From Azolla caroliniana (lineage: Eukaryota > Plantae > Polypodiophyta): a stretch of 64,000 bases of DNA. Below are positions 1-64,000 of the stretch, piece by piece. The stretch is from the NCBI GenBank assembly GCA_043228905.1, contig JBHGNT010000003.1:14632001-14696000 (forward strand). Direction: 5' to 3'. Under the pieces are notes generated by a model. It made no database searches. It was not told the DNA's origin and was given only the letters and a program-made list of their open reading frames with translations. The position numbers and the translations under genes were made by a program. Position 1 is the stretch's first letter. Every line of letters begins with the position of its first letter.

Positions 1-20
1 ACGAGGAAATCAGCGGAGCC

Positions 21-1994
21 GTGGAGGCGGTCTCCTTCGACGACACCTTGGGGATGCTGAGGAAGGTAGCCAGAGAAGACCTTAACGAAGACCGGACGAT
101 ACCGGTATGTTCCGAAGAGATGTACGAAGTCATCGCGAACTTCAGTCAGGGGCTCGGGTCAGATCGGATGGCCCGAGTTAGCACAAAGTACAAGATTGTG
201 GACCGGAAGGTAAGGCCAGTTGCGGCACCCTTACCAGAGGGCAGCGAGTCCCGAATCAGAGGGATTGCGTCGGACCCCAGCTTACGAGATCCGGTCTACA
301 TAGGACACACCTTCACCGACGGGACGCTCCGGGAGCTCAAAATAGGTGGGGGCGGGTTCTTACTGCCGGCGGAGGAAGACCGGTTTCGGAGAATGCTCAG
401 AAGGCATGGGAAAGCCTTCGCATTCTCACCGGAAGAGATCGGGTGCGCAGACCCGACAATCGTGGAGCCGATGGTGATATTCACGGTACCGCATGTGCCG
501 TGGAATCTCAAGCCGATTCCAGTACCGAGAGCTCACATCCCGAAGTTGATGGAGCTATTGAGGCAAAAAGTCGATATGGGCATTCTCGAACCGTTGAGTG
601 CCCCATACTCGAACCGATGGTTTACCGTACCAAAGAAAAACGGAATGATGCGCTTCATTCAAGACCTGCAGCCGGTCAACAGAGTGACCATTCGGAACGC
701 AGGAATCGGACCGACCATAGACGAGTTCGCGGTGGCCTTCGCCGGAAGGTTGATTTACTCGGTCAGTGATCTATACTCAGGGTACGACCAGTTCCAGCTA
801 GCCGTGGAGAGCAGAGACATTACGACGATGCGAACTCCCCTCGGCCTAGTGCGAATGTGTACCCTGCCACAAGGAGGGACCAACTCGGTGGCCCACATGG
901 TGAATGCAATGAACAAGGTACTGAGGGATTGCATACCGGACATCACCATGCCATTTCTAGACGACATCCCGATCAAGGGGTGCCCGGTGGAAGAGAAGGA
1001 CGCAACACTCGGACCGGAGGAATGCCGGCAATTCGTGGCAACACACATCGACGACTACGAGAAGGTGCTACAAAGGCTAGAGGATGCGAGGCTCACCTTC
1101 TCCGGGGAGAAATCGGCCTTCGGGCAATCAGAAATCCTGGTGGTCGGACACCTATGTGGACCATATGGCCGGAAGCCGTCTCCGGCAAAGGTAGAAGCCA
1201 TCTCCGCGATGAAGATCTCCGCAAAGATTGTGGCTGATCGCGGGGAGTTGGACGCCGAAGAGGCCGAGGAGCTGTTCGACCGGCTAGGAGTCAAGCTCTC
1301 GCTTACCACTGCGTACAACCCGGAGGCGAATGGGAAGGTGGAGCGTGGACACGGACCGATCGTCAAGGCGTTAGTACGGGCATGCAGAGGTCAAGTCGGG
1401 AACTGGCCGCGGCTGTTGCCTTACGCATTGTGGGCGGACCGAACTACGCACAGTTCGGTAACCGGATTCATGCCGGCAGAGCTCATGTTTGGGTAGAAGC
1501 CGATCATGCCGATGGAACGTACGATCTCCTCATGGGCAACCGTGAACTGGAAAGACGAGATGAGCCGGGAGGAACTGTTGGCGGCGCGCATACGACAGCT
1601 CGAGCGAAGACCGGAGGACGTGGAGCAGGCTGCGGGAAAGCTTCGGGTGGCAAGGACGAGGAACAAAGCCCGGTTCGACCGAACGCATCGGCTCCGACCA
1701 AAGAAGATCGAGGAAGGCGACTGGGTGCTAGTCTACGACAGCAGCCTCGACAACCAGCACCGAGCGACACGGAAGTTCGCAAGAAGGTGGTTCGGGCCTT
1801 ACGTGGTACAAAGCGCCAACGACAACGGGACGTACCATCTGGCGGAGCTCGACGGCACGAGAATGGCGATACCGGTAGCTGGGAAGCGGATCAAAGCGTT
1901 CAAGAAGCGTCATGACGACGAGCCGGATCCGGTTAACCTGGACCACGACGACGAACGATCCGAAACCGAGGAAGAACCGACGGGCGGGGAATGA
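21..1994 (+). pseudogene. pol: Gypsy pol (RT fused to integrase core; RNase H and integrase Zn-finger deleted; internal stop at 1494-1496)
   Basis: ORFs 21-1496 and 1506-1994 are in the same frame. Comparison with the copy at 44160-47380 shows ~1.3 kb missing after KVEAISAMK. Confidence 0.92.
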
Positions 1995-2067
1995 AGGCTG
2001 GACCGGTTTTCTCCGTCCCAACTCAATTTGGCGCATGCCGGTGGATGCGCGGTTAGGTGGGGGCGGA

Positions 2068-2699
2068 TGTCGTGAAGAAAACCGTCCACAAGCGGAATCG
2101 GTGCGCCGAAGCATAGGAACCGGCTCTTCATGCACGTACGCCTTATGTTGTACATAGTAGATCCTAGGTAGGTAGATTCGGTAGGTAGGAAGTTAATGGG
2201 GAACGGCTCCTTCCTTGCCTATAAAAGGAGGGAGACGAGGAGGGGGGAAGGGATCGCAGATAGAGGAGGACGAAGTGTTGTTGGTTTGTGGAAAAAGGCT
2301 TCTCTCTCTCTCTCCCCCAAGCTCCGTGGCTTCTTTCTGTGCAGGTTTCGGGAGGCTCGCGCTACTCTGAGGAATGCCCGAGTGCTTCCGGCAGCACCTC
2401 CAACCTACTCCTTTCTTTCTGTGCATTTACGAACAGGCATCGACATCTGTTCGCCGGCTTGTTCGGTTGTAACCGACTTCGTGCTTCTTGTTGTTTTTCT
2501 TGTTGATATATATATTTACATACATTCGTGTCTCTCTGTGTCGGTGTCGCACTCGCGTCTTTGTGTCGAAGGGCCGTGTCCCTGTGAATCTACGCTCGCA
2601 CGTAGTGGGTCCCCTCCCTTCTCCTTTCTCTCTTGCCCTTCGGTACAAGACCCCTGAGGTCCCGCCTCGTTCCACGCATCCGCGAGGAATACCTCGACA
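2068..2699 (+). repeat. 3' LTR of Gypsy A (632 bp)
   Basis: Starts TGTCGTGAAGAAAACCG, ends CTCGACA, has TATAAAA at ~2220, and is homologous to LTR 29102-29758. Confidence 0.93.
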
Positions 2700-5080
2700 A
2701 CGTGCCTCGAGAGCACTTTCAGATTGCCGAAGTTCGGTCATCTGTTGAACGGTGAAACTAAGGTATTGAGTTATTTGGGAAAAATACATCTCAATGGACA
2801 TTTGTCGAGGAGGATCTCCTTGAGTTCCTTCTGCTTGAGCGGATGACATTGGGTCGTTATTTTGAGCCATTAAATGATTATTTCTGGCAATGAAATAGGA
2901 TAAGGTCAGACAAATAGTCATAACATCATGTCATGATGTAAACATATCATGGGCAAACATTAATCGATATCATGATCTCACGTCAATACCCCTCTAGACA
3001 TATGAGATGAGGTTCAAGATCAGGTTACTATGGTAACACAAAGGTGGTTTAAAAACCATGGTTGTGACAAATTAATGTCTTTCCCTGATCTCTATATTGA
3101 TTTTTTCATGGCGGCTCCTCGAGGCTCAACCATGTATGTTCGCGTCATGAGTAGTTTATACACGAAAAAAATGTTAACAATAAACTATGTTTCTGTGCCC
3201 ACATATGTGGTTTCGGCTCTTTAATTCTATTACGAGGACCCCGAAATGCACTTACACCTCAAGTCTAAACATGTGTTATAGTGATATGTATCAACGATGT
3301 TGTATGGTCTTGGTCATATTTGACCTCGGGACCTCGAGAACAAATGCATTAAACACTTGAGTCAACCAAGTAGGTCGCTCTTCTTGAATGTTTAATGCTT
3401 CATGCATATAAGAGATATGCGAGGCATTTGCCCATATATGTTTTTTTAAAAGAAACATATATGTCAAGATTCCTTATTTCCCCCTCGTTTACTACAAAAT
3501 ATGTTGGTATGTTACGTAACCTCAAATCTCGTAATTACGATGGCATACGCCAAAGTGCAACTTAATGGTCAAGCCAAATGAGCCCTCTTTTCGTAGTAGG
3601 CCCACGTGGCCCATCACATGGTTACGTCATTACGAATGCCTCTCGTAAGAATGATCTCATGGTGGCATTGTATCCATGTAACGAGGGAGGGATGTTGGAT
3701 ATGTGTGTCATAGGAGCGACCTCACATGAAGTGGGTCAAGCCCTATGTTCTCAACATCATTGTGGCTATAGGCATTTCTTTATGTAATAAAATCGAAGAC
3801 ACCAAGGAGAATGTCAACAATAAAAAATTGTTGAAAAAAGGGATGATGACAACGCCATTCTCATAAAAATGTGAGGACGGCCACCAAGATCCTTTCCCCG
3901 AAAAGGAAAACATTCGATATAAAGATCACGTAATATAAAATATACGTATATGTTTATTTATCACATATATACAATCAAATACATAAACACGTGACCACAT
4001 ATACGTATATTAAAAAAACCCGTAACATCAAATAGCCAACATATGATGAAATCAAGACACGTAATCGAGGCATGTCTACACACACGAAACATCCAAAAAT
4101 AAGGGTTAATCGTAATACACAATTGAGGTATTGACTTCATACGCATACGTAACATATGTATGTGAGCGTAATACGCAATTGAGGTATTAACCTCGTACGT
4201 ATACGGCACTAATCACATATTAAATATATGTCAAAAGAGGTATTGACCTTATACACATATGTACAAACGTTTTATAAAACCAATTAATTACCACTACAAC
4301 ATCATTGAATTAATGAAAACAATTACATATAGACTATACACATGATTAGATGGGAGAAGAAAATATAGAAAAAAAAGAAGGAAAGAGTTACTTAAGTTCC
4401 TTTGTTGATCGTTGTCTGGATCAAGGCTGACCGCACATCGATCGATCATGAATTGGGGCTCGGCTTATTTGGATATTGACGATGAAATTCAGTTACCAGA
4501 TTGGAGGCGTTGTCAAGATTCTCGGCTAGTTCCCAAGTACGATCATTAGGTGTATAACCTACCATCAATCAACAAAACAAAAGACAACAAAAGAAACATT
4601 AGCACATTAGCTTGGATACCAACTATTAGAGACATGAACTAATGTAAGCATTAGATAAGGATAGAATATAGATAGATATATAGAAAGGAGAGAGAAAAAG
4701 AAGGGTGCCGATCCACCCGACCACCCCCGAGCGAAGGGATCGAGACGGACTCGAGCCTCAATCAGTGTCCCATACCACCGTCGTGGCGTCAAGTCGTACC
4801 TGGTGCTGGCGCACTCGCTACAAGAGTTGACCCACCACAAGACAGAGTCTCGACGTAGTCAACCAAATGATCAAATGAGGGTAGCTAAGCCTCTTATTTA
4901 TAGCGATACCCAAGGCCCCCAGGCAAGTTCATACTTCACCTAATGGGTTATCTCAGTCTCGAGGATTAAAAGTAATCCTCCCCTTCTTTACACTCTCGTT
5001 TAACCCTCGCACTTATCCACGTGTATAGAATACTACAGTAAATTCTCACCACGGGATATTATATGGTCATGCCCGTAACA
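2700..5080 (-). mobile_element. Old minus-strand LTR retroelement 'K': 5' LTR (4624-5080), degenerate tRNA-iMet PBS, long AT-rich leader, start of a gag-like ORF interrupted by element A
   Basis: The minus strand starts TGTTAC at 5080, has TATAAATA near 4900, and ends CTAATA (decayed CTAACA) followed by GT-TGGTATCCAAGC (4610-4621). The minus-strand frame MSSAQAEGTQGD...LRQSESALEAR runs into the A LTR at 2700. Confidence 0.6.
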
Positions 5081-7158
5081 CTCACTGTTATATCATCAAT
5101 GCTTTCCTCGCTCCCTCGGATCCTCTACCCCTTTCGACCCTTGGTGGCGTACAATCTATCGTCCGCAAGGCAGGGCGCATATCACCATATGATCTCGTCT
5201 GAGTGCACTAGTGGGTATTCCCGCCCATACGCGGACGAAGTTCATTGCAACCCAAGTATTGGCGACGAAATCGGGCCTCATTTTCGACATTCGGGTTCAT
5301 GCTCCGAACGAGTTGCACTATCGATGCTTCCAACACCAGCTTGTAGTTGTAGTATAGTGGTGAGTATTCCCGCCTCACGTGGGGGACCCAGGTTCAATCC
5401 CCGGCAACGGCGCGAAGGCCGACACGAATCTTATGCCATCTCCTAGGGCATTGTCGCCTAGGATCCCTCACCGCCATATAATCAATACAATCCTCGCTCC
5501 CCCGGATCCTCTACCCATTTCGAGACCTTCGGGGTACAATCGGTCATCCGCGAGGCAGGGCGCACATCACCATATGATCTCGTCTGAGTGCGCTCGTGGG
5601 TATTCTCAATCCGAACATGTTGTACAATCGATATTTCCAACAGAAGGATGTCGTTGTAGCATAATGGTGAGTACTCCCGCCTGTCACACAGGTGACCTCG
5701 GTTCGTTCCTCGGATTCGATGTCATCTCCAACGGAATGGGCGCCTTGGATCCTGCATCGCCATATACTCAATGCTCCCCCGGTTCCTCTATGCCTTTCGA
5801 GCCCTTGTGGGGTATAGTCGGTCGTCCACGAAGCAGGGCGCATATAACCACATGAACTCATCCGAGTGAACTCGTAGGTATTCCCGCCCCTAAGCAGACG
5901 AATTTTGTTTCAACCCGTAAACTAGCGACGAGAGCGGGCCTCGTTTTCTACATTCGGGTCCATGCTTTGAACGAGTTATACGATCGATACTTCCAATACG
6001 AGGCTGTCATTGTAGTATAGTGGTGAGTATTCCCGCCTATCACGCGGGTGACTGGAGTTCGATCCCCGACAACGGCACGAAGGGCGGGACAAATCCGATG
6101 TCATCTCCTACAGAACGGACGCCTTGGATACCGCATCGCCATATCCACAATGCTTTCTTCACTCCCCCGGATCCTCTACCCTTTCCGAGCCCTTGCGGGG
6201 TACTATGGGTCGTCCGCAAGGCAAGGCACATATCACCATATGAACTCGTTCGACAACACTCATATGTATTCCCACCCTTAAGCGGACGAATTTCCCTTCA
6301 ACCCGTGTACTGGCGACGAAAACGGGCCTTGTTTTCTACATTCGGGTCCATGCTCTGAACCAGTTATACGATCAATCCTTCCAATACGAGGACGTCGTTG
6401 TAGTCTAGTGGTGAGTACTCTCGCTTGTCATGTGGGCGACCCGGGTTCGATTAGCGTCAAGGGTGGGAAGGGTTGGCCGAATATGATGTCATCTCCTACG
6501 GAACGGGCACCTTGGAACCCACATCGCCATATCCTCAATGCTTTCCTCGCTTCTCTGGATCCTCTACGCCTCTCTAACCCTTATGGGGAACTCTCGGTCA
6601 TCCAAGAGGCAGGGCGCATATCACCATATGAACTAATCCGAGTACACTCGTGGGTATGCCTGCCCATAAGCGAGCGAATTTCGTTTCAACCCGTAAACTG
6701 GCGACAAAACCGGGCCTTCTTTTCTACATTCGGGTCCATGCTCTGAACGAGTTATACGATTAATACATCTGAACACGAGGATGTCGTTGTAGTATAGCGG
6801 TGAGTATTCCCGCCTGTCACGTAGGCGACCCGGGTTTCATTCCCAACAACGGGGCGAATGGGATGTCATATCCTACGGAACGGGCGCCTTGGATCCCGCA
6901 CCGCCATATCCTCAATGCTTGCCTCGCTCCCCCAGATCCTCTACCCCTTTCGAGTCCTTCCAGGGTAGAGTCCGTCGTCCGCGAGGAAAGGCGCATATCA
7001 CCATATGATGTCGTGTGAGTGCACTCGTGGCTATTCCCGCCCATAAGCGGGCAAATTTTGTTGCGACCCGTGTACTGGCGACGAAACCTTGCCTCTTTTT
7101 CGATATTTGGGTCCATGCTCCGAACGAGTAACTCGATCGATACTTCCAACACGAGGCT

Positions 7159-10100
7159 GTCGTTGTAGTATAGTGGTGAGTATTCCCGCCTGTCACGCGG
7201 GCGACCCGGGTTCGATCCTCTCCAATGGCATGAAGGGCGGGGCAAATCCGATGTCATGTCCTACGGAACGGTCGCTTGGGATCCCGCACCACCATATCCT
7301 CAATGCTAGCCTCGCTCCCCCGGATCCTCTACCCCTTTCGAGTCCTTCCAGGGTAGAGTCTGTCGTCCGCGAGGAAAGGCGCATATCACCATATGATGTC
7401 GTGTGAGTGCACTCGTGGGTATTCCCGCCCATAAGCAGGCAAATTTCGTTGCGACCCGTGTACTGGCGACGAAACCTTGCCTCTTTTTCGATATTTGGGT
7501 CCATGCTCCGAACGAGTAACTCGATCGATACTTCCAACACGAGGCTGTCATTGTAGTATAGTGGTGAGTATTCCCGCCTATCACGCGGGCGACCCGGGTT
7601 CGACCCTCTCCAATGGCATGAAGGGCGGGGCAAATCCGATGTCATGTCCTACGGAACGGTCGCTTGGGATCCCGCACCGCCATATCCTCAATGCTTGCCT
7701 CGCTCCCCCGGATCCTCTACCCCTTTCGGACCGTTCCGGGGTAGAGTCGGTCGTCCACGAGGAAAGGCCCATATCACCATATGATGTCGTCTGAGTGCAC
7801 TCGTGGGTATTCCCGCCCATAAGTGGGCAAATTTCGTTGCGACCCATGTACTGGCGACGAAACCTTGCCTCTTTTTCGATATTTGGGTCCATGCTCCGAA
7901 CGAGTAACTCGATCGATACTTCCAACACGAGGCTGTCGTTGTAGTATAGTGGTGAGTATTCCCGCTTGTCACGCGGGCGACCCGGGTTCGATCCTCTCCA
8001 ATGGCATGAAGGGCGGGGCAAATCCGATGTCATGTCCTACGGAACGGTCGCTTGGGATCCCGCACCACCATATCCTCAATGCTAGCCTCGCTCCCCCGGA
8101 TCCTCTACCCCTTTCGAGTCCTTCCAGGGTAGAGTCTGTCGTCCGCGAGGAAAGGCGCATATCACCATATGATGTCGTGTGAGTGCACTCGTGGGTATTC
8201 CCGCCCATAAGCAGGCAAATTTCGTTGCGACCCGTGTACTGGCGACGAAACCTTGCCTCTTTTTCGATATTTGGGTCCATGCTCCGAACGAGTAACTCGA
8301 TCGATACTTCCAACACGAGGCTGTCATTGTAGTATAGTGGTCAGTATTCCCGCCTGTCACGCAGGCGACCCGGGTTCGATCCTCTCCAATGGCATGAAGG
8401 GCGGGGCAAATCCGATGTCATGTCCTACGGAACGGTCGCTTGGGATCCCGCACCGCCATATCCTCAATGCTTGCCTCGCTCCCCCGGATCCTCTACCCCT
8501 TTCGGACCGTTCCGGGGTAGAGTCGGTCGTCCACGAGGAAAGGCCCATATCACCATATGATGTCGTCTGAGTGCACTCGTGGGTATTCCCGCCCATAAGT
8601 GGGCAAATTTCGTTGCGACCCCTGTACTGGCGACAAAACCTTGCCTCTTTTTCGATATTTGGGTCCATGCTCCGAACGAGTAACTCGATCGATACTTCCA
8701 ACACGAGGCTGTCGTTGTAGTATAGTGGTGAGTATTCCCGCCTGTCACGCGGGCGACCCGGGTTCGATCCTCTCCAATGGCATGAAGGGCGGGGCAAATC
8801 CGATGTCATGTCCTACGGAACGGTCGCTTGGGATCCCGCACCACCATATCCTCAATGCTAGCCTCGCTCCCCCGGATCCTCTACCCCTTTCGAGTCCTTC
8901 CAGGGTAGAGTCCGTCGTCCGCGAGGAAAGGCGCATATCACCATATGATGTCGTGTGAGTGCAGTCGTGGGTATTCCCGCCCATAAGCAGGCAAATTTCG
9001 TTGCGACCCGTGTACTGGCGACGAAACCTTGCCTCTTTTTCGATATTTGGGTCCATGCTCCGAACGAGTAACTCGATCGATACTTCCAACACGAGGCTGT
9101 CATTGTAGTATAGTGGTCAGTATTCCCGCCTGTCACGCGGGCGACCCGGGTTCGATCCTCTCCAATGGCATGAAGGGCGGGGCAAAGCCGATGTCATGTC
9201 CTACGGAACGGTCGCTTGGGATCCCGCACCGCCATATCCTCAATGCTTGCCTCGCTCCCCCGGATCCTCTACCCCTTTCGGACCGTTCCGGGGTAGAGTC
9301 GGTCGTCCACGAGGAAAGGCCCATATCACCATATGATGTCGTCTGAGTGCACTCGTGGGTATTCCCGCCCATAAGTGGGCAAATTTCGTTGCGACCCATG
9401 TACTGGCGACGAAACCTTGCCTCTTTTTCGATATTTGGGTCCATGCTCCGAACGAGTAACTCGATCGATACTTCCAACACGAGGCTGTCGTTGTAGTATA
9501 GTGGTGAGTATTCCCGCCTGTCACGCGGGCGACCCGGGTTCGATCCTCTCCAATGGCATGAAGGGCGGGGCAAATCCGATGTCATGTCCTACGGAATGGT
9601 CGCTTGGGATCCCGCACCACCATATCCTCAATGCTAGCCTCGCTCCCCCGGATCCTCTACCCCTTTCGAGTCCTTCCAGGGTAGAGTCCGTCGTCCGCGA
9701 GGAAAGGCGCATATCACCATATGATGTCGTGTGAGTGCACTCGTGGGTATTCCCGCCCATAAGCAGGCAAATTTCATTGCGACCCGTGTACTGGCGACGA
9801 AACCTTGCCTCTTTTTCGATATTTGGGTCCATGCTCCGAACGAGTAACTCGATCGATACTTCCAACACGAGGCTGTCATTGTAGTATAGTGGTGAGTATT
9901 CCCGCCTGTCACGCGGGCGACCCGGGTTCGATCCTCTCCAATGGCATGAAGGGCGGGGCAAATCCGATGTCATGTCCTACGGAACGGTCGCTTGGGATCC
10001 CGCACCGCCATATCCTCAATGCTTGCCTCGCTCCCCCGGATCCTCTACCCCTTTCGGACCGTTCCGGGGTAGAGTCGGTCGTCCACGAGGAAAGGCCCAT

Positions 10101-10262
10101 ATCACCATATGATGTCGTCTGAGTGCACTCGTGGGTATTCCCGCCCATAAGCAGTTGAATTTCGTGGTGACCCATGTCCTGGCGACGAAACCTTGGCTCG
10201 TTTTCGACATTCGGGTGTATGCTCTGAACTAGTAACTCGATCGAAACTTCCAACACAAGGAT
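7159..10262 (+). repeat. 776-bp dimeric higher-order repeat (4 A/B pairs) of tRNA-Asp pseudogene units
   Basis: Diagnostic variants alternate: GTCGTTG vs GTCATTG, and CGAGTCCTTCCAGGG vs CGGACCGTTCCGGGG. All 8 tRNAs have T-stem 3' strand CTCTC instead of CCCGG. Confidence 0.95.
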
Positions 10263-10340
10263 GTCGTTGTAGTATAGCGGTGAGTATTCCCGCCTGTCAC
10301 GCGAGCGACCCGGGTTCGATCCCCGACAACGGCGCGAAGG

Positions 10341-10910
10341 ACAGCGCGGATGGGAAACGGTATGAGGAGTACCCGGCTACGGAGAGCCGGATGATACAGG
10401 CCCGGTGTGATCCGGATGAGGAGTACCCGGCTACGGAGAGCCAGATGATACAGGCCCGGTGTGAACTGGAGGAAGAGACATATTCGTAAATATGTTTCTG
10501 AGAGCCCATCGAGGCTATATTTGTAAATAGCCGAAAAGTCATATTAGTATAAATATGACTTAGGGCAAACTTTTAGTATCTGTTGTCATTTTCTGTTTTG
10601 CACGAAATCAGAGTGTGTAACTGTACTGAGAGAGAGAGAGAGAGATCGAGCTTGTTGCCTCTGTTGTAACCGCCGCGTGTGGCGAAGATCTTTGAGCACG
10701 AGGTCGTTGCCTCAGTGAACTCACTATTGTACATTCTCACATAGTGACAGTTTGCAGACCGTGGGCTGCCGTGGTTTTTTCCCCTAGTTTGGGGTTTTCC
10801 ACGTAAACCTCCTGTGTATGTTTCTCATCTTTGTGTCGAGTTTTATTTCCCGTTTTTCTGTGTATCTTTCTACCCTCGGTTGTGGCCGAGCGTCGCGCAT
10901 AAGGAACGTC
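10341..10910 (+). mobile_element. Terminus-less LTR fragment related to the Copia G LTR, inserted in the array
   Basis: Shares GCCCATYGAGGCTATATTTGTAWATAGCC, ATATTAGTATAAATATGAC, (GA)n and CTCGGTTGTGGC with LTR 57016-57591. Has an internal 54-bp duplication (10362/10416). Confidence 0.8.
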
Positions 10911-11259
10911 GGGGCAAATAGGATGTCATATCCTACGAAACCGGCGCCTTGGATCCCGCACCGCCATATCCTCAATGTTTTTCTCGTTCCCCCGGATCCT
11001 GTACTCCTTTCGATCCGTTCCAGGGTAGAGTCGGTCGTCACGAGGCAAGGCGCATATCACCATATGATGTCGTCCGAGTGCACTCGTGGGTATTCCCACC
11101 CATAAGCGGGCGAATTTCGGTGCGAACCGTGGACTAGCGACGGAACCTTGCCTCGTTTTCGACATTCGGGTCCATGCTCCGAACGAGTAACTCGATCGAT
11201 GCTTCCAACACGAGGATGTTGTTGTATGATAGTGGTCAGTATTCCCGCCTGTCACGCAG

Positions 11260-11918
11260 TGTCGCGTTGTTACGCGTGTGCGTATAGAACGAGGCGGGAC
11301 CGTGGGGGTCTTGGACTGAGGAATAACCGATCAGGAGTAGGTGCCAGAAAGACAACGGTCGTGCTTCCACACACACACATAGATACACAGAAACCGCGAT
11401 CGAGTGAAACAAGACAAATGTGTGTATGTGTATAAATATATCAGACAAAAAGGGGGTTATAACCGGTGGGCTGGTGAGCAAGACTCTCTCACGAGCACGT
11501 ACACGCACACACACAAAAGAGCGAGATGGAGACCCTGCTGGAAGCACACTTGTGTTCCGCGGAGCAGAGTCAGCCTCTCAAAACCTTACACAGACAAAGA
11601 CCGCGAAAGCTAGAGGAGCAGAGCTCAATCTCTAGTCCGGTAGCACTTCGTCCTCCCCAAAAGCGATCCCCTCTACGATTCCTCTCCCTCTCTTTTATAT
11701 CCCAAGGAGGGAGGCCCTTACATCATCTTTATTCTCTCTCCTTTCGGACAGAGATACATCTCGATTTTCTACCTAACCAATGCATGTTGTCCAGGATATT
11801 TATATCAGCTGCCTTGTACTTATTTATATATATTACAACAAAACTTGTGCCCGCGTGTTAGGGCCGGTTCGTGCACATTATTCTCCAACTCCGCCTAGGG
11901 ACAGTTTTCTTCACGATA
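11260..11918 (-). mobile_element. Solo LTR of the Gypsy A/B/F family inserted in the anticodon arm of a tRNA-Asp copy
   Basis: Reverse complement starts TATCGTGAAGAAAAC and ends TAACAACGCGACA. The tRNA 5' part lies at 11218-11259 and the 3' part from 11919. Degenerate 4-bp TSD GCAG/GCTA. Confidence 0.88.
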
Positions 11919-14900
11919 GCTAGAAACCCGGGTTCAATCCCCTGCAACGGCGCGAAGGGCAGGGCGAATCCGATGTCATGTCCTATGGAACAGTCGCCTG
12001 GGATACCGCACCGCCATATCCTCAATGCTTTCCTCGCTCCCCCTGATCCTCTACCCCTTCCAAAGTAGAGTTGGTTGTCCACAAGGCAGGGTGCATATCA
12101 CCATATGATGTCTCCTGAGTGTACTCGTGGGTATTCTTGCCCTTAAGCATGCGAATTTCGTTGTGACCTGTGTAGTGGCGATGAAACCTTGCCCAGTTTT
12201 CGACATTCGGGTCCATGCTCTGAACTAGTAACTCGATCGAAACTTTCAACACGAGGATGTCGTTGTAGTATAGTGGTCAGTATTTCCGCCTGTCACGCAG
12301 ACGACCCGGGTTTGATCCCCGACAACGGCGTGAAGGGCGGGGCGAATAGAATGCCATATCCTATGGAACGTGCGCCTTGGATCCCGCACCGCCATATCCT
12401 CAATGCTTTTCTCGCTCTTCCGGATCCTCTACGCCTTTTGAGCCATTCCTGGGTAGAGTCGGTTGTCCACGAGGCAAGGCGCATATCACCATATGATGTC
12501 GTCTGAGTGCACTTGTGGGTATTTTCGACATTTTGGTCCATTCTCCAAATGATTTATACGATCGATAGTTCCAATATGAGGAGTATAGTGCCGAGTGTTT
12601 TCGGGTGTCACTTAGGTGACCTGGGTTCAATCCCCGGCAAGGTCGCGGAGGGCACGTCGAATACGATGTCATCTCCTACAGAACTCGCGCCTTGGATCCC
12701 CCATCGCCATATCCTCAATGCTTTCCTCGCTCCCCTGGATCCTGTACCCCTTTCGAGCCCTTACGGGGTAAATTCAGTAGTCTGCGAGGCAGGGTGCATA
12801 TAGCCATTTGATCTCGTCCTAGTGCACTTGTGGGTATACCCGCCCAAAATCAGGCGAATTTCGTTGCGAACCTTGTACTGGTGAGGAAACCGGACTTCGT
12901 TTTCAACATTCGGCTCCATGCTCCGAATGAGTTATATGATCGATAGTATCAATACAAGGATGTTGTTCTAGTATAGTGGTGAGTATTCCCGGGTGTCACA
13001 TGGGTGACCCAGGTTCGATCCCCGGCAAGGGCGCGAAGGGCACGGCGAATCCGATGTCATCTCCTACGGAAATGGCACGTTGGATCCCGCATTGCTATAT
13101 CCTCAATGCTTTCCACGATCCTCCGGATGGTCTACTCATTTCGAGCCCTTGCAAGGTATTGTCGGTCGTCCGTGATGCAGGCCGCATATCATAGTACGGC
13201 ACTTGTGGGTATTTCCGCCCTTAAGCAAATTAATTTCGTTTCAACCCATGTATTGGAAATGAAACAGATTCTCTTTTTCGACGTTTGGTTGAATGCTCCG
13301 AACGAGTTATACGATCGATACTTCCAATACGAGGATGTCGTTGTAGTAAAGTGGTGAGTATTCCCCACTGTAACGCGAGTGTCCCGGGTTTGATCCCCGG
13401 CAATGGCGCAAAGGGCCAGGCGAATCCGATGTCATGTCTTACGGAACGGTCGCTTGGGATCCCCCACCACCATAACCTCAATGCTTTCCTCACTCCCCCG
13501 GATCCTCTACCCCTTTGGAGCCCTTCCGGAGTAGAGTTGGTTGTCCACATGGCCGGGTGCATCTCACCATATGATGTCGCCTGAGTGCACTCGTGGGTAT
13601 TCCCGCCCATAAGCAGGCAAATTTCGTTGTGACCCGTGTAGTGGCGATGAAACCTTGCCTAGTTCTCGACATTCGGGTCCATGCTCCGAACTAGTAACTC
13701 GATCGAAACTTCCAACACGAGGATGTCGTTGTAGTATAGTGGTGAGTATTCCCGCCTGTCACGCGGGCGACCCGGGTTTGATCCCCACGAACGGCGTGAA
13801 GGGCGGGGCGAATAGAATGTCATATCCTACGGAACGCGCGCCTTGGATCCCGCACCACCATATCCTCAATGCTTTTCTCGCTCCCCCGGATTCTCTACGC
13901 CTTTTGAGCCGTTCCGGGGTAGAGTCGGTTGTCCACGAGGCAAGGCGCATATCACCATATGATGTCGTTCGAGTGCACTCGTGGGTATTCTCACCCTTAA
14001 CCGGATGAATTTCGTTTCAACCTATGTATTGGAAACAAAACAGAGTCTCTTTTTCGACATTCGGTTGAATGCTCCGAACGAGTTATACGATTGATACTTC
14101 CAATACGAGGATGTCGTTGTGGTAAAATGTTGAGTATTCCCCCCTGTGACGCAGGTGTCCCGGGTTTGATCCCTGGCAATGGCGCAAAGGGCGGGGCAAA
14201 TCCAATGTCATCTCTTACGGAATGGTCGCCTTGAATACCGCATGGCCATATCGTCAATGCTTTGCTCGATCCCCCGGATTCTCTACGTCATTCGAGCCCT
14301 TGCGGGGTACTGTCGGTCGTCCACGAGGAAGGGCACATATCACCATATGAACTCATTCAAGTGCACTCGTATGTATTTCCTCCCATAAGTGCACGAGTTT
14401 CGTTTCAGCTCGTCCATTGGTGAGTATTCTCGCCTATCATGCGGGTGACCCGTGTTCGATCCCCAGCAATGGCGCGAAGGGAGGGGCAAAGCCATAGTCA
14501 TCTCCGACGGAATGGGTGCGTTCGATCCCGCATCGGCGTATCCTCAATGCTTTCCATGCCCCCCCAGATCCCCTACCTCGTCCGAGCCCTGGATAGGTAT
14601 TATCAGTCGTTCACGAGGCAAGGTGCATACCACCATATGCACTGATTCGACTGCACTCGTAGGTATTCCCGTCCTTAAACGAATGAATTTCGTTTCCGTC
14701 CTGTCATGCCGGTTACCCGGGTTCCATCCCCGGCAACGACGCGAAGGGTGGGGTGAAATCCGATGTCATCTCCTATGGCATGGGCACCTTGGATCCCGCA
14801 ACGCCATATCCTGAATGCTTTCCTCACTCCCCCGGATCCTTTACACCTTTCGAACCCTTGCGGGGTAATGTCGGTCGTCTGCGAGGCAGGGCGCGTATCA

Positions 14901-17170
14901 CCATATGATGTCGTCTGAGTGCACTCGTGGGTATTCTCGCCCATAAGCAAGTGAATTTCGTTTTGACTCGTGTACTAGCGACGAAACAGGGCCTCGTTTT
15001 CTACTTTCGGCTCCATGCTCCGAACGAGTTATACGATCGATAGTTCCAGTACGAGGATGTCGTTGTAGTATAGTGGTGAGTATTCCCCGATGTCACGCGG
15101 GTGATCCGGGTTCGATCCCCGGCAAGGTCACGGAGGGCGCGGCAAATCCGATGTCATCTCCTACGGAACCGACGCCTTGGATCCCGCATCGCCATATCCT
15201 CAATGCTTTCCTCGCTCCCCCGGAACCTCTACCCCCTTTCGAGCCCTTGCGGGGTAGAGTCGGTCATTCGCGAGGGAGAGCGCATATCACCATTTGAACT
15301 AGTGCGTATACCCGTCCAAAATCGGCTGAATTTTGTTGCGAACCGTGTATTGGTGACGAAACCGGGTTTCATTTTTGACATTCGGGTCCATGCTCCGAAC
15401 GAGTTATACGATCGACACTTCCAATACGATGATGTCGTTGTAGTATAGTGGTGAGTATTCCCGCCTCACACACGGGTTACCCAGGTTTCATCCCCGGCAA
15501 AGGCGCGAAGGGCGGGGCAAATCTGATGTCATCTCCTACAAAACGAGCACCTTCAATCCCGCATCGCCATATCCTCGATACTTTCCTCGCTCCCCCGGAT
15601 CCTCTACCACTTCCGATCCCTTGCGGGGTACTATTGGTCGTCCGGGAGGCATGTCGAATTTCACCATATGAACTCGTTCCAGTGCACTCGTGGGAATTCC
15701 CGCCACCCCTAAGTGGACAAATTGCGTTTCCTACATTTGGGTCCATGCTCCGAATGAGTTATACGATGGATAGTTCTAACATGAAGATGTCGTTGTAGTA
15801 TAGTGGAGAGTGTTCCCGCCTGTCACGTGGGTGAGCCGGGTTTGATACCCTGCAACGGTGCGAAGGGCGGGGAGAATCTGTTGTCATCTCCCACGGAACG
15901 GTCGCCTAGGATACCACATCACCATATCCTCAATGCTTTCATCACTCCCCCAGATCCTCTTCCCTTTTCGAGACCATACGAGGTAGATTCTTTCGTCCGC
16001 GAGGTAGGGCGCATATCACAATATGATGTCGTCCGAGAGCACTCGTGGGTATTCCCGCCCAAGCGGACGAATTTCGTTTTGACCCGTGAACTAGCCTCGA
16101 GACCTTGCCTCGTTTTCGAAATTCGATGTCATCTCTTACGGAACGAGTGCCTTGGATCCCGCACCGACATATCCACAATTCTTTCCTCGCTCCCCCTGAT
16201 TCTCTACTCCTTTTGAGCCCTTGCGGAGTACTATCGGTCCTCCACGGGGCAGGGAGCATATCACCATATACATTCGTGGGATATTCCTGCCCTTAAGCAG
16301 ACTATTTTCGTTTCAACCCGTGTACTGGCGACGAAAGCAGGCCTTGTTTTCTGAAATCGAGTCCATGCTTTGAACGAGTTATACGATTGATAGTTCCAAT
16401 ACGAGGACGTCATTGACCTATAGTGGTGAGTATTCCCGCTTGTCACGCGAATGGTGGGGCGAATCCGATGTCATCTCGTACGGAACGGGTGCCTTGGATC
16501 TTGCACCGACATATCCTAAATACTTTCCTCCCTCCCCCGGATCCCCTACACATTTCATGACAATCGATACTTCCAATAGGAGGATGTTGTTGTAGTATAG
16601 TGGTGAGTATTCCCGCTTGTCACGTGGGTGACCTGGGTTCGATCCCCGGCAATGGTGCTAATGGCGGGGCGAATATGATGTCATCTCCTAGGGAACGGGT
16701 GACTTGGATCCCGCACCGACATATCCTCAATGCTTTCCTCGCTCCCCCCGGATTCCCTACGCCTTTTGAGCCATTGTGAGTACTATCGGTCCTCCATGAG
16801 GCAGGGAGCATATCACCATATGCATTCGTGGGATATTCCCGCCCTTAAGCGGACTATTTTTGTTTGAACCCGTGTACTGGCGACGAAAGTGGGGCTTGCT
16901 TTCTATATTCGAGTCGATGCTTTGAACGAGTTATACGATTGATAGTTCCAATAAGAGGATGTCCTTGTAGTATAGTGGTGAGTATTCCCGCTTGTCACGC
17001 AGGTGACCCGAATTCGATCCCTGGCAACTGCGCGAATGGCGGGGCGAATCCAATGTCATCTCCTACATAACGGGTGCCTTGGATCCCCCACCGAAATATC
17101 CTCATTGTTTTCCTTGCTTCCCCGGATCCCCTACGCCTTTCGAGTCAATCGATAGTTCCAATACGAGCAT

Positions 17171-17242
17171 GTCGTTGTAGTATAGTGGTGAGTATTCCCG
17201 CTTGTCACGCGGGTGACCCGGGTTCGATCCCCGGCATTGGCG
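17171..17242 (+). tRNA. tRNA-Asp(GUC), near-intact (one acceptor-stem mismatch)
   Basis: Full 72-nt cloverleaf. The 3' acceptor strand CATTGGC gives a T5.T mismatch. Confidence 0.55.
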
Positions 17243-18739
17243 CGAATGTCGGGGCGAAACCGATGTCATCTCCTACGGAACGGGTGTCTTGGATCACGCA
17301 CCGACATATCCTGAATGTTTTACTCGCTCCAGTGGTTCCCCTACGCCTTTCGAGCCAATCGATACTTCCAATGCGAGGATGTCATTGTAGTATAGTGGTG
17401 AGGATTCCCGCTTGTCACGCGGGTGACCCGGGTTCGATCCCCGGCAACGGCGCGAATGGTGGGGCGAATCCGATGTCATCTCCTACAGAATGGGTGGCTT
17501 GGATCCCCCACCGACATATCCTGAATGTTTTCCTCGCTCCCCCGGATCCCGTATGCCTTTCGAGCCAATCGATACTTCCAATACGAGGATGTCATTGTAG
17601 TATGGTGGTGCGTATTCCTGCTTGTCACGCGGGTGACCCGGGTTCGATCCCCGGCAACGGGGCGAAACCGATATCATCTCCTACGGAACGGGTGCCTTGG
17701 ATCCCGCACCGACATATCCTGAATGCTTTCCTCGGTCCCCCGGATCCCCTACGCCTTTCGATCCCTTGTGGGTATAATCGGGTGACCCGGGTTCGATCCC
17801 CGGCAACGGCACGAATGGCGGGGCGAATGCGACGTCATCTCGTACGGAACGGGTGCCTTGGATCCCGCACCGACATATCTTGAATAAATTCCCCGCTCCC
17901 TTGGATCCCGTACGCCTTCGACCACATCGATACTTCCAATACGAGGATGTCGTTGTAGTATAGTGGTGAGTATTCCCGCTTGTCACGCGACTGACCCGGG
18001 TTCGATCCCCGGCAACGGCACGAATGGCGGTTACCGGGGCGAATATGATGTCATCTCCTATGGAACGGGTGCCTTGGTTCCGCACCGACATATCCTCAAT
18101 TCTTTCCTCGCTGCCCCTGATTCTCTACTCCTTTTGAGCCCTTGCGGGTACTATCGGTCCTCCACGAGGAAGGGAGAATACCACCATATGCATTCGTGGG
18201 ATATTCCCGCCCTTAATTTCATTTCAACCGGTGTACTAGCGAGGAAACCAGGGCTTAGATTCTAGATTCGATTCCATGCTTTGAATTAGTTATACGATTC
18301 ATAGTTCCAATACGAGGATGTCGTTGTAGTATAGTGGTGAGTATTCCCGCTTGTCACGCGGGTGACCCGGGTTCGATCCCCGGAAACGGCGCGAAGGGCG
18401 GGGCGAATCTGATGTCATCTCCTACGGAACGGGTGCCTTGGAATGCGCACCGACATATCCTGAATGTTGTCCTCGCTCCCTCGGATCCCCTACGCCTTTC
18501 GAGCCAATCGATACTTCCAATGCGAGGATGTCATTGTAGTATGGTGGTGAGAATTCCCGCTTGTCACGCTCGTGACCCGGGTTCGATCCCCGGCGACGGC
18601 GCGAATGGCGGAGCGAATCCGATGTCATCTCCTACGGAACAGTTGCCATGGATCCCGCACCCACATATCCTGAATGTTTTCCTCGCTCCGCCGGTTCCCC
18701 TACTCCTTTCCAACCAATCGATACTTCCAATACGAGGAT

Positions 18740-18811
18740 GTCGTTGTAGTATAGTGGTGAGTATTCCCGCTTGTCACGCGGGTGACCCGGGTTCGATCCC
18801 CGGCGACGGCA
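18740..18811 (+). tRNA. tRNA-Asp(GUC) with fully paired stems but discriminator A instead of G
   Basis: All stems pair (G-U allowed) and the anticodon is GTC. The final base is A. Confidence 0.6.
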
Positions 18812-19844
18812 CTAATGGCGGGGCGAATCCGATGTCATCTCCTACCGGACGGGTGCCTTGGATCCCGCACCGACATATCATCAATGTTTTCCTCGGTCCC
18901 CCCGATCCCCTACACCTTTTGAGGCCATCGATACTTCCAATATGAGGATGTCCTTGTAGTGTAGTGGTGAGTATTTCCCCTAATCACGCGGGTGACCCGG
19001 GTTCGATCCCCGCCAGCGACGCGAATGGCGGAGCGAATCTGATATCATCTCAGATAGTACGGGTGCCTTGGATCCCGCACCGACATATCCTCAATGCTTT
19101 TCTTGCTCCCCTGGAGCTTTGTTACGACCTTTGATGTCGTTGTAGTATAGTGGTGAGTATTTCCCCTAATCACGCGAGTGACCCAGGTTCGATCCCCGCC
19201 AGCGACGCGAATGGCGGAGCGAATCTGATGTCATCTCGGATAGTACGGGTGTCTTGGATCCCGCACCGACATATCCTCAATGCTTTTCTTGCTCCCCTGG
19301 ATTTGCTACGACCTTTGAGGCCTTGTGGGATACTATTGGTCCTCCACAGGGCAAGGAGCATATCACCATATGCATTCGTGGGATATTTCCGCCCTTAAGC
19401 GGACTAATTTCGTTTCAACCCGTGTACTAGAGACGAAATCAGGCCTTGTTTTTACATTCGAGTCCATGCTTTGAATAAGTTATAGGATTCATAGATCCAA
19501 TACAAGGATGTCGTTGTAGTATAGTGGTGAGGATTCCCGCTTGTCACGCGGGTGACCCGAGTTCGATCCCTGGCAACGGCGTGAAGGGCGGGGCGAATCC
19601 GATATCATCTCCTACGGATGGGGGCCTTGTATCCCGCACTGATATATCTTGAATGCTTTCCTCCCTCCCCCGGATCCCCTACGCCTTTTGAGCCCATCGA
19701 TACTTCCAAAACGAGGATGTCGTTGATGAACATATGCATTCGTGGCATATTCCCACCCCTAAGCAGACAAAATTCGTTTCAACCCTGGCGACGAAAACAA
19801 GGTTTTCGACATTCGATTCCATGCTTTGAATGAGTTATACAATT

Positions 19845-19916
19845 GTCGTTGTAGTATAGTGGTGAGTATTCCCGCTTGTCACGCGGGTGACCCGGGTTCG
19901 ATCCCCGGCAATGGCG
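19845..19916 (+). tRNA. tRNA-Asp(GUC), foldable (G4-U wobble); upstream flank partly deleted
   Basis: 72-nt cloverleaf with intact A and B boxes. Confidence 0.7.
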
Positions 19917-21648
19917 CGAATGGCGGGACGAATCCCATGTCATCGTGTATGGAAATAGTGCCCTTGATCCCACACCCACATATCCTCAATGTTTTCCTCG
20001 GTCCCCCGAATCCCTTATGCCTTTGGAGCCATTCAATATTTCCAATACGAGGATGTCGTTGTAGTATAGTGGTGAGTATTCGCTTGTCACGCGGGTGACG
20101 CAGGTTCGATCCCCGGCGACGGCGCGAATCGGATGTCATCTCCTACGGAACGGGTGCCTTGGATCCCGCACCGACATATCCTGAATGTTTTCCTCGCTCC
20201 CCCGGATCCCCTACGCCTTTCGAGCCCTTGCGGGGTACTATCAGTCCTCCACGGGGCAGGGAGCATATCACCATATGCATTCGTGGGATATTCCCGCCCT
20301 TAAGCGGACTAATTTTGTTTCAACCCGTGTACTGGCGATGAAAAGGGGCTACATTTGAGTCAATGCTTTGAACGATTTATATGATGGATAGTTCAAATAC
20401 GAGGATGTTGTTGTAGTATAGTGGTGAGTATTCCCGCTTGTCACGCGGGTGACCTGGGTTCGATCCCCGACAACGGTGCGAATGGCGGGGCGAATCCGAT
20501 GTCATCTCGTACAGAACGGGTGCCTTTCATCCCGCACCGACATATTCTGGATGGTTTCCTCGCTCCCCTGGATCCCCCACGCCTTTCGAGCCCATCGATG
20601 AGAAGAAACTCTCATGTTCGATTCTGATGAAATTGCTTCTAGCACTACGAGGATGTTGTTGTAGTATAGTGGTGAGTATTCCCGCTTGTCACGCGGCTGA
20701 CCTAGGTTCGATCCCCGACAATGGTGCTAATGGCGGGGCGTATACGATGTTATCTCCTATGGAATGGGTGACTTGTATCCCGCACCGACATATCCTCAAT
20801 GCTTTCCTCGCTCCCCCGGATTCCTTACACCTTTTGAGCCCTTGCCCGGATTCCTTACACCTTTTGAGCCCTTGCGGGTACTAGTGGTGAGTATTCCCAG
20901 TTGTCACGTGGGTGACCCGGGTTCAATCCCTAGCAATGGCGCTAATGTTGGTTGCCGTGGCGAATACGATGTCATCTCCTACGGAATGGGTGCCTTGGAT
21001 CCCGCACTGACATATCCTCATTGTTTTCCTCGCTCCCCAGATCCCCTACGCCTTTCCAACCAATCGATATTTCCAATACGAGGATGTCGTTGTAGTATAG
21101 TGGTGAGTATTCCCGCTTGTCAGTTTATGACCCGGGTTCGATCCCCAGCAACGGCGCGAATCCGTTGTCATCTCCTACAGAACGACTGCCTTGGATCCCG
21201 CACCGACATATCCTCATTGTTTTCCTTGCTCCACGGGATGCCCTACGCCTTTCAAGCCAATCGATACTTACAATACGAGGATTTCATTGTAGTATAGTGG
21301 TGAGTATTCCCGCTTGTCACGCGGGTGACCCAGGTGACATCCCCGACAATGTCGGGAATGGCGGGGCGAATCCGATGTCATCTCTTATAGAATGGGTGCC
21401 TTGGATCCCTCACCGACATATCCTCCTCGCTCCCCCAGATTCCCTACGCCTTTTGAGCCCTTGCGGAGTAGTATCGGTCCTCCACGGGGCAGGGAGCATA
21501 TCACCATATACATTCGTGGGATATTCCCACCCTTCAGCAGACTAATTTCGTTTCAACCCGTGTACTGGCGACGTAAGCGGGTCTTGTTTTCTACATTCGA
21601 GTCCATGCTTTTAATGAGTTATACGGTTGATAATTCCAATACAAGGAT

Positions 21649-21720
21649 GTCGTTGTAGTATAGTGGTTAGTATTCCCGCTTGTCACGCGGGTGACCCGGG
21701 TTCGATCCCCGGCAACGGCG
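21649..21720 (+). tRNA. tRNA-Asp(GUC), intact
   Basis: GTCGTTGTAGTATAGTGGTTAGTATTCCCGCTTGTCACGCGGGTGACCCGGGTTCGATCCCCGGCAACGGCG: all stems pair, discriminator G, upstream TTATA (~-30) and CAA (~-12) retained. Confidence 0.85.
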
Positions 21721-22193
21721 CGAATGGTGGGTCAAAGCCGATGTCATCTCCTACCGGACGGGTGCCTTGCCACGCTTCCCCGGATCCCCTACACAATCGC
21801 TACATCCAATACGAGGATGTCGTTGTAGTATAGTGGTGAGTATTCCCGCTTGTCACGCGGGTGACCCGGGTTCGATCCCCGGAAACGACGTGAATGGAGG
21901 GGTGAATCTGATGTCATCTCGTACGGAATGGGTGCCTTGGATCTTGCACCGACATATCCTCAATGCTTTTCTCCCTCCCCCGGATTTCCTACGACTTTTG
22001 AGCCCTTGCGGGGTACTATCGGTCCTCCACGGGGCAAGGAGCATATCACCATATGCATTCGTGGGATATTCTCATCCTTAAGCGGACTAATTTCGTTTCA
22101 ACCCGTGTACTGGAGACGAAAGCAGGCCTTGTTTTCTACATTCGAGTCCATTCTTTGAATAAGTTATACAATTGATAATTCCAATACAAGGAT

Positions 22194-22265
22194 GTCGTTG
22201 TAGTATAGTGGTGAGCATTCCCGCTTGTCACGTGGGTGACCCGGGTTCGATCCCTGGCAACGGCG
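22194..22265 (+). tRNA. tRNA-Asp(GUC), near-intact/likely pseudogene
   Basis: One D-stem mismatch plus two new G-U wobbles. Confidence 0.45.
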
Positions 22266-23478
22266 TGAATGGCGGGGCGAATCCGATGTCATCTCCTACG
22301 GAACGGGTGCCTTGGATCCCGCACTGATATATCCTGAATGCATTCCCGCTTGTCACGCGGGTGACCCGGGTTCGATCCCCGGCAACGGTGCGAAGGGCTA
22401 GGGCTAATGCATTGTCATCTCCTACGAAATGGAAGGCGCCTTGGATTGTGCATCACCATATCCCTTTCGAGCGCTTCCGGGGTAGAGTCGGTCGTCCGTG
22501 AGGCAGGGTGCATATCACCATATGATGTCGGCCGAACTTGTGGGTATTCCCTCCCATAAGCGGGCGAATTTAGTTGCGACCCGTTTACTGGCGACGAAAA
22601 CTTGCCTCGTTTTCGACATTCGGGTCCATGCTCCGAACAAGTAACTAGATCAATACTTCCAACATGAGGATGTAGTTCTAGTATAGTGGTGAGTATTCGC
22701 GCTTGTCACGGGGGTGACCCGTGGTTGATCCCTGGCAACGGTGCGAAGGGCGGGTTGAATCCGATGTCATCTCCTACGGAACGGGCGCCTTGTATCCCGC
22801 ACTGCCATATAGGGGGTTTATATAATTCATCCAATGTAACGGTTACATGACTGTTATAAATAAGGCTGTTACTTGTAGGCATGATCATAATTGTGCATGT
22901 ATCTATTAACATACTCATCCTCACACAGTCATTTAGTTTACACATACACATCAACCACATCATTACACATACCCTTATGCCTCCCTGTATATTCTTACGG
23001 GTAATACATGGCACGCCTGTGGGACTGTGTATCGCATGGTGAACCAATTTTCCATGGCAACTTTTCTCGATCGGAACTCCATCGGTTATCTCGACGGTCA
23101 GAAATCCCTTGAGAGGATCACTACTCTACGATCGATAACTTTGATCGGAGCTTTGCTTGACTCGAACCTTCTTGTTCGGTTAGCACAAGTCGTGATTGGA
23201 TGATACACCAATCAGCTAGTTCAATGTGGCATGGGTCATGAAATGTGTTGTGGGGCTTGTATATTCTCTAGTTTATTCATGTGAGTTGGGTTTTATGTTT
23301 TATACACCTTGGTCTTTCGAATTTTTACCCTCAGGTTTTTGTTTTTTTATTTTTATTTTTTTTTCTTTTTCTGGCCCTTGAGTTTTCAAAATTCTGCATT
23401 CTGCTGTCCACTTTTTGAAATCTCACGTCATGCCCTTGAGCTTTTGAAATTTCCCCTTCATACCCCACTTCTCTCTCT

Positions 23479-23932
23479 TGTTACTTCGTAGGGCCGGACA
23501 ATAGCCTAACACAGGGTGTCTACAGAAGACACTTCACCAAAGGGTGTTACGGTGGAATAGAGTTAGACCGACAATTAATCCGACCTTAATCGGTTACTTA
23601 AACAACAAAACCTTAATCTTAATACACGTGTAAGATAGAAAGTAATTAGCATAGAACGGTAATCAATGCACAAAGATAAGGAATTAGAGCTTTATTAATT
23701 CTCCGCCGTCATTTACAATGTAACCAGGCCTTTTTATAGATCACCGGCTCTGCCTACAAAACGATGCCAACCGGCACACTAATATGAACCGGTCCGAATC
23801 TGGATCAGCATACCGATTCCGGTCCGTCCGTTCACTTCTCTAAAATCTACTTAATTACTTAATATCCTAATAACAGCCTCCGATTATTTCTACCCTTCCA
23901 TATGTCCTTCACTCCTTGCTAGCTGGCTAACA
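23479..23932 (-). repeat. 3' LTR of Gypsy C (inner boundary uncertain, 23875 or 23932)
   Basis: Shares CCTAACACAGGGTGTC, ACACTTCACCAAAGGGTG and GCATACCGATTC with 55719-56207. Confidence 0.75.
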
Positions 23933-23974
23933 CATGGCATGCCCGTGGGACAGTACCTTGTACGTCGAATCCCA

Positions 23975-26900
23975 CTATCCGGCCTTCAATCCTCGTCTAA
24001 AATGTCCAGGATGCTCTGATCGAGGGGCTCTAAGGGTTCTTTGGAATGCTGATCGGACTGTTGTTGCTGCTCCTCCTGCGGCTGCTCCGTTGGTTGTGAA
24101 AGTTGCTCCGGCTATTGCTCCGTTGGATGTTGTTGTGGTTCCTGCTGCTGCACGGTCTCCGGCTCTTCTAGGCATTGCTCCTCCTATGGCTGTGCTGGTG
24201 GTTGTTGCGGTGCCTCCTCCCTTGGTTGCTCCTCCTGAGTTACATTCGGTTGGCTTGTCCCAGCCTTGGCTCGGTCCGTCCCTTGGTCCGACAATGGCTC
24301 TTCATCACTGATATTGATTGTTGTCGTGCTCTTCGTCGCCTCTTGCCGTAGCCTCTCCTTTTCGTAACTTTCAAACTGGATTTGGTTATCCAGCCGATCA
24401 TCGTCCAATGGTGCCACTAGTTGCCGGACCACCGTTATCTGTTCATCAGCCAAGGCTACGAAGTCCTCCACGAATTCATCTATCACGGCAGCAAAGTCTT
24501 CCTTTTCTAGCTTATAGAACTCATCACCTTCTTTCTGCCGGTTTTCCGCGTCCGCCCTTAGCAACTGTAGCTTGGCAACATGCTTCGCCCATTTTGACCA
24601 CCATTATACTGAGTTGTCTTCAATCAAACACTTCGTTCGATTCTTCCATGCATGTACAATGCACCGGATCCACTCCAGCCCCATCTTTGATTTATCTTCA
24701 GCGGTCTGCCGGTCATCTTTCAATTGTTTAATTAGGTTCGCCGTTACCACCTCCTGGTCCTTGTAGCGCATTAGTTGATTCTGATACTTTGTCTGCACTC
24801 TTTGTAAGACCATGGTAGTGCGTTCCGTTTCCCCCTGATGTTGCATCTGGAATTCCATGCGTTCCTTCGCCGCTTCAACTCGTATGGTTTCCTTCTCAGC
24901 CCGTTCTTCTGCTAGTGTCGTCTCTGCTCATTACACTTCAATCTGGAGCTCGAACATCTTTTCCTGCTGCCGGTCAATGTCGGTGATAAGCTTCTTGTAT
25001 TCCGACTCAACATGTTTATAATCCCGGTGCAGGCGGTCAAACTCTTCTAATTTCTGCTTCAGCTTCTGATTGATCTGGAGGCGAGCTCGGTCTTCCCTAT
25101 CCTTTTGCTGTCGAAGCTCTTCTTTGAGTCTCTCGATCTCCATTTCCGTCATCCTTCGGAGTTTATCCTTCTCTTGCAGCACTTTCTCCTTCTCTTCCTT
25201 AAGTCGGTCATAGGCTTGGTGTCCCTTCCATAGACTGTCTTCTGCTCGTCGGAGATTGTTAGCAGTCTTCCGTTGTTCCTCCACCGCCATTTGTAATTCT
25301 CTTTCCCTGGCCCGTAATGCTTCCTATGCGGCCAGGTCTTCTTTGAGAATGGCAAGATCTTGCGCTTGCTTTGTACTTATAACTGGGTTTGTTCCCGGCA
25401 CTGGCGTCGTATTATTATGTACAGTTGTCGGTGTTTCATTATTTTGTAGATGTACCGGAGCCATCGGTTCCTACTCCTGGGGTTCTGTGATGACCTTCTT
25501 AGCCACTTCTTCCTTGGCTATTTCTACTTCTCGTTCCAAGTTCCGGATCCTTGACCGAGCCTTCTCTAGTTCTCCGGTTGTGGCTAGCAACCGGTCCACT
25601 TCTGCTTTCTCCTTTGCCTCCATATAATGGACCACTCCAGCCATTTGCTCACCGACCCACTGCAGCCATTGGCTACCGGTGCCTTGTGGCTGTGTCGATG
25701 CGGAGGGTTGGCCGATTTTTGCGCTTGCCAGTGTTCGAGCTGGTCTGATTGCCAGATCTAGCTCTGGCTGGGTACCACATGGCAGTATCGGCTCTGGTTG
25801 TGCCTGAGTCGGCCGTGCTAGCTCTGGTTGGTCTTGCTGTGCCGGTGAGGTAGGCAACTGAATCACCGACTCCTGAATCATCGGTCTTCTCATGTTCTGA
25901 CCGGCCGGCGAGGGATGTGGCGCAGGAACTTCTGTCACCGGTTTTGCTTGAACCGGTTCCGCTTCCACCCTTGGCTCTAGGCCCTCAGTGCGGGCCATCG
26001 ACATCCTATCTTTTTTTGGACCCGATTGCTTGCCGGCATGGTCGGCAATGCTCTTCTTCTAGCGCCGCTGGAGGTGCTCGCTGGGCTTCTCCGTCGTTTC
26101 CTCCTCCTGAGTCCCAAGATTGATTTCCATGGCCAAGGGATCTGGCTCCTGTTGACCCGATCGGGGAAATGTAATTTTATTGGCCGTGCCGGTGTTGCCT
26201 CCCGCGTCTCTGTCTGGCTAGGCTGCTCGTTCGTCGTTTTCTCCGTCTCGGCCTCTTTCCCCTTGGTTGCCTTAGCAGCCAATAGTTGCTGCCTTTTCGA
26301 AGTCGGTTTGGAGGTTCCTTCGGCCGTTCTTCCCCGCTTCTTTGCCGTGTTGCACTCCACTGGTGTTGCCAACAGTGTGAGCCATTGCGCCATTGCCGAC
26401 CATATTTTTCTTCCATCCTTCCCTCTTACCGAGTCGATGGCCGCGCGCAGTCCGTCAGCGATCAACACCGACTAGTCCACCTGTATGCCTTCATATGTAG
26501 CAATAATTAACCCAGCTCTGTTCCTAGGCATTGCCGGGGGTCGAGAGTAAATATGGCCATACTCGTGCAATACATGGGCAATCTCTCAAAATAAGCCATC
26601 CTCGCCGCCCTGTGTGTGATATGCCTTGCTAGCCAGAGAATACTCACCGAAGTATTTCGTGAGCTGCTCCGGGGTAGGGTTGTCAACGATGAAGATGCCG
26701 CCCTCGGGTAGGCCCGTTAGGGCATGGATGGCCTCCTCTGTGATTACTTCTGTGTCGATGGCTTTGACAACCCTTTCCGCCTCTTTGTGTGGTGGCGCCT
26801 CCATGATCCTCAAGAATCCTTCCAAACCGTGTTGCTTTAACCACTTCTTGGCTGCCTCCAAGAGCGTCATGCAGTCCATTTCTCCTTCTGAGTTGGTGGT

Positions 26901-27008
26901 TGCTGGTGAGGTAGGTGCATTAGGGGGCTCTGGGTGATCGCGTCTGATTATCTTCAATCGACTGTGTGCGTTTGCGATTCTCTGTTCGCGAAATGAGAAG
27001 GCCTCCAT
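23975..27008 (-). pseudogene. Extra ORF downstream of integrase in Gypsy C (N-terminal globular region, Pro/Gln-rich linker, long coiled coil)
   Basis: ORF fragments 26586-27008 and 25977-26468 share one frame. Fragments 25471-26004, 24931-25290, 24604-24858 and 24184-24564 share another frame and are rich in E/K/Q/R heptads. Confidence 0.7.
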
Positions 27009-27275
27009 GCAGTGTAGGTTTTCTTTCTACATGTTCGCGCCTTTCTCGATTCTTGCGCATGCGAACGTCGTGTACTATAATGACAATGAAGTGCCACGTG
27101 GCGGTGTTTTAATGTGCTATAAATAGCCCACTACTTGGCTTTTCAAAGTGCCCGTTCACCCCTCCTTTTCATTGCATGTGACCGTTCGCTCCTCGCCATC
27201 GCCTAGTTTGGGTTTGATTGGATCTGATTCGATTTATTTTATTTTATTTTATTTTATTTTATTTATATAGTAATG

Positions 27276-29100
27276 TTAATATGTATCCGGCCCAAACGGA
27301 CCCATCTCTGGATTGTGCTTGCCGATTGCCTGATCGGTTATCGTCTCGTCGTGCTTACCGGTGTTCGGTACAGTGTCAGCCTTTGTCTGCTCAAACGGGT
27401 TCTTTGGCATGGGTCCATAGTATGGTTTGAGTTGAAACCTTTTCACCCATTTACCCATAACTTTGCCGGCGAGTGTTCCTATCTGGTACGAACCGTTGAA
27501 CTCCCGTGTAATCCAATATGGTCCGGTCCACCGAAATCGTAGCTTCCCTGGCATCTTACCCATCCGGGTCTGGAATACAAGTACCGGCTTGCCGATCCCG
27601 AACCTTTTTTCGTTACCTTTCCGGTGTCGATCGACGAATGCTTTCCTTCTCCGTTGCTCCAGTTCCATGTGCATCAGGCTAGCGATCCGGTGTTCCTCTA
27701 GTTCGCACAATGCTGCTAGCCAGATGGTTTCCGACTCCTTCTCGTTCAGGCGTTCCCTAACCTATAACCGCAAGCTGGGAATCTGGAATTTGATCGGCAT
27801 TACCGCTTCCAATTCGAATGCCAATCGGAAAGGCATTGTCCAGATACTTGTCTTATATGTTGTCCGGTAGGCCCAAAGTGCATTGTGCAGCTTTGTATCC
27901 CAATCCGTCCGGTTCTCATTGACAATTTTCTGGAGGATGTTTTGTAGTGTCTTATTAGTGGATTCGGCTAATCCGTTGGCTTGCGGAGAATACAGAGTGT
28001 TTCGCTTATGCACCACCACATAGAATGTCTTCAAGCTCTCCACCACTTGTCCTAGGAAATGCCCTCCTTGGTCGCTGATTAGCTCGATAGGACATCCATA
28101 CCGGGACCAGATACATTCATATAAAAACTTTGTCGTGGATGCCACGGTGTTGTCACGTAGTGCTTTGGCCTCCAATCACTTAGTGCAGTAGTCCGTAGCG
28201 ACAATCACATATCGGTTGCCGATTCTCATTGTTGGTGGCTTAAATGGGCCGATGAAGTCCAGCCCCCATTTCTGAAATGGTTCCAATGGCAGCACCGGCT
28301 GGTGAGGCATTCTTGCCTGTTCCGTTCGTTGGCCCATCTGTTGACACAAATCGCATTCTTTAGCATACCGGACGACGTCTTTTAATGTTGTTGGCCACCA
28401 TAGGACACTCTGCCATATTTTCCTTGCCGTAGTGTCCCCAGAATAATGCCCTCCGGCAACACCGCAATGTGCTTCGCGCAGTATTTGCCATATGCCGTCT
28501 GCGCCTTTATGATACAGTGTGTCCTGCAGTAGGCAGAAGTGCCGGGTTTGTACTGCTAATATTTTCCGGTCGACTCTGTTCATCTCCTCTGGAGGTAAGC
28601 TAGTGCTCAGGAATTGGTGCATGTTAGTGAGCCACTTCTCCTCCTCGGTGATTGTGCCATCTGTTGTCGTTTCGACTGTGACCCTAAACAAGTCTACATC
28701 TGGGAATTTGTCTGTGACCCCGTCCCCGGTTTCTCTCGAGTCTAACTGGCTCAAATAATCCGCAACCGCATGTTGTATGCCTGGCCAGTGGAATATCTCA
28801 AACTCAAACTCCTGTAATAATAGTGTCCACTGGGCCAACTTACCCTTGAGTGATGCTTTCGAGACCAAGTATAGTAGCACCGAATGATCTACATGAAAGG
28901 AAAATTTCCTCCCCAACAGATAGTATCGGAACTTGGTGACACTATAGATCATGCCCAAGGCCTCTCCTTTTGTCGTAGAGTAATTCCATTCCACCTGGGA
29001 TAGCTTACGGCTGGCATAATACACGGGCCGGTACCACTTGGGTTCGGTAAGCTGCATTAATGCACTCCCTATTGCTATGTCAGACGCGTCTACGAATACG
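27276..29100 (-). pseudogene. pol: Gypsy C RNase H + integrase
   Basis: YYASRKLS, HAVADYLS, H-H-C-C Zn finger, WGLDFIGP, ISDQGGHF, QANGLAES and WTGPY motifs. Confidence 0.92.
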
Positions 29101-29101
29101 T

Positions 29102-32100
29102 TGTCGTGAAGAAAACCGTCCCTTAGCGCAATCGGTGCATAGCGCGTGTGAACCGGCTCTTCACGCGTGCGCGCCCTTAATGTATATAATAAGGAATTAG
29201 GTACATAGGTATATCCTGGGTAGTTAGATTCGGTAGGTAGGAAGTAAATGAGGGAGACGGCTCCCTTCTTGACGCTATAAGGGAGATGCTATAAGGGAGA
29301 GGGAGACGCAGGGAGAAGGGATCGCGCATTGAGGATGAAGTGCTGTCGGACCGTAACCGAACGCTTCTCCTCTGTTTGTTCTCTATTGCTCTTCTCTGCA
29401 GGTTTTCGGGAGGCTCGCGCTGCTTCGAGGAACGCCCATGTGCTTCCGGCAGCACCTCCATCCTATCCCCTTTCGTGCGCAGACGAACAGGCATCGACAT
29501 CTGTTCGCCGGCCTGTTCGGTTGTAACCGCTCGCGTGCTCTGTTGTTTTGTGTCATTTGTTAATATACAAACATTCGTGTCTCTCTGTCTCTGTGTCCGT
29601 TCGTGTTTCGGCGTTGACGGGCCGTGCCCCTGTGTTTCTTTGCTCATACGTAACCGGTCGTCTCTCTCTTTCTCTTTCCCCTCCTATCACCTGCTTTTCG
29701 GTTCAAGACCCCGGTGGTCCCGCCTCGTTTCTCCACGCACGCGCGTAGTAATGCGACATATTTGGTGAATAAGGCGGCAGAGGAGCGGAGATGAAGAGGT
29801 CGGATCTTGCAGAGGCCATGGCTTTGGCCGTGGACCGGATAGTGAGCGCGCGTGAGGGCACCGACGCCCTTGACAGGGCTATTGAGGCGATCGTCGGTAT
29901 GATCGGCCGGTTCAGTGGAAAGGATGCCACGAGTTATTTGGCGTCCTACCGGGCGGAGATGTTGATGAGGGATATTCCGGAAGAGAGGCGTCTTGCCGGA
30001 TTCCCTCGAGTGGCGATGCCCGGCATCCATGCGGAGGTGCTCGAAGTCCGGGCAGAGAGCCGGACCTGGGAGGAGTTCGAAGGACGGCTCCTGGAGAAAT
30101 ACGGGCTGGATGACGCGCTTCGACTTTCGAAGCGGGGCTTCATGGAGTGGGTGGAGTCCCCCAACAAAGGAAGAAATGCGTCGGTACTCCTCCGGGAGTT
30201 TGAGGAACGCTTTGCGCGCCTTTCAGCGCTCGATCGGACCGTTCTGGACACAAGTCGTGTCCTACTGTTTGTCAAATCAGTTGACGCACGGGATCGGGGG
30301 CAAGTCGGCTCCTTACTGGAAACCGAAGACGGGCTGACGGCCGACTGGGCCGCGGTAAAAAGAGTCTGCGGCCGTTTTGACAAACGGTGGGAGTGGGCTG
30401 ATACAGAGGCGACCGGGGCGGGACTTGTCGCAGCAAGGAAGCTCGAACCGATACTGCAGACGTGAAGGGAAGAGACCCGGAGTGGCTCGAAACCGGTTCG
30501 GCTTCGACCGGCGTGGTCAGAGGCTCGTCCGGGGGGACAACTTTGGAGGAGTTGACACGGGCAGTAAAGGATCTCCAGATCGCCCAGGCTCAGAGGGAAG
30601 GCGGCGATCAGGCTCGTGACCGTCGGCCTCCTGCAGGAAATAGGTGCATGTGGTACGACGAGGTCGGCCACATTCGGAAAGACTGCGGGGACTTTGCAGA
30701 GGCTTTGAGAAGCCGGGTAGTGTACCTGTGGGAAGGTCGGGTGCACGCCAGCGATACCCGGAGGGCCCTGAACCGAAATGACGGGCGAGGACGAATGAAA
30801 AGACTGATGGAAGAGGCGGTGGCCCGGCACGCGGAGACCGTCCACTACTCAGTGTCAGCCGGTATTCGGGTCGGAGGCAGCGAGGCCCGGAAGGAGAGCA
30901 AAGCCGGGTTCTCTCCGACGGTGCTGGAAGGCCTCGCCGGTGCCCGACTAAAGAGAGACGAGGCGGACCGCGCGGAGAAGCGGGTCCAGGAGGTAACCGG
31001 GTGGAGTGACCCGGTCGAAGAAAAGACGGGTTTCGTCGAAGCAGCTTGCCAGAACTACGAGGCTCTGGTTGAAGACAAACGGGTAGGTAAAACCGGAGGG
31101 GCCGGACCCTCACAGAGATACGAAACCCGATTCGGGCCGAAACGGAACGAGGCCGGTGAGTCCAGTGCCCAGGATAACCACAAGAAGGGCGGATACTGTT
31201 TGGGCACGGAGATCGAAAGGACCACGGACCTACGAAAGGTCCTGGAAGAACGAATCCTCAACAGCAAAGTGGAACTGTCGTTGCGGGAGGGGCTCGGGAT
31301 CGCCAAGAAGGAGTTCCACGACTCCATTGTGGACTTGGTGAAGAGGAAGAGGCTGTCGATGGAGGCAAAACCGGAAAGGCCGGTGGAGGTGCGGATGGCG
31401 CACATAAAGGACATGGCGCTGGAAGACAAGTGGGTGGAGAGCAACTATTCGAAGCCACACTGGGCCTGAGCGACAACGGAAACCCCGGTGAAGATAGGAG
31501 ATGTTCAGGAACCGGTGGTCGCGCTGGTGGACCACGGTAACTCGGAAATAAACCTGATGTCCATGGACTTCTACAAGAAGGGGAAATGGCCGATCAACAC
31601 TAAGCACGGGTGGAAGATACGGGCGGCAACACACGCCACCGAGGAACTACACGGGGCCTGCCAAAACGTGCGAGTCAAGATCGGCGACGTCGAGATAGAC
31701 CAGCACTTCTTTGTGCAGGAGACGTCCTCGCACCCGGTCATACTGGGAGAACCGTACATTACGGTAGCGCGAATGGAGACCAAGGTGCTGGACAACGAAT
31801 CGGCTTACGCGAGGGTCAAGAGTCAGGATGGGCGTCATTCGGTCCAGTTCTTGACGGTGCGACCGAACCACGAGCGAAACCGCGAGTCCCTCGGTGGCGA
31901 GAACCGAGAGGATTTTTAGAGAGGGCTGCCAAGGCGTGGGGCCGCGATAGTCCGGACACTCCGGGAAACCCCCACAAATGTACGATAGAAGCAAAACCGA
32001 AGAAACCTTGTACCATAAGTAGGAAGTTTTGTTTCTCCGACAACGGAGGGTGTACGATAGTCGGTGTCGTAGGTCGAGAAAAGACAAGGGCAGAAGAGCG

Positions 32101-33358
32101 ACTTCGGGCATGCGGAGTTCTCGGGCCCAGCGAGGAAATCAACGGAGCCGTGGAGGAGGTCTCCTTCGACGATACCTTGGGAATACTGCAAGAGGTGGTC
32201 GGAGAGGGCCTTAAAGAGGACCGGACGATACCGGTTTGTTCAGAAGAGATGTACGAAGTCATCGCGGACTTCAGTCGAGGGCTCGAGTCAGATCAGACGG
32301 CCCAGGTTAACACGAAGTACAAGACTGTGGACCAGAAGGTAAGGCCAGTCGCGGCACCCTTACCGGAGGGCAGCGAGTTGCGAATCAAGGGGGTCGCGTC
32401 GGACCCCAGTTTAGGAGATTCGGCCTGCATAGGGCACACCTTCACCGACAGAACGCTACGGGATCTCAAAATCGATGGGGGCGGGTTCCTACTGCCGGCG
32501 GAAGAAGACCGGTTTCGGAGAATGCTCAGAAGGCACGGGAAAGCCTTCGCATTCTCGCCGGGAGAGATCGGGTGCGTAGACCCAGCAATCGTGAAGCCGA
32601 TGGTGATATTCACGGTACCGCATGTGCCGTGGAATCTCAAACCAATTCCGGTACTGAGAGCTCACATCCTGGAGCTGATGGAGCTGTTGAGGCAGAAAGT
32701 CGATATGGGCATCCTCGAACCGTCGAGTGCCCCGTACTCGAACCGGTGGTTTACCGTACCAAAGAAGAACGGGACGTTGCGCTTCATTCAAGACCTGCAA
32801 TCGGTCAACAGAGTGACTATTCGGAACGCAGGAATCGGACCAACAATAGACGAGTTCGTCGAGGCCTTCGCCGTAAGGTCGATCTACTCAGTCAGTGATC
32901 AGTACTCGGGGTACGATCAGTTCCAACTAGCCGTAGAGAGCAGAGACATTACGATGATGCGGACTCCTCTCGGCCTAGTGCGGATGTGTACCCTGCCACA
33001 AGGAGGGACGAACTCGGTGGCCCACATGGTGAATGCGATGAACAAGGTGCTGAGGGATTGTATCCCAGACATCACCATGCCATTCTTGGACGACATCCCG
33101 ATCAAGGGATGTCCGGTGGAGAAAAAGGACGAAACGATCGGACCAGACGGATGCTGGAAATTTGTGGCGACATACATTGACGACTGCGAGAGGGTGCTAC
33201 AGAGGCTAGAGGACGCAAGGCTCACCTTCTCCGGGGAGAAATCGGCCTTTGGGCAATCAGAAATCATGGTCGTCGGACATCTATGCGGACCGTATGGCCG
33301 GAAACCGTCTCCGGCTAAGGTGGAAGCCATCTTCGCAATGAAGCCCGACTGTACGACC
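29102..33358 (+). mobile_element. Gypsy 'B' (A/B/F family): 5' LTR 29102-29758, decayed PBS, gag-protease, RT; truncated at the RT end
   Basis: TGTCG..CGACA LTR, gag from 29791, decayed Zn knuckle CMWYDEVGHIRKDC, protease LVDHG, RT FLDD. Ends abruptly against inverted element J. Confidence 0.93.
31910..31975 (+). promoter_or_regulatory. Putative -1 ribosomal frameshift signal (G GAT TTT TAG + stem/pseudoknot) between protease and RT
   Basis: The gag-PR frame stops at 31917-31919 and the RT ORF is in the -1 frame. The same signal is at 43971-44014. Confidence 0.7.
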
Positions 33359-34908
33359 AGATCACGCTCCACCCGTATCGGAATGCCGATCTCCACGTGC
33401 CGTGTCCGTCCTCAGCCTTCCCACAGGCCGTCTCCCATCTGACTTCGCTGGCATCGTGCCAGGACTCCTCGGTACCGCCATCCATCTCCTCGGTCTTACA
33501 TGGGCATACGGGCCCGAATGCCGAGTTCTCCGGAATCGGGTCCGTGGGCTTTCGTCCGCTCCTTCCCCGTATCGTCTCGCCGGTGATTCTTGGCCCTCCG
33601 CCGCCGCCTTCCTCCGCTTGGGACTCACGTGGGTACTCGGGCCCGACTGCCATCGTCTTGGGAGTAAGTGTGGGAAGACACAAAGAATCACCCGTCCGTT
33701 TTACGCCCTTGTCCGTAGCCACCGACTCTTCGTGGTCGGCGGTCGTCTTCTTACCGATCACGCAAGCCCCGTCTGGGCTTGCTTCTCCAATGACCGGGAT
33801 CTCGGGCTGACATGCCCGAACCGCTGGTCCCAACGTCCCGGTTCCTCGATCGGTATCTCGGCCTCCTCCTTGGCCGTTCTCTCTCCGCAAGTCGAGAGGG
33901 CGTTTCGTTCCGCACCCTCTTCCGTGGTACCGTGGTACCATTCTCTTTCGGCCTCCTCATCCTCCGATCGCCTCCGGCCCGACTCCATTATAAGCCCTTC
34001 TTCAACTTCGATTTTCCCATTTTCCTCGAGCATCGCTTTGAGAGCTTCGTACGCCTCTGCAATCCTGGCCCCTACGCCGACCCTTGCCAACTCTCTTTGC
34101 CGTTCGGCCTCTTCCCGCTGTGATGGCATGCCGTCGCGTGCCTTCCTCTTAGCCTTCTCGGCTCGCTCTTTGTCTAGCCTTTGGCACACCCTTCCGACCT
34201 TCAACCAGTCCTCCGTAAGCCCATTCGCTCCATCATTGTCTTCGAGCTCAATCCCGATGGCTTCCCGTTCCACCCGGTCGATCGACCTGACGAACAAAAG
34301 GACTTTGTCCGCCCCCACCAAACCTTGTTCCCGCTCTGGGAGCCGAGCAAGTCATCGCTCGAACTCCCGGAATGCCTTCGTTGCACCCCGGTGGGTCTTT
34401 GCCGATGCTACCCACTGGTCGAAGTGGTGTCATCCCCGACTCTTCCGCCGTCCTCCGTATGCCTTCAGGGGCGCCTCTTCGAAGGCCTCCCATGAACCAC
34501 GAGCCTCACGAAGCTCCATTACTTCCGCATGCATCCGGACGGCTACGACCCGACAGAGGAACTCCAGCCTCAACGCCTCGTCTACGCCAGGCTCTTCCAT
34601 TTCCGCGTTGTAGGCTTCCAAGTAAGATGGGACTTTGTCCCCGTTGAAACGGTCGACTCTTTCGACCACTCGCCCAACCGCTTGTTGCGCTGCTTCTCGC
34701 CTCATCACCACTCGTGCCGACTCCAACACCACTTTGGCCACCATCTCCGCAAGGTCGTCGTCGGGTTCACCAAAGATGTCGCGTTGTTACGCGCATGCGT
34801 GGAGAAAGGCGGGACCACGGGGGTCTTGGACTAGGGAGCGATGGAGCGTAGGAAGTCGTGCTTCACGGCTTCTGGGGCATCTCAGAAACACACCGGAAGC
34901 AACCGATA
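33359..34908 (-). mobile_element. Gypsy 'J' (relative of A/B/F): shortened 5' LTR 34777-34908, tRNA-Trp PBS, degenerate gag
   Basis: Minus strand reads ...TAACAACGCGACA-TCTT-TGGTGAACCCGACG. The gag-like VDRFNGDKVPSYLEAYNAEM and VLLFVRSID are homologous to B gag. Confidence 0.85.
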
Positions 34909-35315
34909 GCGGGAAACCCGGGTTTGAATCCCTGCAACGGCGCGAAGGGCGGGGCAAATCCGATGTCATGTCCTACGGAACAGTCGCCTGGGATACCGCA
35001 CCGCCATATCCTCAATGCTTTCCTCGCTCCCCCGGATCCTCTACCCCTTCCAGAGGAGAGTTGGTTGTCCACGAGGCAGGGTGCATATCACCATATGATG
35101 TCTCCTAAGTGTACTCGTGGGTATTCCCGCCCATAAGCATGCGAATTTCGTTGTGACCCGTGTAGTGGCGATGAAACCTTGCCCAGTTTTCGACATTCGG
35201 GTCCATGCTCTGAACTAGTAACTCGATCGAAACTTCCAACACGAGGATGTCGTTGTAGTATAGTGGTCAGTATTTCCGCCTGTCACGCAGGCGACCCGGG
35301 TTTGATCCCCGACAA
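34909..35315 (+). repeat. Displaced single tRNA-Asp array unit, a duplicate of 11919-12325
   Basis: Shares private variants with that unit: GAAACCCGG, a deletion in the CCCTTCC..AGAG hairpin, GATGTCTCCT and GTCAGTATTTCCGCC. Confidence 0.9.
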
Positions 35316-35344
35316 TGAAGTGATGCCGACAACAATTCCAGCCC

Positions 35345-36843
35345 TCTCTAATACCGGTGCCTGCAAAATAGCCTTGACCTTATCCGGGTCCACGACAATC
35401 CCTTCCTTGCTAACAATATGACCCAGCAATGTGCCGTTGGTCACACCAAAGACGCATTTTGTTGGGTTTAAGCTTAACTGGTATCCTTTTCACTTTTCCA
35501 AGCATAACCTGAGATGGTCGAGATGTTCCCCTTTCCGGCTCTATACCGCGAAGTCATCCAGGAATACCTGCATAAGTACTAGTATGAATTCTCCAAATAC
35601 TTCCATAATAATCCTCTGAAAGGTTGTCGGTGCCATCTTGAGTTCGAACATCATTACAACTGCTACAAAGACTCCCCATTCTATCACGAACGCCATCTTT
35701 TCTTGATCATCCGGGTGCATCCTTATTTGGTTATATCCGCTGAAACTGTCGAGGAAGCTATAAACCTCGTGCCTGGCTACCGCATCTAAAACCCCATCCG
35801 TAAACGGAAGCGAAAATGTGTTGGTGACCGTTGCCACGTTCAATTTCCGGTAATCCATGCAAACACGGATCTTGTCGTTCTTCTTTGGCACTACGACAAT
35901 TGGACTTAGCCAAGTGGCTTTCTTCACCAGCCGGATAAGGCCAACTCGAAATAGATTGTCAATTTCCTCCTTTACTCTTGCCTCATAGTTTGGGTTCATC
36001 CGATAACGTCATTGTGCCATCGGCTTAGTGCCCTTGCTAAGGTGAATCTGGTCTTGATAGAGTTGGGGGTCAAGTCCCCGCATATCTTCCGTTTGCACAA
36101 TCTATGGAGATATCGCATCTGCCACATCCACATCAAACAGAGGGACTATACTTGGGTTTTCTTCAAGGTGGCGATCTACCTCCTCGTCGGCCAGTCCTAC
36201 CAGCATGTTCACACTTTTGACATATAATGGGGTTATATCTTTGTCGGGGCGTGCTTGTGGTTGCGTGGGTACGCTTACTTTCATTTTCCCTCTTCAGAAT
36301 GTAATATTGTTCTTCTACAATTTCTGTTTGATACGGGCAGTCCTCAACCATGATCGTCCCAGCAGTAGTGGGTATGCCCCTTGAGCGTTCAGTTGGAGCA
36401 CTACCGCAGAAATTCGAAAAGCATGGCCTCTGATCGTCACCTCAAAGTCCCAGATCAAACCAGCCGGTCAGACTGAGCTGGTGTCCGCCATCCGGAGCCA
36501 GAATGGGCATGGTTTTCACTCCTGAATTCCCAAACTGTTGCATGTCCGGAGGCTTATCACGTTTACTCCTGATCCACCATCAACTATCGTACCCGGTAGC
36601 TCATGTCCTTTAATAATCGCGGTGATTGCAGGAATGCTAGTGTCCACCACTGCCAGTCCTTCCTCCGGATTTGAAAAGAATGCCAGAGCCAGTGCAAGAC
36701 TTAACGGAGCCATCGCCAATTTCAACCCGTCGGTGAACCGGGGCACTAGTTACAGTAACCAGTCGAGTGGTAACGTGATTTGGCATTCTTGAAGTGCTTG
36801 CCACGTGGGGTTCTCCGGATGTGCCTTTACGGTGAGTTCCTCC
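35345..36843 (-). pseudogene. pol: Gypsy C protease + reverse transcriptase
   Basis: IVDGGSGVNV protease; WLSPIVVVPKK, DYRKLN, SGYNQI and FLDD RT motifs. Confidence 0.92.
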
Positions 36844-37357
36844 TGTTCAGAGACAAGCTCAACATTGGCCGGATCGGTTGAGCAAGCCGAGGACCGGATC
36901 AGTTGGGACCGATCGGTTAGGCCAGATCAGTTGGAAACCGGTACGCAGACCGGTGCGTAGGAAGGCCGGATCGGTGCGGAAACCGGGAGGCCATCGGAAA
37001 GATATTCCGCAAGAAATATATTTGGGAGTTAGTGTAGGGGCTCCTCAATGAGCATTGAAGTACTGTTAGTACTTCTGTCAATCCAAAAAGGACTTGTATA
37101 AAAGTGTTCATTGAAAACACACGATGTACAGATCGAGTATCAGTTTTTGAATTAAGTTCTTGGGTTTACTCTCTCTCTGTCTCTCCCGTGCGTACTATGC
37201 AAACCTAAGCTTTCCATTAAACCTACATTTTCTGTTGTTCGGTTTCCTATATTGCTTCCGCACGCCATTCTTTTCATGGTATCAGAGCGTGAGGGTTGAG
37301 AACCTCTGCAGTCGACTTTGCTTGAAGGAAAAACAACGAAGAAGAACAAGAAAACCG

Positions 37358-40300
37358 ATGGACAAAGGAATGGCTAGCTCACTTCCGACGGAGAAGCTCA
37401 ACAAAACCAACTACACATCTTGGTCCTACAAGATGCACCAGTACCTGCTTGGACACGGTTACTGGAGCTATGTTGATGGATCAAATGACACATCACCCGA
37501 TTCGACACACAAAGACTTCCCGGCGTGGGAATAATCGGCGAGCAGAGTGTTGTACTGTTCCGCGTCTTGTGTGGGCGAACAACTATTAAGCTACGTTCGG
37601 GATGCAAAAACGCCGAAGGGTGCGTGGGAAAATCTGAAGAAGATCTTCGCCGCGAGCACCACAGCCAGGAAGCTTCAGCTCCGACAAGAGTTGAGCAACC
37701 TACGACAACGCGATTTGTCGGTGGCTAACTATACCTCGAAGATCAAGGACATATGCGACTCCTTAGCTTCCATCGATGTGAACATCGAGGAAAGCGAGAT
37801 GGTCCAGGTTTGTCTCGGGGGTTTGGCGTCAAAGTTCGGAGCGTTCCGAACTGCTATGTGTACACGGGAGAATACACCATTGTTTTTCGACTTACAGTCG
37901 ATGCTCCTTATAGAGGAGAACGACGCGGGTGCATCGACAAGCATGCATGCCGACAACAAGATGTTGTACACGGAGGGAGAGAGGCCCTGTGGTCGTGGTG
38001 GACGAGGCGAGTCGGTATGCAATGGAGGCGGCCGACGGGATCAAGGAAGAAGGCACCGAACTGATGCCGACAACAATTCTGGACCCTTTGGAAATAGGGG
38101 GACTCGAAGCGACGAGAACCGGCAAGGGAAATCCACCGCGGAATGCTGGTATTGTGGCAAGAAAGGCCATAGGGAGAGCGAGTGCTGGAAAAAGCGCACC
38201 GATTCGGAGAGAACCGGGTCCGGAACAGGTTCCGGACAGACCGACAAAGGAAATCGGCAATGATCGCACTATGCCGAAGGATCCGGAGAAGCTGGAAAAG
38301 GGTCACTCTTCATGACGAGACATGAAGCAAACTCAATGAAGAATATCACCCCGAAGTCGGAGGAGGTGTGGTACGTCGACTCCACCACGTCCAATCACAT
38401 GACGTGCCACGATGAGTGGTTCTCATACCTTGAGAAACTAACACAACCCGGAGTAGTCGCAACCGAAGACGACACTCTGCATCCGATTGCGAGTGTCGGT
38501 GAAGTTCCCTTGAGCCATGTCGAGCAGGAAGGGAAACTTATGAACGTGTTACACATCCTAACAATCACGAAGAATCTAGTGTCAGTCAAGTAGATCGTCG
38601 ACCAAGGGATGCAGGTTTGGTTTACACACCTCGGGTGCTTCATTGAGGAAGAAGGCCGTGTTATTGAGCAAGGGCACCAAGATGGGAGGATGTTCATCCT
38701 CGACTCTACTGACAGTGGCACCGCAATGTTCGCGAAGGGACAAAAATTCGAGTCGGACATCGATTTATGGCACAAACGGATAGGCCACATCAACTACCAA
38801 CGGCTTCAGGACCTGAAATCGAAACAGGTGGGCACAAATTTGTGAAGCCTGCCAGCTTGGGAAGCAACACCGACTTCCCTTTCCCAACGAGCATAACCAG
38901 AGCCGGAACAAGCTCGACTTGATACATTCCTATGTGTTGGGGCCAGCACAAAACGTTAGTCTTGGCGGGAGCCGATATTTCGTCTCCTTCATTGACGACT
39001 ACACGTGGCACACGTGGATCTACCTCATTGAAAGGAAGAGCGAAGTCTTCGACTGTTTCTGGGACCTCAAAGGGTTCGTGGAAACAGAAACAGGAAGGAA
39101 GATCAAGTGCCCACGGTTGGATGGCGGAAAAGAATACTTTTCTAGTCAATTCAACGGTTATCTACAACATATGGGAATTCGGCACGAATTTAGTTGTAGA
39201 TACACGCCGGAGCAAAACGGCCTGGCCGAGAGAAAAATCGGTCGGTTGTGGAACCGGCGTGGGCAATGCTGGAAGAAAAGAGCTTGCCGAAGTTCTATTG
39301 GGCCGAGGCGGTATGAACCGCGGTATACATCCAGAACCAAATCGGAGACAAAGTGTCGGCGCATGAGCTATATTTTGGAACGAAGCCGAACTTGCGACAC
39401 TTACGAGTTTTCGGTAGCATTGCGTATGTGCATGTGCCGAAGGAAAAACAGAGGAAGCTGGACGCAGAGGTTGAGAAATGTATCTTGGTCGGTTACTCAG
39501 ACGAGCAAAAGGGTTATAAGTGTTATAACCCGCGCACCAAACAAGTGCGCGTGAGCCGTGACGTTGTGTTTGACGAGTCCGCGTCCTGGTACTTGCCTCC
39601 GACTCCGGACCTCACCTCCAATATGAGTTCTGACGATGAGGTCAACGAGGCCGACATGCCTCCGGATGAGCCTGAAATCGGGACCTGTGAAGAGAGTCCG
39701 GTTTCGTTTCGGTTAAGTGGACTGAATGAATGATTGAGTCAACGAGTAGTGGACACTTGGCCGTGCATTCACCGCGCAGAAAGCCGAGGAGATGGCTTAT
39801 GCGCCAGGAAAAAGGGAAGAAGAAGGTGTCGGATTACGACACAGATAGGAACAAGGTCAGACCGACGTGAGTCCGACTCCGATGGCAGCGGTGATGGGTC
39901 TTCAAGACGGTAGTCCGCGTCGGCCGAGAAGACCTCGACATCGGCTAATGACCGATTACACCGATCTACCCACCAGAAGAAACCAGTTGTGCGGTTCGGA
40001 TACAACGAGTACATGGCGCATCATTATGCGTACATGACCCGTGTCGCGGAAGTGCGTGAGCCAGAGAGCTACAGAGAAGTGGTTAACGACGCAAATTGGT
40101 GCGCCATGATGGAGGAAGAGATGCACGCATTGGCGGAAAACGAGACTTGGGACTTGGTTGACGCACCGAAGGGTGTGAAGCCGATCGGATGTAGGTGGGT
40201 GTACAAGGTCAAGTACAACACCGACGGCTCGGTCAACCGATACAAGGCCCAGTTAGTGGCAAAAGGCTACGCGCAGAAACACGGCATCGACTACGATGAG

Positions 40301-41151
40301 ACATTTGTGCCGGTCACGAAGATGACGATCGTCCGTGTTTTGCTCATGGTAGCTGCGGCAAAGGGGTGGCACTTACATCAGATGGATGTAAAGAATGCGT
40401 TCCTACAAGGCGAGCTTGAGGAACAGGTGTACATGGTACAACCCCTCGGATTTCACTCCGGAACGAACACGTCGGTAGTGTGTCGATTGAAGGAGTCCCT
40501 TTACGAACTGAAGCAAGCCCCGCATGCCTGGAACGCAAAGATCACGCAGCAACTGCGTCGGATGGGTTTTGCAATGTCAAAATCAGACTCTTCCCTGTTC
40601 ATCCAAAAAGGTCGACTCGGTCCGGTCAACATTTTACTATATGTTGATGACTTGGTCATCACCGGCACCGACCTAGGTGAAATCGACCGGGTGAAGCTTC
40701 AGCTTGCGGCATCATTTGACATGAAGGATCTGGGGGACCTTCATTACTTCCTCGGGATCGATGTGATCTGCACCCCGGAAGGCATACTTATCAACCAACG
40801 TCATTACACGCTGAATATGCTCTTCAAATTTGGGATGGCAAACTGTAAGTCCGTCTCGACTCCTCTAGATAGAACCGTCAAACTTCGCCCCAATTTCGGA
40901 AAGGTATGCGACCCGACGAGGTTCCGACAAATTGTCGGAAGCCTTATCTACTTGACAATCACCCGACCCGATCTCAGTTATCCGGTCGGGGTGATTAGTC
41001 AGTTCATGGCGTGACCTACCGAGGAGCACCTTCAGTGTGCGCAATGTGTATTGCAGTACGTCAGCGGCACTAAGGACCTGGGACTGCTATATCGGACCGG
41101 TACAGCCTCGCAGTTGGGCGGCTACACTGATGTTGATTGGGTTGGCAACGT
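37358..41151 (+). pseudogene. gag-pol: Copia E gag-pol with multiple stops and frameshifts
   Basis: MASSLPTEKLNKTNYTSWSYKM, CWYCGKKGHRESEC, WYVDS, LWHKRIGH, HQMDVKNAFL and LYVDD motifs. Confidence 0.93.
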
Positions 41152-41757
41152 TGTCGTGAAGAAAACCGACCATAGGCGGAATCGAAGAAAAAGGCGCATG
41201 AACCGGCTCTTACACGGGTGGACGCGAGGATTGATATATTGTACATAACTCGTAATTAGGGCGACTGGTGTAAATACTAGGTAGTGCACATTTATTAGGG
41301 GATTTTGTGCGTATCTCTGTCGACAGGGACAGGGAATAAAGCAGTTCGGTTGAGGAAAAGGGGCACGCCTTTTGGGAACTATTTAAGGAGGGAGAGAAGG
41401 AAGGAACGAGGATCACGTGCTAGGGAGGACGAAGTGCTGCTGCAGACCAGAGTGCCGAGCTCTCTCTTCTCCTCCGGTCGTCGGTCTCTGTGGGTCGGGA
41501 GTTCGCTGCCTCTGCTTCGTGGACAGCCCGTGCGCTTCCAGCAGAGGCTCTCCCCCTTTGTTTTGTTTCTGGGAGTCAAGTGAGTGATGTATGTGTGTGT
41601 GAGTAGGATCCCCGTGTCGGGTCCATCTCCGCCTTGTCGGTTGTAACCGTTAGAGTCGTATTCTCTTGTAACCTCTTATATTCTCTTGTTATTGTAATCT
41701 CTTGTTATTGAAATCTCCCCTTCTATATCTCCCCTTCTTACTCCGCGTATCTACAAA

Positions 41758-41789
<32 letters not shown>

Positions 41790-41858
41790 GCTCCTCGGTT
41801 CAAGACCCCCGTGGTCCCGCCCCCTTCTACACGCACTCGCGTAACAACACGACATATT

Positions 41859-41876
41859 TGGTGAACCCGACGTGAA
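41859..41876 (+). promoter_or_regulatory. Primer-binding site complementary to the plant tRNA-Trp 3' end
   Basis: Reverse complement of ...TTCACGTCGGGTTCA-CCA, the 3' end of plant cytosolic tRNA-Trp as I recall it. Confidence 0.85.
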
Positions 41877-41899
41877 CGAGGTGGCAAAGGAGTCGAAAG

Positions 41900-44800
41900 A
41901 TGAGGGGATCGGAGCTAGCAGAGGCAATGGCGGTAGCCGTCGACCGGCTGGTAAGCGCTCGTGAGGGGACGGGTACCCTCGATAGAGCCATTGAATCGAT
42001 CGTTGACACTATAGGCCAGTTTGGAGGGAAAGACGCCACAAGTTATTTGGAGACTTACCGGGCCAAAATGATCATGAGGGATATCCCGGTGGACAGGCAG
42101 CTGTCCGGATTCCCTCGGGTGGTGACGCCGAGCATCCACGCGGAGGTGCTCGAGGTGCTGGCCGGATGCCAGACTTGGGAGGAGTTCGAGATACAGCTCC
42201 TCGAGAAGTATGGGTTTGACGACTCTCTTTGGCTGTCGAGGCGGGACTTCATGGCGTGGGTGGAAAGCCCTAGAAAGGGGAGGAAGACGTCGGTGCTCCT
42301 CTAGGAGTTTGAAAAATGGTTCCCGTGGCTGTCGACGCGCTCAATAGAGAAAAGGTGGGTCCCCTATTGGAATTGGACGAAGGCCTCACGGCAGATTGGG
42401 CCGTGGTAAAACGGGTCTGCAGCCGTTTCAACAAACGGCGCGATTGGAGCAACAGAAGCTCGTCGGGGTCAGGGCCAGTCCCAGGGAGGAGGCTCGAGGA
42501 GCCAGTATCGGTCCGGCCGGTAGGAAGGAAGAGACCCGAATCTAGCCAGAGTCGGGGCCGGTAACGAAGGACGTGGTCAAAGGCCCATCCGGAGGAGCGG
42601 CTCTGGAGGAGCTAACACAGATGGTGCATGACCTGCAGATCGCACAGGCCCGGAGAGACAGCGGCGAACAACCTCGCGACCGGAGGCCACCGGCTGGGCA
42701 GTGGTGCATGTGGTGTGACGCAATCGGTCACATTTGGAAGGATTGCATGGATTTCGCCGACACGCTCAGGACCAACGTGGTGTACCTCTGGAACGGGTGG
42801 GTGCACGCGAGCGAGACCCGGAGAGCCCTAGAATTGAATACGGGGCGCGGCGGAATGAAGAGGTTGATGGAAGAGACCGCGGCACGGCACGTCAAAGCCA
42901 TTAACTACTCAGTGTCGGCGGGAATTCGGGTCGGGGGTGATGAGACCCGGAAGGCGAAGGACTCCGGATTCTAGCCGCTAGTGCTAGAAGGCCTCTCCAG
43001 AGTTCAGCTGAAGAAGGAAGAGGCGGACTGCGCAGAACAATGGGTCCAGGAGGTCACCGGTTGGGACGATCCGGTCGAAGAGAAGACGGGCTTCGTAGAA
43101 GCCGCTTGCAAGAACTACGAGGTTCTGGTGGAAGACAAATGGGCAGGAAAGGCCAGAGGGGTCGGTCCCCCGCAGAGGTACGAGCCCCGGTTCAGACTGA
43201 AACCGGCCGGTGCCGGCAACCCAAGGGTGTCGGATGGGAAGACGCATGGGGGGTTTCGGTTGAGCACCGAAATTGAGAGAGCAACGGACCTACAGAAGGT
43301 CCTTGAAGACGGATCCTCGACCGTAAAGTGGAGTTGTCATTGCGGGAGGTGCTGGGAATCGCCAAGAGGGAGTTCCACGACTCTATCGTAGACTTGGTGA
43401 AGCGGAAGAGGCTCTCGACGGATCCGGAACCGGAGAAGCCGGTGGAGGTGCGGACCACGCACTTGGAAGACAAAGCCCTAGAAGACGAGTTGGTGGGAAG
43501 CCACTACACGAAGCCGCATTCGGCCAGGGCAACTACGGAAACCCCTGTACAGATCGGCAACGTTCTAGAACCGATGGTGGCGCTGGTAGACCATGGATCC
43601 GAAATCAACCTGATGTCCATGGATTTCTACAAAAAGGGTAAATGGCCGATAAACATCAAGCACGGCTGGAAGATACGGGCAGCGACGCATGCCACGGAAG
43701 AACTACATGGGGCCTGTCCGAACGTACGGGTGAAAATCGGCGATGTCGAGATCGACCAACACTTCTTCGTGCAGGAGACGTCCTCGCATCCAGTTATACT
43801 AGGAGAGCCATACATCACATCACGGTGGCACGGATGGAGACCAAGGTGCTGGACAACGGTTCGGCCTATCTAAGAGTCAAGAGCCAGGACGGGCGTCACT
43901 CGGTCCAGTTCCTGACGGTGTGACCAAACCATGAGCGTAACCGCAAGGCCCTCGGCGGCGAAACCTGAGGGGATTTTTAGAGAGGGCTATCAAGGCGTGG
44001 GGCTGCGATAGTCCAGACATTCGGGAAGAACCCAGCGGCCGGGAGAGGAAGCGAGAGGAGGAGCGGCTCAGGGGATGCAGAGTCCTCTTCCCCGACGAAG
44101 ACATCAGCGGTGCCGTGGAGGCGGTCTCTTTTGACGACACCTTGGGCGAACTGTGAAAGGTGATCGGTGAAGACCTTAGAGAAGACCAGACCGTTCCGAT
44201 AGGGTCAATGGGAATGTACGAAGTCATCGCGGAGTTCGGGGAAAGCATCGGGTCGAATTGGATGGCCCGCGTGGATACAAAGTACAAGATTGTGGACCGG
44301 AAGGTGAGGCCAGTCGCGGCACCCTTGCCGGAGGGCAGCGAGGAGCGGATAAAAGGGGTCGCGTCGGACCCAAGTTTATGGAATCCGGCTGGCATAGGGC
44401 ACCGGTCCACCGACATAACGCTACGGGAGCTCAAGGTTGGTGGGGGTGGCTTCCTACTGCCGGCGGAGGAGAACAAGTTTCGGAGAATGCTCGAAAGGCA
44501 TAGGAAAGCCTTCGCATTCTCGTCGGAGGAGATCGGGTGCGTGGACCCGACCGTCGTTGAACCGATGGTGATCTTCACGGTACCGCATGTACCGTGGAAT
44601 CTCAAACCGATTCTGGTGCCGAGAGCTCACATCCCGAAGTTGATGGAGCTTCTGAAGCAAAAGGTGGAGATGGGCATCCTTGAACCGTCGAGTGCCCCGT
44701 ATTCGAATCGGTGGTTTACGGTGCCGAAGAAGAACGGAACAATGCGCTTCATCCAGGACTTGCAACCGGTCAACAAGGTGACCATCCGTAACGCAGGTAT

Positions 44801-47380
44801 CAGACCAACCATAGATGAGTTCATGGAGGCCTTCGCCGGAAGGTCGATTTACTCTGTCGGTGATCTGTACTCATGGTACGATCAGTTCCAACTAGCCGTG
44901 GAGAGCAGAGACATTACGACGATGCGGACCCCTCTCAGCCTAGTGCGGATGTGTACCCTACCACAAGGAGGGACGAACTCAGTGGCTCACATGGTGAACG
45001 CGATGAACAAAGTGCTCAGGGATTGTATCCTGCACATCACCATGCCATTCTTAGACGACATCCCGATCAGGGGATGCCCGATGGAGGAAAAGGACGAGGC
45101 AATCGGACCGGACGGATGTTGGAATTTCGTGGCGACTCACATCGATGACTGCGAGAAGGTGCTGCAGAGACTAGAAGGCGCGAGGCTCACCTTCTCCGGG
45201 GAAAAATCGGCCTTCGGGCAATCAAAAATCATGGTCTTCGGGCACCTATGCGGACCATACGGTCGGAAACCGTCTCCGGCCAAGGTGGAAGCCATCTCCG
45301 CGATGAAGCATGACTGCAATTCGGTCACGAAGGTACGCAAATTCTTGGGAGCATGCGCGTTCTACCACATCTGGATCCCACACTACGCACATGTCACGGA
45401 ACCCCTCTGCGGACTATTGAAAAAGGGGTGTAGCTTTGAGTGGAGGACAGAGCACACAGAGTCGGTACGGAGACTAAAGGAGGCGCTTACGGTAGCGTCG
45501 GCTCTCCGTAAAGCGGTTTACGGCAAGGATGTTCCCATCTGCGTGACGGTGGACACCAACCCAATCGGGATCAGGTGGGTAATCAGTCAGGAGGACAAGG
45601 ACGATGTACGATTCCTAATCCGGTTCGGGGCGAAGGTATTGAGCGAGCGGCAACAAGGATACGCCCAGTCAAGGCCGACAAGGATTATCTGATCGGGACG
45701 AAGGTGATCATCGAGACGAACTTCCTGCCGATACTCGGCATGGTTTCCGGATGCGCGACGCCGGACCTAGCAATGCTCCGGTGGATAGCGTACATTAAGT
45801 CCTTGAACCCGGAGATACGGCACATCTCCGGAAAGGACAACGCCATGGCCGACATGCTTTCGAGGGCAAGGTTCAATGACGAAGACGACATGGTTTCGGA
45901 TGACGAAGAAGTCGGCGAGGACTTCTTCGGGTCGGCTAACGTAACGACGAGGAAAAGGAACACTCTGGTGCTTAACGAATTTGACGAAAGCAAGTATGAT
46001 GGGGAGTGGCTCCAAATCGGGAGGTTCCTAAGGACGATGACGCCGGACGCAGCATGGGCGAGAAAGGAGGCGAGCCGGGTACGGAAGAAGGCGTACCGAT
46101 TCTTCCTGCGGGACGGGTGCCTATGGAGGCACCCAAAGAAGAGAAGCGGCATTCCACTCCGAGTACTGGCAAAGAAAGAAGAACAAGGGAAACTATTTGT
46201 AGCATTTCACGAGAGCTCCTGGGCCGAACACCGCGGAACGTGGGCCACGCTCGAGAAGCTGAAGGAGAAGTACTAGTGGCCGGGGCTGTACCAGGACGTG
46301 CATCATTTCGTAACGACTTGCAAAAGCTGTCAGATGCACTCCGTAGTCCGACATCGGGACGAGCTACGCCCGACCTACCCGCCTACCGTCCATTTCAAGT
46401 GGATGGTGGACTTGGTGACGATGCCGATGGGGGTAGGATAGATGCAATACCTGGTGCTTGCACGGGAAGACTTAATGAACCAGGTGGAAGGTCGTGCATT
46501 GCAAAGCAAGACAACCGTGGTGGAAGGTCGTGCACTGCAAAGCAAGACAACCGCAGCGGTATGCTGGTTCCTGATTGAAGAAGTAGTGTGTTGGTACGGG
46601 TGTGTCGGGAGGATCGTGACGGACCGGGGAGAGTTGTGTGCGCGAGAAGCTGAGGAGTTGTTCGACCGGCTAGGCGTCAAAATCTCCCTCACTACGGCGT
46701 ACAATCCGGAGGCGAACGGAAAGGTGGAACGGGGGTACGGGCCGATCGTAAAGGCGTTGGTGCGTGCATGTGGAGGGTAGGTCGGGAATTGGCCGCGGCT
46801 CCTTCCTTACACACTATGGGCGGACCGAACTACGCATAGTTCAGTGACAGGGTTTATGCCGGTAGAGCTTATGTACGGACTGAAGCCGATCATGCTGGTG
46901 GAACGGATGGTTTCTTCATCGGCGGTAGTAGATTGGAAGGACGAAATGAGCCAGGAGGAGTTGCTGGCGGTGCGGATCCGGCAACTCGAGCGGAGGCCGG
47001 AGGACGTGAAACAGGCGAAGGAAAAGCTGCGGGCGGCAAGGGAGCGGAACAAGGCCCGGTTCAACCGGATGAACAGGTTGCGACCAAAGAAGATCGAGGA
47101 AGGCGACTGGGTCTTGGTATACGACAGCAACCTCGATAATCAACAAAAGGCGGTGCGAAAGTTTGCCAGGAGGTGGTTCGGGCCCTACATGGTGACGAGA
47201 GCGAACGACAACGGCACGTACCACCTCGCAGAACTCGACGGGACATGGTTAGCGGTGCCAGTGGCCGGGAAGCGGATCAAAGCATTCAAGAAGCGGTTCA
47301 AAGACGAGCCGGAGCCTGCGAGCGGGAGTGACAACGACGATCAGTTCGGCCCCGGCGGAGAATCGGAGAGCAACGAGTGA
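41900..47380 (+). pseudogene. gag-pol: Gypsy F gag, protease and pol
   Basis: CMWCDAIGHIWKDC knuckle, LVDHGSEINL, FLDD, NAMADMLSR, integrase core and GPY. Many premature stops. Confidence 0.93.
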
Positions 47381-48887
47381 GGCCGGATTTCTTCGGTATC
47401 TACCCATCTCTGGCACATGCTGGTGGATGCGTGGTTTGGTGGGGGTGGATGTCGTGAAGAAAACCGGCCATAGGCGGAATCGAAGAAAAAGGCGCATGAA
47501 CCGGTTCTTACACGGGTGGACGCGAGGATTGATATATTGTACATAACTTGTAATTAGGGCGACTGGTGTAAATACTAGGTAGTGCACATTTATTAGGGGA
47601 TTTTGTGCGTATCTCTGTCGACAGGGACAGGGAATAAAGCAGTTTGGCTGAGGAAAAGGGGCATGCCTTTTGGGAACTATTTAAGGAGGGAGAGAAGGAA
47701 GGAACGGGGATCGCGCGCTAGGGAGGACGAACTGCTGCTGCAGACCAGAGTGCCGAGCTCTCTTTTCTCCTCCGATCGTCGGTCTCTGTGGGTCGGGAGT
47801 TCGCTGCCTCTGCTTCGTGGACAGCCCATGCACTTCCAGCAGAGGCTCTCCCCCTTTGTTTTGTTTCTGGGAGTCGAGCGAGTGTTGTCTGTGTGTGTGA
47901 GTAGGATCCCCGTGTCGGGTCCATCGCCGCCTTGTCGGTTGTAACCGTCAGAGTTGTATTCTCTTGTAACCTCTTGTATTCTCTTGTTATTGTAATCTCT
48001 TGTTATTGAAATCAAGTGTTACGTTCTATATCTCCCCTTCTTGTTCCGCGTATCTACAAATCTCTCTCGCTCTCTCTCTTTCTCTCTCGCTCCTTGGTTC
48101 AAGACCCCTGTGGTCCCGCCCCCTTCTACACGCACGCGCGTAACAACGCGACAACGCCGCCGATCACCGATCCACGTCCGGATATGCATTCTCTCTTGGG
48201 AGTGTTGCGATAGCATGGAGCAGTAAGAAGCAGCCGATAGTTGCATTGTCGAGGACCGAAGCTGAGTATAAAGAAGCGGATGTCGCGACATGCAAAGCCA
48301 TATGGTTGAACCGGCTACTTAAGGATCTGCAGGTGCAGTTGTCCGATCCAACGGCTATCTACTGCGACAACCTCAGCAACATCCAACTCACCAAGGTGTG
48401 GAGCCAAGAGAAACTGGAGTGGTGATCCGGAAGATCCCGAAGAGCCTCAAGTTGAGCTTGAGGGGGAGTGTTGAGAGACAAGCTCAACATCGGCCGGATC
48501 AATTGAGCAAGCCGAGGACCGGATCGGTTGGGACCGATCAGTTGGAAACCGGTACGCAGACCAATGCGTAGGAAGGCCGGATCGGTGCGGAAACTGGGAG
48601 GCCATCGGAAAGATATTCCACAAGGAATATATTTGGGAGTTAGTGTAGGGGCTCCTCAATGAGCATTGAAGTACTGTCAGTACTTCTGTTAGTCTGAAAA
48701 GGACTTGTATAAAAGTGATCCTTGAACACACACGATGTACAGATCGAGTATCATTTTTTGAGTTAAGTTCTTGTGGTTACTCTCTCTCTGTCTCTCCCAT
48801 GCGTACTTTGCAAACCGAAGCTTTCCATTAAACCTGCGTTTTCTGTTGTTCGGTTTCCTATATTGCTTCCGCACGCCATTCTTTTCA

Positions 48888-49520
48888 CCTCCACTGTATT
48901 CGTGTGCTCTTTCATTTTGGTGACATTGCATTTGTTGGCCTTTTCAATCCATTCGGTGTTCTGTTTTTGTATGGCCTCTTGTGCTTCCCACTCCACCGTC
49001 TTTACTTTTGATCTGGTGGTGACTTGTTGTATATCCGCTACTTCGGCTACCACCATATTGACTACCGGTCGTTTTTCGTTACTTTTAACCGAACATTGGT
49101 TGCTGTAATGGCCTTCCTGGTGGCAATAGTAACAATACGCCTTCTGGGTATTGCTAGATTCTGCTTTTGGCCCGGTACCCGGTTGAAATCCAGTTACCGC
49201 TCGGTTAGGTTCTTCTGTTCTTCTTTGTTCCAGTTGGGCGCTACTTATGCCTCTATTTGGCTCTCGTTGGTACTCCTTTGCCGGCTCCCAACGATCCTCT
49301 TTCTGAAAGTTCTGTTTCTTAATAAAGTGTCTGTTGTTCTTGTAACCTTGTCGGTGCTGGTCTTCGTAGTCTCCTCTTTGGTCCTCCCTCGTCTGGTTGT
49401 AGCTTGGAGAGTAATCGCGACCATACCGGTCACCGTTATAATCTTGGTTCCTATCATACCAGTCTTGGTCATAAACATCCCTTCTACGGTCGTAATCCGG
49501 GGAGTAGTCCCATTCATACC
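48888..49520 (-). pseudogene. gag: Gypsy C gag C-terminal fragment with Zn knuckle
   Basis: D/R/Y-rich low-complexity region followed by CYYCHQEGHYSNQC. Lies between Copia E and Copia D. Confidence 0.8.
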
Positions 49521-52500
49521 TGTAGAAAGTAACGTGCGGAAGCAAGTATGAAGACCGAACAGAAGGAAGGAAACTCAGGTTTAATGGAGAGCTTGAGCTT
49601 ACACGCTATACGCGGGAGAGACAGAGAGAGAAAGACAGAAAACTCTATATTCAATAATAATACTCAGTCTGTACATAAGACGTGCTCAATGAACACTTTT
49701 ATACAAGTCCTGGAAGGACTGACCGAAGTACTGACAATACTTCAATGCTCATTAAGAGCTCCTACACTAACTCCCAAATATATTCCTCACAGAATATCTT
49801 TCCTAACGACCTCCCGGTTTACGCACTTGGCCTAACCGATCGGTCCCAACCGATCCGGTCCTTGGCTTCTTCAGCCGATCCGGCCGATGTTGAGCTTGTC
49901 TCTCAACACTCCCCCTCAAGCTCAACTCGAGGCTCTTCGGGATCCTCGGGCTCACGGCTCCTCGGGCTCACGGCTCCAGTTCCTCCTGGCTTCACGCCTC
50001 GCTCGCGCTCCTCGACCTGTTCGACTCCGCGCGCTTCGACCCTTCCGGTCGGCTTGTATGCTCATGCGGCCCTTATTAGCTCTTCTGCTATTGCGGTGTC
50101 AACGCTTCTCCTGCTGCCTTTTCTTCCGCTTGGGCCTTGGTTGATTCAGCGTATCTGAATCAAACATTTGAACCGACTCGGCTACCTCCGATCGGTTTTC
50201 ACTCTCGTCTGAGTTGGCTGCCTCCAACTCGTCTTCGGTCTTCTCGCCCTCGATGGCGTCATCTCCCCTATGCGTGGTTGGCTTCGGCTCTCTCCTTCGC
50301 CTGCTCCCCTTCTGTCCGCTTCCGAACTTCTCCGTGGGTCCGTCCTCGGCTTCTTCAGCCGATCCGAAGTCGAACTTGTCAACCGACTCGGTGTCACGGT
50401 TTCCGCTCCTTTCCTGCTGCTTTGCTTGGTCATTCGGGACTGTTCTCCCCCTCATGTTCGGCACGTCAAGGTGACGCAATCCGAGCGCACCTAAGAATTG
50501 CCGCAACTTGTCCAGACCAAGAGGCTTGGTGAAGATGTTGTCAACCTGTCGATCCGTCGAAACGTACTGAAGTTCGACTTCACCGGAAAGGACACGCTCA
50601 CGGACGAAATGGTAGTGCACCTCAATGTGCTTGGTCCGTGCATGGAAGACGAGGTTCTTCGCGAGTTGGATGCTGCTGAGGTTGTCGCAGTAGATCGTCG
50701 TTGGATCGGACACCTCCTCTTGCAGGTCCTTAAGTAGCCGCTTCAACCATATGGCTTCGCATGTCGCGACAGCCGCTCCTCGGTACTCCGCTTCGGTGCT
50801 CGACAATGCAACTATCGGCTGCTTCTTACTGCTCCACGCGATCGCGGCACTCCCGAGGGAGAACGCGTATCCAGACGTGGATCGGCGATCGGCGGCATTG
50901 CCAGCCCAATCAACATCGGTGTAGCCGACTAACTGCACGGCTGCACCAGTCGGATATAGCAGTCCTCGGTCCTTAGTGCCACTTACGTACCGCAGTATGC
51001 GTTGCGCACACTGAAGGTGCTCCTCGGTAGGTTGCGCCATGAACTGACTGATCACCCCGACCGGGTAACTGAGGTCGGGTCGGGTGATGGTCAAGTATAT
51101 GAGGCTTCCGACAATTTGTCGGAACCTCGTCGGGTCGCATACCTTTCCCGTAACGGGACGAAGCTTCACGGTTCTATCTAGGGGAGTCGAGACGGACTTA
51201 CAGTCGGCCATCCCGAATTTGAAGAGCATACTCAACACGTAGTGACGTTGGCTAATCAATATGCCTTCGGGGGTACGGATCACTTCGATCCCGAGGAAGT
51301 AATGAAGGTCCCCCAAATCCTTCATGTCGAACGATGCCGCAAATTGGAGCTTCACGCGGTCAATTTCACCTAGGTCGGCGCTGGTGATGACCAAGTCATC
51401 AACATACAGTAAAATACTAACCGGTCCGAGTCGACCTTTCCGGATGAACAGGGAAGAGTCCGATTTTGATGTGGCAAAGCCCATCCGACACAGTTCTTGA
51501 GTGATCTTCCCGTTCCAGGCACGCGGGGCTTGCTTCAGTCCGTAAAGGGACTTCTTCAGTCGGCATACTGCCGAGGAGTTCGTTCTAGAGTGAAATCCGG
51601 GGGGTTGTACCTTGTACACCTGTTCCTCAAGGTCACCTTGTAGGAACGCATTCTTTACATCCATCTGATGTAAGTGCCACCCCTTGGCCGCAGCTACTGC
51701 GAGCAAAACATGGATGGTCGTCATTTTCGCGACTGGCGCAAACGTCTCATCGTAGTCGATGCCGTGTTTCTACGCGTAGCTCTTTGCCACTAGCCGAGCC
51801 TTGTACCGGTTCACCAAGCCATCGGTGTTGTACTTGACTTTGTACACCCACCTACACCCGATCGGCTTCACACCCTTCGGTGCGTCAACCAGGTTCCAGG
51901 TCTCGTTCTCCGCCAATGCGTGCATCTCTTCCTCCATCGCGGCACGCCAATTCGCGTCTTTAGCCGCTTCTGCGTAGCTCTCCGGCTCACGCACTTCCGC
52001 TACACGGGTCATGTACGCATAATGATGCGCCATGTACTTGTTGTATCCGAACCGCACAACTGGGTTCTTTTGGCAGGTAGATCGGCGTAATCTCACATTA
52101 GCCGATGTCGAGGCCTTCTCGGTCGACCCGGTCTTCACCTTTAAAGACCCATCACCGGTTCCCTCGGAGTCGGACTCGTGTCGGTCTGACTCGTTCCTTT
52201 CCGTGCCGGAATCCGACATGTTCTTCTTCCCTTTCTCTTTGCGCGTAAGCCGTCTCCTCGGCTTCCTGCGCGGGGAATGCACGACCGAGTCTCCACTACT
52301 CGCCGGCTCTTCATCGGACTGGTCGTACCGACTCAGTCGTCCAATCGGTCCACTTAACCAGAGTGAAATCAGACTCTCTTCGCGGGTCTTGATTTCAGGC
52401 TCATCCGGAGGCATCTCGGCCTCGCTGACCTCATCGTCAGAGATCGGATTGGAGTCGGGGTTCCGAGTCGGGGGCAGGTACCAGGACGCGGACTCGTCAA

Positions 52501-54309
52501 ACACAACGTCGCGGCTGACACGCGCTTGTTTGGTGCGAGGGTTATAGCATTTATAACCCTTCTGCTCGTCCGAGTAACCGACCAAGATGCACTTCTTGGC
52601 CTTTGCGTCTAGCTTCCTCCTTTTCTCCTTCGGTACATGCACATACGCAATGCTACCGAACAGCCTCAAGTGTCGCAAGTTCGGCTTCGTTCCGAAATAT
52701 AGCTCGTGCGCCGACACTTTGTCTCCGATCCGGTTCTGGATGTATACCGCGGTCCTTACCGCCTCGGCCCAGTAGAACTTGGGCAAGCTCTTCTCCTCCA
52801 GCATTGCCCGTGCCGCTTCCACAATCGACCGATTCTTCCTCTCGGCCACGCCAGGTTGTATCGGTTTTTCAAGGTACGAGAACCACTCCTTATGGCTCGT
52901 CATGTGGTTTGACGCGCCGGAGTCTACATACCACACCTCGTCCAATCTCGGGGTGTTCTGTTTCATTGAGTTTGCTTCGTGTCTCGTCACGAAGACAGAC
53001 CCTTCTCCGTCTCTCCCGGAGTCTTCGGTGTAGTGCGATCGCTGCCGATTTCCCTTGTCGGTATGTCCGGAGCTGTTTCCGAAACCGGTTCTCTCCAAAT
53101 CGGCGCGCTTCTTCCAGCACTCGCTTTACCTGTGGCCTTTCTTGCCACGGTACCAGCACTCCGCGATGGCCTTCCCTTGCCGGTTCTCATCGCTTCGACT
53201 CCCCCTGTTTCCGGAGGGTCTGGAGTTGCTGTCGGCATCACTTCGGTGCCTTCTTCCTTGATCTCATCGGCCGCCTTCATTGCGCCCCGAATCGCCTCGT
53301 CCTCCACGTCCACGAGGCCTATCTCCCTCCGTGTACAACATTCTGTTGTCAGCGTGCGTGCTTGTAGACGCACCCGCGTGGTTCTCCTCTACCAGGAGCA
53401 TCGACTGTAAGTCGAAAAAGGACGGCGTATTCTCCCGGGTACACACAGCCGTTCGGAACGCTCCGAACTTCGACGCCAAACCTCCGAGACAGATCTGGAC
53501 CATCTCGCTCTCCTCGATGTTCACCTCTATGGAGGCGAGGGAGTCGCAAATATCCTTGATCTTTGAGGTATAGTCCGCCATTGACAAATCGCGTTGTCGT
53601 AGGTTGCTCAACTCCTGTCGGAGCTGAAGCTTCCTGGCTGTGGTGCTCGCGGCGAAAATCTTTTTCAGATTTTCCCACGCATCCTTCGGCGTCTTTGCAT
53701 CCCAAACATAGCTTAATAGTTGTTCGCCCACACACGACGTGAAGCAGTACAACACCATGCTCGCCGATTGCTCACACAACGGGAAGTCTCTGTATGTCGA
53801 TTCGGGTGCCGCGTCATTAGCTCCTTCGACATAACTCCAGTAGCCGTGCCCAAGCAGATACTGGTGCATCTTGTAGGACCAAGACGCGTAGTTGGTTCTG
53901 TCGATCTTCTCTGTTGGAAGCGAGCTCGCCATGCCTCTATCCATCGTTCTTCTTGTTCTTCTTCGTCAAGCTGTGTCGGCTGTAGAGAGGTTCTCAACCC
54001 TCACGCTCTGATACCATGTAGAAAGTAACGTGCGGAAGCAAGTATGAAGACCGAACGGAAGGAAGGAAACTCAGGTTTAATGGAGAGCTTGAGCTTACAC
54101 GGTATACGCGGGAGAGACAGAGAGAGAAAGACAGAAAACTCTATATTCAACAATAATACTTAGTCTGTACATAAGATGTGCTCAGTGAACACTTTTATAT
54201 AAGTCCTGGAAGGACTGACCGAAGTACTGACAGTACTTCAATGCTCATTAAGAGCTCCTACACTAACTCCCAAATATATTCCTCATGGAATATCTTTCCT
54301 AACGACCTC
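49521..54309 (-). mobile_element. Ty1/Copia element 'D' (same family as E); 5' LTR outer end lost; internal PR-INT deletion
   Basis: 3' LTR 49521-49908, PPT at 49909-49917, PBS at 54005-54016, truncated 5' LTR 54017-54309. ORFs 53264-53944, 51770-53098 and 50099-51724. Confidence 0.94.
50099..53944 (-). pseudogene. gag-pol: Copia D gag-pol with charged C-terminal extension after RNase H
   Basis: gag, WYVDSGAS, RT LYVDD and RH TKHIEVHYHFVRE, then ~125 aa acidic/basic tail ending PKRKKRQQEKR. Confidence 0.92.
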
Positions 54310-55700
54310 TCGATCATCGCGATTGCGCCCATAGTTGTCGCGTCTTCTATCATTGTACTGATCCCCATGTTCTGGTTGGTATCGGTCCTCCCTCCGGAAC
54401 TGTTCGTCATCCGGTTCGTGACTGCTACATGGTTCAATGATCCGCACCGATGCCGCTTGTCGGCTGAGCAGGTTGTACTCACATCGGTCCGTTGTGTATG
54501 CCTGTGAGTGGTAAATCATACACTGAGTCCTCATTGTGCAGTTTACCGTCGAATGGCCCGGGTTTAGACACGTTGTGCATTGCAATGTTTGGCGAAACCT
54601 GAGATCCTCCTTATTTGGAAGGACCCTCTATAGGGCTCCCATCGTCATCAGGGAGCTATGTTTATCCATTTCCAGCACCCGATCGATGACTTGATCCATT
54701 GTGCTGGCCTAGAAATCTAGTACCACGCACATCATTCAAAAGGGTTCCCGTAGAGCGGCTAGGAACACCGCTTTTGCCTCCTCCTCCGGAGGTGCCCTTG
54801 TTAATTGGTTGTGTAGTGTTTGAAATCGGATGATAAATTGGGGCATTGTCTCCTGCTCCTCTTGGTGGGTTGTGTAAAACTGACCAACTAGTTCGCGTTG
54901 TTCCACATGCCTATGGAATAGTCAGAGGAATTTTGTTTTCAAGGACTCAAATGTGGCAAAGCTTCTAGGTAGGTGCTTTGCGTGCCAGCGGGCCACCGAT
55001 CCCTCTAATGTCATGCCAAATTCAGCAATTTTTTACCATTCGGCTTCCCGTTCGGTCAGCCTTTGGGACACATGATTTGCTTCCCATGTTTGTAGGAACG
55101 CATAGACATGTGCCTCCGCATCAGGGTCATCACAGTACTTCAGATACAGGTACGGCATGGTGTAGTCTTCGGGAGGTTGTACCGGAGATGTGTGGTCTAG
55201 TTCTTGCATTGTTTTCCGCTTTCTCCGCGGGTGGTGTTGGTGCGCGGTTTTCCGCCTTCTTCGTGGATGGTGTTGGTGCACGGTTTTCCGCTTCCTCCGC
55301 TGGTGGTGTTGGTGAGCTGTCCGATTCGTCGTCCTTTGGATCGTCCAGAGTATCGTGGCTGCTTTTGTAATTTGATTGAACGCTCTGTTCACTATCCGAT
55401 TCCGACTCTAAGGCCGAGAATGCCTCCGAGTCTCCGTTGCCTTCGGCAAGCGTCCGCAGTCGCGATTATGCCAGACTACTGCCCTCGTCGGAAAGTTGTT
55501 GTTTTTTGAACCGAAGTGCTTCTTCCGTGACCCTCCAAAGCACTCTGGGAAAAGACTGATCTCGTTGTATCTCCTCAGCCGATTGTTGGAAGGCTTCCCG
55601 CCTTTGCTGTCTTTCAACTAGTCTTCTTCCTCGTTCGGTGACTTGGTCGTTAATCGGTCGAGACATCCATCCCCCGGTGTTCTCTGCTCAGTGCAGGAAT
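54310..55700 (-). pseudogene. gag: Gypsy C gag N-terminal part
   Basis: DPDAEAHVYAFLQTWEAN gag-like segment and CTTCLNPGHSTVNC knuckle, directly downstream of the PBS. Confidence 0.72.
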
Positions 55701-55718
55701 CGTGGTCGCCAAAAACTG

Positions 55719-56207
55719 TGTTATCCTTTAGGCTGGACAAGCCCTAACACAGGGTGTCCCTAGGGAACACTTCACCAAAGGGTGGTACGGTGAGATATGG
55801 ATGGACCGTGGTATCAAATGGGTCTTAACTGGTTACTAACCGGCAATGTTAATGATCGTAACACACATGTAAGATTAATTATATTAAGCACAGGGTGGTA
55901 ACCAAATATACACTAAACAATACTTAAAATAGCAGCGCTTCTATTAAATATCAGTCTCTGATTACATTCTTGCAAACCGGTGCCAACCGGCAACTGGCAA
56001 CGATCCGGTCCGGATTTGAATCGGCATACCGATTCTAGGTCCGTCTGTTCGCTTCTCAAAATAACATAATATTCCGCTTCTCAAAATAACATACTACTTT
56101 GCTTCTCAAAATAACATAATACTTATTAATTTTAACTCCCTATTCCTAATTAAATACCCCTTTCACATTCTGGACTCTTACCGGCCCTTTGGCCTTGCCG
56201 GCCAACA
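55719..56207 (-). repeat. 5' LTR of Gypsy C (outer boundary uncertain, 56207 or 56249)
   Basis: Homologous to 23479-23932 and adjacent to PBS TGGCGACCACG (tRNA-Arg(UCG)-like). Contains GCTTCTCAAAATAACATA three times (56051-56118). Confidence 0.72.
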
Positions 56208-57015
56208 CCTTTGGTAGTTGACGGACAACGGGAAATGCGATCAATAACACGTGGAGTTGGGTCTGCGGGCACGTGGCCGATCCTCTTGTGCCAAGTCTCC
56301 ACTTTTTGTCCTTTGGCAAGCAAAGCGGTGCCGACGTCATTTGTGTCGAGGATGAACATCTTCCCTTCCCGGCACCCTTACGCGATGATCTAACCTTCCT
56401 CTTTGATGAAGCACCCGAAATGGGTGAACCAAACCTGCATCCCTTGGTTGACGATCTGCCCCAACGACACCAAGTTCTTTGTAATTGTCAGGATGTGTAA
56501 CACGTTCATGAGTCTCCCCTTCTGTTCGACATGACTTAGGGGGACATTGCCGACATGTTCGATCGGATGCGAGGTGTCTTCACCGGTTTCGACGACTCCC
56601 ATTTGTTCCAGTTTCAGCAAGTAAGACAACCACTCCTCGTGACTTGTCATGTGGATAGACGCAGAGTTGACTTACCACACCTCATTCGGTTTCGAGGTGC
56701 TCTTTTTCATCGAATTTCTCTTGTGCTTCATTATAAAGGTTGGGCTTGTTCTAGTTCACTTCTGACCCTTCGACATAGTGCGATCGTTATCGATTCCTGT
56801 GTTCAGCTTTGCTCGATCGGATTTATCCGAGTCAGCCTTCTTTTTCCAGCACTTGCATTCTTTGTGGCCTTTCCAGCCACAATAGCAGCATTCCGACTCG
56901 GCCTTTTCTTGCCGGTTTCTGGCGCCGCTTTGACTCCCCCTGCTCGTGGAGGGTCTGGAACTGTTGTTGGCATGTCGATTATGCCTTTCATTGTACTCTT
57001 GTCGACCGCCACCAT

Positions 57016-60000
57016 TGTTAGGAGTTCGGTCCCTCCAGATGGGATACGGGTACCCGGCAAGGAAGATCCAGTGAGAATCGGATGACACAGGCCCGGTGAG
57101 AACCCCTCACCGGATGAAGGGACATGTATGTAAATATGTCCTATGTTAGCCCATTGAGGCTATATTTGTATATAGCCCGAAAGTCATATTAGTATAAATA
57201 TGACCTAGGGCAAATAGATGTAGATGATTGTCGTCATTACTTGTTGTGTAGACTTATTGAGAGTAACTGCTATACAGAGAGAGACTGAGAGAGAGAGAGA
57301 GAGATACAGAGCAAGTCTCTATTGTAACTGCCGCCAGGCAAAGATTGTGAGCAAGAGGTTGTTGTCTTTGTGTTCACCTATTATATTCCTTTTGACATAG
57401 TGATAGTTGGAGTTTGTGGACTCCCGTGGTTTTTCCCATTTAAGGTTTTCCACGTAAACGTACTATGTACTCTCTCTCATATTGTCTATGTGTACGTGTA
57501 TTCACCTCTATTCCCATTCTCGGTGTTCAATTCAAAACAACACGATCTGAGACTCGGTTGTGGCTGAGTAATATTCTGTATATTCTTGTCAAACTGGTAT
57601 CAGAGCGAAACGACACAGAAAATGGAAGATTCATTTGGCGGCATGTTCAAGCTCACTGGCTCCAACTACTCAGTGTGGAAGTCGAAGATAAGGGACATGC
57701 TGGTGCTTAAAGATCTTTGGTTGTCAGTTCAGTTCGGTGAGAAGAGACCGGACAAGATCGATGCCACAATGTGGGAGGTGATGCACATGAAGACAACGGC
57801 ATACATCCGGTGCTTCATCAACATGAGCCTGTACAACAGCTTCAACGAGGAGAGCAAGGCTCATAAGCTCTGGGAGAAGATCGGCATTATGTTTCAGAAC
57901 AAAAATGTTGTTAATCAGTTTTCGGTTTTCCGGAGGCTAGTAAGACTCTGGTACCAAGATGACTCTAGCATGGCGGAGCACATGAATGCCTTCTAGGGGC
58001 TGATACACTAGACAACATTGTTGGAAGTACCTCTCGCCAATGAGGTACTAGCATTGCTCCTGCTCAGTTCCCTCCCAGATAGCTGGGAGACGTTAGTTGT
58101 CACTTTGGGCAACGCCGGGCCGGAAGGAAAACAACTATCCCTAGCAAGAGTCAAGTCAAGCTTGCTACATGAGGAGGCACGTCGGAAAGACAATGATACG
58201 AGCTCCGACTCTAAAGCGCTCCTTACCGAATCGAAACGCGGAAGAAAAGTGAACCGTAGTACCCAGAACCGGGAAAAGTCGGGGACATGGTCAAAGTCAA
58301 GGGGAAGGCCCACTTGCTTCTATTGTGGGAAGCTAGGGCACTTCCATAAGAACTGTCAGCATTTCCGAAAAGACAAGGAAACTGACAGTACCGATTCAAA
58401 GTGGTCACCGGACTGAACGGCAAAGACCGGAGAGAACCGGACCGGAAGGGAACGACGGGAATTGCGGCAAATGAAGAGGAGTTGATGCTCATCACCGAGG
58501 AGAGTGAGTTGAACCTTTCCGGCGACGAGACAACATGGGTTGTCGATTCCGGAGCGTCGTTCCACTTGACCCCGGACCGGAAATGCTTCACATCCTACAC
58601 AACCGATTATCACGGTTGTGTCCGGATGGGGAATGAAGGTACATGCCGAATTGTCGGCATAGGAGACGTGTGGCTGACAACACCAACCAGATGCAAGCTG
58701 CTGCTAAAGGATGTCTGACATGTTCTGGAGGTTCAACTGAACCTGATATCAGCTAGTTGGCTAGATGATGAAGGCTACATGGGTAGCATCCGGAACGGTA
58801 TCATGAAGTTTAGCAAGGGGAGCCTGATAGTGGCTCGGGCCCAGAAGGTCAACACATTGTACCTAATGAATGCCCGGTTAAGCCCGAAAGAAGTGAATGT
58901 TGCTTCCGACACTGTCGGTGAGTTGTGGCACAAGAGATTGTGTCACATGAGCAAGAAGGGGATGAGGAGGCTTGCCGATGACAACCTCATTCCGGTGAAG
59001 GACGTGCATCTTAAGAAGTGCACCGTCTGCCTGGCCGGTAAGCAGAACCGGACCTCCTTCCGATCAAGGCCACCGATGAGACGTAATGCACCACTGGAGC
59101 TTGTGCATACAAATGTGTGTCAAGTGGACACGAAGTCACATGCCGGATCGCAATACTTCGTGACGTTCATAGACAACCACAGCCGGAAGCTATGGGCCAC
59201 ACCGCTGAAGATGAAGGATCAAGTGTTATCCGTCTTCAAGGAGCTCCATGCAAGAGTGGAAAGAGAAACCGGCCGAAAGCTGAAGGGGGTTCAAGCAGAT
59301 AATGGAGGCGAATACCGGGGGCAGTTTGAGGAGTACTGCCGCTCGAAGGGAATCCAGCTTGAATTTACTGTGCCGAAGACGGCGGAACTAAACAGGTTAG
59401 CCGAGAGGATGAACCTGACCATAATGGAGAGGGTCCGGAGTATGCTAGTGCATGCTAAGCTTCCCAAGACATTTTGGGCTAAGGCGTTGTCGACAACGAC
59501 GTATATGATAAACAAATCACCCTTAGTACCCTTGGACGGAGACACGCCGTAGAGAGTGTGGACTGGTAAGGAAGTGTCTTACTGGCATCTGAAGGTGTTC
59601 GGGTGTCTCGCTTACGTGCATGTGGCAAAGGACCGGAGATCAAAGCTGGATCCAAAATCCCGGCCCTGCATATTCCTCGGATACGGCGATGATGAGTTCG
59701 GCTACCGAGTGTGGGATCCGGTCAACAAGAAGGTTTTCTGGAGTTGAGATATTATCTTCATGGAGGACAAGACTCTTGCCAACTGGGAGTCGAAGAAGAA
59801 GATAATGAACTCCGAGTCGACTGGTAAGGATCGATGAGATGAGATGCAGACCCAACCGGCAAGGAGCCGGTTAACACTCGAAGAACTGGCTGGTTACGGT
59901 GAGGATACCGAACTTGCAGAAGAGGAAGAAGAAGCAGAAACCAGAACTGACCAAGACCCCGAATTAGATTCGGATGAAGAACAAACAGAGGAGCCGGTTG

Positions 60001-61848
60001 TCGAAAGCCAAGGACGCAGATATCCTCTCAAAGAGAGAAGGCCCCCCCGGAGATTTCCGGATGTAGAGCACGCGTTGCTAACCGATGAGGTGGGGCCGGA
60101 AAGCTTCGAAGAGGCAAAGGAGGACACCCACAACAGCAAGTGGTTGAGTGCCATGCAGGAAGAGATGGATTCCATGCATGAGAACCACACGTATGAATTG
60201 GTGGAGTTGCTAAAAGGAAAGAGAGCACTCCGAAACAAGTGGGTGTACAAGCTAAAATCGAGAGATGCCGGCAACCCCCCGAGATAAAAGCCAGGACTGT
60301 GGTGAAGGGGTTCTAGCAGAAGAAGGGCGTGGACTTCGACGAGATATTTGCCCCGGTAGTAAAGATGACTTCCATCCGGATGGTGCTGAGCATAGCGGCA
60401 AGCATGGACCTCAAGGTAGAGCAATTAGACGTGAAGATGGCGTTCCTCCATAGTGACCTCGAAGAGGAGATCTACATGCAACAACCGGAGGGATTTGTGA
60501 AGAAAGGGAAGGAGCACCTGGTCTACCAGTTGAAGAAGAGCCTCTACGGTTTGAAGCAAGCTCCCCGGAAATGGTACCGGAAGTTCGACTCCTTCATGAT
60601 GGATCAAGGATACCACAAGACGCAGGCTGATCACTAAGTGTTTGTGAAGAAGTTTGAAGGTGGAGACTTCCTAATACTCCTCCTGTACGTGGACGATATG
60701 TTGATCGTCAGACAAGACCAAGTCAAGATACGGATGCTAAAGAAGGCTTTGAACCGGACCTCCTCAATGAAAGACTTGGGTCCAGCAAGACAGATACTAG
60801 GGATGCACATCATCCGGGACTAGTCAAAGAAGCAATTGTGGCTGTCACAAGAGAAATACGTGACAAAGGTGCTTCAACGGTTCAACATGTCAGATGCGAA
60901 ACCGGTCGGATCGACACTCCCAGCAAATTGCAAGTTATCCGGTAAGCATAGCCCGAAGACGAAGGCAGAGAAGGCGGATATGATGAAGACACCATATGCC
61001 TCTGCCATCGGGAGCTTAATGTACGCAATGGTGTGTACCCGACCGGATATCGGATACGCAGTCGGAGTGGTGAGCCGGTTTATGAGCAATTCCGGCAAGG
61101 AGCACTGGAATGCGGTAAAGTGGATACTCCGGTACTTGAAGGGCACCTCAAGTATGTGTCTCCGATTCGGATATGTCGGCCGATGCGGATACTAGCAGGT
61201 CAACATCCGGATATGTCATGACATATGCAAGGGGAGTTGTTTCGTGGCAGTCGAGGCTGCAGAATATGGTTGTGTTGTCAACCACGGAAGAGTACATGGT
61301 AGTTGTGGAAGCCAGCAAGGAAATACTATGGATGAAGGACTTCATCAGAGAGCTAGGGATCTGGCAAGAGGAATATTGGCTCTATTGCGATAGTCAAAGT
61401 GCCATCCACCTTGCGAAGAACGCGGCGTATCATTCCAAGATGAAGCACATCCAGCGTAGGTACCACTGGATCCAGGAGTGAGTTGAAAATCAAGAGTTCG
61501 TGCTGATGAAGATCCACACGGAGGAGAATGGGTCGGATATGTTGAATAAGGTGCTGACACCCGACAAGCTGGACGCATGCCGGAAGCGGATCAGACTGAT
61601 GAGGCATCCCATGCCAGAGTGAAGGGGGAGTTTGTTAGGAGTTCGGTCCCTCCGGATGGGATATGGGTACCCGGCAAGGAAGAACCGGTGAGAACCGAAT
61701 GATGCAGGCCCGGTGAGAACCTCTCACCGGATGAAGGGATATGTATGTAAATATGTCCTCTGTTAGCCCATTGAGGCTATATTTGTAAATAGCCCGAAAG
61801 TGATATTAGTATAAATATGACCTAGTAATATTCTGCATATTTCTGTCA
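57016..61848 (+). mobile_element. Ty1/Copia element 'G' (Tnt1/Tork-like), near full length, pseudogenised
   Basis: 5' LTR 57016-57591, PBS TGGTATCAGAGC at 57595-57606, PPT at 61621-61630, internally deleted 3' LTR 61633-61848, perfect 5-bp TSD ACCAT. Confidence 0.95.
57622..61622 (+). pseudogene. gag-pol: Copia G gag-pol
   Basis: CFYCGKLGHFHKNC, WVVDSGAS, ADNGGEY, LYVDD and KHIQRRYHW motifs. Many stops. Confidence 0.92.
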
Positions 61849-62843
61849 ACCATTGTGTGTCGATCCACCTCGTCCGTCACGACCATGGGGCTGATCCGCC
61901 TTTGTGTACACCATCCGACTGTCAGATTATGTGCTCTTCAATGCACCTGCGTAGTTTTCCTCGACCATGAGCATCGATTGTAGGTCAAAAAACGACGGTG
62001 GTTTCTGCCTTGTGCAAATAACAGTCTGAATCGGCCCATACCTTTGTGCTAGACCACTGAGGCAAATCTGTACCGTCTCATCTTTGTCCACCGTTACATT
62101 GATGGATCCAATGGCATCACAGATTTCCTTGATTTTGGTGGTGTAGCCGGTCACCGTCATATCCCTCTATCGGATATTGTTGACCTCTTGCCAAAGTTGC
62201 AACTTTCGGGTCGTGGTACTTGCGGCAAAAATCTTTTTCAGATTTTCCCAAGCCTCCTTCGACGTCTTCGCATCCCGAATGTAGCCCAACATCTATTCGT
62301 GCACACAGGATGCAAGGCAGTACAAGACTCTACTTGCAACTTGCTCCCACAACGGTAAATCCTTGTGTGCCGAATCCGGTGCCACTTCGTTTACTCCTTC
62401 CACATAGCTCCAGTAATTGTGCCCAAGCAAGTACTGGTGCATCTTATAAGACCAAGATGCATAGTTGCCCAGATCAAACTATTTGATTGGAAGAGAGCTT
62501 GCCATGATTTTGTCCATTTTCTTCTCGTCTATTCTTTTCCGGTTGTTAGGGTTTGTCTGTGTTGAATGCTTGTCGGCAGTAGAGGATTCTCAACCCTTGC
62601 ACTCTGATACCATGTAGAGATTAGTGTGCGGAAGCTAAACAGACACAACCGGCTCAACCGTATAGCAATAAACAAAACAGAAAATCAATGGAGCACACAC
62701 AAAGAATATAGAGTACTCAGGAGAGACAGAGAGAGCAGAACCTAGAAAACTTGATTTCAAAAAATAACACTATGTGCATAAAACTATGCTCACTGAGCAC
62801 TTTTATCCATGTCCATAAAGGACAGTCAAAAGTACTGACAAGT

Positions 62844-63161
62844 TGTTGAGAGATCAAGCTCAACTTAGTTTAGTTAGTTAGTCAACCATGTAACTTCGTA
62901 GTTACCTAGATAGAATCTAGTTAGAAGTGTTGACTATAACGACTTAAATAGGACCTTGTACTTAAGTAGGATATTCTAGATCCTCCACTCCCAAGGTCAT
63001 TTAATATAGGACTTACACGGTTCTACCTATATTCTCCTCACACATGTGCACCCTTGCACATGAGATCTATATATACCTCATTGATGGTATTTTTGTATTT
63101 GATGATGATGAAGCTAATGCTAATTTAATATAGTTACTCATCCCCCATCTTGTGTTGTTCA

Positions 63162-63225
<64 letters not shown>

Positions 63226-64000
63226 TCTCACACACATACACACACATATCACATAATCTTTCGCTTATTAAATTAATCACATAATTAGGTATTAATTAAC
63301 CCATAGTTAATTTATTTTTTTCCATTTAGCGATACTACTTTAGTATTTTTTATCTTTGGCTTGCCCGAAGGCTACAACTCACACGAAGTCATGTTTTATT
63401 TGCAGCACATAGTCCATCAGGGGGTGTACCGAATGGTACGAGTGAGATACATGCACAGGATGACCTCTAGGAGATATGAGGAGACTCGCACCACGTTCCA
63501 TCATGCAACTTGTAGACAGGCTACATTTTTACCTTCTTTATCGTCGAAACCGTCATTGTTGTCACCGTCACCATCTTCGTCGTCGTCACTTACGGGCACA
63601 AACCGCCCTTCACTGTCACCATCTGTGTCGTTGCCACTATCTTCGTCGTCGTCACTTACGGGCACAAACCGCCCTTCATTGTCATTACTTACCTAATTCT
63701 TAACATGGTATCAGAGCGTGTGGTTTAGAAAATCCACTAAGCCCACCCGACTCCATGATTGTGGGTTCGAGACACCCACGACAAAATCCGGCTATCGGTT
63801 ATCGTAGTGCCGCTACGTAGCACGTGCACGTGATCGAAAGAAGAAAAGAAAAAGAAGAGAAGACACTACAATAAACATGAACACACAAATGGGTAGCTCG
63901 CCCCCTAGTGAAAAGCTAGACCGGAGCAATTATTCATCTTGGGAGTACAAGATGACCCAATACCTCGTTGGCCAAGGGTATTGGAGCTACATCAACGGCG
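62844..64000 (+). mobile_element. Ty1/Copia element 'I' (relative of D/E/H): 5' LTR 62844-63705, PBS, gag start; continues beyond the window
   Basis: Starts TGTTGAGAGATCAAGCTCAAC like the E LTR. TAACA-TGGTATCAGAGC at 63701-63717. gag from 63877 reads MNTQMGSSPPSEKLDRSNYSSWEYKM. Confidence 0.85.
63166..63222. repeat. (TC)n microsatellite, ~28 units
   Basis: Directly visible in the sequence. Confidence 0.97.

Follow-up and report, generated by a model that had tools for sequence, protein, structure and literature searches.

What has become of a long row of tRNA-Asp genes set among retrotransposons: are they still tRNA genes, elements kept for another role, or repetitive DNA? The window, i.e. 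the whole stretch of 64,000 nt that was analysed, raises this question with one continuous array:

5077-22810, + strand: whole tandem array of tRNA-Asp(GUC)-derived units (unit HMM, tRNA HMM, ARAGORN, Rfam, TRF)

Judged from its sequence, this array is probably a tandem tRNA-gene cluster (tDNA homocluster) that has turned into satellite DNA. The unit HMM tiles the interval completely, on the + strand only and without a break; the preliminary description gave a span of 5081-22811. The array measures 17.7 kb. By its head-to-tail, one-strand copies of one unit it is satellite, or tandem-repeat, DNA. With a tRNA HMM trained on 12 of the better copies, 53 tRNA-Asp-like segments were detected, 45 near full length and 8 truncated; roughly 50 tRNA-Asp(GUC) genes had first been estimated. 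ARAGORN reports 33 tRNAs within the array (28 of them Asp-GTC), and the Rfam RF00005 gathering score is passed 31 times.

The repeat unit is less uniform than initially described. A 388-bp unit with a 316-bp spacer does exist as one unit type, but TRF and start-to-start spacings reveal several others: besides 388 bp (about 13 units), there are periods of 355-382 bp and 210 bp (8 units) as well as 170-250-bp variants, and TRF itself reports 388, 375, 355 and 210 bp. Identity between units ranges from 60 to 90%. The left half is dominated by 388-bp units, the right half by 210-bp units mixed with units of 335-375 bp, and the best-preserved tRNA copies are located in the latter:

5077-16585, + strand: long-unit domain of 388-bp units and 355-382-bp derivatives, each composed of tRNA, spacer, ghost tRNA and spacer (spacings, TRF 388/375/355, alignment)
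16586-22810, + strand: mixed domain with 210-bp runs (16961-17780, 18320-19135 and others) among 335-375-bp units (TRF, spacings, alignment)
7394-7442, + strand: example of a ghost tRNA-Asp, 5' two-thirds, at unit positions ~236-284 (local alignment, sequence)
7159-10262, + strand: young 776-bp higher-order repeat of 4 dimers, i.e. 8 units (unit identity, tRNA alignment)

In alignments, the 210-bp unit corresponds to the 388-bp unit minus a block of ~178 bp. The two halves of the unit consensus align with each other with a score of 39, compared to 16.5 ± 2.3 for shuffled sequences (z = 9.9). Since each 388-bp unit thus contains a second, "ghost" tRNA, it is an old dimer. Local homogenisation, as expected of satellite DNA, is found in the higher-order repeat, where the 776-bp dimer occurs four times: alternate units are 99-100% alike, and its eight tRNA copies are overall 97-100% alike. 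In all eight, position 73 is A and the T stem is broken, its 3' strand reading CTCTC in place of CCCGG.

Two foreign insertions break up the array, and one of its segments recurs at a distance:

10336-10910, strand not assigned: insertion 1, an unclassified dispersed repeat that starts with a 54-bp duplication (sequence; similar copies at 57081-57480 and 61726-61825; TRF 10362-10464)
11261-11905 (start approximate), - strand: insertion 2, a gypsy-family solo LTR (family LTR pair at 41152-41854 and 47450-48153)
34893-35323, + strand: displaced duplicate, ~0.4 kb, of array segment 11914-12325 (95.4% identity over 413 nt; any other unit ≤89%)
1-2700, + strand: left gypsy remnant with an RT ORF at 21-1496 and an LTR-like part at 2150-2671 (retroelement domains)
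22811-34892, strand not assigned: right block of nested decayed gypsy elements (RNaseH/integrase ORF 28176-29057 on the - strand, RT ORF 31610-33442 on the + strand)

The solo LTR splits one tRNA copy at approximately position 42. The displaced piece carries the LTR/tRNA junction of this solo LTR and is cut by unrelated DNA at 35323. Retroelement domains on both sides place the array among retrotransposons, as had been proposed; the DNA adjoining it on the left (2700-5076) is unclassified and non-coding, and Pfam scans of the ORFs in the immediate array flanks returned nothing. An array bounded at one common unit phase, or forming the internal region of a single LTR element, was considered and set aside: the edges lie at unit positions 123 and 139, and the two flanks have no similarity of LTR length in common. 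A tRNA-derived SINE was considered, too. Like SINEs and the satellites derived from them, the units have a tRNA-related part with A and B boxes that is better preserved than the remainder. Unlike SINEs, they are strictly tandem and contain a whole tRNA gene instead of a chimaeric head; they lack target-site duplications and a tail, be it poly(A) or a simple repeat, and no copies are dispersed over the window. With no tail and a segmental duplicate as the sole copy outside the array, the SINE was dismissed.

The reality and the reach of the array were assessed with sequencing contigs, using a query of 5,961 nt. Array units were found in DNA contigs of two studies on the species itself and in those of a second species; the contigs match every bin, some with 0-1 differences. 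Collapsed or mis-joined repeats might have produced the array in the assembly, and the contigs are indeed all short, none extending beyond one or two units. Such an artefact is nevertheless hardly conceivable: the differences between units (1-40%) follow an ordered pattern, the array contains unique insertions and junctions, and exact short contigs of an independent study match unit-specific variants. The depth of tRNA-bearing bins is hundreds of times the unique depth. Several spacer bins are at single-copy depth, and these unit variants are therefore local. This also bears on a role as a (peri)centromeric satellite that carries CENH3 or forms pericentromeric heterochromatin. The satellite-like order, the higher-order repeat and the retrotransposon-rich surroundings would suit such a role, which is very improbable for an array that is short (17.7 kb), heterogeneous between units and composed of partly local variants. 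One further run was labelled as RNA; it has no contig on the array and is uninformative.

How many of the tRNA copies could still be used? All 21 stem pairs are kept in only 4 of the 45 near-full copies (16586, 18740, 19845 and 21649), so that most copies are decayed, as noticed from the start. The three full folders named in the preliminary description have the highest Rfam scores, and its "handful" gains 16586 as a fourth member:

21649-21720, + strand: best copy, 21 stem pairs, GTC anticodon, G73, 59.9 bits, first T4 247 nt downstream (Rfam, stem check, T4 scan)
19845-19916, + strand: second intact-looking copy, 57.4 bits, one acceptor-stem G-U, G73, T4 at +76 (Rfam, stem check, T4 scan)
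18740-18811, + strand: full-folding copy with A73 in place of the discriminator G73, 58.9 bits (Rfam, stem check)

An intact cloverleaf combined with a GUC anticodon and G73 is confined to 16586, 19845 and 21649; the remaining 41 near-full and 8 truncated copies do not pass. About 95% of the copies suffer from a broken stem, a deletion, a changed anticodon (ATC, GTA, GTG, CAC) or A73. Functional plant tRNA genes are expected to have a poly(T) tract within ~25 nt downstream (PMC13578239). None of the 45 copies has a poly(T) terminator at ≤25 nt; the nearest T4 is found at +62, the median is about +160, and in the higher-order repeat it lies at +254. Upstream, CAA at -12 is kept in most units, the AT content is 54%, and no TATA-like motif was found. 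Two or three of the 53 copies look intact and usable. With so few of them and no nearby Pol III terminator, the array is expected to add little or nothing to the tRNA-Asp pool. For annotation this is a warning: 31 array copies pass the Rfam threshold, and at most three look usable. The supply of tRNA-Asp presumably comes from other loci with T-rich trailers. In the second organism (run X4), contigs that include the 3' end of the tRNA continue with a T-rich trailer, which points to canonical-looking tRNA-Asp loci elsewhere, for this organism only.

The array itself is presumably silent. It could constitute a conditional reservoir of tRNA-Asp genes, normally silent and switched on again in certain cells or under certain stresses, as reported for the Arabidopsis Ser-Tyr-Tyr cluster in the summary given by PMC13578239. 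Copies 21649 and 19845 with their full cloverleaf, GTC anticodon and G73 would fit, and so would this precedent and the lower diversity of the tRNA part (see below). We consider such a reservoir quite improbable, since nearly all copies are defective, no copy has a proximal terminator and the newest amplification comprises dead copies.

The diversity within the unit yields a less simple picture. Per column, it is significantly lower in the tRNA part than in the spacer (0.151 vs. 0.245); the reduction is 2-4-fold and most marked in the 5' half and the A box. The proposed persistence of the A and B boxes was borne out: with a diversity of 0.060 for the A box and 0.131 for the B box, they vary least within the unit. 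Compared to the reference, the A box is without mismatch in 33 and the B box in 21 of 44 near-full array copies. CpG columns are the most variable ones (0.35 vs. 0.15 for A/T). The lower diversity of the tRNA part holds within the A/T, G/C and CpG classes alike; therefore, this part has not evolved in a fully neutral manner over the history of the array. Recent changes tell otherwise. Singleton rates per non-CpG site do not differ between tRNA part and spacer (0.76 vs. 0.88, p = 0.47), nor do subfamily-fixed differences (4/72 vs. 10/135, p = 0.77), and inside the higher-order repeat five private changes fall into the 72-nt tRNA part and about seven into the ~300 nt of spacer. Private, subfamily-fixed and higher-order-repeat changes thus show no constraint today. 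The comparison of box and spacer decay suggested in the preliminary description is hence split: overall diversity is lower in the boxes, but the youngest changes hit the tRNA part at least as often.

Because the internal promoter region (A box and 5' half) is better kept, many units could still bind TFIIIC or Pol III, chromatin permitting. Such binding would yield long read-through transcripts instead of tRNA. The units might even be retained not for tRNA but as Pol III/TFIIIC-binding elements; the array would then bound or organise chromatin, or would give rise to small RNAs, either tRNA-derived or from read-through transcription. In agreement with this, the 12-nt windows with the highest conservation in the unit fall on the A box and the D arm, both boxes are less diverse than the spacer, and CAA at -12 is conserved. 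Furthermore, the 3' acceptor and T-stem strands have a diversity of 0.207, nearly that of the spacer, which fits promoter constraint better than cloverleaf constraint. On the other hand, the anticodon loop, which is not part of the promoter, is conserved as well, the youngest changes do not spare the tRNA part, and copies with a damaged B box were amplified as readily as others. Retention for Pol III/TFIIIC binding is therefore unlikely. Its extension to a whole set of tRNA-derived satellites in this presumed non-seed plant, all maintained for their A-box/B-box promoter and serving to organise chromatin with bound TFIIIC/Pol III or to supply regulatory tRNA-like small RNAs, is decidedly unlikely. 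If true, it would account for the fact that conservation in the dead genes is highest in the promoter half.

A tRNA cluster turning into a satellite, as originally suggested, accommodates the head-to-tail units, the higher-order repeat, the amplification of dead copies, the invasion by retroelements and the retrotransposon-rich surroundings. Its history might be reconstructed as follows. A tRNA-Asp(GUC) gene together with ~140 bp of its own flanks would have been amplified head to tail, perhaps by unequal crossing-over or replication slippage. An early dimer would have given rise to the 388-bp unit, the second tRNA of which decayed to the ghost, and the 210-bp unit could be either the ancestral monomer or a deletion version of the 388-bp unit. 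Later, blocks were probably re-amplified regardless of whether their tRNAs were intact, the youngest product being the 776-bp higher-order repeat with dead copies only. LTR retrotransposons would have entered and surrounded the array, and one piece appears to have been copied to a site 23 kb away. The locus would be best described as a mostly dead tRNA-gene satellite.

Tandem tRNA-gene clusters have been known from plants before, and the array adds one more. In flowering plants, homoclusters of Pro and Ser-Tyr-Tyr genes in Arabidopsis, Ile/Ala genes in maize and Gln genes in barley have been described; those of Arabidopsis are reported to be epigenetically silenced and are left out of functional tRNA counts (PMC13437025; PMC13578239; PMC11700998). 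According to recent surveys, plant tRNA clusters are compact, small in number and confined to Pro, Ser/Tyr, Gln, Ile and Ala. The array shares with them the head-to-tail repeats of one tRNA gene plus flanks and the homogenised flanking sequence. It differs in its isotype, as Asp is absent from the clustered isotypes of those surveys, in its host, probably a non-seed plant, and in consisting mostly of pseudogenes with a decayed-dimer unit and a higher-order repeat of dead copies. In contrast to the Arabidopsis Pro cluster, whose hallmark is conserved poly(T) tracts, its genes are not followed by poly(T). Outside plants, Phytophthora infestans has tRNA genes by the thousand, arranged in tandem arrays (units of 0.5-0.85 kb) and accompanied by ~1,300 predicted pseudogenes; their growth was attributed to unequal crossing-over, and a role in chromatin was speculated (PMC9584435). 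These arrays resemble the one described here in combining tandem tRNA genes with pseudogenes, but belong to a different kingdom and are described as little diverged, whereas the array in the window is strongly decayed. For Azolla filiculoides, a non-seed plant whose number of tRNA genes is extreme, ~7,500 tRNA genes were counted and no array structure was given (PMC13578239; PMC13437025). A literature search for a tRNA-Asp satellite or a tRNA-derived satellite returned nothing pertinent. Tandem tRNA-gene clusters in plant genomes are recognised but poorly understood. To these, the locus adds an Asp array in a probable bryophyte or fern. At a single site, it also shows the life course of a cluster, in which a dimer formed, one gene was lost, dead copies were amplified anew into a higher-order repeat, retroelements invaded and a fragment dispersed. 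It also poses a measurable puzzle, the better preservation of the promoter half of dead genes compared to the remainder.

Judging by the retroelement proteins, the host would be a bryophyte or fern and not a seed plant. The best named relatives of the gypsy RT ORF come from the liverworts Riccia and Calypogeia, the fern Adiantum and the moss Physcomitrium, and those of a copia ORF are all plants, at an identity of ≤53%. An oomycete origin had been suggested by a GC content near 51%, by many tRNA arrays like those published for P. infestans and by an Atlas neighbour cluster in which Oomycota predominate; it was rejected on account of these relatives. The early assignment to a plant tRNA-Asp is in line with them. 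CpG depletion was considered as a possible mark of methylation; the CpG observed/expected ratio amounts to 1.0 in the array and in the retroelements alike, and the sequence is therefore without a deamination footprint.

The array is composed of head-to-tail units on the + strand and is covered without a gap by a whole-unit HMM from 5077 to 22810. In the rest of the window, this model found nothing comparable except a piece at 34909-35323. A tRNA HMM trained on 12 of the better copies detected 53 tRNA-Asp-like segments (5343-22742). Both results agree with the preliminary description, which had placed ~50 tRNA-Asp genes at 5081-22811. Near full length is retained by 44 of the 53; the remainder are shortened by deletions, and one is split by an insertion. 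ARAGORN reports 34 tRNA-like genes in the window; 33 of the 34 are located at 5343-22266, all on the + strand, and 28 of these 33 are Asp-GTC. With the Rfam tRNA model, 32 hits in the window exceed the gathering score, including 31 within the array. Scores are highest for the copies starting at 21649 (59.9 bits), 18740 (58.9) and 19845 (57.4).

A single 388-bp period, as originally proposed, is not borne out. TRF yields 388 bp at 5773-10322 (90% matches), then 388/375/355 bp (76-78%) and, further along, 210 bp at 16941-17761 and 18301-19115 (86-87%), followed by 186-197 bp. When representative units are aligned, three parts can be told apart in the 210-bp unit: the tRNA (72 nt), a trailer of ~115 nt and a leader of 23 nt. 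The same plan underlies the 388-bp unit, in which trailer and leader are separated by a further ~178 bases. This extra block holds the 5' two-thirds of a second, degenerate tRNA-Asp, and the two halves of the 388-bp consensus align with a score of 39 (16.5 +/- 2.3 after shuffling, z = 9.9). Therefore, the 388-bp unit is an ancient dimer with one decayed gene. A 776-bp higher-order repeat is present at 7159-10262, where alternate units are 99-100% and neighbours 94-98% identical. According to the unit HMM, the left edge of the array (5077) falls at unit position 123 and its right edge (22810) at 139, an overlap of ~16 nt in unit phase (CACTGTTATAT vs CACTGCCATAT). A comparison of the two flanks revealed no long similarity between them. 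The phase overlap may be due to chance or be a trace of the origin or excision of the array.

Most of the genes are damaged. For their analysis, the 44 near-full copies in the array were combined with one outside at 35249. All 21 stem pairs and the GTC anticodon are found in 4 of these 45 (16586, 18740, 19845 and 21649), although the discriminator of 18740 is A73, not G73. A single pair is broken in six further copies. The others have two to nine broken pairs, deletions or changed anticodons (ATC, GTA, GTG, CAC). In the higher-order repeat, each of the eight copies has the same defect, CTCTC instead of CCCGG in the 3' strand of the T-stem and an A at position 73. Therefore, the latest amplification copied dead genes. 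Plant tRNA genes are usually followed by several T residues within 25 nt (PMC13578239). None of the 45 copies has TTTT within this distance, the closest being at +62; the first TTTT is typically located at +76 in 210-bp units and at +254 in the higher-order repeat. Upstream, CAA is present at -12 in most units, and a search for a TATA-like motif found none. The best-kept copy, 21649, lies in a shortened 170-bp unit lacking a T4 ahead of the next copy at 21819 (21649-21890). Consequently, any Pol III transcript from 21649 would be dicistronic. Contigs from organism B, a second species (run X4), continue beyond the 3' end of the tRNA with another trailer, rich in T, that was not seen among the matches listed for organism A, the species of the window. 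This suggests that organism B has further tRNA-Asp loci whose terminator looks canonical.

The tRNA part is less diverse than the spacer (p = 6e-7), and when 12-nt windows of the unit are ranked by conservation, the top ten all overlap the A box.

Per-column diversity in parts of the unit, computed after redundant higher-order-repeat copies had been taken out
tRNA, whole: 0.151
tRNA positions 1-38: 0.101
A box: 0.060
B box: 0.131
tRNA positions 39-72: 0.207
Leader: 0.250
Trailer: 0.245

The difference between tRNA and spacer holds for A/T columns (0.094 vs 0.152, p = 5e-4), G/C non-CpG columns (0.135 vs 0.287, p = 1e-6) and CpG columns (0.262 vs 0.349, p = 0.03). By contrast, no difference is seen with three measures that capture more recent or more discrete changes. 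Singletons per non-CpG site do not differ between tRNA and spacer (0.76 vs 0.88, p = 0.47), nor do fixed differences between the long- and short-unit subfamilies (4/72 vs 10/135, p = 0.77). Within the higher-order repeat, five private changes fall into the tRNA part and ~7 into the four-fold longer spacer, so the tRNA is not spared. The persistence of the A and B boxes noted in the preliminary description is borne out by overall diversity (0.060 and 0.131 vs 0.245), whereas the youngest changes do not spare the tRNA part. In our reading of these sequence patterns, the tRNA-derived part, chiefly its promoter-bearing 5' half, was probably protected through much of the history of the array, while the present-day copies appear to drift freely. 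The past protection could reflect selection, or better copies may have been amplified preferentially. The two subfamilies have tRNA variants of their own, C32/C44 vs T32/T44, which speaks against strong, continuing gene conversion by dispersed genes. The CpG observed/expected ratio is 1.0 in the array and in the retroelements, i.e. there is no deamination footprint. Despite the absence of CpG depletion, CpGs are the most variable columns of the array.

In recent surveys, the tRNA clusters described for plants are compact, either homoclusters or heteroclusters, and involve Pro, Ser/Tyr, Gln, Ile and Ala, and Asp is absent from the clustered isotypes; the Arabidopsis clusters are silenced and have conserved poly(T) tracts (PMC13437025, PMC13578239, PMC11700998). 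Thousands of tandem tRNA genes are known from P. infestans (PMC9584435), and ~7,500 tRNA genes have been reported for Azolla filiculoides (PMC13578239, PMC13437025). A literature search for a tRNA-Asp or tRNA-derived satellite found none. The array fits the kind of plant tandem tRNA-gene clusters. However, it differs from the known ones in its Asp isotype, host lineage, heavy pseudogenisation, dimer-derived unit, higher-order repeat of dead copies and lack of terminators. We judge it to be a real, well-delimited and, from its sequence, mostly dead tRNA-Asp gene satellite that belongs to this known class. The better-kept promoter half is the one feature that may point to the boundary, centromere or small-RNA roles proposed in the preliminary description.

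Contigs of three DNA runs (organism A, two studies; organism B, one run) cover 30 of 30 bins at 16900-22860, several short ones exactly or with a single-base difference. No contig from these runs spans several units, and the long-range structure is that given by the assembly. In DNA run X1, unique pieces have a depth of ~25-38 and tRNA-holding bins of 600-17,600, and some spacer bins are at single-copy depth. Hence, tRNA-Asp-like sequence is present in roughly hundreds of copies, and many spacer variants of the array are local. The single RNA-labelled run, which proves little, contained no contig on the array.

Two insertions interrupt the array, and its surroundings are rich in retroelements.

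Features in and around the array
11261 to ~11905: solo LTR, interrupts a tRNA copy at ~position 42
10336-10910: dispersed repeat insertion, related copies at 57081-57480 and 61726-61825
21-1496; 28176-29057, - strand; 31610-33442; 39989-41014; 44160-45692; 50099-53098, - strand: between them, gypsy and copia domains (RT, RNaseH, integrase)
2.4 kb immediately left of the array: unclassified DNA

The ends of the solo LTR match a 94%-identical LTR pair (41152-41854 and 47450-48153) that bounds a gypsy element. The insertion at 10336-10910 has a 54-bp direct duplication at its start and a (GA)n tract inside (10358-10477). The segment 34904-35315 is 95.4% identical to array positions 11914-12325, with which it shares the LTR/tRNA junction, and at most 89% identical to any other unit; it is therefore a displaced duplicate of 11914-12325. 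The best named relatives of the gypsy RT ORF are from Riccia sorocarpa, R. fluitans, Calypogeia fissa, Adiantum nelumboides and Physcomitrium patens (50-74% identity), and the named relatives of the copia ORF are from seed plants (<=53%). An oomycete origin had been suspected from the tandem tRNA genes of P. infestans and from an Atlas neighbour cluster made up of oomycetes, but these homologies refute it. The host is therefore most likely a non-seed land plant, Azolla filiculoides being no more than a candidate. At ~29.2-34.8 kb lies a + strand gypsy element. In place of the polypurine tract and 3' LTR expected at its end, it carries its primer-binding-site region in inverted copy (GGGTTCACCA...) and then a 65-nt LTR terminus, also inverted (positions 34717-34905, 29698-29769 and 41855-41900). 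This end could be the head-to-head remnant of a second element. Copia-type elements (36844-38454, 39219-41148, 48469-54309) lie in opposite orientations with 83-90% identity, and one is broken by the gypsy element 41152-48153. Such nesting is typical of old repeat-rich DNA. Across 1-64000, the observed/expected ratio is low for CAG and CTG (0.65-0.67), close to 1 for CpG (1.02) and raised for CCG/CGG (1.2-1.26), a trinucleotide bias that is unusual for retroelement-rich plant DNA.

What the first reader, a model, noticed from the sequence alone, without database searches (positions are those of the whole stretch)
7783..7876. Hidden 'ghost' tRNA-Asp in every spacer: the 388-bp monomer is an ancient tRNA dimer ending in a Pol III terminator
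Seen: 239 bp after each tRNA start, GATGTCGTctgAGTgcAcTcGTGgGTATTCCCGCC aligns without gaps to GATGTCGTtgtAGTatAgTgGTGaGTATTCCCGCC (27/35 identical). The match continues through the anticodon stem (CCCGC-CCATAA-GCGGG in several units) and on to GGCG-(A)CGAA. In these units the only T4-5 run lies ~15 nt after the ghost, not after the recognisable tRNA. Inference: the founding unit was a two-tRNA Pol III transcription unit whose second gene diverged before amplification. The array therefore has nested levels: tRNA dimer, 388 bp, 776 bp.
Basis: partly seen in the sequence, partly recalled or inferred. Interest (0 to 1): 0.85.

Follow-up and report, generated by a model that had tools for sequence, protein, structure and literature searches.

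The report
Decayed second tRNA-Asp in satellite unit
Each roughly 388-base unit of this plant tRNA-Asp tandem repeat holds a second, badly decayed copy of the same tRNA gene, a real but now functionless fossil showing that the repeat began as a pair of tRNA genes.

Summary
A 71-nt segment (here 7786-7856) starts 239 bp after each tRNA-Asp copy and 149 bp before the next. It runs end to end alongside the 72-nt tRNA.

- **Significance:** the tRNA consensus picks this segment as its best match in the whole spacer. Only 1-4 of 3000 dinucleotide shuffles score as high.
- **Independent model:** a covariance model built only from the array's tRNA copies finds the ghosts over its full length. The best scores 19.6 bits, E about 7e-4 in 64 kb.
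- **Not a tRNA:** the general Rfam tRNA model and ARAGORN do not see it. It has a 6-nt anticodon loop, a broken T arm and a damaged B box.
- **Age:** the ghost occurs in every unit type that keeps consensus positions 186-362, and in a metagenome contig carrying a variant of the satellite. It therefore predates amplification.
- **No constraint:** it now drifts at the spacer's rate and has been deleted several times.

A single co-transcribed Pol III unit is only compatible with the T-run layout and is untested. Earlier work in this scan found the same tRNA-Asp satellite on other pieces of this genome. This is an ordinary molecular fossil of modest interest.

The parts
7786..7856 (+). Ghost: 71-nt decayed tRNA-Asp copy. 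The D stem and anticodon stem are kept. The anticodon loop is 6 nt, the T arm is broken and the B box is damaged.
   Evidence: (16.4 bits, E 0.008)
7872..7876 (+). T5 run 15 nt after the ghost. It is the only run of four or more T in this 388-bp unit, and is probably the old terminator of the ghost gene.
7547..7618 (+). Recognisable tRNA-Asp-derived copy 239 bp upstream of the ghost. It is itself a pseudogene, with anticodon ATC and a broken T stem.
   Evidence: (36.8 bits)
7935..8006 (+). Next tRNA copy, 149 bp after the ghost start.
8950..9020 (+). Best-scoring ghost copy. It aligns end to end with the tRNA model, with one deletion in the anticodon loop.
   Evidence: 19.6 bits
13576..13646 (+). 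Ghost copy in a diverged 388-bp unit.
   Evidence: 17.4 bits
7159..10262 (+). Homogeneous block of eight 388-bp units arranged as a 776-bp two-unit higher-order repeat. Every unit carries a tRNA pseudogene, a ghost and a T4-5 run.
5194..22743 (+). Whole tRNA-Asp satellite array. My motif classification gave 46 tRNA-derived and 36 ghost copies in 5-23 kb plus 35.0-35.4 kb. Units are 388, 375, 355, 210, 197, 186 and 170 bp long.
16961..17800 (+). Block of 210-bp units that lack the ghost. All share one deletion junction that removes unit-consensus positions 186-362.
18320..19135 (+). Second block of ghost-less units (three of 210 bp, then one of 186 bp). The 210-bp units have the same deletion junction.
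14352..14474 (+). Ghost joined directly to a tRNA body, so the shared motif lies 51 bp apart instead of 149 bp. This is a deletion chimera.
34855..35320 (+). Detached unit 12 kb from the array: tRNA remnant, full spacer with ghost at 35100-35170, then a further tRNA copy.
   Evidence: spacer 84% identical over 316 bp

Best explanation
The ghost is the decayed second member of an old pair of tRNA-Asp(GTC) genes that lay about 240 bp apart in the same orientation. The steps below are inferred from the sequence.

1. A tRNA-Asp gene was duplicated locally, or two copies happened to lie side by side.
2. The downstream copy lost function. It lost one base of the anticodon loop, lost T-stem pairing, and took changes in the B box that Pol III factors need. 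It kept the T run 15 nt behind it, which fits an old terminator.
3. Only then was the roughly 388-bp segment holding both copies amplified head to tail into a satellite, presumably by unequal exchange.
4. Later events removed the ghost wholly (one 177-bp deletion gave the 210-bp units) or partly (several independent deletions of about 13 bp gave the 375-bp units). A block of units with broken tRNAs was re-amplified as a 776-bp higher-order repeat.

Today the ghost does nothing detectable. It drifts at the same rate as the spacer around it.
For: Homology:
- Full-length collinear similarity beyond chance (0/5000 shuffles; 1-4 of 3000 against the whole spacer).
- The family-specific covariance model matches ghosts across model positions 1-72.
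- The 3' part alone is also above chance, 118/5000.

Specific to tRNA-Asp rather than tRNA-like in general:
- The general Rfam tRNA model gives nothing at E up to 10, even in a 131-nt search.

Predates amplification:
- The position is the same (149 bp before a tRNA) and the derived changes are shared in 36 copies across all unit types, in the detached unit at 35.1 kb, and in metagenome contig L001.
- Ghost consensus against tRNA consensus is 71% identical (JC distance 0.37). Drift since amplification is about 0.14 per lineage.

No present constraint:
- Pairwise identity among diverged units is 0.773 in the ghost, 0.767-0.776 in the adjacent spacer and 0.815 in the tRNA-proximal spacer (unit 73-150), against 0.837 in the tRNA.
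- There are independent deletions inside the ghost, and the units with the best tRNAs lack it or carry a truncated version.
Against: - Individual ghost copies score only 11-20 bits, little above the best background hit of 13.4 bits. Because the copies descend from one ancestor, they count as a single event.
- The flanks of ghost and tRNA show no similarity, so a whole-unit duplication cannot be told apart from two independently placed genes or a patch copy.
- The 3' half is only moderately significant on its own.
- The dating assumes the tRNA partner stayed unchanged and that rates were neutral.
Confidence: 0.8

Rival explanations
1. The founder was one Pol III transcription unit in which the first tRNA had no terminator of its own and was co-transcribed with the second tRNA up to the T run behind it. 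The array units may still give a transcript of about 330 nt headed by a tRNA.
For: In most 388-389-bp units, and in contig L001, the first run of four or more T downstream of the tRNA is the one 12-15 nt after the ghost. Clustered Arabidopsis tRNA genes normally keep a T run close behind each gene (PMC7544208, read). Its absence after the recognisable tRNA here is therefore unusual.
Against: - No RNA data could be obtained.
- The spacer between the two bodies is 167 bp. By my own knowledge of the yeast tRNA-Arg/tRNA-Asp and fission-yeast tRNA-Ser/tRNA-Met pairs, known dimeric tRNA genes are separated by about ten bases or fewer.
- Many diverged units and the 210-bp units have a T4 at +148 or +178.
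- Absence of a T4 in 167 nt is close to even odds by chance (my estimate).
- The T run is no better conserved than its neighbours (profile).
Confidence: 0.12
2. Only the 5' half (acceptor, D arm and anticodon stem, about 43 nt) is copied from the tRNA, for example by a short conversion or template-switch patch into an unrelated spacer. The 3' half resemblance is chance.
For: Most of the signal lies in the 5' part (z = 5.7, against 2.4 for the 3' part). The T arm has almost no pairing left.
Against: - The 3' part, tested at the position fixed by collinearity, still beats 97.6% of shuffles, and 99.4% with the 14-nt trailer included.
- Overall length is kept at 71 nt against 72 nt.
- The segment ends in the same four bases as the tRNA.
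- The covariance model aligns it end to end.
Confidence: 0.06
3. Chance resemblance between a GC-rich spacer and the tRNA.
For: The general tRNA model sees nothing. Single-copy scores are modest.
Against: Shuffle controls give about 1 in 1000 for the whole spacer and 0/5000 for the collinear alignment. The model E-value is 7e-4. The length, both ends and the following T run also agree.
Confidence: 0.02

Closest known systems
Arabidopsis chromosome 1 tRNA-Ser/Tyr/Tyr cluster and other silent plant tRNA gene clusters (tRNA-Pro, tRNA-Cys, maize tRNA-Ile)
   Same: Head-to-tail amplification of a short unit carrying tRNA genes. A repeat unit can hold more than one tRNA gene. The clusters sit in heterochromatin, and pseudogenes occur among the copies (PMC7544208, PMC11700998, PMC10701932).
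   Different: In those clusters the genes of a unit are different, intact tRNAs, each with its own T run. Here the second gene is a paralogue of the first. It decayed before amplification, generic tRNA finders cannot see it, and the first gene has no T run nearby.
Twin SINE of Culex pipiens, proposed to derive from a dimeric tRNA precursor (Feschotte et al. 2001, cited in PMC3531059)
   Same: A repeated element made of two tRNA-related parts separated by a spacer, traced back to a pair of tRNA genes.
   Different: Twin is interspersed and spread by retroposition. This element is strictly tandem, shows no sign of retroposition, and its second half is much more decayed.
Dimeric tRNA genes of yeasts (tRNA-Arg/tRNA-Asp in budding yeast, tRNA-Ser/tRNA-Met in fission yeast; from my own knowledge, not checked here)
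   Same: Two tRNA bodies in one orientation, with the terminator only after the second.
   Different: The spacer is about 10 nt or less in yeasts, against 167 nt here. Both yeast genes are functional and co-transcription has been demonstrated. Neither holds here.
Satellites whose monomer is an old dimer, with higher-order repeats built on top
   Same: Nested periodicities: an old internal duplication, the monomer, and a two-monomer higher-order repeat.
   Different: Only the 71-nt tRNA body shows internal homology. The rest of the two halves (239 and 149 bp) shows no detectable similarity.

Membership tests
Functional tRNA gene (the ghost) | Recognised by general tRNA models (Rfam RF00005 at 29 bits or more; ARAGORN) | tested here: not met
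   No RF00005 match at E up to 10 in the 18-kb search or in a 131-nt search. ARAGORN lists no gene at any ghost.
Functional tRNA gene (the ghost) | Cloverleaf with a 7-nt anticodon loop and a paired T stem and acceptor stem | tested here: not met
   The loop is 6 nt. In typical copies the T stem keeps about 3 of 5 pairs (two of them wobble pairs) and the acceptor about 4 of 7. The D stem keeps 4/4 and the anticodon stem 4-5/5.
tRNA-Asp-derived pseudogene (paralogue of the array's tRNA) | Significant, collinear, full-length sequence similarity to tRNA-Asp | tested here: met
Dimeric (co-transcribed) tRNA gene | Terminator only after the second tRNA body | tested here: inconclusive
   True for most 388-389-bp units and for L001. 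Other units have a T4 at +148 or +178, and the pattern is not unlikely by chance.
Dimeric (co-transcribed) tRNA gene | A single precursor RNA spanning both bodies | not testable with these tools
Dimeric (co-transcribed) tRNA gene | Very short spacer between the two bodies | tested here: not met
   167 bp between the end of the tRNA and the start of the ghost.
SINE | Interspersed, non-tandem copies with a tail and target-site duplications (definition in PMC3531059) | tested here: not met
   Copies are strictly head to tail. The only copy outside the array is a detached array unit.
Tandem tRNA gene array / tRNA-derived satellite | Head-to-tail repeats of a unit carrying a tRNA gene | tested here: met

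The most novel reading that the evidence does not exclude
The tRNA, its 167-nt spacer and the ghost are still transcribed by Pol III as one RNA of about 330 nt that ends at the T run. The half-kept tRNA-like fold of the ghost (D arm, anticodon stem and paired ends) would then serve as a processing or small-RNA-generating signal, for example feeding silencing of the satellite.
Probability: 0.05. Interest if true: 0.55.

Novelty: new member of a known kind. Interest (0 to 1): 0.25.

Why it matters
It records the history of a large plant satellite. The repeat was born from a pair of tRNA-Asp genes, one of which was already dead when amplification began. This gives a relative clock: the ghost had drifted about 0.37 changes per site before amplification, against about 0.14 since. 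It also shows that generic tRNA finders miss such relics, while a model built from the neighbouring copies finds them. It does not reveal a new kind of gene or mechanism.

Tried and rejected
- **Rfam tRNA model on the spacer:** no hit, both in an 18-kb search and in a 131-nt search at E up to 10.
- **A third tRNA-like piece around +95 in the spacer:** not above shuffles, 2406/3000.
- **Homology of the flanks:** upstream 60 nt, downstream 60 nt, and the whole of spacer A against spacer B are all no better than shuffles.
- **Origin of the spacer from the retrotransposons in the window:** local blastn of the spacer against the rest of the window found only the detached array unit at 34943-35248.
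- **tRNA-Asp-like segments in the LTRs of this window:** no hit of the R1 model outside the array below E 0.07.
- **Structure-preserving changes as a sign of past selection.**
  - The two D-stem changes are transitions that would keep pairing in any case.
  - A 6-bp closing helix in a register shifted by 3 nt averages 5.1 of 6 pairs across copies. It is explained by the triplet-repeat nature of the two ends, and one apparent compensation is a ghost/tRNA chimera.
  - My cloverleaf energy evaluation failed because of a mistyped structure string and is not used.
  - The later model searches covered only 8900-9060 and 13540-13690.
  - The local blastn used the spacer only.
- **Less-decayed dimers elsewhere:** the one metagenome scan gave a single contig (L001). 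Its unit is 82% identical to the window's consensus, and its ghosts are more decayed, not less.
- **Literature:** the paper searches found no description of a tRNA-Asp satellite with an internal decayed tRNA.

Full report
**What is there**

The window carries a head-to-tail array of units derived from a tRNA-Asp(GTC) gene between about 5.2 and 22.7 kb. I call the gene plant-type from my own recollection of the Arabidopsis sequence; earlier notes of this scan also call the genome a plant. ARAGORN finds 34 tRNA-like genes. Tandem Repeats Finder reports periods of 388, 375, 355, 290, 210, 197 and 186 bp. The Rfam tRNA model finds about 40 copies scoring 21 to 60 bits.

The copies of the homogeneous 388-bp block (7159-10262) are themselves pseudogenes. 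Their T stem is broken and they score only 35-40 bits.

**The observation**

A 10-base motif shared by the tRNA and the spacer occurs alternately at spacings of 239 and 149 bp through the array. The spacer copy near the finding starts at 7786, 239 bp after the tRNA start at 7547, and ends at 7856.

It gives 25/35 against the neighbouring copy.
- The segment is 71 nt against 72 nt for the tRNA. It begins with the same five bases and ends with the same four.
- A T5 run lies at 7872-7876, 15 nt behind it.

**Is it more than chance?**

I built consensus sequences from 46 tRNA copies, 36 ghost copies and 14 diverged whole units.

- Local alignment of the tRNA consensus to the whole 315-nt spacer consensus picks the ghost (unit positions 240-309) as the top hit. 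Under three scoring schemes only 1, 4 and 4 of 3000 dinucleotide-preserving shuffles of the spacer reach that score.
- Global alignment of tRNA to ghost beats all 5000 shuffles (z = 5.5).
- The 5' part (positions 1-43) carries most of the signal. The 3' part (44-72), tested at the place fixed by collinearity, is still reached by only 118 of 5000 shuffles, and by 30 of 5000 with the 14-nt trailer included.

As an independent method I built a covariance model from 34 array tRNA copies only, using the cloverleaf as structure, and scanned the whole window without filters.

- Ghost copies match over model positions 1-72 at 11-19.6 bits.
- The best is 8950-9020 with E = 7e-4 for 64 kb on both strands. 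The finding's own copy, 7786-7859, scores 16.4 bits with E = 0.008.
- The best hit outside the array scores 13.4 bits.
- The printed alignments show one deletion in the anticodon loop and otherwise end-to-end collinearity.

**What it is not**

The general tRNA model of Rfam reports nothing at a ghost, even at E up to 10 in a 131-nt search. ARAGORN calls none. Counting cloverleaf pairs over 22 full-length ghost copies gives:

| Element | Pairs kept |
|---|---|
| D stem | 78/88 cells |
| Anticodon stem | 77/110 cells (5/5 in the best-kept copies) |
| Acceptor stem | 75/154 cells |
| T stem | 55/110 cells |

The anticodon loop has six bases. The B-box region has lost its spacing and a conserved G. 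That reading rests on my comparison with the tRNA consensus and on general knowledge of Pol III promoters.

The likeness is thus a sequence likeness to this particular tRNA. It is paralogy, not a general tRNA-like fold.

**How old, and is it constrained?**

The ghost sits in the same place and carries the same derived changes in three settings:

- every unit type that retains consensus positions 186-362;
- the detached unit at 34.9-35.3 kb;
- a metagenome contig, L001, found with a ghost-specific pattern.

The L001 unit is 82% identical to the window consensus. Its ghosts lie about 226-240 bp after a tRNA, each followed by a T4. L001 falls within the divergence range of the window's own units, so it may come from the same or a close species. 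It is not proof of a sister-species copy.

Ghost consensus against tRNA consensus is 49/69 identical (JC distance 0.37). Diverged units differ pairwise by about 0.27, that is about 0.14 per lineage. The ghost had therefore already decayed substantially before amplification.

Among diverged units, mean pairwise identity is 0.773 in the ghost. It is 0.767 and 0.776 in the flanking spacer parts and 0.837 in the tRNA. There is no sign of present constraint.

Loss of the ghost points the same way:

- The 210-bp units all share one junction that removes positions 186-362, which takes out both the ghost and the T run.
- The 375-bp units carry at least three different deletions inside the 5' half of the ghost.
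- The best-preserved tRNA copies (100 bits or more with my model) sit in units without a ghost or with a truncated one.

**How far does the duplication reach?**

Beyond the tRNA body I found no similarity. The 60 nt upstream, the 60 nt downstream and the whole of spacer A against spacer B are all no better than shuffles. There is no third tRNA-like piece either.

This fits an old whole-segment duplication whose neutral flanks have diverged on both sides beyond recognition. In that case expected identity is about 46% if the ghost lineage alone accounts for the ghost-to-tRNA distance (my calculation). It equally fits two separately placed genes.

**The Pol III claim**

In most 388-389-bp units and in L001, the first run of four or more T after the tRNA is the one behind the ghost. 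That is compatible with a terminator inherited from the ghost gene. By my estimate there is about an 8% chance of a T4 falling within 25 nt of the ghost end, which is mild support for the ghost once having been a complete gene.

It does not show co-transcription, for these reasons:

- Most 210-bp units and several diverged units have a T4 at +148 or +178.
- Absence of a T4 over 167 nt is near even odds by chance.
- The spacer between the two bodies is far longer than in known dimeric tRNA genes.
- The T run is no better conserved than its surroundings.

By contrast, clustered Arabidopsis tRNA genes keep T runs close behind each gene (PMC7544208), so this array is atypical in that respect.

RNA evidence could not be obtained. 

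**Comparison with what is known**

Tandem tRNA gene clusters are well known in plants. Examples are the Arabidopsis Ser/Tyr/Tyr, Pro and Cys clusters and the maize Ile cluster (PMC7544208, PMC11700998, PMC10701932). tRNA-Asp(GTC) is reported as the most numerous tRNA gene in many plant genomes (PMC12652284).

Earlier follow-ups of this scan found the same tRNA-Asp satellite, with units of about 350-378 bp, on four other pieces of this genome. As far as the notes shown to me go, none mentions the ghost.

An element made of two tRNA-related halves and traced to a tRNA pair has a precedent in the Twin SINE of Culex (cited in PMC3531059). That element is interspersed, not tandem. My paper searches found no description of a tRNA-Asp satellite with an internal decayed tRNA.

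**Verdict**

The ghost is real and is best read as a decayed tRNA-Asp paralogue that predates the amplification of the unit. The nested periodicity (tRNA pair, 388 bp, 776 bp) is correct as a description of history; units two apart are 98.4% identical against 94.8% for neighbours. The co-transcribed two-tRNA Pol III unit remains an untested possibility. This is a neat piece of satellite history inside a known kind of repeat, and of modest interest.

Noticed in passing
window 5343-5413, 6006-6078, 7546-7619, 15434-15506, 17949-18021: Some array copies are called tRNA-SeC(tca), Asp(atc), Val(cac) or Thr(tgt) by ARAGORN. These are tRNA-Asp copies with mutated anticodon loops, not genes for other amino acids.
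   Followed up: partly
window 14352-14474 and 14642-14741: There are two chimeras in which a ghost is joined directly to part of a tRNA body, so the shared motif lies 51 bp apart instead of 149 bp. They look like deletions between the two related segments and lie in the stretch with a 290-bp period.
   Followed up: partly
window 34855-35320: One complete satellite unit (tRNA remnant, spacer with ghost, tRNA) lies 12 kb from the array, beyond retrotransposon-like sequence. It is probably the far end of the array, split off by insertions.
   Followed up: partly
window 10362-10464: A 54-bp tandem repeat (1.9 copies, 97% matches) sits right after the last 388-bp unit, where the regular array breaks off until about 11.0 kb.
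   Followed up: no
window 29682-29760, 41779-41860, 48078-48150 (+) and about 34740-34850 (-): A recurring motif (a T-loop-like stretch followed by GTGGTCCCGCC, and a little further on TGGTGAA) appears in four places in the retrotransposon part of the window. It may belong to the LTR and primer-binding-site features that other notes of this scan mention for this genome.
   Followed up: no
window 7159-10262: Within the array, the first 20 nt of the tRNA copies are much better conserved (pairwise 0.93-0.94) than the rest of the tRNA and the spacer (0.71-0.88). Conversion from dispersed tRNA-Asp genes or a mutational bias could explain this. It was not resolved.
   Followed up: no
L001 1-1914 (minus strand): Metagenome contig ERZ1034427 NODE-5853 carries four tRNA-Asp copies, one of them perfect (106.5 bits with my model), among decayed units of the same satellite. 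In one unit the tRNA has been deleted between two ghosts.
   Followed up: partly
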